DNA of 33,561 nucleotides from contig DATDXM010000068.1 in the NCBI GenBank assembly GCA_035289325.1, forward strand, positions 1 through 33,561. The letters run 5' to 3'. This stretch comes from Candidatus Nanoarchaeia archaeon (GTDB taxonomy: Archaea; Nanobdellota; Nanobdellia; Woesearchaeales; JAGLXL01). Made by a program: the position numbers and the translations under genes. Shown one piece after another: positions 1 to 33,561 of the stretch. The notes under the pieces were generated by a model, which was not told where the DNA came from, ran no database searches, and was given only the letters and a program-made list of their open reading frames with translations. Positions within the stretch are counted from its first letter, which is position 1. Each line of letters opens with the position of its first letter.

Positions 1-1
1 G

Positions 2-1096
2 CAGTTTGTGTATAATCCGATTGAAGAACGAGTTGATATAAAGAAAACTTTTAACAATTCTGGGACAGTTGTTGAGACGGTTTACTATTGGTCCAAAAGT
101 TTTGTTACTGTTGAGAATTTGACAGGACAATATAATTTTACTTTTGTCTATCATGAAGGGCAGCTGATTGCGCAGGAGTTGCAAGGTACAAAACTATTTA
201 TTCATGGAAATCATGAGGGGTCGTCGTCGGTTGTAACGAATTCTACTGGGCAGGTTGTTGAAAGAACTGAATATGATGCTTACGGAAATATCATCTCTGG
301 TGGAACCAAGACGAGGTTTGGATATGAAAATAAAGAAGCAGATTCGGTTGTTGGAGATACGGATTTTAATTTTAGGAAATATAAATCGGAATGGGGATTG
401 TTTACACAGCCAGATACTCTGATTCAGAATGTGTACGACCCGCAATCATTGAATCGTTACATGTTTGAGAGAGGGAATCCGTATAAGAATACTGATCCGG
501 ATGGGCATCAGGCAACAAATTATGCTGATTTTTCTTTAATTAGATTTGGTTTTATTGGTTTGCTTGTAGCAATTGGTGCAGTTACACTTGCATCCGTCGC
601 ACCATTAATACCGTCAGCAATTGAGAAAATCCGTGAAGAGGTTAAAACAACATTGGAAGCTTATGATATAGCTGGAAATATAGAAGATGCTTTTGAATTG
701 GGAAGAGCAATTGGTGAATATGAAAGAAATCCTACTGAAGAAAATCAGCGGAAAATATTTGAATTAGCATTAGCAATGAGCATAGATCGCAGTATCTCTC
801 AGGGTGTGTCTAAAACTGCAGGTGGGGGAGAACTCGGAAAAATGTCTGCTGATTTCATCGGCGCGCAAAATGCCATACTTCACAATTCAGTCGGGTCGGT
901 TCTAGCAAGTAAACTCAGTAATCAAGGAAACATCGCTTCCACAGGTAGTAGCAAAGGTGTTTGCGGAGGAAACATGAGTTGTTCATCCGGTGGCTCTAAG
1001 AAAAGCAATGGAGGTTATAAGCCAAGTAATCCAGATAGGCAAGGTGAGATAACCCCAGGCTTGGGTATTTGTGGGGTGAATCAGTCTTGTGGCTAA
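2..1096 (+). CDS. RHS/YD-repeat polymorphic toxin, C-terminal part (5' end lies outside the window): RHS repeat-associated core plus an unassigned ~190-aa C-terminal module
   Basis: The frame is open from the window edge, so the GTG at 8 is not a real start. A YD-type repeat remnant is present (TEYDAYGN). FRKYKSEWGLFTQPD..VYDPQSLNRYMFERGNPYKNTDPDGH fits the remembered RHS-core consensus (R.YDP..GRF...DP...NLY.Y..NP....DP.G). After DPDGH come a hydrophobic helix (FGFIGLLVAIGAVTLASVAPLI), a helical region and a Gly/Ser/Cys-rich tail. Confidence 0.8.
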   Translation, partial: QFVYNPIEERVDIKKTFNNSGTVVETVYYWSKSFVTVENLTGQYNFTFVYHEGQLIAQELQGTKLFIHGNHEGSSSVVTNSTGQVVERTEYDAYGNIISGGTKTRFGYENKEADSVVGDTDFNFRKYKSEWGLFTQPDTLIQNVYDPQSLNRYMFERGNPYKNTDPDGHQATNYADFSLIRFGFIGLLVAIGAVTLASVAPLIPSAIEKIREEVKTTLEAYDIAGNIEDAFELGRAIGEYERNPTEENQRKIFELALAMSIDRSISQGVSKTAGGGELGKMSADFIGAQNAILHNSVGSVLASKLSNQGNIASTGSSKGVCGGNMSCSSGGSKKSNGGYKPSNPDRQGEITPGLGICGVNQSCG

Positions 1097-1109
1097 AATA
1101 AACGAAGCT

Positions 1110-1520
1110 ATGAAGTTTGAGAAACGTCACTGTCTTGGTCTGTTCCTAGTTAGTTTATTTTTGTTATCCTTGACTATATTAGTTTTTCCGCACTACTCAA
1201 TATATTCAAGAAAAGGAATGATATTCCTGTTTATACTTTCAACTTTTGGTATAATCTGTTCTTTTGTATGGTCTATTTTTATAGTAAAAATTTATGATGC
1301 AAGCCGATTTTATCAAGTAATGGATGACAATAAATTAGTAAAGATTAATTATTTGACTGTTGTAACTACATTAGGTCTCATTATCATAATTTTTTCTTTA
1401 AATTTTTTTCTTTCAGTTAACGATTTCTGGGGAGTTCTATTGATCGGCATTTGCATCGCTTTTTTCCCACTAATTATCCAATATCACAAAGGCATCATCA
1501 AACTTATAAAAAAAGAATGA
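1110..1520 (+). CDS. Small polytopic membrane protein (about 4 TM); candidate immunity protein for the upstream toxin
   Basis: The ORF starts right at the toxin stop: a GTG at 1089 overlaps the stop, and the first ATG is at 1110. It has four long hydrophobic segments and no recognisable family motif. The immunity role is inferred from position only. Confidence 0.55.
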   Translation: MKFEKRHCLGLFLVSLFLLSLTILVFPHYSIYSRKGMIFLFILSTFGIICSFVWSIFIVKIYDASRFYQVMDDNKLVKINYLTVVTTLGLIIIIFSLNFFLSVNDFWGVLLIGICIAFFPLIIQYHKGIIKLIKKE

Positions 1521-1720
1521 GAATCACAAGTAAAATCCATTTTAAATCACCATTAGGTGTCAACTAAAGATGATTGGAACTTTGCGTAACAAAACCGATG
1601 ACCATTTTCTTCTCATACTGTTATTTCTTTTGATATTCCTATTTTCTCTTACATCCAATCACTAGCAAAAAAACAACTTCAAACAAGAAATAAAAACTTA
1701 AGCTATAGGAGGTAAACATT

Positions 1721-2068
1721 ATGAAAAAAATAAACGATTTTTTACTTGGAGTTGCATTATGCGCATCTTTATTTATCTTATCTATTTTTACAAAGTATCG
1801 GTTTTACACATTGATACTATCCTTCGTAGCAATATCTATTCTAAAACTAATTTTTAGTCCGAAGTCACTTAAATTCTCAGCATCCGATAAGAGAAGCACC
1901 TTATTTTTTTGGACACTTTTACCCGTTGCACTTGATGAAATTTTTCTTTTCTTGAAATTGGATTTAGCTTTATCATTGGGAATCTCTGTGATGTACGTTT
2001 CTTTAATAACAATTGCTGTTATTTATCACAGAAAAAGTCAAAAGAGTGGGTCGCACCCCCTAAAATGA
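1721..2068 (+). CDS. Small polytopic membrane protein (3-4 TM); possible second or orphan immunity protein
   Basis: AGGAGG at 1707-1712 lies 8 nt before the ATG at 1721. The product is hydrophobic, and the DNA is AT-rich like the preceding gene. Confidence 0.6.
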   Translation: MKKINDFLLGVALCASLFILSIFTKYRFYTLILSFVAISILKLIFSPKSLKFSASDKRSTLFFWTLLPVALDEIFLFLKLDLALSLGISVMYVSLITIAVIYHRKSQKSGSHPLK

Positions 2069-2138
2069 GACACATAGTTAAGCTCTAACTATCACCTAGA
2101 TGGAGAGGTGCGCATGAAAATAAGAAGAGCGTCGACAA

Positions 2139-2150
2139 AACGTTTATAAA
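2139..2150 (+). promoter_or_regulatory. BRE/TATA-like element AACGTTTATAAA for the rpl34e operon
   Basis: TTTATAAA ends exactly 22 nt before the ATG at 2173. The same 12-mer recurs upstream of the PAN gene on the minus strand at 31925-31936, with the same spacing. Confidence 0.6.
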
Positions 2151-2172
2151 CCCCCTCTTTTCTTGCTCTCCT

Positions 2173-2502
2173 ATGGTTAGAGGCAATAAGCGATCACGAA
2201 CGCTGCGACGGGTTTACGTAAAGACGCCCAGCAAGACAGTCATTCACTACCGAAAGCGCAAGCCCGCAAAGCCACAGTGCGGCTCGTGCGGCGAGGTATT
2301 GAAAGGTGTTGCACGAGGACTTAAAGCACAGGTTCACAAGCTTTCAAAGACGCAGCGCAGGCCTGAACGGCCTTATGGCGGTGTTTTGTGCACACGATGC
2401 ATGCGGCGTTATTTTACGGAAAAGGCGAGAAAATACACTCAGTTTTCTAGTGAGAAAACTGGTGTCATCAGAAACCAAAATACTATTGAGAGTGATGAAT
2501 GA
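2173..2502 (+). CDS. rpl34e: 50S ribosomal protein L34e
   Basis: The N-terminus RSRTLRRVYVKTPSKTVIHYRKRKPAKPQCGSCGEVLKGV matches the remembered archaeal L34e pattern of a basic N-terminus followed by a C..C knuckle. Confidence 0.95.
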   Translation: MVRGNKRSRTLRRVYVKTPSKTVIHYRKRKPAKPQCGSCGEVLKGVARGLKAQVHKLSKTQRRPERPYGGVLCTRCMRRYFTEKARKYTQFSSEKTGVIRNQNTIESDE

Positions 2503-2906
2503 TGGTTTCTGAGATGTTTGATGTCGGACGAATGTGTGTTAAAATTGCAGGACGAGATGCTGGTAAGCAATGCGTCGTCGTAGATGTTCTTGACCATACA
2601 TTTGTCATGGTCGATGGCGAAACACGCCGAAGAAAAGTGAATATAAAGCATCTTGAGCCGCTAGATAAAATAATTGACATTGCAAAAAATGCATCGCATG
2701 ATGATGTAAAAGCATCATTTGAATCAATGGGAACTATCATAAAAGATAGTAAACCAAAGAAGAAAGCTGCACGGCCGAAGAGAGTTAAGCAGAAGGTAAA
2801 GAAAGTAACAGGGAAAAAACAGAAAACTGCAAAGCCGAACGCAGTAAAAACTGATAGGACCTCATTGGAATCAGCAGTTGAATCGAAAAAGGCAAAGAGT
2901 ACATGA
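2499..2906 (+). CDS. rpl14e: 50S ribosomal protein L14e (KOW domain) with a Lys-rich C-terminal extension
   Basis: VGRMCVKIAGRDAGKQCVVVDVLDHTFVMVDGETRRRKVNIKHLEP closely resembles Sulfolobus L14e as I remember it. An ATGA overlap links it to the rpl34e stop. A tail of about 50 aa is rich in K, A and P. Confidence 0.93.
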   Translation: MMVSEMFDVGRMCVKIAGRDAGKQCVVVDVLDHTFVMVDGETRRRKVNIKHLEPLDKIIDIAKNASHDDVKASFESMGTIIKDSKPKKKAARPKRVKQKVKKVTGKKQKTAKPNAVKTDRTSLESAVESKKAKST

Positions 2907-3721
2907 TTGGACCATATTTCTTTCATAATACAGAGCTTAAACCAATTGAACAAGCAACTGTTTCAATTGATAACCTTGCATTCGTGTATGGCTATGGTGT
3001 TTATGAGAATCTGAAAGTACGAAAACGCGTTCTTTATTTTCCTGAGCTGCATGCTGAAAGGCTGCTGAATTCTGCAAGAGCAATTGGAATGAAAAATGAT
3101 CTCACGGTTCAAAAAATAAAAAAAGCTCTTCTGGAGCTGTGCAAGACAGTACAACAAGACTCATTCAATTTGAAGATTTTGTTGATGGGAAATGAGCCAA
3201 AAGGAGAGTTTTATGCTTTTGCTTTAAACCCACGTTTTGTTACCGATAAAGAGTACAGGAATGGCGTTACTGTTGTAACGCATCATGGCGAGCGCATGTT
3301 TCCCGAGGCTAAAACGCTGAACATGCTGATGAGTTTTTTGGCCTATAAGAAAGCACAGGAACATGGTGCATATGATGCGCTGCTTGTTGACAATAAAGAG
3401 TGCGTGCGTGAAGGAACGCGGACGAATTTATTTTTTACTGATGGCAAGATGTTATTTACGCCACCAAATGTATTGGAAGGAGTGACGAAGACGACGCTGA
3501 TTGAGGCGCTGAAAAAGAAAGGAATTTCTGTTAAAGTGAAGGAATTGCCGCTGAAAGAGATTAAGAAATTCAGATTGTTTTTGACGAGCACGTCATCAAA
3601 TGTGCTGCCTATTTCAAAGATTGATGGGATAACTGTGGAGATATTTCCGATTGTGAGAGATGTGATGAAGATTTATGGTGAGTATTTGAAAGAGTATGAG
3701 AAGAAAGAGAAGAGAGTTTAG
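2903..3721 (+). CDS. Class IV (fold type IV) PLP aminotransferase, D-amino-acid aminotransferase-like
   Basis: The motifs FVYGYGVYENLKV, PEAKTLNML (candidate PLP lysine), REGTRTNLFF, LEGVTKT and LFLTSTSSNVLPISKIDG parallel Bacillus Dat. The 272-aa length is Dat-like rather than BCAT-like. An ATGA overlap links it to the rpl14e stop. Confidence 0.85.
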   Translation: MIGPYFFHNTELKPIEQATVSIDNLAFVYGYGVYENLKVRKRVLYFPELHAERLLNSARAIGMKNDLTVQKIKKALLELCKTVQQDSFNLKILLMGNEPKGEFYAFALNPRFVTDKEYRNGVTVVTHHGERMFPEAKTLNMLMSFLAYKKAQEHGAYDALLVDNKECVREGTRTNLFFTDGKMLFTPPNVLEGVTKTTLIEALKKKGISVKVKELPLKEIKKFRLFLTSTSSNVLPISKIDGITVEIFPIVRDVMKIYGEYLKEYEKKEKRV

Positions 3722-4167
3722 AGATTCACAAACTCCGTCTTTAATTGCTTAAGAGAGGTAATTGTGATAATCTTTTTTATGCCTTTTCGTGAAATGACGT
3801 TCTTGATGAGGTTAAAGTAATCATCCTGATCTTTTGTCCGTACTTTTAAAATAAGCTCCCAATTGCCTGTGCAGATATCGACGCTTTCAATCTGGGCATG
3901 TTTTGCAAGCTCTTTTCCGATACGCTCTGGATTGCCATACTCATTTGCGGAAATACTGATAAGAACATATGCACAAAAGCCCTCATCTATTTTTTTATAG
4001 TCGAAAACAGCTTTGTATGTTTTGATGGCGCCATTATGCTCGAGCTTCTTGATGTTATAATGAATTGTTGTGGATGGCTCTTTCAAGTGTTTTGCTACCT
4101 GCGAGATGCGGGGTGTGCAATAACCTGACTTAAACAGATTGACAAGCTTCTGCTTAATATCTTTCAT
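3718..4167 (-). CDS. Lrp/AsnC family transcriptional regulator
   Basis: An N-terminal HTH (ISQVAKHLKEPSTTIHYNIKKLEHNGAI) is followed by an AsnC-type ligand domain (AYVLISI..ESVDICTGNWELILKVR). The start is set at MKDIKQ (4167), which has an A/T 8-mer 22 nt upstream. The ORF track's start at 4227 is probably too long. Confidence 0.9.
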   Translation of the reverse strand: MKDIKQKLVNLFKSGYCTPRISQVAKHLKEPSTTIHYNIKKLEHNGAIKTYKAVFDYKKIDEGFCAYVLISISANEYGNPERIGKELAKHAQIESVDICTGNWELILKVRTKDQDDYFNLIKNVISRKGIKKIITITSLKQLKTEFVNL

Positions 4168-4189
4168 TTTATTGAATAATCTGCAACTA

Positions 4190-4197
4190 TATATTAA
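4190..4197 (-). promoter_or_regulatory. TATA-like box (TTAATATA on the minus strand) for the Lrp gene
   Basis: An A/T-only 8-mer sits exactly 22 nt upstream of the ATG at 4167. Confidence 0.45.
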
Positions 4198-4232
4198 ATT
4201 TTTGCTTATTTTTGGAATATTATTCAATTATC

Positions 4233-4240
4233 AATATTAA
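4233..4240 (+). promoter_or_regulatory. TATA-like box (AATATTAA) for the racemase gene
   Basis: An A/T-only 8-mer sits exactly 22 nt upstream of the ATG at 4263, in the divergent intergenic region shared with the Lrp gene. Confidence 0.45.
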
Positions 4241-4262
4241 TGTGATTTGGCTGTTTGAATGG

Positions 4263-4940
4263 ATGAAAACTATTGGCATTATCGGCGGGCTTGGCACGGA
4301 AACAAGCTGTACATTCTGCATTGATATAGACAGGCGAATAAAAACAGCATGCGGTGAACAGCCACGCCTGATTATGGAAAATGTTCCCATGCCGCAGGAG
4401 ATTGAACGACGATTGATTACGGGTGAAGATTGCCCACAGGTATTTGAGCTGCTCTGCACAGCAGTAAAATCGCTTGCTCGATTGGAAGTTGATGAGATAG
4501 TCATTCCGTGCAACAGCGTTCATGTGTTTATTGAGAAGCTGAGAGGTCTAACTCATATTCCAATTATGAGTATTATAGAGGAAACTACGAAAAAATGCAA
4601 CAAATTTCGCAGGATAGGTCTGCTCGCTACATCGACGACACTCAGGGGAAAACTGCATGAACAAGAATTGCACGAGAATGGGATTCAGGTTATTGTCCCT
4701 GAAAAACAAGAGATTGTGAATGGTGCTATCGAAAAAATACTGAACAATCGAGCGACTGAAAAAGATAAAGAGGAACTTTTGCTTATCATAAAGCGTTTGC
4801 AAGAGATGGGAGCAGAGGCTGTAATTCTCGGATGCACCGATTTAGGGCTGCTCATTAGACAAGAGGATGTTGAATTGCCACTCATAGATACTGTTGAAGT
4901 GCTGAAAGATGCGGTTGTTAAAAGTTTAATGGAGAGATGA
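4263..4940 (+). CDS. Asp/Glu/hydantoin racemase family protein, aspartate racemase-like
   Basis: The N-terminus is MKTIGIIGGLGTETS. Two catalytic-type Cys motifs are present (IPCNSVH and LGCTDL). The start is placed at MKTIG (4263). Confidence 0.88.
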   Translation: MKTIGIIGGLGTETSCTFCIDIDRRIKTACGEQPRLIMENVPMPQEIERRLITGEDCPQVFELLCTAVKSLARLEVDEIVIPCNSVHVFIEKLRGLTHIPIMSIIEETTKKCNKFRRIGLLATSTTLRGKLHEQELHENGIQVIVPEKQEIVNGAIEKILNNRATEKDKEELLLIIKRLQEMGAEAVILGCTDLGLLIRQEDVELPLIDTVEVLKDAVVKSLMER

Positions 4941-4960
4941 GAAAAATGGACCAGTCGGGA

Positions 4961-4990
4961 CAATCACGCCAACGCATTTCTCGTAAGCAT
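4961..4990 (-). other. tRNA intron 2, in the T-loop near position 59/60 (boundaries +/- 2 nt)
   Basis: Removing it restores the T-loop TTCAAAT between TCGGG and CCCGA. Only a relaxed BHB can be drawn: 3' bulge TGT, helix TTCA/TGAT with one T-T mismatch, 5' bulge AAA, and a weak inner helix TGCT/GGCG. Confidence 0.6.
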
Positions 4991-5030
4991 TTTGAACCCG
5001 AGGCCCCATCGTTGCGAACGATGTGCTCTA

Positions 5031-5055
5031 GTGCCCACGAGTTGTACAACTCGCA
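5031..5055 (-). other. tRNA intron 1, in the D-loop (boundaries +/- 2 nt)
   Basis: Removing it restores the D-loop AGCCCGGTA. It can be drawn as bulge-helix-bulge: D-stem, 3' bulge ACT, 4-bp helix GCCC/GGGC, 5' bulge GGT, and inner hairpin GCGAGTT-GTAC-AACTCGT. Confidence 0.7.
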
Positions 5056-5100
5056 CCGGGCTGAGCTACTGGCCCATAAGAACCACGCACGAGAAGCAGT

Positions 5101-6756
5101 TTAAATAGTTTTCTTGCGCGATAGCGTAAAAAGTTTTTCAATATCTATCTCAGCGGCGGCAACAGGCATCTGCATATTCCATTGTGTTAATACATAAGGA
5201 TTAACCTCACCAAAAGTGGCGAAAACATCATTGCCGATGGATGCTTGTGCTGCTCGGCCATCAATGAATGATGGATGATGCGCATCGGTGACAGCTGCTT
5301 TGAGCCCCAGCATACGCGTGATGCTGTCAATCACCTGCCGAATATGAGTAAAATCAGACTTTTCATGGCAGATGGCAATGCCTAAATAATGCTGCTCTTT
5401 GATACCATATTCTGCTGTTGGAGATTTATGGAAAGTCATACCAAACTCGGCAAGCTGCTGTGGATAATCCTGATGCTGGTTGCGCTGCAGAATTTTCAAT
5501 AAACTTGGAAGAATGCTGTTTCTCATGCACCCATAATCGACGAGCGCGTTCTTGATGTGAACGACGTCGACTTTCAGGTTCATCATCGATGTGATTTCTT
5601 CATGCCCCATCAGATGGTAGCTGCGCGTTTCCTGAAAGCCAGCACCAACAAGTACGTCTAATATTATTGACTTGAAGCGTTCGATACTGTCTTCTTCGGC
5701 AATCGTCGCTACTTTTGGGATTTGGCTGGGAAACAAATCATATCCATACGCAATTGCGATATCTTCGACAAGATCAGCAGGATGCAAAATGTCGCTCCTA
5801 TATGCAGGCACTAATATTGTGTTTCCTTTCGTGCTATACCCCATCTTGCCGAGCAAAGAAACGATGTCGCGCTGGCTGAGGTCTAGGCCGAGCAACTTGT
5901 TCACATATTTGATGTCTAGCTTCATTGAAGTAGGAGTTAAGTCGGGTGTCACTCGTTTTTTACCTGGATAATGAACGTCGACACTGTAGATTACGCCACC
6001 CATGTCAGCGAGCATTGTGACCAAGATATTCAGCGCAATTGAAACATTATCATAGTCAACGCCTGTGCATTCGATAAATACATCACGCGTGCTTTCAGTA
6101 ATACGCCCTGTTTCGTGCGAATTAGTAAAAGGCAGCATGGACATCACGTGACCATGAGCGTCAATAAAGAAGGGATATTTTTTCCATCCGATGGTGAGAT
6201 GCTTGTATGCTTTTCCCTTTGGATGCTGCTCAGGCACCAGATGCGCTTTCATTGGCTTTTCAAAGCCCAGGGGCTGAAAAATGACTTCGGTAGGGTCGAG
6301 CGCTTTGTAGGATACAGGAAAATGAATTCGCTCAAGAGGATAGATGCCATACTCTGATTTTTTTCGGTTGCGCCCGTGAGTGGTGGATAATTTTTCCTGC
6401 ACCTGCATAATTTCACGAATGCGTTCATCATTTAATTTTAAATTCTTGACAATTGCACATGCTGTATACGGCCTCATGCTTACCGATGAATCCACCATAA
6501 CGGCACAGCCACTTTTCTTTATCGGATATGTTACAAGACCGTGGTGAGCACCAATAAAAGAACGAAGCGCGCGTGCGAAGCCTTGCTCGCTGAGCATATC
6601 CGGACGGTTTGGAAAGACTTCAACAACAATTTCTTTGTCGTCGATGCGTTCGAGATCTGTGCCGATCATCGCGATGCGGTGCTTCAGTTGCTCAAGGGGC
6701 AATTTCTTCCCGATGAGCGACTCGAGCACTGTGCGATTCAATGTTACCGTCGGCAT
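5101..6756 (-). CDS. pheT: Phenylalanine--tRNA ligase beta subunit (archaeal type)
   Basis: At 551 aa it has the archaeal PheT layout (MPTVTL..LE..IGTDLE, B3/4 and B5 regions, a class II-like C-terminal domain). It is the last gene of a tight operon with pheS. Confidence 0.95.
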   Translation of the reverse strand: MPTVTLNRTVLESLIGKKLPLEQLKHRIAMIGTDLERIDDKEIVVEVFPNRPDMLSEQGFARALRSFIGAHHGLVTYPIKKSGCAVMVDSSVSMRPYTACAIVKNLKLNDERIREIMQVQEKLSTTHGRNRKKSEYGIYPLERIHFPVSYKALDPTEVIFQPLGFEKPMKAHLVPEQHPKGKAYKHLTIGWKKYPFFIDAHGHVMSMLPFTNSHETGRITESTRDVFIECTGVDYDNVSIALNILVTMLADMGGVIYSVDVHYPGKKRVTPDLTPTSMKLDIKYVNKLLGLDLSQRDIVSLLGKMGYSTKGNTILVPAYRSDILHPADLVEDIAIAYGYDLFPSQIPKVATIAEEDSIERFKSIILDVLVGAGFQETRSYHLMGHEEITSMMNLKVDVVHIKNALVDYGCMRNSILPSLLKILQRNQHQDYPQQLAEFGMTFHKSPTAEYGIKEQHYLGIAICHEKSDFTHIRQVIDSITRMLGLKAAVTDAHHPSFIDGRAAQASIGNDVFATFGEVNPYVLTQWNMQMPVAAAEIDIEKLFTLSRKKTI

Positions 6757-6758
6757 AA

Positions 6759-7550
6759 TTACCCTTTCAGATTAAATTCTTTCTCGGCTTTTGCAACCAG
6801 CTTGCTGTTTTCGTCATACAGCTCAAGCGTCACCTTGATGTTAGCAGGGTCGGTAACAGATGAACTATATGCAACAATCTTGTCGAATGCGTTTTGGATT
6901 GTTTTACCGGCTGCGACCTCTGCGGTGTTATGAGGCACTTCAACTATAAGAGTACGTTCTGTTGGAGGATACCCTTCAATAAAGATTTTGAACTCCGTTG
7001 GCTTGATTGTGCCTGTCTCGCCGTTGACAAGCGTGTAATAAATTGTGCGAATTGTGCCGAAGCCTTGCTCTTCATTCCATTTGAAAACAGGCGTGCGCGT
7101 GAAATCGAGCTTTACATTGCTGTAGGTTGTGACGACTGCTTCGGATGCTGCTTCGGTTGATTCAGCTGCAATTTCATCTGTAGCTCCTTCGGCAACTTCT
7201 TCAGCTGCCACTTCTTCAACAACGGCTTCTGTAGTTTCAGCACTTTCTTCAGTTACTTCAACTGGCGCCGCTTCAACAGATTCTTTGGCATTTTCTGGGA
7301 CTACTTCCGCCTCGATGGAGTCTGAACCACCGAAATTATTTGCAATAATAGCTGCAAAGATGCCCGTTTTGCCTAATGGCGCAGTGGACGGGAACACATA
7401 TCGCCCGGCCAAAAAAGAACCGGCGAGAAGCGCGACAATAACAAGAACAAAAACAACGCTTTTCAGACTGATGCTCACTTTCTTATCTAACACACCTTGG
7501 GAGCCCGATGCGGACTCAACCGGATTAAACTGGAACTTTTGTCCTGGCAT
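6759..7550 (-). CDS. Hypothetical membrane-anchored protein with an acidic E/A/T/V-rich linker and a C-terminal beta-rich domain
   Basis: It has one TM helix (VVFVLVIVALLAGSFLAG) and a low-complexity acidic stretch of about 70 aa. It is wedged between pheS (1-nt gap) and pheT (2-nt gap). Confidence 0.7.
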   Translation of the reverse strand: MPGQKFQFNPVESASGSQGVLDKKVSISLKSVVFVLVIVALLAGSFLAGRYVFPSTAPLGKTGIFAAIIANNFGGSDSIEAEVVPENAKESVEAAPVEVTEESAETTEAVVEEVAAEEVAEGATDEIAAESTEAASEAVVTTYSNVKLDFTRTPVFKWNEEQGFGTIRTIYYTLVNGETGTIKPTEFKIFIEGYPPTERTLIVEVPHNTAEVAAGKTIQNAFDKIVAYSSSVTDPANIKVTLELYDENSKLVAKAEKEFNLKG

Positions 7551-7551
7551 T

Positions 7552-9078
7552 TTATCTCACCCATGCTTCTGCTTCGCGCAGTAATTTGAGATTGTTGTTG
7601 TATAAATCTCGAATATCAGTAATACCATAATAGGAGCTTATAATTCTATCGAGTCCAAGACCCCATGCAAGCACGGGGATGTCCTTCCCAAGCAGAGGGA
7701 TGACAACTTCAGGTCTGAATATGCCTGCGCCACCTAATTCCATCCATTCTTTCTTTATCGGATGAAATACTTCAACTTCACAACTTGGTTCGGTGTATGG
7801 GAAGTGAGCTGGGCGAATGCGCACATCTGTATAACCCATTTTCTTGTAAAAATCACGGAGGTAACCTTTCAGATGCTGAAAATTTGCATTTGGGTCAACA
7901 ACAATTCCTTCGACCTGGAAGAATTCGAAGAGGTGCTTCCAGTCGAGCGCTTCATTGCGGAAGACTTTGCCGACAGCAAAGAACTTTGCCGGCAAATCAG
8001 TTTCTTTCAACGTTGCAAGTGTCTGTGCGCTGAGCACTGTTGTATGTGTACGCAAGAGAAGCTGCTGTGCGTCCTGGGAGCTCCATGAGCCACCCCAGCC
8101 TTTGCTGCCTGTTCCTTGACCATGCTCGTGCACTGCTTTGATTTTTTTTGCAATCGACGGAAGATCGCCTTTGCCTGCAACATAAAATGTGTCCTGCATT
8201 TCGCGAGCAGGATGGTCTTGCGGAACAAATAACGCATCAAGATCCCAGAATGCGGTTTCAATCATGCGGCCAGACATTTCTTTAAATCCAAGCTCCATCC
8301 AAATACGCTTGATATAGTCAACAGCTTGTGTTGCGATATGTTTGCGCCCAAGTGTAAGAGAAGGAACCTTGACTGAGACGTCATATGCACGGAACTGCTT
8401 GCTTTTCCAGCTTCCTTCGGCAAGCATCTGCGAGGTCAAGCGCCCAATGACATCAGCATTACCTAGGCCTTTTTTGAGCAGTGCTTCACCGAGTGAGGTG
8501 AGCTGGATTGCTGCATCTTTATCTTCATGCTCTTCAACAATGTTTCTTTTTATGAACTGATGTACTGTTTGTTTGTCTGCTGTGTCGAGAGAGGCAGAGA
8601 TGAGAGGAAAGTGTTGCGATAAAAAAAGCTCGTCTTCTGTTTTTTTTGCAAGAAGCGCTTTTCCTTGTGAGGTTATTTCAACGACGACGCCATTGTCACT
8701 TTTGTTCATTGAGATTGCTTGTAGCCTGCGGAGGATGCCAAGGCCTGCGCTCAGCTCTTCGTCAGTGAGTTCAGCGGCTTTTTTCAATGAAGGCAAGTCA
8801 ATAGGATGCTTTAATGCACGAATTATTTTGCGCTCAGGCAGTCCCTCGCGGGTGTAGCGTTCGCCGGACGATGTGAGATGTACTGTTCGTGCACTTGTTT
8901 TTTGTGCGGTGATGAGCTTCTTGTTCTCAAGCCACTCCAAAGCACGCATAACCTCGACATCCTTGAGACCAGTTTTTTTTATGATATTAGTGCGAGTAGA
9001 ACAGGATTTTAAGAACGGCAGAACTTTATGCTCATAGGGATGAAGCAGCTTTATTATCTTGTTGAGATCTGCTGACAT
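7552..9078 (-). CDS. pheS: Phenylalanine--tRNA ligase alpha subunit (archaeal type)
   Basis: N-terminal winged-helix repeats precede a class II core (FVPQDHPAREMQDTFY, FRNEALDWKHLFEFFQVEG, GGAGIFRPEV, AWGLGLDR). Confidence 0.95.
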   Translation of the reverse strand: MSADLNKIIKLLHPYEHKVLPFLKSCSTRTNIIKKTGLKDVEVMRALEWLENKKLITAQKTSARTVHLTSSGERYTREGLPERKIIRALKHPIDLPSLKKAAELTDEELSAGLGILRRLQAISMNKSDNGVVVEITSQGKALLAKKTEDELFLSQHFPLISASLDTADKQTVHQFIKRNIVEEHEDKDAAIQLTSLGEALLKKGLGNADVIGRLTSQMLAEGSWKSKQFRAYDVSVKVPSLTLGRKHIATQAVDYIKRIWMELGFKEMSGRMIETAFWDLDALFVPQDHPAREMQDTFYVAGKGDLPSIAKKIKAVHEHGQGTGSKGWGGSWSSQDAQQLLLRTHTTVLSAQTLATLKETDLPAKFFAVGKVFRNEALDWKHLFEFFQVEGIVVDPNANFQHLKGYLRDFYKKMGYTDVRIRPAHFPYTEPSCEVEVFHPIKKEWMELGGAGIFRPEVVIPLLGKDIPVLAWGLGLDRIISSYYGITDIRDLYNNNLKLLREAEAWVR

Positions 9079-9100
9079 AAGACAAAATAAAAAGAAGTAA

Positions 9101-9108
9101 TTTATAAA
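9101..9108 (-). promoter_or_regulatory. TATA box TTTATAAA for the pheS-hyp-pheT operon
   Basis: A palindromic TTTATAAA sits exactly 22 nt upstream of the pheS ATG (9078), just past the TrmB-family gene stop. Confidence 0.6.
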
Positions 9109-9109
9109 T

Positions 9110-9931
9110 CTACTTAGGGAGCTTGCCTGCAGATGGCTTTAAGCTATCCCATGTTAGGTCAAAAAGGTTGTCTAACGCCGATGCAAAGAAAGGCGTGTTT
9201 ACCCAGATACCGACATCATACGTTGGGTGGACATCCTTGTCATCAAGCACGGTAAAAACAAGATTCTTGCTGTCAACAACACAAAAACGAGATTTGACGG
9301 TGTCGATATGCCGCACGTCTGCAATGCCTTTAAGGCTTTTGACCGCTTCTGCTGTTTCTTTTGTCAGTGGAGCTGCGATTCGGATGTCGACACCACGCTT
9401 GCTTGCCTGTTCGAGAGCACTTTTCAAACCTTCAACTTTTCTCACTAAGCCTTGTGGAGTGGTCATCAATGTAATACGCTTCTTTGATTCCCGAATGGCC
9501 TGTTCCATATGATTGTAAAGATTGTGCCGACCACGGATTGCGCCACTTAACTCGGACGGCTCAACGAGCTCAATCCCCTGTGTGTGCAGCAACTCAAGCT
9601 CTTTCAACAGTTCAGTTTGTTTCAATGATTCGAGCCGCGCAATTTTTTCTTCTGCGTCGCTGTGCATATTTTTCTTGACGCGCTCAACAACTTCAGATGG
9701 AGGAACTGCAAGATATTTAATGGGCTTGCCCAACTTCATGACAACATATCCTTTTTTTTCAAGGCTTTCCAGAACGTCGTACGATCGTGAACGCGGAACA
9801 TCAGCAATGTCTGATAATTCACCAGCGGTTGAAACGCCTCGGCTCAGCAATGCCGACCAAAGCTTGACCTCATACAGGTTCAAATCAAAATAACGACGGA
9901 TGTTGCTTAAAAAATCTTCCTTGACAATCAT
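9110..9931 (-). CDS. TrmB family transcriptional regulator
   Basis: The N-terminus LNLYEVKLWSALLSRGVSTAGELSDIADVPRSRSYDVLESLEKKGYV is the typical TrmB wHTH. GGAGGGG (9938-9944, minus strand) lies 6 nt before the ATG, so this gene has a leader with a Shine-Dalgarno sequence. Confidence 0.9.
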   Translation of the reverse strand: MIVKEDFLSNIRRYFDLNLYEVKLWSALLSRGVSTAGELSDIADVPRSRSYDVLESLEKKGYVVMKLGKPIKYLAVPPSEVVERVKKNMHSDAEEKIARLESLKQTELLKELELLHTQGIELVEPSELSGAIRGRHNLYNHMEQAIRESKKRITLMTTPQGLVRKVEGLKSALEQASKRGVDIRIAAPLTKETAEAVKSLKGIADVRHIDTVKSRFCVVDSKNLVFTVLDDKDVHPTYDVGIWVNTPFFASALDNLFDLTWDSLKPSAGKLPK

Positions 9932-10053
9932 TATTAACCCCTCCTTTTGAGCCCATCGGGTTTTGTTACTTGAACAGGAGTAAATACTACTACTATTAAT
10001 ATGTTACGGTACGGGAGAAAAATGCATAGACGTGGTTTTGATTATGTTTTCGA

Positions 10054-11097
10054 CTAAATTTTATATCTCAACAGCGCTGCAATGCCGCCCAAGCCCTGTA
10101 GTTTTTTTCCGGCTTCATGCTCTGTGCTGATGACGTGAATATTGCCGTGCATACTGTCAACGAGCTTCATCAACGAGTGGACTGTGTCAAAGGTCTTGCG
10201 CTGCTGCCGATCTTTGATGAAAAAAGTTGTAATCAAGAGCTCAGCGACTGCACCCGCATCAGCTGCTGATTTTACATGAGTGAAACCATACGTTGCTGCG
10301 CTGTTTTTTCCGATAGCTGCGAGAAGCTTTTCAACAAGCGCAGTTTCAACTGCAACACGATTGTTTTGGAGTGCGGCTTGAGTTTCTGGTCGCTGCAGTA
10401 CTTCCTGCAATGCGTTTTCCTGCACAGAACCACAGGTTGCGATAACAAGTTTCTTTTTTAAGTCAGCTGAAACAAGATCTGCAACTTCATCTTTGTAAAA
10501 AGCAGGGCTTGCAAGAATGATGAACTGCGGATGAAGACGATCATTATATGCCGCAAGCTGTTTTGCAATGTCTGCGTATAATGAACCAGATGAACGCGCA
10601 CGCAGCTCTTTCTTTTGAGGATCGCCTTTTAATGTAATGAGAAGCTCGATGCCCCACTGGCGCGTACGCGCAATAAATGCCTCATCACGATCGAAAATGC
10701 AGATGAGAATTGATTCAGATGCTTTTGTTGCTTCTTTCAGCTGGCTTTTATGATGAGATAACCATGCTTCTTTTGTGATCGTGTATTCTTGATGCTGCTC
10801 GAGCTGAAAGGTATGGTAGCTGCCACGCGGCATGTCATCTGGCCCATCAATAATCTTTCCGCTCACCCGAAGCTCAGCACCTGTGTAATCAACGTGCTCG
10901 ACGACTATTTCGAGTACGGCTGTGCGGGTGACGTGCGTTGTTTTGCTGTCTGCGCTTCCTAATGTTATTTTTCTTGAGGTCTTGCCTCGAATGTGATCGC
11001 CTTCGTCAATGAGCTGTGATAAGTGCCATGCGTCTTCTGGAGAGGTTACAAGAAATGATACAATATTTTTTTTGAAATCTGAAAAGAGGAGCTTCAT
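10054..11097 (-). CDS. pelA: Pelota (Dom34) mRNA surveillance / ribosome rescue factor
   Basis: The 347-aa protein begins PEDAWHLSQLIDEGDHIRGKTSRKI, as Pelota does, and has an eRF1-like central and C-terminal region. Confidence 0.93.
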   Translation of the reverse strand: MKLLFSDFKKNIVSFLVTSPEDAWHLSQLIDEGDHIRGKTSRKITLGSADSKTTHVTRTAVLEIVVEHVDYTGAELRVSGKIIDGPDDMPRGSYHTFQLEQHQEYTITKEAWLSHHKSQLKEATKASESILICIFDRDEAFIARTRQWGIELLITLKGDPQKKELRARSSGSLYADIAKQLAAYNDRLHPQFIILASPAFYKDEVADLVSADLKKKLVIATCGSVQENALQEVLQRPETQAALQNNRVAVETALVEKLLAAIGKNSAATYGFTHVKSAADAGAVAELLITTFFIKDRQQRKTFDTVHSLMKLVDSMHGNIHVISTEHEAGKKLQGLGGIAALLRYKI

Positions 11098-11111
11098 GAG
11101 AGGGCAATATG

Positions 11112-11127
11112 TTTATATACTAATAAA
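11112..11127. promoter_or_regulatory. Divergent A/T promoter block (TTTATATACTAATAAA) between pelota and the 11144 gene
   Basis: TTTATTAG (minus strand) is 22 nt from the pelota ATG. TTTATATA (plus strand) is 24 nt from the ATG at 11144. Confidence 0.45.
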
Positions 11128-11143
11128 TATTTTGCAAATTGGC

Positions 11144-12334
11144 ATGAAATCAAAGAGAGGTCAGGCGGCAGCGGCTGCGGCACTGCTTGCAGTGATTGCC
11201 GGTCTTATTGTTCTGTATATCATATTTCTACAACCTGAGGACAGGGCAGAGTTGCTTGGGGAAGATTTCCGTGTACGCAGCGGCAGCACATCGTTGCGCG
11301 GCTCTGGAAAGAATATTACACTGCTGAATGAAACGCCGGGCAGGATTGACTTCTTAAGCCAGAAAAAGATTGACCATGGTATACCAACAACACACCTATT
11401 CACCCATACACAAGGAGTGGTGATTGAGCAATTGAATTCATTAAGTGTACGCCGCTCTGTTTTTTCGTCGGAAGACGGCAGCATGGAATTTAGCATCAAT
11501 GATTTGGCAAACACCGAGAATGTGCTGCTGAGTTTTGTGGTAACACAGAATAAAGGTCAATTGTTGATTACCGTTAATGATCAAGAGATATTTAACCGCG
11601 AGATAGCAACCGCAAATGTTGCACCAATTTCGATACCGCAGCGTGTACTCAGGCAGGACAATGTTATTGTGTTCCAAGTGAGTTCACCGGGTGCGGCGTT
11701 TTGGAGAACAAACCGCTATGCATTGCAAGATGTCAAAGTGACTGCGGATGTAACGAGAACAGATGCTCGGAGGAGCCGCAGCGTGTTTTTGATTGCAAAT
11801 GCTGAATATAATAATTTTGATCGCGCGTTTTTGAAGTTCCAGCCTGATTGCAACATTAACACTGCAAGCCCGCTGGAGATTTTTATCAATGAATTTAATG
11901 TGTATTCTGCGGTGCCGGATTGCGGCGTGCAACGGCTGCGCTTAGAGTTTCCCACCACTTATTTGAGGCGTGGTGATAATGAGATATCGCTGAGCATTGA
12001 GCGAGGGGATTACACGATTTCACAAATGGGGATTGAAACAGAACTGAAAGAAGTTGACTTTCCAGTCTATTACTTCGATGTGAGTGAAGAACAATTTAGA
12101 GGCATACATAATAATAGCAAGGAAGTCATTGTTCGGCTTGATTTTGTTGATAGCGTTGACAGAAAACAAGGACAGTTGATTGTGAATGGGCATATCAATG
12201 GGTTTGATACCAAAGAGCTTTTTGTTGAAGATGACATTTCCCGAGATATTGAGCGCGGCAATAACGCAATTAAGATTAAACCTGAGAGGACGGTTGATAT
12301 TAGAAAGATGACGGTGAGTGTTGTGGAGACTTAG
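11144..12334 (+). CDS. Exported hypothetical protein with a class III (type IV pilin-like) signal peptide candidate and three tandem beta-domain repeats
   Basis: The start is set at MKSKRGQAAAAAALLAVIAGLIVLYIIF: a basic tip, then RGQ, then a 21-aa hydrophobic segment. Three segments share the pattern L.I.VN...(I/F)... (R/G)(G/D)(D/N)N.I... (LLITVNDQEIF..QDNVIVF; LEIFINEFNVY..RGDNEISL; QLIVNGHINGF..RGNNAIKI). The ORF-track start at 11009 overlaps pelota and is unlikely. Confidence 0.7.
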   Translation: MKSKRGQAAAAAALLAVIAGLIVLYIIFLQPEDRAELLGEDFRVRSGSTSLRGSGKNITLLNETPGRIDFLSQKKIDHGIPTTHLFTHTQGVVIEQLNSLSVRRSVFSSEDGSMEFSINDLANTENVLLSFVVTQNKGQLLITVNDQEIFNREIATANVAPISIPQRVLRQDNVIVFQVSSPGAAFWRTNRYALQDVKVTADVTRTDARRSRSVFLIANAEYNNFDRAFLKFQPDCNINTASPLEIFINEFNVYSAVPDCGVQRLRLEFPTTYLRRGDNEISLSIERGDYTISQMGIETELKEVDFPVYYFDVSEEQFRGIHNNSKEVIVRLDFVDSVDRKQGQLIVNGHINGFDTKELFVEDDISRDIERGNNAIKIKPERTVDIRKMTVSVVET

Positions 12335-12503
12335 TCATTAAATCGAGGATTAGCCAATCTATTTATTTCAGCAAAGCATATCCAATGGACCATGAAGCAC
12401 ATTTCGTTGCGCTCCATAGAGTGGTGTGTAAAAATCAACAGATGATTGGTTTTTAAGTCTGTTTGTTCTGAACCATCTCCTAAACTGACGCCATTGAATT
12501 GTC

Positions 12504-12541
12504 AAAAACACGCTATGGGCTAAAGCCCATAGCGTGTTTTT
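12504..12541. terminator. Perfect 17-bp hairpin flanked by A5/T5 (bidirectional terminator candidate)
   Basis: The sequence is AAAAACACGCTATGGGC-TAAA-GCCCATAGCGTGTTTTT. It lies between the convergent genes ending at 12334 (+) and 12734 (-). Confidence 0.5.
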
Positions 12542-12549
12542 GAGCATGC

Positions 12550-12610
12550 TCAGAAATGAGTTATCTTATCCTCGGGCTGAAGCCCGAAGATTGCGAATGC
12601 TCATTTCTGA
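12550..12610. terminator. Nested inverted repeat (11-bp outer stem enclosing a GC hairpin); terminator or small structured RNA
   Basis: The outer stem is TCAGAAATGAG ... CTCATTTCTGA and the inner hairpin is TCGGGC-TGAA-GCCCGA. The inner hairpin core GGGCTGAAGCCC resembles the neighbouring hairpin's GGGCTAAAGCCC. Confidence 0.35.
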
Positions 12611-12733
12611 CATTTCAATAGCGTTTGTAGCCTTTTGAGCTTTCATATTCTTTTTTATGGCACATAATGCCAACTTGCCTTTTTCCATTCTCGAGAATAT
12701 ACTACCCTCGAGATTTTACTTAAGTCTCGTTCT

Positions 12734-15700
12734 TTAGCCTATCAATCGCGCTATAAATCCTCGTATGAACCATATTATGCTTGAGCCTATATTCTTCATT
12801 TTATCTATGAAAGTTGATTCTTCGACTGCAGTGCACTTCATATCAACACATTTGCCTTCACAATCGTCATCAGTCAAGCATTCTGCCTGCTTGCAGATGT
12901 TTTTATCACAGAGTTTTGATGTGCAATCATTTGCGGTATTACATTGTTTTTCGTTGTCGCATAATGGACAGGAGCCTCCGCAATCAATATCAGATTCATC
13001 CTGATTCTTTATTCCATCGGTACAGGATACTGCTGCGGTGTATTCGCATAATCGTTCCTCTGCAGGTTTTGGCGTTGATTCAATCTTTGCTCCTTTTGGA
13101 CAGGTCTCATCCACTGAACATAATCTTGTTTGCTTTCCTTCAAGGCTGCATTCACTCCACGATAAGCAATCCCATTGTGTTTTACATATTATTTCGGGTA
13201 CGACCTTCTCTTTGCTTCTGATGCCCCCTCCTCCCCCACCACCTCCGCCGCCGCCCCCTGTGCTTGGCTCGCTGACTACTGGCGCCGGAGCTTGGGCAGG
13301 TTCCTCTGCAATCGCAAAATAGCTAAATCCTGGTGTGATTGCTTTGTACTGTATAGCTGATTCTGTTTCGCCCAAGAGTGTTGTGCTCATTTTTTCCCAT
13401 TTTTCTGTTAAGCGATAGAGAGAAATGCGGTTTTTATCTGCATTGTGTTCTGTAAACCATGCATTTGGAATTTCAAAAATGATTATTTTGTCTCCTTGTG
13501 TTTCTAGTGACGTTGTAATCTCCACGATGCTGTGTGTCTTTCCCAGCTCTGCAACTTGGGGAGCTTCTTGCAGTGGTATTACTTTTAGATGAACATTGCC
13601 TATTGTTTCAGCAGTCAATTCTATCTGCTTTATTGGAACGTTTTTATTCGTCACTTCGATAATTTTCTTATTTTCTACAACCGCGACAAATTCTGTTGGA
13701 GCACACGCTTCTTCGCTTCCAGAACAATCCTGATCAATTCCATCGCAGGTTGTATCCGGGGCACTTGGATTAACCGCAGCGCTGTTGTCGTTGCAGTCGT
13801 TTACTTTTGCAGCATATCCCTGAGGCGCTGTGCATGCGCTTGTGCTTTCTGCACTCAAACCAAAGCCATCATTGTCCTTATCAATAAAGAAGCTTAATTT
13901 CACGTTTTCATCAATTTGTGCATCACAATTGTTGTCTGCATTATCGCAGACTTCTGCTGACGATGGATTTATATTAGCATTGTCATCATCGCAATCATTT
14001 GCCACTGTAACATATTCTTGTGGCACTATGCATGCCTCTATCTTTTCTGTTTCACTACCGAAACCGTCGCCATCCTTGTCACTAAAAAATGTTGATAAAA
14101 CACCTTCATCCGTCTGCGCGTTGCAATTGTTATCGCTGTTATCACATATTTCTATTGATGCTGGATTTATTGCTGCACTGTTATCATTACAATCGCCGGC
14201 GCGCGCTGCATATCCGTCGAGTATTGAACAGGCTTCTTCTGTGTCCATAAGCAAGCCATATGTATCTTTATCTTGGTCACGATAAATTGTTACCTGCACA
14301 TTTTCGTCTATTTGTGCATTACAATTATTATCAATAGAGTCGCATCTTTCAGCTGCATTTGGATTTACGGCTGCGTTATTATCGTTGCAATCTATCACAC
14401 CGCATAATCCTCCTTCCAATTTTGAGCCATCGTTATCTGCGTCTGTGCCAAGTGCATCTGCTCCTGAACAGTCTTGGTCGATGTTGTCGCAGAGCAATTC
14501 TGTTGCAGATGGATTTATAGCTGGATTGTTGTCGTCGCAGTCATTTGAATTGATGACAAAACCAACGGGAGCTGTGCAGGATTTTATACTGCTTCCCGCA
14601 CCGAATCCGTCTTTATCGTTGTCTTGGAAGAAGTCGAGCTTATTGAATCCTTCGTCAACCTGCCCATCGCAATCATTGTCTATACCGTCGCAAATTTCTG
14701 CTATATTTGGATTAGCTTGTGCGCTATTGTCATCACAGTCTGCAAGCGCAGGAGAACATAATATTATTCCTCCTATAAAACCATCATTATCTTTATCTTC
14801 GTATGGACACATGCCCGTAAGTTGCGGATCATGCATGAATTGCGACCAGCCTATCTTGCCTGCTGGAATTTCCCATACAAAAATTGATCCTCGCTGTTTT
14901 GATTCAAAATTTATAGAGTCAAGGGCGAGTGGTGACGTTCCTATAAGTTCGAATGTTCCATCTCCCTCCAGATCATCAATCTTGAAACCATGAATCATTG
15001 GGTCCCCATTACCATAAGCACCCTCTTGGAGAACTATCGACTCTCCAGAACTCGAAAGAAATGCCATATATTGCTTGTCAAATACGGTATATGGGACAAT
15101 TAAATCCAGAGCGTCATCATTGTTTACATCCGATGAAAGTATATTTGAAACCTTGCCTCCTCCAAAACCTAAATCTCTTGGCCATCCGGGAAGCACGTTT
15201 GCATTTGCATCTCTTAATTCAAGCTGCCCAAACTGAGCTATTGCTAGTTCATTAAATCCATCGTCATTTGAGTCAACAATTGCAATGCTATATATACCGG
15301 TTTTCTGTATAGGCCAACCAGGTAACGTTTGTCCGTTCTTGTCGAGAACAGTTATGTAGTCTAGATCATGCCATATAACTTCGGGAATTCCGTCTTTTGT
15401 CATGTCTGCAACTAAAACTTGTGTTGTGCTTCCTGTTGCTGGCGTAGGCCAACCTGAGACAACAGACCCATCAGTGTTCAGAACATAGATACGACCAGTA
15501 AATCCGAAGGTCTCCATGATTGGTGTTACTATCTCTAATTCAGGATCATCGTCAAAATTACCGAACGCGGGGTTTGTTTGGAATTCTTTTTGGCCAATGG
15601 CACGAGATTTGCTCCCCCGCCTAAGAACGTTAAACGTTTGCCTATTCGGATAGTCTGTGTTCGGTAAACTCCACTTTTTTAAAATGGCACCTTTTTTATC

Positions 15701-18397
15701 AATAATGAAAAATGTCGCCATTCGGACCGGTTGATGCTCGTATGCTTGGATAACTATTTCAGATTCTCCATCCTGCTCAAGATCTATAACTGAAACTCCA
15801 TACACCAGAAGAATCCGGTCTAGAATCACTGGGAATCCACTTACTTCAGATCCATCTCCATTGTATGCATGCAGTTTTGATGTGCCTGATCCATGCGTTA
15901 CAGCCAAGATTTCATCGGCTGGATCGTTATCAAGATTTGTTACGGCTGGATGTCTGCTTCTTATGTATGTTGAGCCAAAATTTGGTATTTCTTTTATGAA
16001 TTTACCTTGTGCACTGTACAACAATATTGATTTTGTTAAACTTACAATAATCTCTTTTACTCCATTTCCATCGACATCTGCTGTCAAAACATCCATATTT
16101 CCGAGAAGTGCGTTGCCCCCGAATTGATAGTCCGGCCATGGAATCCGTTGCGGCCACCCTTCTTTTACCGTCGGATCAGCAACTATGTCAAATATATAAT
16201 CAATTATTGTATCGCCGGTTAACAATTGCACCGTTAATTTGAAATCATATGCTTGTAATGTCGGCTCTGGTGCAAATAATGCATTTATTTGATTAGTTTC
16301 TACATATTGAATTCTGTCGCTTGCATAGTTTGCATCTCCTTTTTTCTTATACTCTATGGTATATGAAGCAATATCTCGAAGATTTGTGGCTTGTATTTCT
16401 ATAGGCCGTTTTGCACTGTATAAATCGTTATTCAATGGAGAATCAATCTGTAGAATATCAATAGTTACTGTCGCTTCGGCTATACTTTCGCGACCGGCAT
16501 CGTCTTGCACTCGTAACTGAATAATAGATCGTCCGTCTGGTAATATTAAATTGTCATATAATAGACCACGCGTTCGGCCGCTATACGAAGCTATATCTCG
16601 CTGAATACCATTCACGATGTATTTAAGCTGATATGACACTGCATTTGTTCCGTCAGCGATACCTTTAATGTCTATAACTCCGTTTTCTGGCGGAGATAAT
16701 TCTAACTCAGCAATGGGCGGTGGGCTTGTTAGTTGAATCGCAACATCTGCCCTTACCAATCCATTTCCTTGTATGACCGAATCTTGATTAATGCTTTCTG
16801 TAGCGAATTTTATTGCTGACTTCATTTCTTCTGGTGTCCATGAAGGATTTTTTTGTTTCAGTAAAGCAGTTACGCCCGCAACATGCGGTGTTGCCATACT
16901 GGTTCCAGAAATAGCAATGTGTTTGTCGTCAAGACAGTGGCTGTCAATATTCTTTGCATCTTTTATTCTCTGCCATATTTTATCCTGCGAAGATTGAGCT
17001 GCACATATACTCACGCCTGGGGCTATAACATCTGGCTTATTCAACGTGCCCCCAGGCCATTGAACAGGTCCGCGTGAAGAAAATGATGCAATCTTCTTGG
17101 TCTTATCAACTGCTCCCACTGTAATTGCTGTTCGTGCAGTGCCAGGGCTTCCTATTGTTTGTTCAGCTGGACCAGAATTTCCAGCAGCAACGATAGCTAC
17201 AACACCGTTACGTACGGCTCTGTCAATTGCCTGTGATGCAAGATCATCTGGGTTTCCTCCACTTCCAAGGCTTAAACTTATGATATTCACTCCATCATTT
17301 ACGGCTTTGTCAATTCCGGCAATAACATTTGCTAATGTGCCGCTGCCACTTGAACTCAGCACTTTATATGCTACGATATGTGCATCTGGAGCGATGCCCC
17401 ATAATTCGTTTGATTCGTAAATATTATTATTGTTGTAGTCTCCTTTGCCTGCTGCTGTCGCTGCTACATGTGTACCGTGTCCGTGGTCATCCATCGGATC
17501 AGCATCGTTGTTGAAGAAATCATAGCCGCCGATGACTTTGCAGCCTGCTCCTAAGCATTCACCAAGATCCGGGTGTGTATAATCGACACCAGTATCTATA
17601 ATCCCGATGGTAATTCCCTGGCCTGTATATCCTTGCTCCCAAACTCCGCCAGGAGAACTTGCGCCAATCATATCGGCAGATTCCTGCAATAATATTTCTG
17701 TATAGTCTCCCGATGATAAAACATCTGTGCTTGCTTCGATTGGATCTCTTGTGAAGCTAAATACATTTGGTTTGTCTGGACTTGTTCTTGTGTACGTTTC
17801 TGTAATCTCATGATTATCTAAAATTCCTACTATAACGTTCGGATAAATCCTTTTTACTTCAGGCAACCGTGCGATTTCTTCCACTTCCTGCTCTGTAACT
17901 GTTTCCTCCAGAATAACAGCATTCATCACCGTGTTAGCAATTGGCATTATCTCTGTCGCTTCGACCGATGTTGTTTGTTCAATCTTCGCAATAATCTCCT
18001 GCTGCCCTTCGATAACCTGCTGCTCAACAACTTCAGAAACCTCAGCAAGTTCTGCTTCTAACACCTGAACTTGCTGTTCTGCTTCAATAACATCCGTTGC
18101 TTGCCCAATTAAATCTCCCGATATAATTCCACTTTCAATCTGTTTAATTTCTTCTTTAATTTCAAGAACTTCGGCGTTCTCTAAAACTGCTGGTTCTTCT
18201 AGTTCAACAATATATCCTTCGCACTCTGCCTCCGGCGGACAGGGGACTATCTCTACGATATTGGAAAACTGTGTTGCTTTACCTGCGATGTCTTTAGAAT
18301 AATCGATTCCTCCGTAGATAATAACCCCCATAATGATAATAGAAACAGTCCATAGAATAATCTGCTCTTTATGCTTTGCTTTGCTCCTCTTTTTCAC
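12734..18397 (-). CDS. Giant (1887 aa) secreted multidomain protein: signal anchor, I9-like propeptide, subtilisin (S8) protease, Ig-like domains, FG-GAP/VCBS propeller, six MopE-like Cys-rich repeats, pre-PGF-like domain, Gly12 linker, Cys-knot modules
   Basis: The S8 triad motifs are GIIDTGVDYTHPDL (D268), HGHGTHVAATAAG (H307) and SGTSMATPHVAG (S500). Eight D.(D/N).(D/N)G...E(I/L) loops occur with GWP/GFP motifs (aa ~745-1195). Repeats have the form DKD.DGF...C...DC(D/N)D.....NP...E.CD..DN.C. The sequence ITPGFSYFAIA is present. Later come CTDGIKNQDESDIDCGGSCPLC and further Cys spacers. The start is a GTG at 18397 with a TATA-like box 22 nt upstream. Confidence 0.9.
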   Translation of the reverse strand: MKKRSKAKHKEQIILWTVSIIIMGVIIYGGIDYSKDIAGKATQFSNIVEIVPCPPEAECEGYIVELEEPAVLENAEVLEIKEEIKQIESGIISGDLIGQATDVIEAEQQVQVLEAELAEVSEVVEQQVIEGQQEIIAKIEQTTSVEATEIMPIANTVMNAVILEETVTEQEVEEIARLPEVKRIYPNVIVGILDNHEITETYTRTSPDKPNVFSFTRDPIEASTDVLSSGDYTEILLQESADMIGASSPGGVWEQGYTGQGITIGIIDTGVDYTHPDLGECLGAGCKVIGGYDFFNNDADPMDDHGHGTHVAATAAGKGDYNNNNIYESNELWGIAPDAHIVAYKVLSSSGSGTLANVIAGIDKAVNDGVNIISLSLGSGGNPDDLASQAIDRAVRNGVVAIVAAGNSGPAEQTIGSPGTARTAITVGAVDKTKKIASFSSRGPVQWPGGTLNKPDVIAPGVSICAAQSSQDKIWQRIKDAKNIDSHCLDDKHIAISGTSMATPHVAGVTALLKQKNPSWTPEEMKSAIKFATESINQDSVIQGNGLVRADVAIQLTSPPPIAELELSPPENGVIDIKGIADGTNAVSYQLKYIVNGIQRDIASYSGRTRGLLYDNLILPDGRSIIQLRVQDDAGRESIAEATVTIDILQIDSPLNNDLYSAKRPIEIQATNLRDIASYTIEYKKKGDANYASDRIQYVETNQINALFAPEPTLQAYDFKLTVQLLTGDTIIDYIFDIVADPTVKEGWPQRIPWPDYQFGGNALLGNMDVLTADVDGNGVKEIIVSLTKSILLYSAQGKFIKEIPNFGSTYIRSRHPAVTNLDNDPADEILAVTHGSGTSKLHAYNGDGSEVSGFPVILDRILLVYGVSVIDLEQDGESEIVIQAYEHQPVRMATFFIIDKKGAILKKWSLPNTDYPNRQTFNVLRRGSKSRAIGQKEFQTNPAFGNFDDDPELEIVTPIMETFGFTGRIYVLNTDGSVVSGWPTPATGSTTQVLVADMTKDGIPEVIWHDLDYITVLDKNGQTLPGWPIQKTGIYSIAIVDSNDDGFNELAIAQFGQLELRDANANVLPGWPRDLGFGGGKVSNILSSDVNNDDALDLIVPYTVFDKQYMAFLSSSGESIVLQEGAYGNGDPMIHGFKIDDLEGDGTFELIGTSPLALDSINFESKQRGSIFVWEIPAGKIGWSQFMHDPQLTGMCPYEDKDNDGFIGGIILCSPALADCDDNSAQANPNIAEICDGIDNDCDGQVDEGFNKLDFFQDNDKDGFGAGSSIKSCTAPVGFVINSNDCDDNNPAINPSATELLCDNIDQDCSGADALGTDADNDGSKLEGGLCGVIDCNDNNAAVNPNAAERCDSIDNNCNAQIDENVQVTIYRDQDKDTYGLLMDTEEACSILDGYAARAGDCNDNSAAINPASIEICDNSDNNCNAQTDEGVLSTFFSDKDGDGFGSETEKIEACIVPQEYVTVANDCDDDNANINPSSAEVCDNADNNCDAQIDENVKLSFFIDKDNDGFGLSAESTSACTAPQGYAAKVNDCNDNSAAVNPSAPDTTCDGIDQDCSGSEEACAPTEFVAVVENKKIIEVTNKNVPIKQIELTAETIGNVHLKVIPLQEAPQVAELGKTHSIVEITTSLETQGDKIIIFEIPNAWFTEHNADKNRISLYRLTEKWEKMSTTLLGETESAIQYKAITPGFSYFAIAEEPAQAPAPVVSEPSTGGGGGGGGGGGGIRSKEKVVPEIICKTQWDCLSWSECSLEGKQTRLCSVDETCPKGAKIESTPKPAEERLCEYTAAVSCTDGIKNQDESDIDCGGSCPLCDNEKQCNTANDCTSKLCDKNICKQAECLTDDDCEGKCVDMKCTAVEESTFIDKMKNIGSSIIWFIRGFIARLIG
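13223..13258 (-). repeat. Gly12 coding tract (mixed GGN codons; C/G-rich on the plus strand)
   Basis: Read on the minus strand, the codons are ggg ggc ggc ggc gga ggt ggt ggg gga gga ggg ggc, between EPST and IRSK. Confidence 0.9.
13703..14809 (-). repeat. Six tandem coding repeats (about 55-65 aa each) of a Cys/Asp/Asn-rich putative metal-binding (MopE-like) motif
   Basis: The repeats cover aa ~1197-1565 of the giant protein. Each unit has an Asp-rich DKDNDGF-type loop followed by DC(D/N)DN..A.NP.A.E.CD..DN(D/N)C(D/N).Q.DE. Confidence 0.8.
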
Positions 18398-18419
18398 TTT
18401 ATGAAGTATATCTTATTCC

Positions 18420-18427
18420 TTTTTAAA
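18420..18427 (-). promoter_or_regulatory. TATA-like box (TTTAAAAA on the minus strand) for the giant protease gene
   Basis: It sits exactly 22 nt upstream of the GTG start at 18397. Confidence 0.5.
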
Positions 18428-18690
18428 GCATCCTAAGCAAGCAGTATCTCCGAATGAAAATCCAACTTAGTAATATTTTATATTTCAAACGTTTTTTTGG
18501 TACTTTTGGCACGGTCGTAAAGTCCATCAGGCTCTCTATTGTCCTCAGAACTGCGTCATTGAATCGCAGCGAGCTGCGGCGTATGGACGCTGTTTGAGCA
18601 ATCAAAAATATACCGCCGCTATTATAAATCAAAGGGCAGGTAACTTTTTATAGTGTGCTTTATTAGTTCTGTATTGAAAAAGAGGAATTT

Positions 18691-20712
18691 ATGGCTGATA
18701 CATCTGCTGAAACACCGAAAAAAGAGGCAGCTGCTGAAACACCGAAGAAGGAAGCGGACTGGGCTGCGCAGTTTAAGGTAGGTGAAGGGAAACGAGTAAC
18801 GCCTGAGCCGCGTGCCGATCCCGCTGTTAGTGGCGGGGTGGGAGTAGCTACAAGAGTCATCCGAAAAGGCTTTGGTGAGGATTGGACGTTAAAAAAAGAT
18901 TGGCAGCAGACCAAAGAATTGTTTCCACAACGTGCAGAAACGGCTTGGAAAGTAACAAAAGGAACGGGCAAAGCTGGCTGGAGAGTTGGCTCTTTTCTTG
19001 TTACCGGAATTGGTCTTAACGCGTTCCATTTTGGGTTTAGGTATGCGGATATGATTCTTATTGTCCTTGGCATCTTCAAGTTCGCACTTCAATACGCAGG
19101 AGTGATTGAATCAACCGGAGCAACTGCAGCATTGATATCTACCATTTTATTGTTGTTCACAGCGCTTGCAGTACTCAATGGGGAAGGGTTTGTGCTTGCG
19201 GTGCTTGGTGTCATCTATGTCATGTATTTCAATTTTCCACCCAATCCTGCATTTTTGTATATTGCGCTGCCTATCATTATTTTTGGTACTATTCTTTTTG
19301 GGCTTCCCAGCGTGCTGAATGTGCGAGTGATTCCTGCATTCCTTGTCTATTTTTATGATATTGGTGCGTTCCACACGCTTGTTCAATCATTAGGGTTAGT
19401 TGTTCCAGATACCATGAGCAATGTCATCGCCCTCACCCCATGGTGGACCATTATCGGTTTTGTTTATCTCGACACCGAACAATACAAAAGAAAAGGGTTT
19501 GTTGGTTTCATGAAAGGTTTATGCATGCTGTATGTTGTTTTTTCTGTGCTTGCGACTGCCATGCCCGGCATCGGGTTTGCGCAAACGCCGCTGCTTGAAG
19601 AATTCCAGCAGGCACGAACACAGCTTGAAGCAGGAACACTGAAAGGGGAACATCCGATACTCTCTCAAATTGCGTGTGCGGTGAATATAGGAAAGATTAC
19701 ACAGCAGATAGGAAAAGAACAGACCGGAGCGCTGAGCTTTGATGAATGTGTCAAACGAAGGCAGGCTGAATCAAAATGCAAGCCGCTCGAAAAGACTGAC
19801 TTAGAAGAGTATCAAGAATGCATTCAAGTTGCACGCGGCGAAAAACAAGATGCACGTGTTGTTGGGGCGATCGATGCTACACAGAGCGAACCGACAGTAT
19901 TCAGAGTAGAAAAAGGCCAAGGATATCTTGATAAGATTGATGCTGATGAGCCTGTGCCGTTTTTGCTTGATGTGAAAAATCCGCGCAAGAACGAATTAAA
20001 CTTTGAAGTTACCTGCGTCTATGAAGCAGGAAACAAGAAGATTGATGGCAATGGATTTACGTTCACAACGACCGAAGAATTGCCTGAGCCGCATGCGTTT
20101 TCATGCAGGACATCAGCGTTGCCGCCGGGCATTGGAAAATGGAAAGTGCGTGTAATTGCACGCGGGTTGACGACGACTGTTGGACTGCATCGCTTTTTTG
20201 TTGGAGATAAAAAAGAACTGTTAGAAGATATCGCACAGACATTTTTTCTGACGTCCTCTGCGCAAGCTGCTGCGTCGACTGCTGCACAGCCTCGCGGACC
20301 GCCTGATCCTGTGCGATTGGATTTTATTTTGGGGCAGCCACCACAAAACCCACTTATTCAAACGAAGGATCCACAGCTTATTGCAACGATAAAGAACGCA
20401 GGCGGTGGCGAGATTGTTGGCATTGAACGAGCAGAGATTGAGATGGATACAGCTCAGTTTTCATTAGGGCCAGAATGCAAGCTGCAGGCGAATGGAGATT
20501 TTTTTGTGAATCCGGAGATCAATGAGATTGTTGCAAACAGGAAGAAAGACAGGGAAATTCGTTTTGCGTTTTGTGAGCTTGTGATGAGTGATGTTTACCG
20601 ATTCCCGGAAATCCCATTCCCTAAATATTTTATCAGCACGATTACGTATGATTATGCTATCGAGAAAGATTTTCCAATCACGGTGTTCCAGCCGAGAGAG
20701 GCAATAACATGA
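18691..20712 (+). CDS. Polytopic membrane protein (about 7-8 TM) with a ~370-aa C-terminal region carrying the same module as the three downstream lipoproteins
   Basis: The N-terminus has a tandem AETPKKEA repeat. Hydrophobic helices span aa ~100-300. The C-terminal region has IKNAGGGEIVG, the Cys pair LGPECK..FAFCEL and the terminal strand YFISTITYDYAIEKDFPITV, which parallel motifs in the next three genes. TTTTTATA at 18645-18652 and a GAGGA-like SD precede the ATG. Confidence 0.8.
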   Translation: MADTSAETPKKEAAAETPKKEADWAAQFKVGEGKRVTPEPRADPAVSGGVGVATRVIRKGFGEDWTLKKDWQQTKELFPQRAETAWKVTKGTGKAGWRVGSFLVTGIGLNAFHFGFRYADMILIVLGIFKFALQYAGVIESTGATAALISTILLLFTALAVLNGEGFVLAVLGVIYVMYFNFPPNPAFLYIALPIIIFGTILFGLPSVLNVRVIPAFLVYFYDIGAFHTLVQSLGLVVPDTMSNVIALTPWWTIIGFVYLDTEQYKRKGFVGFMKGLCMLYVVFSVLATAMPGIGFAQTPLLEEFQQARTQLEAGTLKGEHPILSQIACAVNIGKITQQIGKEQTGALSFDECVKRRQAESKCKPLEKTDLEEYQECIQVARGEKQDARVVGAIDATQSEPTVFRVEKGQGYLDKIDADEPVPFLLDVKNPRKNELNFEVTCVYEAGNKKIDGNGFTFTTTEELPEPHAFSCRTSALPPGIGKWKVRVIARGLTTTVGLHRFFVGDKKELLEDIAQTFFLTSSAQAAASTAAQPRGPPDPVRLDFILGQPPQNPLIQTKDPQLIATIKNAGGGEIVGIERAEIEMDTAQFSLGPECKLQANGDFFVNPEINEIVANRKKDREIRFAFCELVMSDVYRFPEIPFPKYFISTITYDYAIEKDFPITVFQPREAIT

Positions 20713-21560
20713 AAAGTGTAGCTTTGGTGATGATGGTATTATTATTGGTTTCTTGTACGCGAAGCACTGCGAATGACCCCATTGATATCAATTTCAAAAG
20801 TGGCACATCAGGCATTGAGCTTCAATTACTTGCTAACCATCCGCCACGGCGCATTGTTGAAGGAAGCACATTCAATATTGCAGTGCAGGTAAGCAATACA
20901 GGTGCATATGACATGGGTGTTGGCGAAATCACAGTGATCGGATTGGATCAGGTGTATACGCCAATCGAACGGCAAGATGCAGTGATACCCCCGTTAAAAG
21001 GACGGAGCGAAAGCAATAATCAAGGTGACTTTTATGTGCAAGAGTTTAGTGGGGGCAAGACTGTTGTGCCACCAGGTGCAAAAGAGTATCGCGCGAAGTT
21101 TCTGCTTGTTGCAGCATATGAATACATGAATGTTGTTGGAAAGGATGTGTGTATTAATCCTGCGCTAATTGAAATCGAATCTGAACAGGCAAGCTGTCAA
21201 ATTCAAGACCGCATACGCTTATCAGGTCAAGGTGCACCGGTTGCTGTCACGCAGATCGAAGAAACAGTAAGTCCCGTAGGTGATGATGTTAAAATTGACT
21301 TTATACTCACGATTGATAACCGCGGACGCGGAAAAGTAGTGTCGCCTATACTCATCAGTGATGTGCGCTTGGGCACAAAGCCATTGACCTGCAATAAGCG
21401 GGAGATAACGATGTTTGAGCTTGAGAATAAGAGAAACACGGTTGTGTGTTCACGAACCGAGCAGCGGCAAAGTGCCTACACGTCACCATTATCTGCGACA
21501 CTTCAATATATGTACAAAACAACAGAAGAAGGAGAGTTTGTTGTGCAGCGATCGCGCTAG
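20709..21560 (+). CDS. Lipobox-bearing secreted protein, paralog 1 of a two-domain beta-sandwich (CARDB-like) family
   Basis: An ATGA overlap links it to the upstream stop. The signal plus lipobox is MKSVALVMMVLLLVSC. Motifs are QVSNTGAYD, AAYEYMNVVGKDVCINP...ASCQIQD, GAPVAVTQ, IDNRGRGKVVSP, LTCN..VVCS and ATLQYMYKT. Confidence 0.8.
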   Translation: MKSVALVMMVLLLVSCTRSTANDPIDINFKSGTSGIELQLLANHPPRRIVEGSTFNIAVQVSNTGAYDMGVGEITVIGLDQVYTPIERQDAVIPPLKGRSESNNQGDFYVQEFSGGKTVVPPGAKEYRAKFLLVAAYEYMNVVGKDVCINPALIEIESEQASCQIQDRIRLSGQGAPVAVTQIEETVSPVGDDVKIDFILTIDNRGRGKVVSPILISDVRLGTKPLTCNKREITMFELENKRNTVVCSRTEQRQSAYTSPLSATLQYMYKTTEEGEFVVQRSR

Positions 21561-21561
21561 A

Positions 21562-21569
21562 TTTAAAAA
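21562..21569 (+). promoter_or_regulatory. TATA-like box TTTAAAAA for paralog 2
   Basis: It sits exactly 22 nt upstream of the ATG at 21592. A GAGGG also lies 5 nt before the ATG, so a leadered alternative exists. Confidence 0.45.
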
Positions 21570-21591
21570 GGCAGAAGATTTGAGGGAACGT

Positions 21592-22518
21592 ATGAAAAAA
21601 GTGGGATTGGTTATTCTTGTTGGGCTGTTCATCCTGTCATGCACGCCGCGCAATCCTGAAAATATTAATCAAGTATCTGCAGTCACAGAATTTGTACGAT
21701 CAGGAGTGCAGGGTGTGGATATGCGGTTTGTGCAAAACTTGCCGCCCCGACAAATTTATGACACTGCTGATTTGTTTGCACTGCTTGAATTGAGGAACTT
21801 AGGTAATTATGATCTTGGCCGCGAGACATTCCAGCAGTGCGTTGTTCAGCTTGGCGGATTTGATCCAAGCATTATTCGCGGGATTAACGAACGGCAAAGC
21901 TGCGGTGATTTGCCGGGTAAGAGCGAATTTGTTGTCGATGGCGGATTTTCAACGGTTGAATTTGCATCAAGCAGCATCATATTGCCGCAAGATGTTGATA
22001 AATACGAGCCGCCGCTCGTGGCGACTGCATGCTACGAATACAAAACGGTTGCTGCACCTCAAGTGTGCATTGACCCGGATTTTTTTGAGATAACATCGTC
22101 GCAACGCGCTTGTGATGTGCGCGACTTTGGGCTTGGTGGAGGGCAAGGCGGGCCAGTAGGGGTAACATATGTTAATGTTGACATGGTTGGCAGCCGTGCA
22201 CAATTCCAGATAGAAGTAGCAAACCTTGGCTCAGGACGGGTTGTGTCGCCACGGGCAAGCATTACCCAATGCCCAGGTGGGTTGAGATATAAAGATTTTG
22301 ATGAAGTGCAGTTTCAGGTTGAATTATCAGGAGCGCGGCTTGTGCGATGTGCGCCCAGTGACCAATTTGTGCGCTTGGGAGATGGACGAGGGCGGTTTGT
22401 ATGCACATTTGATGTAGGAAATGTGCCGGCGTATGAAACACCGATGCGGATTGAGCTGAATTATAATTATATGCAGTCCATACGAACGCCTGTTGAGATT
22501 ATACGGACGCCGGAGTAA
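21592..22518 (+). CDS. Lipobox-bearing secreted protein, paralog 2
   Basis: The start is set at MKKVGLVILVGLFILSC. Motifs are ELRNLGNYD, TACYEYKTVAAPQVCIDP...RACDVRD, GGPVGVTY, VANLGSGRVVSP, LVRCAP..FVCTF and IELNYNYMQ. Confidence 0.8.
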   Translation: MKKVGLVILVGLFILSCTPRNPENINQVSAVTEFVRSGVQGVDMRFVQNLPPRQIYDTADLFALLELRNLGNYDLGRETFQQCVVQLGGFDPSIIRGINERQSCGDLPGKSEFVVDGGFSTVEFASSSIILPQDVDKYEPPLVATACYEYKTVAAPQVCIDPDFFEITSSQRACDVRDFGLGGGQGGPVGVTYVNVDMVGSRAQFQIEVANLGSGRVVSPRASITQCPGGLRYKDFDEVQFQVELSGARLVRCAPSDQFVRLGDGRGRFVCTFDVGNVPAYETPMRIELNYNYMQSIRTPVEIIRTPE

Positions 22519-22546
22519 GCTGAAATTGCCGATTACATTCAAAATG

Positions 22547-22554
22547 TTTAAATA
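22547..22554 (+). promoter_or_regulatory. TATA-like box TTTAAATA for paralog 3
   Basis: It sits exactly 22 nt upstream of the ATG at 22577. Confidence 0.45.
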
Positions 22555-22576
22555 CCGCAAGAAAATCCATTATGTT

Positions 22577-23485
22577 ATGAAAAGAGTGATGTTGTTCTCA
22601 GTCTTGCTTGTCGTATTTCTTGCTGCGTGTGAACAAAATGATGAGGTTTCGAATGTTGATTCTGTATTTGAAGGCGGCAGCCAAGGTGTTGTTGCAGAAT
22701 TCGAGCCGTTTGGCGTTGAGGAAAGCGGCGTATTCACCATATTTGACACGGAGAATTTTCCCATTGAGATTGTATTAAGGAATCTTGGCGAAGAAGATAT
22801 TTTGCCTGGGAATGTGAATATTACGCTCAAAGGAATCAATACAAATGATTTTACAGGCATTGTTTCACGAGAATTGACAAATGATGAGACGATTGAAAAA
22901 ATTTCTGAGTTTAACCCGCAGGGAGATGAGGAAATTATTGACTTTACGCCTGTTGAAGATGCTCGGTATAAGCTGAATGTGACGGGTTTTTTCCAGCCCG
23001 ATATTTTTGCGCTGGTTGATTTTAATTACAAGACACATGTTGTGATACCTAATGTTTGTTACAAAGAAGACCCGACAGATGAATCAATCTGTGATGTGCA
23101 AGGCAACAAGGCAGTATTTGTATCAAGCGCACCTGTTACTGTTACAAGTGTAACAGAGGACATCGCCGGCAGAGGAATTATTGTGCTGTCCATTATTATT
23201 TCAAATGTAGGCGGAGGACGAGTAACGTTGCCGAATACTGATTTTGACACACGCTTCGATCAAATTGCATTTACCATGGAAACAGATTCTGCAGATTGGG
23301 AATGTAGATCAGGCGGGCGGGAGAATCAAGCACGCTTAGTTAATGGACAGGCGACAATAACATGCAGACTGCGTGAACCACTTGAGGAGGAGACACTGTT
23401 TACAAAGCAGGTTGAACTTACACTGAAATATAAATATCAGGATATTATTCAGCAGACGATTAGGATTAGAGAGAGTTTGGAGTAG
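22577..23485 (+). CDS. Lipobox-bearing secreted protein, paralog 3
   Basis: The start is set at MKRVMLFSVLLVVFLAAC. Motifs are VLRNLGEED, VDFNYKTHVVIPNVCYKE...SICDVQG, SAPVTVTS, ISNVGGGRVTLP, WECRS..ITCRL and LTLKYKYQD. Confidence 0.8.
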   Translation: MKRVMLFSVLLVVFLAACEQNDEVSNVDSVFEGGSQGVVAEFEPFGVEESGVFTIFDTENFPIEIVLRNLGEEDILPGNVNITLKGINTNDFTGIVSRELTNDETIEKISEFNPQGDEEIIDFTPVEDARYKLNVTGFFQPDIFALVDFNYKTHVVIPNVCYKEDPTDESICDVQGNKAVFVSSAPVTVTSVTEDIAGRGIIVLSIIISNVGGGRVTLPNTDFDTRFDQIAFTMETDSADWECRSGGRENQARLVNGQATITCRLREPLEEETLFTKQVELTLKYKYQDIIQQTIRIRESLE

Positions 23486-23492
23486 GTTTTTA

Positions 23493-26351
23493 TTATTTTG
23501 AATGCTGCGTGGCATGCACAACAGCTGCCAAGAATGATTCTAACTGCACATATTCATCGCTGCCCTCAGTCATGCGAAACTCAGTTTCTCCGCATTTTTC
23601 GACCAGCTCTACTTTTTGGCGGTCGGTGATTTTTAAGTTCCAGATTTCACGCTGGATGTGCTTTATCATATCAAGGCCGCTCAAGCCGTGCTCAAGCATT
23701 GTTTTCAGCAGCTTGTTTCTTGCATCTATGAATTTGTTTGTGCATGCAAGCTCAAGAATAGCGAGGATGTCATGCGGACGGGCACTTGAGACAATGCTGT
23801 AAATACTGTCAACCGTAATATTTTTCTGAATGACGGCAATGCTTTGCAAAATGTTTTCAATGCGACGGCAATCGCCGCCTGAGATGTTGTATAGTGCGTC
23901 AACCACGTCAGGCGCTATTGTTAACTGTTCGCGCTGGGCGATTATTGTCACGATTGCAGCAACGTCATCTTTTGTTAATGGCTTGAAATGAAATACTGCG
24001 CAACGGGATTGAATGGGGTCGATGATTTTTGATGAATAGTTGCAATTGTGGGAAACAAAGCTATTTGTAATAAAATTATGGTCATTTTGACAAGTGATAT
24101 CCATCACTATATCTTCCTCGATTTCTTTAATTTCTGCTATTTCATTTAAAAGAAGGTTATCCATGGCCTCGATATTTTTTGTCCATTCGTCAAATGTCAT
24201 TTGAGAAAGGCGTGGAGAGTGTATTTCTTTCTTTTTCATTCTACTATAAACAAAATCTGAGCTAACACCGTATTTTCGAGCCGTTTCAAAAATACCATAA
24301 CCATTGTTGACTGCTTCAATCACTAACGGTGATTTTTTGCGTAATATCTCGACAAGATATTCTTTATACCTCAAATATTCGGCAGATAAACGTGCAAGCC
24401 TTATTTTATAGTGCTCATAGGCGTATCCGATTCGAGAAAAATATCTAAACATATTGTGATTATTTGCCCGTAAAACTAATTGAGCAGTGAAAACAGGAAC
24501 GTTGTCTCGTGTTCGGATCTCCCCCTTATCCTGAACTGCAACGTACGTATCAACTTCAAATTCTTTGAATAGGTCGCTGAGATCATCGTAATAGTTAAAG
24601 ATTTCATTTTTAAGGTTCTTTGCTTTATTTTGCCGTAAGGATACTGCGCCACAATTCTTTCTTTTCCATGAAGGTTTATCGGCATCACAGCCAAAAAGTG
24701 CTCGTAAAAATTCTCTTTTCACATATTTCGTCCCATTTTTAATAAAAAGTGGTACTCTATAGGGGATAACGACTTTATCACCTTTTGGAACGCCAAGATG
24801 TTGTAAAAGCAATGATAATGGCTTTGAATCAAGGCTGAATGAGGTGGTTATTCCATCGAATGTTCTTCCTCTAATAGTATTTGTAAGAGCTTTAGAAGTT
24901 ATCTTTGAATAATTTTTATATCCTAAAATCTCAAGATCTTTTTGAACTTCTTTTAAAGTTAAATCATTCCCTGTAAAATGCAGTCGAATATCATTGCGCA
25001 CGAGATGTCCATCCCCAAGCATAAATCCACAAAGCCGTGCGAGTGCACCAACTTTTTCTATGTCGTTATAGGTGATGCCGAGGAGTTCTTTTCTTGTCAG
25101 TTCCCCTAGGACTCGGTCAATTCTTCCACGAGCAACATTGTTCTCTGATTTTTTAACTGCAGAATAAGACATTTCTAGTTTAAACTCATTCTGAATAAAT
25201 CTTCTGATATCCATATTATTTCTTAGAACAATTGCTTTCTTATCTGTAACAAAAAAAGAGTGTATTTTTTTATTTCTACTCCGCCGGATATAACTTTTTC
25301 TCTCAAGCGCAGGAAGTAAATAATTAACGCCCATTCGCGTTAAACCAAGTGCTCGCTGTAGGTCTTGGCGTGTTATATTAGGATTATTCTTTATAATTGA
25401 ATATATCTCAAATTCTCGTGGTGTGAGCCCGTCTTTGATCTGTCTTAGCTCAAATATTCTCTTCAAGATCTGCTCTTTTGCTATTGAATGGAGCTTATTG
25501 AAATGAGCTGTATCGCCAATTGCTTTGAGACCGTCATTTGCTTCAGTTCGCGACAAAAATTGAACAAAATTGCTTACATTAATTATTCTAGTTGGACTAT
25601 TTTCAACAGGAGTTGTCTCAAGATTTGGGTATATAAGTAACCTATCGTTTTTAGTAAGCTTACCTGATTCTTTCCATCCAGCTACTGTGTATAATTGGTG
25701 GTCCTCTGTCACTTTTATCTTCCGCCCGCTTGTTGTTGTAATCTCTAATACTTTTTTTCCTATCGAAGAAGCTGGAAACTTTACTGCTGCAACTGCAATA
25801 TCACTTTTTATTGAATGTTTTGAGGACAAGTTTTCTATGTGAATATGTGGTGAATTAGATTCGTATTGATCAACAAAATCATTTATTTTTATCTCTCGTT
25901 CTCCAGGTAAAAGAATTTTAGTATCGGGTGTTACACAGCTCAAAATGAATCTCGCAGTTTTTGTGTAGCGTTCCATGGTGCGCCTCAATGCCTGCTGCGC
26001 TTCTCTTGTGAGTGCGTCGCTTTCGTCGAGGTAAATCACTTTGAACGGCATGGTGCTGAGTGAACGGGTTCGAGCAAAATCCTTGACTTTGACACGGACA
26101 ACATCGATGCCACGCTCGTCTGATGCGTTTAATTCGAGAAAATGCTGTTTCCAGTCGTCGCCATATAATGCACGTGCGATAACTAAAGAGAGGGATGTTT
26201 TTCCGACTCCTGCAGGGCCCGAAAATAAAAGATGAGGCATGTTTTTTTGTTCAACAAATGCCCGAATGCGGTTGACGATATCTTTATGACCTTTGATATC
26301 ATCGAATGTTACTGGGCGGTATTTTTCCGTCCACATTGCGTGCTCGTCCAT
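23493..26351 (-). CDS. rfcS: Replication factor C small subunit, interrupted by one intein (mature protein about 321 aa)
   Basis: Motifs are MWTEKYRP, Walker A GPAGVGKT and Walker B YLDESDAL, then ARFILS | intein | [15 protein letters not shown], followed by lid and collar regions. The start is set at MDEHAMW (26351) because TATTTAAA lies 22 nt upstream. The track start at 26411 would include the promoter. Confidence 0.95.
   Translation of the reverse strand: [952 protein letters not shown]
24045..25937 (-). mobile_element. 631-aa intein with a LAGLIDADG homing endonuclease and extra helix-turn-helix domains
   Basis: It begins with Cys ([11 protein letters not shown]), has block B VTEDH, and ends [21 protein letters not shown] followed by a +1 Cys. 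The LAGLIDADG motifs are [11 protein letters not shown] and [12 protein letters not shown]. A wHTH-like segment ([30 protein letters not shown]) is present. The DNA is visibly more AT-rich than the exteins. Confidence 0.9.
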
Positions 26352-26373
26352 CCGATGATGTGGAAAGAAGGGG

Positions 26374-26381
26374 TTTAAATA
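26374..26381 (-). promoter_or_regulatory. TATA-like box (TATTTAAA on the minus strand) for rfcS
   Basis: It sits exactly 22 nt upstream of the ATG at 26351. An adjacent CCTATAAT lies further upstream. Confidence 0.5.
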
Positions 26382-26518
26382 ATTATAGGCGAGCGGACTA
26401 ATGCACATCAATAAAATAATCTCGAACAGAACAAGGGCTGTTTTTACTTATCTCAAGCAGGATTGCCTGATCCTACTGCATAAGGCTATCAATTTGTCCT
26501 TCTTGAATCTCCTGAAAT

Positions 26519-26578
26519 AAAAATCCCAGCTCTAATTAACTAATCAATACCCCGCCCCTCGGGGCGGCTGGGATTTTT
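26519..26578. terminator. Nested inverted repeat: a 12-bp A5/T5-flanked outer stem enclosing a GC hairpin
   Basis: The outer stem is AAAAATCCCAGC ... GCTGGGATTTTT, with a 21-nt asymmetric bulge and the inner hairpin CCGCCC-CTCG-GGGCGG. It lies downstream of the PRC-barrel gene (minus strand). Confidence 0.4.
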
Positions 26579-26581
26579 AAA

Positions 26582-26624
26582 GTTGCAAAAACCCAATCAC
26601 CGCAAGCGGTGGGGTATTTGCAAC
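26582..26624. terminator. Long imperfect hairpin (about 17 bp)
   Basis: The sequence is GTTGCAAA-A-ACCC-AAT-CACCG-CAAG-CGGTG-GGGT-A-TTTGCAAC. It is the first structure downstream of the PRC-barrel gene stop on the minus strand. Confidence 0.4.
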
Positions 26625-26700
26625 AAATGAAGCTGTGCGAAAAAGCCGATAGTGAGCTTGCTTGCAAAATTCAGGATTACCAATTATCAGGACACATGGA

Positions 26701-26967
26701 TTATAAAATATCTTCTTCACTGACAACCATGTAATCACCAGTTGCAATGACTGCGGAAAATGGAATCAGAATATTGCCTTCTTTGTCTTTTTCAAGCTCA
26801 AGCTTTTCTGTGTATTGTGTTGGATTTCTCAGCACTAAATGAATGAGCTCACCAGAACGAACTTCAAAAACAATGTCGCCGACTTCGCCAAAGCGCTTGC
26901 CAGTTTTGCTAACGACAGTCTTGCCAATCAAATCGCGCGAGAACTTCTTATCTTTGTCGTCAGCCAT
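26701..26967 (-). CDS. PRC-barrel domain protein
   Basis: The start is set at MADDKDKK. LIGKTVVSKTGKRFGEVGDIVFEVRSGELIHLVL is a typical PRC-barrel core. The track start at 27054 adds an unlikely hydrophobic extension. Confidence 0.8.
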   Translation of the reverse strand: MADDKDKKFSRDLIGKTVVSKTGKRFGEVGDIVFEVRSGELIHLVLRNPTQYTEKLELEKDKEGNILIPFSAVIATGDYMVVSEEDIL

Positions 26968-26994
26968 GTTCAGGAAGCTAAGATGATGGGAACT

Positions 26995-27002
26995 ATATAA
27001 AG
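26995..27002. promoter_or_regulatory. Shared TATATAAA/TTTATATA box between the divergent PRC-barrel and endA genes
   Basis: It lies 27 nt from the PRC-barrel ATG (26967) and 44 nt from the endA ATG (27047). Confidence 0.4.
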
Positions 27003-27046
27003 TTTTCGACGGCCAGATGGATGGAAAAAATAAGAGCGAAAAGCTT

Positions 27047-27610
27047 ATGAACACGGCTTATGTTAATCGTGCAATGGTAGTAAAAAAGAAAAAAATTGAA
27101 GCAGCTTTAGGACGACAACAGGTGCTGACACAAAACAGCAATGAAGCACGCGAGTTATACAACCAAAGCAGGTTTGGCATTATCATTGATGAGCGAGTGA
27201 AACTGTCGCTGCTCGAAGGGCTTTATCTGATGGAAGCAGAGAAAATAACAATCAAAGACAACCTAGGCAAGAAAATAAACATGGATCTGTTTGTGAAACG
27301 CGCGTCAAAGATGGAGCCGCGATTCTGGATTAAGTATTTGGTCTATAAAGACATGCGCAATCGCGGATATATCGTAAAGACAGCGCTGAAGTTCGGCGCA
27401 GACTTCCGTGTCTATGACCGCGGTGTCAAGCCTGGTGAAGATCATGCACGATGGGTCGTCTATCCTGTCCATGAAAGTGAGACATTGACGTGGCAGGAAT
27501 GGGCTGCGAAAAACAGGGTTGCACATTCAACACGAAAACGACTTCTTATCGGCGTTGTTGACGAAGAAAATGATGTTTCTTATTGGGAAGCACGGTGGAT
27601 GCGGCCGTAA
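27047..27610 (+). CDS. endA: tRNA-splicing endonuclease, single-unit (alpha4-type length, 187 aa)
   Basis: KYLVYKDMRNRGYIVKTALKFGADFRVYDRG, HARWVVYPV and RVAHSTRKRLLIGVVD closely match M. jannaschii EndA as I remember it. Confidence 0.95.
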   Translation: MNTAYVNRAMVVKKKKIEAALGRQQVLTQNSNEARELYNQSRFGIIIDERVKLSLLEGLYLMEAEKITIKDNLGKKINMDLFVKRASKMEPRFWIKYLVYKDMRNRGYIVKTALKFGADFRVYDRGVKPGEDHARWVVYPVHESETLTWQEWAAKNRVAHSTRKRLLIGVVDEENDVSYWEARWMRP

Positions 27611-27620
27611 TACAGTAATT

Positions 27621-27628
27621 TATTTATA
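27621..27628 (+). promoter_or_regulatory. TATA-like box TATTTATA for the 27651-fen-trm5 operon
   Basis: It sits exactly 22 nt upstream of the ATG at 27651. Confidence 0.5.
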
Positions 27629-27650
27629 GTCATACTTTAACCCCCGCGCT

Positions 27651-28664
27651 ATGACCGTAGAAGATGATATTCTTGCATTGATGCAGTTAAAAGGGCCAGT
27701 GCTTCCTGCCGACGTGGCAAAGCAAATCAAAACGAATATTCTCCTCGCATCGGCATATTTATCCGAAATCGCGAGCAGAAAAAAATTAAAAATATCCTCG
27801 CTAAAAGTCGGAGGCAGCCCAGTCTATTTTCTTCAAGGGCAGGAAGAAAAACTTGAAAAGTTTGCAAGCAACCTGAACGAGAAAGATTTGAGAGCATATG
27901 ACATGCTGAAGCAAAAGAGAGTGCTGCGTGACAGCCATATGACGCCCCTGATGCGTGTTGCATTGCGCAGCATCAAGGATTTTGCAGTGCCGATCAACGT
28001 CACTTTCGGAAATTCACAAGAGCTTTTTTGGAAGTGGATCACCACAACAGAAACTGAAGTGAACAAACTGATTCATGAAGAACTCGAAGGGCCGAAAGAA
28101 GAGTCTGTGCAAATTATTGAGAAGCCTGCGCCTGAATTAAAAGAAACAAAACGAAAGAAGAAAGTTGAGATGGTTGAGGTAGTTCCGTTACTGGATACAA
28201 AACGGGAGCCTGAATTGACTGAGCGAATGTCTGATGCAAAAATTCAAAAGAGTGAACTGTTGAAGAAAAAGAAGAAGGTTGAGTCTGCTCCCGATGATAG
28301 AACTGCATCATTTGAAGATCAAATATCATCGTTTTTTGAACAGAAGGGCATCGCTGTACTCAAAGAAGATATTATCGCCAAAGGAAAAGAAGCAAGCTAT
28401 GTCGTTGAGATTCCGTCAGCAATGGGCATGCTTCGCTATCTATGCAAGGCGCGAAACAAGAATAGCACAGAGCGGGACTTAAGCAGCGCATTTGTGGATG
28501 GGCAATTACAAAAAATGCCAGTAGTCTTTTTACATACGGGGAAGCTCAATGCAAAGGCACAGGCACTGGTAAAAACTGAACCTTTTAAAACAATGGTATT
28601 ATTCAAGCTTACCGATGGGAGTAAAACTCAAAGATCTGGCAGTCTCAAAACAGATTACGCTTGA
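27651..28664 (+). CDS. Hypothetical protein: N-terminal winged-helix-like domain, K/E-rich linker, C-terminal alpha/beta domain
   Basis: The 337-aa ORF has coding-like composition. Its 3' end overlaps the fen start by 50 nt. I recognise no family motif. Confidence 0.65.
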   Translation: MTVEDDILALMQLKGPVLPADVAKQIKTNILLASAYLSEIASRKKLKISSLKVGGSPVYFLQGQEEKLEKFASNLNEKDLRAYDMLKQKRVLRDSHMTPLMRVALRSIKDFAVPINVTFGNSQELFWKWITTTETEVNKLIHEELEGPKEESVQIIEKPAPELKETKRKKKVEMVEVVPLLDTKREPELTERMSDAKIQKSELLKKKKKVESAPDDRTASFEDQISSFFEQKGIAVLKEDIIAKGKEASYVVEIPSAMGMLRYLCKARNKNSTERDLSSAFVDGQLQKMPVVFLHTGKLNAKAQALVKTEPFKTMVLFKLTDGSKTQRSGSLKTDYA

Positions 28665-29646
28665 TGAGTTACACGGCAAGATTCTTGCAGTTGATGCATT
28701 TAACACCATCTATCAGTTTCTGACAACGATCGTGCAGCGTGATGGCAAGCCGCTTGTCAATCATGATGGGCATGTTACGAGCCACCTGAATGGTTTATTT
28801 TACCGCTGCACAAAGTTTATGGAGCATGGATTAAAGCTTGTTTTTGTATTTGATGGCAAACCGCCAGCGCTCAAGTCACATGAGATTGCACGACGAGTGG
28901 AACTGAAGATGGACGCGGCGCAGAAGCATAAAGAAGCTGAAGAGAAAGGTGATATTGAAGGAATGAAAAAGTATGCGGTGCGCACGGCGCGGCTAACAAC
29001 TGAGATGATTGAAGAAAGCAAGCAGCTGCTTGCGCTGCTGGGCATCCCTATTATCCAAGCGCCAAGTGAAGGTGAAGCACAAGCAGCGTATATGACAAAA
29101 CAAGGCGATGCATACGCAGTTGTGAGCCAAGATTTTGACAGCTTGCTCTTTGGCTGCACGCGTGTTGTCCGTAATTTGTCAATTGACGGGCGACGAAAAA
29201 AAGCAGGAACACTGCTTTATACAACTGTTCAACCTGAACTGATTACGCTGAGTGATGTGCTCAATACGCACGGCATTGATCAAGACAAATTAATTGCGCT
29301 GGGCATGCTTGTAGGCACAGATTTTAATAACGGAGGCATTCCTGGCATTGGACCAAAAAAAGCGCTGAAGCTGGTGACGAAACATAATGAGCTTGCGGCA
29401 GTGTTTGAGGAAGCACAGTGGAAAAAGTATTGGGATATTGATTGGAAGGAGATTTTTGACACCATTAAACATATGCCCTGCGAGAAGAAATATACACTGC
29501 AATGGAAAGCGCCACAGATTGAAAAGCTGAGAGCGATGCTCGTTGAGCAATGCGATTTTTCGCCTGAGCGCATTGATGTGAAACTCAAGAAATTTGTTGA
29601 AGAACGCAAAGAAAAAGCACAGACTGGATTGGAGAAGTGGACATGA
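28615..29646 (+). CDS. fen: Flap endonuclease 1 (FEN-1)
   Basis: MGVKLKDL..GKILAVDAFNTIYQFL, VFVFDGKPP, APSEGEAQAAYM, VSQDFDSLLFG and GTDFN..IPGIGPKKA are all present. A C-terminal PIP-like QTGLEKWT is also present. Confidence 0.95.
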   Translation: MGVKLKDLAVSKQITLDELHGKILAVDAFNTIYQFLTTIVQRDGKPLVNHDGHVTSHLNGLFYRCTKFMEHGLKLVFVFDGKPPALKSHEIARRVELKMDAAQKHKEAEEKGDIEGMKKYAVRTARLTTEMIEESKQLLALLGIPIIQAPSEGEAQAAYMTKQGDAYAVVSQDFDSLLFGCTRVVRNLSIDGRRKKAGTLLYTTVQPELITLSDVLNTHGIDQDKLIALGMLVGTDFNNGGIPGIGPKKALKLVTKHNELAAVFEEAQWKKYWDIDWKEIFDTIKHMPCEKKYTLQWKAPQIEKLRAMLVEQCDFSPERIDVKLKKFVEERKEKAQTGLEKWT

Positions 29647-30644
29647 CGCTTGCGGCAAAAGTTGTGTTGAAAAATGCGGAGAAAATACGAATGCAGCTGC
29701 TTCGGAAAGGGCTGGTTGATGCACACTACCATGCACGACGGGAAGGGGATTTTTTGTATATTCCGCTGAAGAAAAAAGCTGCTGGAGTTGACTGTGTGTC
29801 ATTTGTTTTTGAGGAGAAAAAAGAGAAAAGCACGCTGGAGACTGAGCTTAGGAAAATTTTGAATGAGAAAGAGCTGCGGCAACTGCCACGGTCACAAGAG
29901 ATTATCGGTGACATCATGATTTTGGAGATACCAAATGAGTTGCGGAGAAAGGAAAGGGCAATTGCTCAGGTTTTTTTGAAAGCGAACAAACATATTGCAA
30001 CTATTGTGAAAAAGAGCAAGATACATTCGGGGATTTATAGAACGAGAAAGGTTACTGTGCTCGCTGGTGAGAAGAAAAAAGAAGCTGTTCATCGAGAGAA
30101 CGGATGCCTGATACGTGTCCATATCGAGAAGATGTATTTCAGCGCTCGCCTTGCGCATGAAAGGCAAAGAATTGCGACGCTTGTGAAACCAAAAGAGCAT
30201 GTGCTGGTGATGTTCTCCGGCTGTGCGCCATATGTCTGTGTCATCGCAAAGAAGAGCCGTGCGCAGGTGACAGGCATTGAAATAAATCCTGAGGCGCACA
30301 AATATGCTGAGATGAATGTGCAGCGGAATAAACTAGAAAGAGTTACACTTTACCAAGGGGACGTGCGGAAGATTCTTCCTCGGCTTGGAAAATTTGATAG
30401 AGTGATTATGCCGCTGCCCAAGACAGGGGAGGAGTTTTTGCCGCTGGCATTTACGCATGTCAAGCCGAAAGGAATTATTCACTATTATGTATTTTTGAGA
30501 GAAGAAGAAATAGCATCGTATAAGAAAAAGATTAAAGAGATGTGTGCTGCGGCGAAGAAAAAATGTAGGGTGTTGGGAGTTGTGAAGGCGGGACAGCACG
30601 CGCCGTATGTTTTTCGGATGTGCTTTGATGTTAAAGTGAGATAA
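29643..30644 (+). CDS. trm5: tRNA (guanine37-N1)-methyltransferase Trm5/Taw22-like (Met-10+ SAM methyltransferase)
   Basis: Motifs are EIIGDIMILEIP, VLVMFSGCAPYVCVIAKK, GIEINPEAHKYAEMNVQRNKL and FDRVIMPLP. The ATG at 29643 forms an ATGA overlap with the fen stop. A GTG at 29637 is an alternative start. Confidence 0.85.
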   Translation: MTLAAKVVLKNAEKIRMQLLRKGLVDAHYHARREGDFLYIPLKKKAAGVDCVSFVFEEKKEKSTLETELRKILNEKELRQLPRSQEIIGDIMILEIPNELRRKERAIAQVFLKANKHIATIVKKSKIHSGIYRTRKVTVLAGEKKKEAVHRENGCLIRVHIEKMYFSARLAHERQRIATLVKPKEHVLVMFSGCAPYVCVIAKKSRAQVTGIEINPEAHKYAEMNVQRNKLERVTLYQGDVRKILPRLGKFDRVIMPLPKTGEEFLPLAFTHVKPKGIIHYYVFLREEEIASYKKKIKEMCAAAKKKCRVLGVVKAGQHAPYVFRMCFDVKVR

Positions 30645-30774
30645 GTTTAAAAGCTCGTCGATTACTGTTTTTAGGTGCAGAACGCAGGGAATGAGTGAAC
30701 ACCCACTGAGACGAAAGTCGGTGAAGAACGGAAGTAACTTATGAGCGTGCACAAATTTTTTATTCGGATTAGAA

Positions 30775-31902
30775 TTACCCAAAAATATTAACATCTTCAA
30801 CGGCTTCTTCGCGGCTGCGGATCTTCTTGATGGACTTGTCAAAATCATCAGCTGTTATTTGCGCGCGCTCGGCACGGATTGCAAAGTAGCCTGCTTCGGT
30901 TACTGCTGCACGGATTTCTGCGCCGCTGAAGTTTTCCATCTTCTTTGCGACGCTGTCAAGCTTGACTGCTTTTGCCAGGTTGACGCCTTTTGTGTGAATT
31001 TTTAAAATATCAGCACGGCCGCGCTCGTTTGGAGCATTGATTTCAATGTGACGGTCAAGTCTGCCTGGGCGCAAGATTGCGCTATCAAGAATGTCTTTAC
31101 GGTTTGTTGCGCCGATAACTTTTACATTGTCCAATGGCTTGAAGCCATCGATTTCAGCAAGCAGCTGCATAAACGTGCGATTGACTTCGCGCTCGCCCGA
31201 TGTGCCGACTTCCATGCGCTTTGCTGCAAGTGCGTCGAGCTCATCAATAAACACGATGCTTGGCGCTTTCTGGCGTGCAAGATCAAAAATGTCCTTGACG
31301 AGCTTTGCACCTTCGCCAATGAATTTCTGCACCAGCTCGCTGCCTGCAACATGAATAAATGTTGAATTTGTACTGTTTGCTGCTGCACGAGCAAGCAACG
31401 TCTTGCCGGTTCCTGGTGGGCCGTGAAGAAGAATTCCCTTGGGCGGCTTTATGCCAATCTTCTTGAACAGCTCAGGCTTTTTTAAAGGCAGTTCAATAAC
31501 TTCCTGCATTTCCTGCACTTCAGTATGCAAGCCGCCCACATCTTCCCATGAGTCTTTTGGCTTTGTAACGATGACAAATTTTTCAACGGTGAATTTGTGA
31601 GATGTATTTATTTTTTGGACGACGTTCAGATTTTTCTGCTCGACAAGCACCTGGTCGCCTGCCTGGATTCCTGCGCAATCTGCAGAAACATTGCACAAAA
31701 ATTTGTTGCCATTTGGAATGCGGATGATTGCCTGGCTGCCAAGCATTGCAACGGTTTCACATACCATCAACGCAGGACTTTTTAATCTGCGCAGTTCCTG
31801 ATCAAGCTTTGTGACGGTGTCGCGCAAGACCTGCACTTCCTCTTCCAAAGGATTGCTTTCTGTGGTATAAGAATAAATAACACGATCGAGCTTATCGTCC
31901 AT
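30775..31902 (-). CDS. pan: Proteasome-activating nucleotidase-like AAA+ ATPase (PAN/Rpt family)
   Basis: It has an N-terminal coiled coil, an OB segment (IIRIPNGNKFLCNV..GDQVLV), Walker A GPPGTGKTLLARAAA, Walker B VFIDELDA and the second region of homology (ATNRKDILDSAILRPGRLDR). Confidence 0.92.
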   Translation of the reverse strand: MDDKLDRVIYSYTTESNPLEEEVQVLRDTVTKLDQELRRLKSPALMVCETVAMLGSQAIIRIPNGNKFLCNVSADCAGIQAGDQVLVEQKNLNVVQKINTSHKFTVEKFVIVTKPKDSWEDVGGLHTEVQEMQEVIELPLKKPELFKKIGIKPPKGILLHGPPGTGKTLLARAAANSTNSTFIHVAGSELVQKFIGEGAKLVKDIFDLARQKAPSIVFIDELDALAAKRMEVGTSGEREVNRTFMQLLAEIDGFKPLDNVKVIGATNRKDILDSAILRPGRLDRHIEINAPNERGRADILKIHTKGVNLAKAVKLDSVAKKMENFSGAEIRAAVTEAGYFAIRAERAQITADDFDKSIKKIRSREEAVEDVNIFG

Positions 31903-31924
31903 TGGGGCTCAAAATGAATGGTGA

Positions 31925-31936
31925 TTTATAAACGTT
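31925..31936 (-). promoter_or_regulatory. BRE/TATA-like element AACGTTTATAAA (minus strand) for pan
   Basis: TTTATAAA sits exactly 22 nt upstream of the ATG at 31902. The 12-mer is identical to the one before rpl34e. Confidence 0.6.
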
Positions 31937-32000
31937 ACTTGGGGTGGGTGATTGGAGAAAAGTGCAACATTGATATAGGATAGTTATCAAAATCAGCCAT

Positions 32001-32930
32001 ATGGGTAAAATAACCATCATTTTAATCATCACGCTCATTCTTCTTGCTGGTATCCCGTTTTATCTCTCTTACAGTTTCACCCACCCAGACTTTGAAATGT
32101 CTGCTCAAGCGGTCGTAAAACAGGATAGACTCCAGAATATTCCCATTATTCAGAAAAGCATTGATGAGAATGAAGAGCAGATTATCAATCACACCGAGCA
32201 AATCTCATTTCTCAGCCGAGACGGAATAACACTTAAAGGACAGCTTCTTAAAAACACAGAAAACAAAGGAACAATCATTCTTGCACATGGCTGGAACGCA
32301 CGAAAGGAGTCAATGACGAAATATGCCCTCTTTCTGAATGATGATGGATACAATATCTTGCTCTTAGATTTTCGTAGTTATGGAGAAAGTAGCGGTGACT
32401 ATACATCATTTGGCTACGCAGAGAGATATGACATTATGGGAGCAGTTGATTATATTATTGCTCGAAATGATCTTAGCAGCAACATCGGTGGATTAGGCGC
32501 ATCAATGGGAGCTGCAGCGCTGGTATTCGCTGCAGTAGAAACAGATCAATTAAAATTTCTCATACTCGATAGCTGCTACACAAGCATCTACGACACATTA
32601 AAAAACAGGTTTGAATACTTTCATCTGCCAAAACACTCACCCGCGGCAATTCTTACATTAAGCATTGGCGTAATGACTGGCTTTAACAGTTTTGAGTCAA
32701 GCCCAGCAGAAGCAATAAAAGAAGTCAAAGCTCCAGCTTTCATAATCCAAGGAAATGCTGATTACCGCGTAACAGTTGAAGACGCATACAAATTACATAA
32801 CAGTGCGCAGAATCCGAGAGGTATTCTCATCATCGACGGAGCAAAACATATAGGATCGTATAAAGCTGAGCCGAACATCTACAAAGCAAAAGTGCTGGAG
32901 TTTGTTGAAAATGCCAATTCGGCAGAATAA
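32001..32930 (+). CDS. Membrane-anchored alpha/beta hydrolase
   Basis: An N-terminal TM (ITIILIITLILLAGIPFYL) is followed by HGWN, the nucleophile elbow GLGASMGAAA and a late GNADYRV / H region typical of the fold. Confidence 0.8.
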   Translation: MGKITIILIITLILLAGIPFYLSYSFTHPDFEMSAQAVVKQDRLQNIPIIQKSIDENEEQIINHTEQISFLSRDGITLKGQLLKNTENKGTIILAHGWNARKESMTKYALFLNDDGYNILLLDFRSYGESSGDYTSFGYAERYDIMGAVDYIIARNDLSSNIGGLGASMGAAALVFAAVETDQLKFLILDSCYTSIYDTLKNRFEYFHLPKHSPAAILTLSIGVMTGFNSFESSPAEAIKEVKAPAFIIQGNADYRVTVEDAYKLHNSAQNPRGILIIDGAKHIGSYKAEPNIYKAKVLEFVENANSAE

Positions 32931-32967
32931 TTCTTTTCTTGGTTCAATGTATTAATTTTAGTAACAT

Positions 32968-33561
32968 TCACTTGACCACAAACAGCTCTTTCGCCAGATT
33001 CGTGAGGATATTTGGTTTATTTCCAACGACAAGAGTGTCTTCAATACGGATGCCCAGCTTTCTTGGGATGTATATGCCCGGCTCGATAGTGATGACGTTG
33101 TTTTTTTTCAAAATATCTTTACTTTTTGCGCTGATGTTGGGTGTTTCGTGAACGTCAATGCCAATGCCATGGCCGAGGCTATGAATGAAATATTTGTTTA
33201 ATTTTCCTAAGGCAGTGCGTGCGGTCTTGTCGATATCTGCGCAGTTCTTTTCTGGAGTAACCTGAGTTATTGCGGAAAGCTGGGCATTGAGGACTGTGGC
33301 GTATAATTTTTTCTGGATTCGAGTAGGTGTGCCTATTGAGACAGTTCGTGTGCAGTCTGAACAATAGCCGTGGTAATTTGCGCCGAAATCAATGATGCAC
33401 AACCCGTTGTTGAGTTTTGCGCTGCTGGTTGCATGATGAGGAATGGATGCGTTGCTGCCTGATGCGACTATAGTTGGAAATGCTGGTGATGCGCCACGCT
33501 TTGCCATTTCGTACTCAAGCGCTGCTTTTATGTCCGATTCAGTGCGATAATCAAAATGATC
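32968..33561 (-). CDS. M24 family Xaa-Pro peptidase (5' end outside the window)
   Basis: Motifs are IIDFGANYHGYCSDCTRT, HSLGHGIGIDVHE, VITIEPGIY and IRIEDT. The frame stays open to the window edge, upstream of the M at 33507. Confidence 0.9.
   Translation of the reverse strand, partial: DHFDYRTESDIKAALEYEMAKRGASPAFPTIVASGSNASIPHHATSSAKLNNGLCIIDFGANYHGYCSDCTRTVSIGTPTRIQKKLYATVLNAQLSAITQVTPEKNCADIDKTARTALGKLNKYFIHSLGHGIGIDVHETPNISAKSKDILKKNNVITIEPGIYIPRKLGIRIEDTLVVGNKPNILTNLAKELFVVK

Follow-up and report, generated by a model that had tools for sequence, protein, structure and literature searches.

Positions 2–1520 of the DNA analysed here, a stretch of 33,561 nt (hereafter the window), are, as we judge with moderate confidence, a stored toxin–immunity cassette in a Woesearchaeota-like archaeon of the DPANN group: the variable tip that it encodes (CT4) would damage the membrane of a target cell when deployed, and the membrane protein encoded next to it (Imm4) would counter that damage. 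The module is the last of three orphans in a two-unit locus, and in related loci tips and downstream genes are exchanged together. The features on which this reading rests are collected in Table 1.

Table 1 Features at the left end of the window.
Feature	Position (nt)	Strand	Remarks
Pre-tip part of the orphan gene	2–505	+	Final YD-type repeats and the greater part of the RHS-associated core
RHS repeat-associated core domain	272–508	+	TIGR03696; DPDGH junction motif at its end
Variable tip CT4	506–1096	+	196 aa and stop; no Pfam or PDB-sequence relative; small family
Single strongly hydrophobic helix of the tip	554–610	+	IGLLVAIGAVTLASVAPLI; mean Kyte-Doolittle 2.35 over 19 residues
First Cys loop, CGGNMSC	962–982	+	CGINMSC in P0002
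Second Cys loop, CGVNQSC, C-terminal	1070–1090	+	CGVNVSC in P0002
imm4, 4-TM protein, cognate immunity candidate	1089–1520	+	143 aa (GTG 1089) or 136 aa (ATG 1110)
R', 100-nt copy	1553–1652	+	96% identical to the sequence with which the second big YD gene begins
p115, 115-aa membrane ORF	1721–2068	+	3–4 predicted TM segments; adjoins the cassette

An orphan gene with an RHS core

The first reading frame (frame 2, nt 2–1096) is open at the left edge of the window and, read as an ORF, terminates in ...DPQSLNRYMFERGNPYKNTDPDGH followed by 196 aa. A preliminary description of this DNA held that the frame ends in an RHS repeat-associated core, and NCBIfam bears this out: TIGR03696 (Rhs_assc_core) matched fragment residues 91–169 with 46.5 bits (cut-off 32.5; E 4e-12). 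Matches to the Pfam families RHS and TEN_YD-shell were weak and under their cut-offs, the latter reaching 19 bits against 50 over profile positions 770–892 of 909. The same description took the frame for the end of a long RHS gene and called for recovery of the full-length gene, which longer contigs from the same strain supplied (L001:8066–9376, 100% identical to the window). The gene is instead a complete orphan module of 436 aa at the far end of an array, with no signal peptide and with codons 1–72 lying to the left of the window. About 240 aa precede the tip, so that the tip-bearing polypeptide lacks the long YD-repeat shell (about 650–750 aa) looked for; ~500 aa of RHS repeats reside in a separate big protein, and a two-chain shell enclosing the tip is possible.

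The end of the core is sharply delimited. In our alignment of the family (A1) the block DPxxLNRY...NP...DxxGH is invariant, comprising N215, Y217–Q220, L222–Y225, N231–Y233, D237, G240 and H241, and similarity drops abruptly past H241 and its DPxGH motif. Candidate Asp residues of a putative autoprotease (D210 or D218, plus D237, in the numbering of the 436-aa protein) are conserved, and their spacing, in our own alignment to the consensus, is four residues off the canonical 23.

A toxin array in the same strain

In the longer contigs from this strain the genes are ordered bigA, smallA, two small ORFs, bigB, smallB, imm1 and the three orphans, each of which is followed by a 4-TM ORF of 131–145 aa. 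A unit consists of a big TcB/YD protein, a short signal-peptide protein (RHS core and tip) and a membrane protein; signal peptides are present in smallA and smallB and absent in the orphans. Three unrelated tips are distributed over the four modules of L001, and the repeat families D1, D2 and D5 reappear every ~1.6–1.76 kb. The DNA is 99–100% identical across contigs from six metagenome assemblies, with the tip covered in four. R' is the scar left by the duplication from which unit B arose, and the 31-codon ORF at 1570–1665 is what remains of it.

BigA contains FG-GAP, TcdB_toxin_midN (E 4e-16) and RHS repeats, and the big protein of a related locus (L007) has SpvB in addition. BigB, which adjoins the window's array, is without the FG-GAP, SpvB and TcdB_toxin_midN modules because it is truncated. 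The big subunit also carries a PKD domain, adhesion-type like FG-GAP, within a C-terminal region of ~450 aa. The tip of smallA has a hydrophobic helix, yet the ORF downstream of it encodes a soluble protein of 184 aa. By eye, the smallA tip resembled a nuclease (...RRADVVGID...IEIHQIG...), an idea that found no support in Pfam or PDB and was dropped.

The preliminary description also noted that the block is more AT-rich than the ribosomal genes after it. This is real and extends to third codon positions, with a GC3 of 0.27–0.28 in the tip, imm4 and p115 against 0.41–0.48 in most housekeeping genes. As a sign of horizontal transfer it is weak, since low GC3 is common to some housekeeping genes as well (0.32–0.35 in L14e, subtilase and RFC). 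The genes that follow p115 encode L34e and L14e, which indicates an archaeal context; no tRNA or Rfam feature was found in the window.

The place of the module in the array bears on whether its toxin half is still of use. It might be a decaying relic that is never reused, with the immunity gene alone functional, if anything. Such decay is in keeping with the missing signal peptide, with codons 1–28 that are unrelated to the signal-peptide region of in-service genes, with the last array position and with the low GC3, and the homologous orphan of L007 is truncated to its final ~35 core residues and cut off from the array by an IS110 transposase. The 436-aa ORF is nevertheless intact, with its ATG 17 nt past the preceding stop, and its sequence is identical across independent assemblies. 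Moreover, its pre-tip part is 87% identical over ~500 nt to signal-peptide-bearing smallA, with a 44-nt exact stretch in common, which could support recombination, and in GW2011_AR15 a tip of the same family is in service, occupying the signal-peptide-bearing slot. A relic thus appears very improbable to us. Under the stored-cassette reading that we prefer, the orphan toxin would probably stay undeployed, because it lacks a signal peptide, until it recombines into the signal-peptide-bearing gene, and imm4 would meanwhile shield the cell from neighbours that deploy a CT4 tip.

The variable tip

CT4 consists of an N-domain of ~125–140 aa, predicted to be helical, followed by a Gly/Ser-rich tail. 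Two of its features had been described correctly beforehand, namely the one strongly hydrophobic helix, whose position is kept in P0002, L013 and L053, and the duplicated Cys motif of the tail (56 aa, including 14 G and 10 S). Both loops are retained in the sole close homologue, P0002, so their duplication is not due to chance. A similar Cys-loop tail is joined to an unrelated N-part in L033, and cysteines nearly always occur in close pairs across these tips in general, in line with what is expected of extracellular proteins. The tail had also been likened to glycine-rich bacteriocins. No bacteriocin family, or any other, matched it in Pfam at E<=10, and the motif closes an RHS-core protein of 436 aa rather than lying in a small leader-bearing peptide.

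Relatives of CT4 are few. An exhaustive search of 1.84 billion (1.84e9) representatives retrieved a single further cluster, and the family has five members in all; word-index protein searches, run with the tip as well as a profile of four members, gave zero matches and missed even the tip itself. The earlier statement that the tip has no recognisable toxin fold agrees with our searches: no Pfam family matched at E<=10, and the four-member profile, run against all PDB chain sequences, matched at best unrelated proteins (E 0.28). AlphaFold2 modelled the tip with a pLDDT of 43 alone and 37 with a two-sequence alignment, and Foldseek on this low-confidence model yielded nothing meaningful (best E 0.38); matches of ACE2 type were helical-hairpin noise from the poor model and were disregarded.

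Several amphipathic helices had also been attributed to the tip, and these we discount. The hydrophobic moment of the tip peaks at 0.54; the peak in shuffled sequences is 0.47 ± 0.08, and 18% of them reach the value of the tip. Neither a hydrophobic hairpin nor several amphipathic helices were found, the tip having a single hydrophobic 19-mer. Outside that helix the N-domain is hydrophilic and acidic (net charge −5 across tip residues 1–140, helix included) and contains the conserved polar residues Y72, E79, N80 and K83, a combination that suits a binding or enzymatic domain equally with a pore. As for helices at the start of tips, they may be delivery or anchoring devices and, in a Sec-exported protein, could be stop-transfer signals.

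The candidate immunity gene

Two small membrane proteins behind the tip had been proposed as immunity candidates, the first with a start codon overlapping the stop of the toxin gene. The first, imm4, comes next after the tip and has four predicted TM segments, as described. The overlap applies to a start at GTG 1089; alignment with Imm4 homologues favours ATG 1110, 13 nt past the stop, which makes the 136-aa product more likely. Two loci that had looked like allele variants, with ORFs of 136 and 143 aa (L003 and L004), are identical in DNA and differ in their start calls, and are thus uninformative on variability. Homologues of Imm4 lie 3' of CT4-family tips in two other loci, L007 (29% identity, E 1e-16) and GW2011_AR15 (L013). 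They share the motifs NxLxKxN and IQYHKG, which by the alignment and the positive-inside rule are predicted to face the cytoplasm. Members of the two families thus occur together in three divergent loci, and it is because 4-TM homologues accompany CT4 tips there that we regard imm4 as the cognate immunity candidate. In two further CT4-family members (L053 and L046) a 4-TM ORF follows the tip with no detectable likeness to Imm4. Imm4 itself had no match in Pfam at E<=10 or by profile in PDB.

The second candidate, p115, is preceded by the strong AGGAGG that had been pointed out (1707–1712, 8 nt 5' of its ATG). Among 5.8e9 proteins its sole match was a 99%-identical variant, essentially itself; it has no similarity to the ORF at the equivalent place in L007 and no relatives in any fetched locus. 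An ORFan that is not co-inherited with the cassette and is set apart from it by the duplication scar, p115 was rejected as a second immunity gene, and of the two proposed candidates imm4 is the one that travels with the tip.

Tip swapping across related loci

Allele comparison had been named beforehand as the diagnostic for a polymorphic toxin. Our comparison set comprised 76 related loci, mostly from DPANN archaea, with 78 modules, whose tips form 49 clusters and whose downstream ORFs form 51. These two sets of clusters co-vary, and the sequence ahead of the tip is conserved; an exchange of the tip goes with an exchange of the downstream gene, within the locus as well as across the 76 loci. 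On this sequence comparison, a polymorphic-toxin reading is well supported. At least two TM segments are predicted in 53 of the 61 archaeal downstream ORFs (87%), compared with none of the five in bacterial-labelled loci and three of 24 other window genes. Any Pfam match at all is rare among the tips (4/72).

A hydrophobic helix at the tip start (residues 1–9) occurs in 21 of 29 in-service signal-peptide genes and in 14 of 38 orphans, and the in-service tips that have it belong to many unrelated families. With the helix so general in the archaeal system, it is weak evidence that CT4 forms pores. The cassette may be of the same kind and yet work differently, with the helix as a generic device for insertion, translocation or anchoring, the conserved hydrophilic helical domain as the toxic part, which would act in the interior of the target or on its cytoplasmic face, and Imm4 either blocking entry or binding that domain at the inner face. 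The distribution of the helix over unrelated tips, the soluble partner of the helix-bearing smallA tip, the invariant polar residues of the CT4 N-domain and the cytoplasmic placement of the Imm4 motifs are all consistent with this, and N-terminal TM regions have been proposed to move other Rhs toxins across membranes (PMC10684867). However, the hydrophilic part has no enzymatic motif or known domain by Pfam and PDB profile, no translocation machinery is known for these archaea, and membrane-acting toxins are the simplest cause of immunity candidates of which 87% are membrane proteins. We hold this division of labour to be possible but doubtful.

It is chiefly in DPANN archaea with ~1-Mb genomes that the family is found, and the host dependence of DPANN is established in cultivated members (PMC6642349). 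Together with the membrane proteins that make up nearly all partners and the adhesion-type FG-GAP and PKD domains on the big subunit, this would suit a system for host interaction or self-recognition in an episymbiotic cell. The YD cocoon would then place tips into the host membrane for nutrient uptake or attachment, or mark kin, and the membrane partner would protect the producer membrane or complete a complex in it. Against this, stacks of orphans with kept partners and the co-variation of tips and partners are the signature of a toxin–immunity arms race, and the locus shows no tie to a host. We consider such a role highly unlikely.

Comparison with known systems

Orphan rhs-CT/rhsI modules have reportedly been found in E. 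coli, Salmonella and Dickeya, in work of the type of Poole 2011 and Koskiniemi 2014. As in bacterial Rhs loci, an RHS-associated core is followed by an abrupt loss of similarity after a DPxG motif, the variable tip is directly followed by its own small immunity gene, and a 3' stack of 5'-truncated spares is homologous to the main gene, into which they could recombine. Unlike in bacteria, the host is a DPANN archaeon, the tip is encoded in an independent ORF of ~420 aa that contains a Sec signal peptide and just ~215 aa ahead of the tip, and PAAR, VgrG or T6SS components were not seen here. The archaeal junction reads DPxGH where the bacterial one reads DPxGL, and the archaeal system further differs in that its immunity candidates are nearly all multi-pass membrane proteins and its tips so seldom match Pfam. 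The framework for such comparisons is that of polymorphic toxins (Zhang et al. 2012, PMC3482391).

The two-gene layout is reminiscent of TcB and TcC of Tc toxins, in that the big subunit has FG-GAP, TcdB_toxin_midN (with SpvB in L007) and RHS repeats and a second protein combines an RHS core with a hypervariable tip. In the archaeal system the split lies nearer the C-terminus, leaving ~215 aa of shell in the small subunit; the shell portion of TcC is ~680 aa. Differences from Tc also include the PKD-containing C-terminal region of the archaeal big subunit, the signal peptides on both archaeal subunits, and the orphan arrays and immunity genes, neither of which Tc loci have. No TcA-like translocator was seen among the fetched loci or the 18 scanned window proteins.

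Pore-forming colicins are countered by immunity proteins with three to four TM segments, and they resemble the cassette in having a small polytopic membrane protein encoded beside the toxin. Unlike them, CT4 lacks a hydrophobic helical hairpin and receptor or translocation domains of colicin type, and no similarity to them was detected. More broadly, no likeness of CT4 to a known pore-forming domain emerged by sequence or fold (PDB profile, E 0.28; Pfam, none at E<=10; Foldseek, E 0.38).

Another parallel is Tse5, an Rhs toxin of Pseudomonas aeruginosa whose encapsulated, pore-forming tip of 16 kDa enters membranes and depolarises cells, with the small immunity protein Tsi5 as its antagonist (PMC10684867). 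In both systems an RHS core precedes a small tip (~150–200 aa) that has a hydrophobic segment and lacks an enzymatic motif. There is no sequence similarity between the two, the CT4 profile being empty against a PDB chain set that may omit Tse5. In contrast to the two-gene archaeal system, Tse5 is a single polypeptide of 1317 aa delivered by T6SS, and the activity of CT4 is only predicted.

Proposed mode of action

The mechanism that we propose starts with a large secreted TcB/YD-repeat protein and, encoded beside it, a short protein of ~420 aa, which carries a separate Sec signal peptide, the final YD repeats, a probably self-cleaving RHS-associated core and the variable tip; the spare tip and immunity modules without signal peptides that are stacked 3' would serve as replacements. 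After a cut behind DPDGH, the tip would most likely enter the cytoplasmic membrane of the target by way of its hydrophobic helix. Once inserted it would impair membrane function, and the 4-TM Imm4 would neutralise it inside the membrane. We do no more than infer that CT4 forms pores, because the hydrophobic helix is system-wide and the amphipathic helices are within chance. From the initial reading of CT4 as a pore-forming or membrane toxin we retain the polytopic membrane immunity candidate as an argument, give the helix little weight and discount its supposed amphipathic neighbours.

Significance

The kind of system is well known in bacteria; CT4, Imm4 and the two-gene archaeal layout found no counterpart in the libraries searched. 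Makarova et al. 2019 (mBio 10:e00715-19) reportedly predicted archaeal polymorphic toxins, RHS/YD-type systems included. Our full-text search for DPANN or Woesearchaeota with Rhs or polymorphic toxins, whose scope did not take in that paper, found no account of the two-gene layout, CT4, Imm4 or membrane immunity. Classical polymorphic toxins have been reported as scarce in archaea (PMC3482391). A later paper cites computational predictions of polymorphic toxin systems in archaea, and by that account archaeal toxin predictions lacked experimental tests as of 2021 (PMC8416519).

A bolder proposal, speculative and in our estimate unlikely, is that a two-chain TcB/RHS cocoon, secreted through Sec, has arisen in DPANN archaea and brings membrane-inserting tips to the target from outside, nearly all tips and antidotes being membrane-based; targets may then be the host cells of the episymbionts, opened for nutrients, and CT4–Imm4 would be one of ~50 tip–antidote families. 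We know of no injection machines in DPANN archaea.

CT4 and Imm4 are short proteins of 196 and 136 aa, and three loci have kept the pair, which makes it directly testable by expression. The locus shows that groundwater archaea with small genomes harbour large RHS-type arrays that are actively shuffled and in which the tips are nearly all of unknown families and the antidotes nearly all membrane proteins. If these tips act on membranes from outside, the arrays would be a pool of new membrane-active proteins and would help to explain how DPANN cells combat the cells around them or feed on them.

An orphan RHS-type module and its membrane partner

The cassette at the left edge of the window is very probably an orphan RHS-type toxin–immunity module, that is, a spare module without a signal peptide, with the ORF directly 3' of its toxin tip as the immunity gene. 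The reading frame concerned (frame 2, + strand) extends without interruption from the left end of the window up to nt 1096 and runs through ...NVYDPQSLNRYMFERGNPYKNTDPDGH into the 196 residues of the variable tip, here called CT4. The RHS repeat-associated core ascribed to this ORF in the preliminary description was recovered with NCBIfam model TIGR03696 over fragment residues 91–169 (46.5 bits against a cut-off of 32.5; E 4e-12); Pfam RHS and teneurin YD-shell models gave only weak matches. The description of the tip likewise held for a single strongly hydrophobic helix (a 19-mer, mean Kyte–Doolittle 2.35), for a Gly/Ser-rich tail with a duplicated Cys motif (two CGxNxSC loops) and for its unlikeness to any recognised toxin fold; neither CT4 nor its partner, Imm4, had a match in Pfam, among PDB sequences or, in usable form, by structure. 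The amphipathic helices also proposed for the tip did not exceed chance.

Two small membrane proteins had been described next to the tip, and both are present: the ORF encoding Imm4, with four predicted transmembrane (TM) segments, and then a 115-aa membrane ORF with AGGAGG 8 nt upstream of its ATG. The reported overlap of the RHS stop with the 4-TM start exists only if GTG 1089 is used, whereas homologues favour ATG 1110. L34e and L14e come next; genes for both PheRS subunits (alpha and beta), for a member of the eRF1 family and for an RFC split by an intein lie farther along the window. This gene content shows the chromosome to be archaeal, as had been supposed. The tip and the two membrane genes have a third-position GC of 0.27–0.28, whereas most housekeeping genes reach 0.41–0.48, consistent with the AT-rich block noted earlier, although three housekeeping genes are low as well. 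Elsewhere in the window, the RFC intein contains MarR/HTH_24 matches and no obvious homing endonuclease, and an S8 subtilase, probably a very large protease of the cell surface, has FG-GAP repeats and six metal-binding motifs of MopE type.

Features of the window and of related loci
Feature	Location	Strand	Remarks
Tip (CT4)	window 506-1093	+	196 residues after core
100-nt direct repeat	window 1553-1652; L086 6679-6778		Flanks unit B
115-aa membrane ORF	window 1721-2068		Strong Shine-Dalgarno; ORFan
S8 subtilase	window 12734-18397	-	1887 aa
RFC small subunit	window 23493-26411	-	Split by ~620-aa intein
Unit A, bigA			>=1465 aa; FG-GAP, TcdB_toxin_midN, RHS repeats, PKD
Unit A, smallA			421 aa; signal peptide, YD repeats, core, tip
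Unit A, following ORFs			Soluble 184 aa, then membrane 140 aa
Unit A, in-service tip and following ORFs	L086:4431-6669
Unit B, bigB			989 aa; RHS repeats, PKD; no TcB-type N-terminus
Unit B, smallB			414 aa; signal peptide MRKTTLITIFMLWLIASLPVVHA
Unit B, ORF			133 aa, 4-TM
Unit B, three orphans			338, 437, 436 aa, each then a 4-TM ORF (145, 131, 143 aa, respectively)
Second tip family	L001:5274-5891, 7031-7621		Two adjoining orphans
IS110-family transposase and two-gene pair	L007:6050-9850		171-kb contig
Gly/Ser linker on unrelated N-part	L033:6637-7131
Example of the 76 related loci (L010-L085)	L013:1457-8151

A two-unit array and its probable duplication scar

Longer contigs of the same strain (99–100% identical to the window) were retrieved via the 115-aa protein, and searching by DNA pattern extended the sequence 6.7 kb farther upstream. 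The first ORF of the window, correctly taken for an RHS-core gene, proved to be a complete 436-aa gene rather than the tail of a long one. It is the last orphan of a locus comprising two units, A and B (see table), and the window's left edge falls within it. All three orphans lack a signal peptide and are homologous to the signal-peptide-bearing, in-service genes smallA and smallB only from about codon 29 onward. Over ~500 nt, the last orphan and smallA are 87% identical, and the two have a 44-nt exact stretch in common, which makes transfer of the orphan into an in-service gene by recombination plausible on sequence grounds; that the window's copy is a dead relic appears improbable.

The downstream copy of the direct repeat, in the window, is a 96% copy of 100 nt that start 17 nt upstream of bigB's start codon and take in its first 28 codons; past the repeat, bigB is homologous to an internal stretch of bigA (76% identity). 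Such a junction is expected if unit B originated by tandem duplication of a segment reaching from inside bigA to the 100-nt stretch, and this looks like its history, with bigB apparently having drawn its start codon and hydrophobic N-terminus, as a signal-anchor, from former intergenic sequence. The 96% identity of the repeat is far above the 76% of the duplicated gene bodies. The genes for Imm4 and the 115-aa protein lie on opposite sides of this scar.

The array also contains a second tip family (AAIWVHYSETKENYIAAGFS...YYYHEYD...GNIEHALGHDIGS...), found in L018 and L030 as well, for which no Pfam match was found; its partners are paralogous 4-TM proteins with identical C-terminal 36 aa. The in-service tip of unit A consists of a hydrophobic helix and then a globular-looking domain, and no known domains were detected in it or in the two ORFs that follow.

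Relatives of the tip and the probable immunity partner

Exhaustive phmmer searching of 1.84 billion representative proteins returned, apart from the tip itself, a single real relative, P0002 (E 6e-19, 37–41% identity); two other matches were repetitive proteins and were rejected. P0002, on a 171-kb contig (L007), is a truncated orphan near another big-plus-small locus, and has the layout of CT4, both Cys loops included. It is followed by a 144-aa 4-TM protein, a homologue of the 143-aa Imm4 (29% identity, E 1e-16), and the ORF after that is unrelated to the 115-aa gene. This orphan is set apart from its array by a transposase of the IS110 family and by two paired genes, encoding 208 and 219 aa, for which no Pfam match is on record.

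Three more distant relatives (in GW2011_AR15, UBA9989 and a Nanoarchaeia MAG) have in common a ~125-aa N-domain, with a TM helix and an NPTxEN..K motif, and differ in their tails. In the complete genome of GW2011_AR15, the tip is located in a signal-peptide-bearing gene, and the second gene downstream encodes an Imm4 homologue. Of the two immunity candidates proposed, the 4-TM ORF stands, with homologues accompanying two relatives of the tip. No support was found for the 115-aa gene, an ORFan beyond the scar; among 5.8 billion proteins it matched only a variant 99% identical to it, essentially itself. It could be a former immunity gene that has stayed behind, or have no connection with the cassette.

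Tip and partner exchange across DPANN archaea

With one genome per species, 76 loci had the same pre-tip region (40–66% identity), almost all in DPANN archaea (Woesearchaeota, Nanoarchaeota/Nanoarchaeia and Pacearchaeota). Modules 55–67% identical to DPANN ones also occur in MAGs labelled 'uncultured Methanosarcinales' (some ~1 Mb), Gracilibacteria, Coatesbacteria and Desulfobacteraceae (L011, L014–L018, L059, L060 and others), and the labels or binning of these contigs seem doubtful. The suggestion that tip-plus-immunity cassettes are swapped on a conserved shell was borne out across these loci: the 78 modules with a core motif fell into 49 tip clusters and 51 downstream-ORF clusters, and the two classifications track each other. 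That the tip system serves host interaction or recognition is, in our assessment, unlikely.

Only 4 of 72 tips had any Pfam hit. Downstream ORFs had at least two TM segments in 53 of 61 archaeal cases (87%; binomial p 4e-24 against a background of 25%) and in 0 of 5 from bacterial-labelled loci. Where the pre-tip region was complete, 29 of 38 modules had a signal peptide, against 1 of 34 shorter modules; 17 of the 29 abut a large upstream ORF (432–1980 aa, most >1400), mostly with YD repeats. In 21 of the 29 signal-peptide-bearing genes (72%), a hydrophobic helix starts no more than 9 residues from the cleavage motif, compared with 14 of 38 other modules having one that starts within 25 residues (p 0.006). 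Where tips contain Cys, the residues are nearly all in close pairs, C-x(1-8)-C; this applies to 31 of 32 such tips, against a mean of 6.2 in shuffles. The pairs often lie at the extreme C-terminus (e.g., WWCFWCKR, CKGSGC, YYCKTC) and occur in L001, L007, L012, L014, L016, L018, L033, L035, L049, L055, L064 and others; the Gly/Ser linker of the window's tip, with two GCGxxxSC loops, is also found attached to an unrelated N-part in L033.

Possible mode of action and relation to known systems

We infer that the tip, deployed from a signal-peptide-bearing slot, would be cut off after DPDGH; its helix would then enter the target membrane, the inserted tip would upset membrane function, and Imm4 would counteract it within the membrane. 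The Tse5/Tsi5 pair provides an experimental precedent for such action (PMC10684867). Alternatively, the helix may be a delivery or anchoring device only. A simple pore is disfavoured on four counts: there is just one hydrophobic helix in the tip, the rest of the domain is hydrophilic and acidic and contains polar residues that do not vary, the helix occurs throughout the system, and the motifs common to Imm4 proteins (NxLxKxN, in the central loop, and IQYHKG, past TM4) would, by the positive-inside rule, face the cytoplasm. The delivery or anchoring reading therefore stays a serious rival to membrane disturbance by the tip.

In the literature searched, we found neither a description of these DPANN loci nor the combination of membrane ORFs, hydrophobic helices and few Pfam matches across them; Makarova 2019, which reportedly predicted polymorphic toxins in archaea, lay outside that search. 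Those predictions, RHS-type toxins included, are cited in PMC8416519 and in bioRxiv 10.64898/2026.07.27.741052.

The DPANN system operates in the manner of bacterial Rhs loci that have orphan modules and, at the subunit level, of TcB–TcC cocoons, but lacks the full single-polypeptide shell of canonical Rhs. It further differs in that the short subunit carries its own signal peptide, the junction is DPxGH, no injection machine is visible, the immunity proteins are predominantly membrane proteins and hardly any tips carry a recognised toxin domain. CT4 and Imm4 each add a new family to these RHS-type systems.

What the first reader, a model, noticed from the sequence alone, without database searches (positions are those of the whole stretch)
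18691..23485. Four-gene cluster: a polytopic membrane protein plus three lipobox paralogs sharing one unassigned, disulfide-marked two-domain module
Four consecutive same-strand genes carry the same extracytoplasmic module.
Shared features:
- Domain 1 has a (V/L)(S/R)N(T/L)G..D strand.
- A linker carries the conserved Cys pair VC(I/Y)..(P/E)......C.(I/V)(Q/R)(D/G).
- A (G/S)(A/G)PV.VT strand follows.
- Domain 2 has N.G.G(K/R/E)(V/I).
- A second Cys pair and a terminal aromatic strand complete it (LQYMYKT, LNYNYMQ, LKYKYQD, ITYDYAI).
How the copies differ:
- In the first gene the module is fused to about 7-8 TM helices and a charged N-terminal tail with a tandem AETPKKEA repeat.
- In the other three it follows a signal peptide ending in a lipobox-like Cys (LVSC, ILSC, LAAC).
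Organisation:
- Gene 2 overlaps gene 1 by ATGA.
- Genes 3 and 4 each have their own A/T box 22 nt upstream.
The motifs look CARDB-like, but I cannot place the family. One membrane-embedded copy plus three lipid-anchored copies suggests a heteromeric envelope structure such as an anchor, cell-cell contact device or sheath. The cluster is transcribed divergently from the giant protease gene. It is my best candidate for an undescribed system in this window.
Basis: partly seen in the sequence, partly recalled or inferred. Interest (0 to 1): 0.8.

Follow-up and report, generated by a model that had tools for sequence, protein, structure and literature searches.

The report
Conserved five-gene Woesearchaeal envelope protein cluster

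Summary
g2, g3 and g4 (283, 308 and 302 aa) are clear paralogs. Each has an invariant lipobox Cys, two beta-sandwich domains and conserved Cys pairs.

g1 (673 aa) has a disordered tail, about 7 TM helices, a 4-Cys helical stalk and two beta-sandwich domains. Its second domain is demonstrably homologous to that of g2-g4. Its first domain matches only in architecture.

No Pfam, NCBIfam, PHROG, PADLOC or PDB sequence match exists. Fold searches find only generic tandem Ig-like sandwiches.

The interpretation needs three corrections.
- The conserved unit has five genes. A 396-aa gene, g0 (11144-12334), has a prepilin-like K(G/A)Q N-terminus and always precedes g1.
- The giant protease is an insertion between g0 and g1 found in no other of 24 loci. 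It is not a partner.
- In most genomes the set is split into [Pelota<- g0 g1 g2] and [g3 g4 ->RFC], with both halves retained.

g0, g3 and g4 are about as conserved as the Pelota and PheRS-alpha neighbours. The g1 membrane domain diverges fastest, which suggests an anchor rather than a transporter.

Best reading: an order-wide, probably essential, heteromeric extracytoplasmic envelope complex. Its function is unknown, and assembly and role are inferred.

The parts
11144..12334 (+). g0: fifth, previously missed member (396 aa). It has a prepilin-like or signal-anchor N-terminus (MKSKRG|QAAAAAALLAVIAGLIVLYIIF), then a beta-rich ectodomain with three similar 'G.L.I.LNG' stretches and one invariant Cys pair.
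   Evidence: tblastn gives 50% identity to L001 g0. Alignment A5 shows a conserved K(K/R)(G/A)Q + Ala-rich hydrophobic helix. It lies immediately upstream of g1 in 22 of 24 loci. At least 213 relatives, named ones Woesearchaeota/Nanoarchaeota, none with a Pfam domain.
11112..11119 (+). TTTATATA box upstream of g0
   Evidence: Sequence read directly. This is a consensus match only.
12734..18397 (-). NOT a component: a 1887-aa S8 subtilase / FG-GAP / MopE-repeat protein gene inserted into the g0-g1 spacer.
   Evidence: Pfam hits. The g0-g1 gap is 6357 bp here against 2-461 bp in 22 of 23 other loci.
18645..18652 (+). TTTTTATA box upstream of g1
   Evidence: This is a consensus match only.
18691..20712 (+). 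g1: polytopic membrane subunit (673 aa)
   Evidence: ORF. AF2 model with mean pLDDT 79.8. The family has 155 representatives at the 50% identity level, all of similar length.
18691..19020 (+). g1 residues 1-110: disordered, charged cytoplasmic tail with the AETPKKEA x2 repeat. Its length varies, and it is absent in the L003/L004 clade.
   Evidence: pLDDT below 50. 20 K+R against 14 D+E over residues 1-118. g1 is 509-514 aa in L003/L004.
19045..19560 (+). g1 residues 119-290: about 7 TM helices. Conserved intramembrane Asp223 (FFLDxG) and Pro250-Trp251-Trp252 ... Gly256.
   Evidence: AF2 helices. Hydropathy and loop charges. Column conservation: D223 in 112/123, W252 in 123/125.
19594..19833 (+). 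g1 residues 302-381: extracytoplasmic helical stalk with four near-invariant Cys (329, 353, 363, 377).
19897..20199 (+). g1 beta-sandwich domain 1 (residues 403-503), with Cys442-Cys472 invariant.
   Evidence: pLDDT above 95. Invariant Cys. Only weak profile similarity to domain 1 of g2-g4.
20311..20688 (+). g1 beta-sandwich domain 2 (residues 541-666), with Cys596-Cys628 invariant. Homologous to domain 2 of g2-g4.
   Evidence: hhalign 78-85% probability. Decoy-controlled hmmsearch.
20709..21560 (+). g2: lipoprotein paralog (283 aa; lipobox LVSC, Cys16). Its start overlaps the g1 stop (ATGA).
   Evidence: The -4 overlap with g1 recurs in 13 of 23 loci.
21562..21569 (+). TTTAAAAA box ending 22 nt before the g3 ATG
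21592..22518 (+). g3: lipoprotein paralog (308 aa; lipobox ILSC, Cys17). Eight further conserved Cys and an invariant GGGQGxPV inter-domain loop.
   Evidence: AF2 mean pLDDT 87.5, two beta-sandwiches at 42-160 and 189-304. Invariant columns. Cys conservation.
22547..22554 (+). TTTAAATA box ending 22 nt before the g4 ATG
22577..23485 (+). g4: lipoprotein paralog (302 aa; lipobox LAAC, Cys18)
   Evidence: Followed by RFC on the opposite strand in nearly all loci.

Best explanation
g0-g4 encode the subunits of one extracytoplasmic, membrane-anchored protein complex of the cell envelope. It is specific to Woesearchaeota-type DPANN archaea and probably essential there.

**Proposed working**
- g1 sits in the membrane through about 7 TM helices, with its N-terminus inside. 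It displays a disulfide-stapled helical stalk and a tandem beta-sandwich module outside.
- g2, g3 and g4 are exported by Sec-type signal peptides. They are lipid-modified on the lipobox Cys and held at the outer face of the membrane.
- Their homologous tandem beta-sandwich modules pack with that of g1 into a hetero-oligomer of four related modules.
- g0 is held by its N-terminal hydrophobic helix, possibly after prepilin-peptidase cleavage at K-G/A|Q. It adds a beta-rich distal part.
- The role is structural: a membrane-proximal scaffold or coat, not catalysis or transport.

**Shown**
- Paralogy, domain architecture, lipobox and Cys conservation.
- Five-gene co-conservation and gene order.
- Predicted outside location of the beta-sandwich parts.

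**Inferred**
- Physical assembly, stoichiometry, lipidation, g0 processing and the structural role.
For: **Co-inheritance**
- In 88 loci the genes occur either as Pelota(-) g0 g1 g2 g3 g4 RFC(-), or split as [Pelota- g0 g1 g2] plus [g3 g4 RFC-].
- Split genomes keep both halves 25-30 kb apart on one contig.

**Coupling**
- The g1 stop and g2 start overlap in most loci, and the g0-g1 gaps are tiny.

**Common origin of the ectodomains**
-.

**Outside location**
- Invariant lipobox Cys and paired Cys in all families.
- 7 TM helices, with the two K/R-bearing inter-helix loops falling on the cytoplasmic side of an N-in topology.
- Archaeal lipobox proteins are lipidated by AliA, which is present in DPANN (PMC12462473).

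**Constraint**
- g0, g3 and g4 are 28-68% identical across the order. That is similar to Pelota (28-53%) and PheRS-alpha (39-63%) in the same genome pairs.
- At least 250 species-level genomes carry a g3 relative.

**Anchor rather than machine**
- The g1 TM region is the least conserved part, with no BLASTP hit between orthologs at 1e-5.
- No enzyme or transporter family matches any of 58 g1 members.

**Fold**
- The matches are only non-enzymatic tandem Ig-like sandwiches: integrin legs, transglutaminase C-terminal barrels, arrestin, the STT3 soluble domain, WxLIP and RbmA.
Against: - No direct evidence of assembly. Co-folding could not be run.
- g1 keeps a membrane-embedded Asp (112/123) and a PWW motif. 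These are unexpected for a passive anchor and could mark a channel or a binding site.
- The invariant Gly-rich GGGQGxPV loop of g3 looks like a functional site rather than lattice packing.
- Woesearchaeal metatranscriptomes already report other genes annotated as S-layer proteins among the top-expressed genes (PMC11606122). This set is therefore probably not the S-layer itself, which leaves 'scaffold' vague.
- Domain-1 homology between g1 and g2-g4 is not demonstrated.
Confidence: 0.45

Rival explanations
1. Uptake or transfer conduit. The g1 membrane domain is a channel or carrier, with the intramembrane Asp223 and PWW as its functional core. The ring of four beta-sandwich modules plus g0 captures or guides a substrate that these metabolically reduced symbionts must scavenge, such as lipids or a glycan.
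For: - Conserved intramembrane Asp and PWW motif in g1.
- Order-wide retention with housekeeping-like conservation of the soluble parts.
- Weak, sub-threshold hints of carbohydrate-binding-module or BcsB-like jelly-rolls in g0.
- The metabolic dependence of Woesearchaeota on other organisms or on the environment is documented (PMC11606122).
Against: - The TM domain is the fastest-evolving part, the reverse of what transporters usually show.
- There is only one conserved polar TM residue.
- No ATPase or known permease partner appears in any of the loci.
- Neither the PDB fold search with the whole g1 model nor the PDB sequence search matched the TM region.
Confidence: 0.2
2. Host or partner-cell contact device. 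The complex is an adhesin or attachment platform for the episymbiotic lifestyle, and g0 acts as a pilin-like tip or fibre subunit.
For: - The g0 N-terminus resembles EppA-type prepilin sites (KGQ / RAQ; PMC4371748; alignment).
- Ig-like folds resemble adhesin or matrix proteins such as RbmA, FnBPA, WxLIP and integrins.
Against: - Conservation comparable to housekeeping proteins across lineages from very different habitats. Adhesins that track hosts usually diverge fast.
- No pilus ATPase or PilC platform gene is in the cluster.
- The lipoproteins have only about 20-25 residues between the lipid-anchor Cys and the first domain, so they cannot reach far from the membrane.
Confidence: 0.15
3. The S-layer lattice itself. 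g2-g4, with or without g0, are the main surface-layer proteins, lipid-anchored at their N-termini, and g1 is the lattice anchor.
For: - Universal, single-copy, extracellular, Ig-like domain proteins.
- S-layers built of Ig-like domains are known in other archaea (own knowledge).
Against: - Woesearchaeal MAGs already contain other genes annotated as S-layer proteins that are among the most expressed (PMC11606122).
- A lattice made of four or five different small subunits lying close to the membrane is atypical.
- No S-layer Pfam domain is found.
Confidence: 0.1
4. No complex. The genes are merely neighbouring paralogous surface lipoproteins with independent or redundant roles. The synteny reflects the generally frozen gene order of this housekeeping region.
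For: - The whole PheRS-TrmB-Pelota ... RFC-PRC-EndA neighbourhood is syntenic, so local order alone is weak evidence.
- The set has been split between g2 and g3 without loss.
Against: - All three paralogs, plus g0 and g1, are retained in every sufficiently long locus, including the deepest clade (L003/L004), with orthology one-to-one.
- Redundant paralogs would be lost sporadically in such reduced genomes.
- g1 and g2 are translationally coupled.
Confidence: 0.1

Closest known systems
CARDB / DUF11-type Ig-like beta-sandwich repeats of prokaryotic surface proteins
   Same: - All-beta sandwich domains on the cell surface.
- An 'N.G.G' strand motif.
- The best viral-library fold match is a DUF11-domain protein.
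   Different: - No member of the g1 or g3 families reaches any CARDB or DUF11 profile, even at E <= 1.
- The present module is a fixed two-domain unit with conserved disulfides and a Gly-rich inter-domain loop, not a variable repeat array.
Archaeal lipobox lipoproteins (AliA/AliB-dependent; Haloferax volcanii model)
   Same: - An N-terminal Sec-type signal peptide ending in L-x-[SGA]-C.
- The Cys is invariant in 189 of 190 orthologs.
- AliA is reported to be present in DPANN (PMC12462473).
   Different: - Lipoproteins as a group are mostly solute-binding or redox proteins (own knowledge). These have no such fold or domain.
- Lipidation is not tested here.
Enterococcal / lactobacillal WxL loci (WxLIP with DUF916/DUF3324 plus paralogous WxL proteins)
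   Same: - A gene cluster for a multi-protein cell-surface complex made of a membrane-anchored beta-sandwich protein plus several paralogous surface partners (own knowledge).
- WxLIP structures appear among the fold matches of g3 (9i1y, 9i25).
   Different: - Bacterial. No sequence relationship. Different anchoring (C-terminal TM, non-covalent WxL binding to peptidoglycan; own knowledge).
- TM-scores are only about 0.22-0.27.
[quoted passage not shown]
   Same: - The g0 N-terminus, K(K/R)(G/A)|Q followed by a hydrophobic helix of about 20 residues, matches listed EppA processing sites KGQV / KGQI / RAQI (PMC4371748).
- Large non-fibre 'pilin-like' envelope proteins are known (bindosome).
   Different: - No PilB or PilC genes in the cluster.
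- No +5 Glu.
- Processing is untested, and a plain signal-anchor is equally possible.
Eukaryotic translocon-associated TRAP or OST accessory subunits (one polytopic subunit plus several single-anchor subunits with lumenal beta-sandwich domains)
   Same: - Same architectural logic: a polytopic membrane protein surrounded by several beta-sandwich ectodomain subunits (own knowledge).
- The archaeal STT3/AglB soluble domain is among the fold matches of both g1 and g3.
   Different: - No STT3 Pfam match and no WWDYG or DxD motifs.
- The resemblance is generic. This is an analogy only.

Membership tests
CARDB (PF07705) / DUF11 surface repeat | Significant match to the family profile | tested here: not met
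   No hit in the four window proteins, in 49 g3 orthologs or in 58 g1 homologs, even at E <= 1.
CARDB (PF07705) / DUF11 surface repeat | Ig-like seven-strand beta-sandwich fold | tested here: inconclusive
   AF2 models are all-beta sandwiches. The top match in the viral predicted-structure library is a DUF11 protein, but TM-score is 0.2. PDB hits are generic tandem sandwiches.
Prokaryotic/archaeal lipobox lipoproteins | Signal peptide with [LVI][ASTVI][GAS]C lipobox and conserved +1 Cys | tested here: met
   LVSC, ILSC and LAAC in the window. The Cys is conserved in 23/23, 84/85 and 82/82 orthologs. The LPAM_1 profile is touched by 5 of 49.
Prokaryotic/archaeal lipobox lipoproteins | Thioether-linked archaeol on the Cys and signal-peptide cleavage | not testable with these tools
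   Needs Triton X-114 partitioning or mass spectrometry, as in PMC12462473.
Type IV pilin-like (class III signal peptide) proteins, applied to g0 | Charged n-region, [KR][GA] cleavage motif, then an uninterrupted hydrophobic helix | tested here: met
   K(K/R)(G/A)Q + AAAAxLLAIIAGLIVLYILF is conserved in 15/15 aligned orthologs. It matches the sites tabulated in PMC4371748. The FlaFind program itself was not run.
Type IV pilin-like (class III signal peptide) proteins, applied to g0 | Association with PilB-type ATPase and PilC-type platform genes, or processing by a prepilin peptidase | tested here: not met
   No ATPase or T2SSF gene in any locus examined. Processing is not testable.
Solute-binding proteins of ABC/TRAP transporters | Alpha/beta periplasmic-binding fold, SBP profile match, adjacent permease and ATPase genes | tested here: not met
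   All-beta models, no SBP profile and no ABC genes nearby.
Archaeal S-layer proteins | Match to a known S-layer domain family; very high abundance | tested here: inconclusive
   No S-layer Pfam domain. Abundance is not testable. Other genes are annotated as S-layer proteins in Woesearchaeota MAGs.
Oligosaccharyltransferase STT3/AglB | 13-TM STT3 core, DxD and WWDYG motifs, STT3 profile match | tested here: not met
   No STT3 Pfam hit in 58 g1 members. There are only about 7 TM helices. The PWW motif lies inside a TM helix. The STT3 soluble-domain fold hits have rmsd 13-15 A.
Phage or defence-system proteins | Match to PHROGs or PADLOC models | tested here: not met
   No family for any of g0-g4.

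The most novel reading that the evidence does not exclude
g0-g4 form a previously unrecognised, essential envelope machine that is a signature of Woesearchaeota-type DPANN archaea. It would be a pseudo-symmetric ring of four paralogous tandem beta-sandwich modules, one fused to a 7-TM domain and three lipid-anchored, capped by a prepilin-like subunit. The conserved intramembrane Asp / PWW site of g1 would serve as a gate for importing host- or environment-derived building blocks such as lipids or glycans.
Probability: 0.12. Interest if true: 0.8.

Novelty: new variant of a known kind. Interest (0 to 1): 0.55.

Why it matters
- Woesearchaeota are among the most widespread DPANN archaea. No cultured representative was found in the papers searched here, and a large share of their genes has no assigned function (PMC11606122, PMC8204110).
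- This work defines a concrete five-gene, order-wide set of extracytoplasmic proteins. Three of them are as conserved as translation and replication proteins.
- The set has a clear domain anatomy and testable predictions: lipidation, prepilin-like processing and hetero-oligomer formation.
- It is a good entry point to the unknown cell-envelope biology of these organisms.
- It can serve as a lineage marker.
- It is an example of a membrane protein that shares its ectodomain with its lipoprotein partners.
- The parts themselves are ordinary surface-protein building blocks (Ig-like sandwiches, lipobox signals). No function is established, so the finding is a well-characterised lead rather than a new mechanism.

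Tried and rejected
**Searches that found nothing**
- Pfam and NCBIfam scans of the four window proteins, and Pfam scans of g0 plus all members of the g0, g1 and g3 alignments, gave nothing above noise.
- PHROGs and PADLOC gave nothing, so a viral or defence origin is rejected.
- PDB sequence-profile searches with the g0, g1 and g3 families gave no hit below E = 0.07.
- Foldseek against the PDB and the viral predicted-structure library returned only generic tandem beta-sandwiches, with TM-scores at or below 0.3. No specific family could be assigned, and the PDB search with the g1 model gave no match for its TM domain.

**Comparisons that failed or were weak**
- Full-length hhalign of the g1 family against the g3 family failed at 5% probability. 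Homology became visible only after cropping to the C-terminal region and merging g2-g4 into one profile.
- Internal duplication was not detectable (0.3-0.4% probability), whether domain 1 against domain 2 of g3 or of g1.

**Ideas considered and rejected**
- g1 as a dedicated prepilin-type aspartyl peptidase for g0. Only one conserved Asp is present and there is no GxGD pair.
- g1 as an AglB/STT3-like, exosortase-like or CAAX-like enzyme. No profile hits and no conserved catalytic set.
- The giant protease as a functional partner. It is an insertion unique to this genome.

**Technical limits**
It was repeated with 18 closer sequences.
- A word-indexed search with g1 found only 3 proteins because of candidate capping. 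The exhaustive search was needed.
- A literature search for a description of this cluster found only anonymous 'Module 98' families specific to Woese- and Pacearchaeota (PMC8204110). Whether g0-g4 belong to that module was not checked.

Full report
**1. What is in the sequence**

The region holds four co-oriented genes:
- g1 at 18691-20712 (673 aa)
- g2 at 20709-21560 (283 aa)
- g3 at 21592-22518 (308 aa, counted from the ATG that gives MKKVGLV...)
- g4 at 22577-23485 (302 aa, counted from MKRVMLF...)

- The g1 stop and g2 start overlap as ATGA.
- The AETPKKEA tandem repeat is at the g1 N-terminus.
- The lipobox-like ends are LVSC, ILSC and LAAC.
- TTTAAAAA and TTTAAATA boxes each end 22 nt before the g3 and g4 start codons.

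The organism is a Woesearchaeota-type DPANN archaeon. All named homologs come from Woesearchaeota, Nanoarchaeota or Nanoarchaeia MAGs. The neighbouring genes are archaeal housekeeping genes: PheRS, TrmB, Pelota, an intein-containing RFC small subunit, a PRC-barrel protein and tRNA intron endonuclease.

**2. Are the four proteins related?**

g2, g3 and g4 are unambiguous paralogs.
- BLASTP gives E 1e-9 to 5e-30 at 23-29% identity over the full length.
- hhalign of the ortholog families gives 99.9-100% probability.

Conserved features across orthologs (g3):
- The lipobox Cys is present in 23/23 g2, 84/85 g3 and 82/82 g4 orthologs.
- g2 and g4 carry two further Cys pairs present in at least 81 of 82 orthologs: one in the inter-domain linker and one in domain 2.
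- g3 carries four pairs.

The AlphaFold2 model of g3 (mean pLDDT 87.5) shows the signal peptide, a short helix and two beta-sandwich domains at residues 42-160 and 189-304. They are joined by the disulfide-bearing linker and an invariant GGGQGxPV loop.

g1 is more distant.
- BLASTP against g2-g4 is not significant.
- Full-length profile comparison gives 5% probability.
- The g1 model (mean pLDDT 79.8, above 95 in the C-terminal half) has five parts:
  - a disordered tail at residues 1-110
  - about seven TM helices at 119-290
  - a helical stalk at 302-381 with four near-invariant Cys
  - two beta-sandwiches at 403-503 and 541-666, each with an invariant Cys pair

The relationship appears once the comparison is restricted to the C-terminal region.
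- Cropping g1 to that region and comparing with a merged g2-g4 profile gives 85% probability, P = 6e-6, over 215 collinear columns. The N.G.G strand, the domain-2 Cys pair and the terminal Y.Y strand are in register.
- In a decoy-controlled test the g2-g4 profile reaches E <= 0.01 on 10 of 125 real g1 proteins (best 9.6e-7), against 0 of 250 reversed or shuffled decoys. Every listed top hit is domain 2 to domain 2. The reciprocal search behaves the same way.
- Both models also retrieve the same generic PDB folds.

I conclude that domain-2 homology is shown. The two-domain architecture is shared. Domain-1 homology is plausible but not demonstrated. g1 lacks the linker Cys pair of the lipoproteins.

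**3. Is it a known family?**

No.
- Pfam and NCBIfam give nothing for the four window proteins, and Pfam gives nothing for g0, for 15 g0 orthologs, for 49 g3 orthologs or for 58 g1 homologs.
- PHROGs and PADLOC give nothing.
- PDB sequence profiles give nothing below E = 0.07.
- Foldseek finds only generic tandem Ig-like sandwiches at TM-scores at or below 0.3:
  - integrin alpha legs
  - transglutaminase or protein 4.2 C-terminal barrels
  - arrestin and VPS26
  - the Pyrococcus STT3 soluble domain
  - WxLIP and RbmA
  - macroglobulin domains
  - a giant-virus DUF11 protein
- The PDB fold search with the g1 model returned no match for its TM bundle.
- The 'CARDB-like' impression is therefore a fold-class resemblance, not membership.

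**4. Context: the unit has five genes, and the protease is an intruder**

Related loci show a fifth gene, g0 (about 390-404 aa, no Pfam domain), directly upstream of g1.
- The window has it too, at 11144-12334. It is 50% identical to the L001 ortholog.
- In the window it is separated from g1 by the 1887-aa S8 / FG-GAP / MopE-repeat protease gene on the other strand.
- Among 24 loci carrying both genes, the g0-g1 gap is 2-461 bp in 22. It is 2.5 kb in L018 and 6.4 kb only in the window. In my ORF-based count, locus L089 would add a third exception, because a Bro-N domain gene sits in the same spacer there.
- The protease is therefore a lineage-specific insertion into a spacer that repeatedly receives insertions. 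It is not a conserved partner.

Across 88 loci the arrangement takes one of two forms:
- Contiguous: Pelota(-) g0 g1 g2 g3 g4 RFC(-).
- Split, in roughly two thirds of loci: [g3 g4 RFC-] alone within +/-8 kb, with [Pelota- g0 g1 g2] elsewhere (L086, L087).

Two long contigs prove that split genomes retain both halves 25-30 kb apart:
- JAUYKZ010000009.1: L088 and L032.
- PCXY01000005.1: L089 and L053.

Other distribution facts:
- L002 and L045 show an intermediate form, with 3.7 kb inserted between g2 and g3.
- All three lipoprotein paralogs are present one-to-one even in the deepest clade sampled (L003/L004). The triplication therefore predates the radiation of the loci sampled here.
- At least 250 species-level genomes carry a g3 relative.
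- The g1 family has 155 representatives at the 50% identity level, all of similar length.
- The g0 family has at least 213 members of 385-440 aa.

**5. The fifth protein, g0**

- g0 begins with a short basic stretch. Then comes K(K/R)(G/A)Q, followed by an Ala-rich, uninterrupted hydrophobic helix and a conserved P.ER..(I/L)L segment.
- This matches the processing sites tabulated for Methanococcus EppA-dependent pilins (KGQV, KGQI, RAQI; PMC4371748). g0 is therefore a candidate class III (prepilin-like) signal-peptide protein.
- A plain N-terminal signal-anchor is the alternative.
- The rest is beta-rich, with three similar 'G.L.I.LNG' stretches and one invariant Cys pair. Only sub-threshold hints of carbohydrate-binding jelly-rolls appear.
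- No pilus ATPase or platform gene accompanies it.

**6. Topology and conservation pattern**

Topology of g1:
- Seven helices, with the 1-118 tail carrying 20 K/R.
- The two K/R-bearing inter-helix loops fall on the same side as the N-terminus in a 7-helix model.
- These features place the C-terminal region outside the cell.
- That agrees with its conserved Cys pairs.

Identity to the window protein, in the same loci (L005, L006, L001, L008, L016, L024, L036, L003, L004):

| Protein | Identity (%) |
|---|---|
| g3 | 38-64 |
| g4 | 28-68 |
| g0 | 28-61 |
| Pelota | 28-53 |
| PheRS-alpha | 39-63 |
| g2 | 26-41 |
| g1 | 20-29 |

- The g1 TM region gave no BLASTP hit at all at 1e-5.
- Within that TM region only a few positions are strongly kept: Asp223 (112/123), Pro250 (110/113), Trp251 (95/114), Trp252 (123/125) and Gly256 (110/125), plus a few Gly and aromatic residues.

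**7. Most likely mechanism**

- The five products are extracytoplasmic, co-inherited and partly translationally coupled, and four share a module.
- The simplest reading is one membrane-anchored hetero-oligomer of the envelope.
- g1 would be the integral anchor. g2-g4 would be lipid-anchored paralogous subunits packing with the g1 ectodomain. g0 would be a helix-anchored, possibly prepilin-processed, distal subunit.
- Lipidation is plausible. Lipobox proteins are widespread in archaea, and the lipidating enzyme AliA is reported in DPANN (PMC12462473).
- The soluble parts are strongly conserved and the TM part evolves fast. No enzyme or transporter signature is present. Together these favour a structural scaffold or coat over catalysis or transport (confidence 0.45).

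Rivals:
- A conduit or uptake device using the conserved intramembrane Asp/PWW site (0.2).
- A host-contact device (0.15). The housekeeping-like conservation and the short tether of the lipoproteins argue against it.
- The S-layer proper (0.1). Other genes annotated as S-layer proteins are already among the most expressed Woesearchaeota genes (PMC11606122).
- Unrelated neighbouring lipoproteins that form no complex (0.1).

None of these is tested directly. Co-folding, which would be the decisive computation, was not available.

**8. Novelty and verdict**

- The families are anonymous 'hypothetical proteins' in every source.
- The closest published statement I found is that a module of 51 families of mostly unknown function is specific to Woese- and Pacearchaeota, and that many DPANN lineage-specific families are membrane-bound or extracellular (PMC8204110). 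Whether g0-g4 are in that module was not checked.
- The building blocks are ordinary: Ig-like sandwiches, lipobox signals and a pilin-like N-terminus.
- The new elements are the defined five-gene set, the polytopic protein that shares its ectodomain with three lipoprotein partners, and the order-wide housekeeping-level conservation.
- I rate it a new variant of a known kind (a lineage-specific cell-envelope protein complex), with interest 0.55.
Its interpretation is partly supported: it missed g0, it wrongly tied the cluster to the protease, and the heteromeric structure remains an inference.

Noticed in passing
window 12734-18397 (-): A 1887-aa surface protease with an S8 subtilase domain, an FG-GAP beta-propeller, six MopE-like Cys-rich repeats, a Gly run and a hydrophobic C-terminal end. 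It sits inside the otherwise tiny g0-g1 spacer. The same spacer holds other insertions elsewhere: 2.5 kb in L018 and a Bro-N domain gene in L089. The spacer is a recurrent insertion site.
   Followed up: partly
window 23493-26411 (-): The RFC small subunit is 972 aa because it carries an intein. Orthologs in L002-L004 are about 320 aa and intein-free. L001 (961 aa) also carries an Intein_splicing domain.
   Followed up: partly
window 2903-3721 (+), 3718-4227 (-), 4212-4940 (+): A class IV (D-amino-acid / branched-chain) aminotransferase and an Asp/Glu racemase flank an AsnC/Lrp regulator. Their functions look like D-amino-acid metabolism of the kind bacteria use, which is unexpected in a DPANN archaeon. 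This may relate to the bacterial-type genes reported in Woesearchaeota.
   Followed up: no
loci L005-L007, L012, L013, L015-L017 and others: Many MAG records titled 'uncultured Methanosarcinales archaeon' carry this Woesearchaeota-type cluster, with g3 45-64% identical and the same synteny. The organism label is probably a placeholder or a mis-assignment.
   Followed up: no
L087 12775-13026, L088 9841-10080, L089 10971-11198: In genomes where the cluster is split, g2 is followed (directly in L088 and L089, two genes downstream in L087) by a small glutaredoxin gene on the opposite strand, and a GH3 glycosidase gene lies nearby. This may be a coincidence, or it may relate to the many disulfides of the cluster proteins.
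   Followed up: no
window 8-1096 (+): The ORF at the window start has a weak, sub-threshold similarity to teneurin/Rhs YD-shell repeats (E = 4e-4, 18.9 bits against a cut-off of 50).
   Followed up: no
window 27651-28664 (+): A 337-aa ORF between the tRNA-intron endonuclease gene and the next downstream ORF has no Pfam match in the window. An unannotated 314-aa gene occupies the same position in L001, between the endonuclease and a FEN1-type (XPG) nuclease gene. It is another conserved unknown in this neighbourhood.
   Followed up: no
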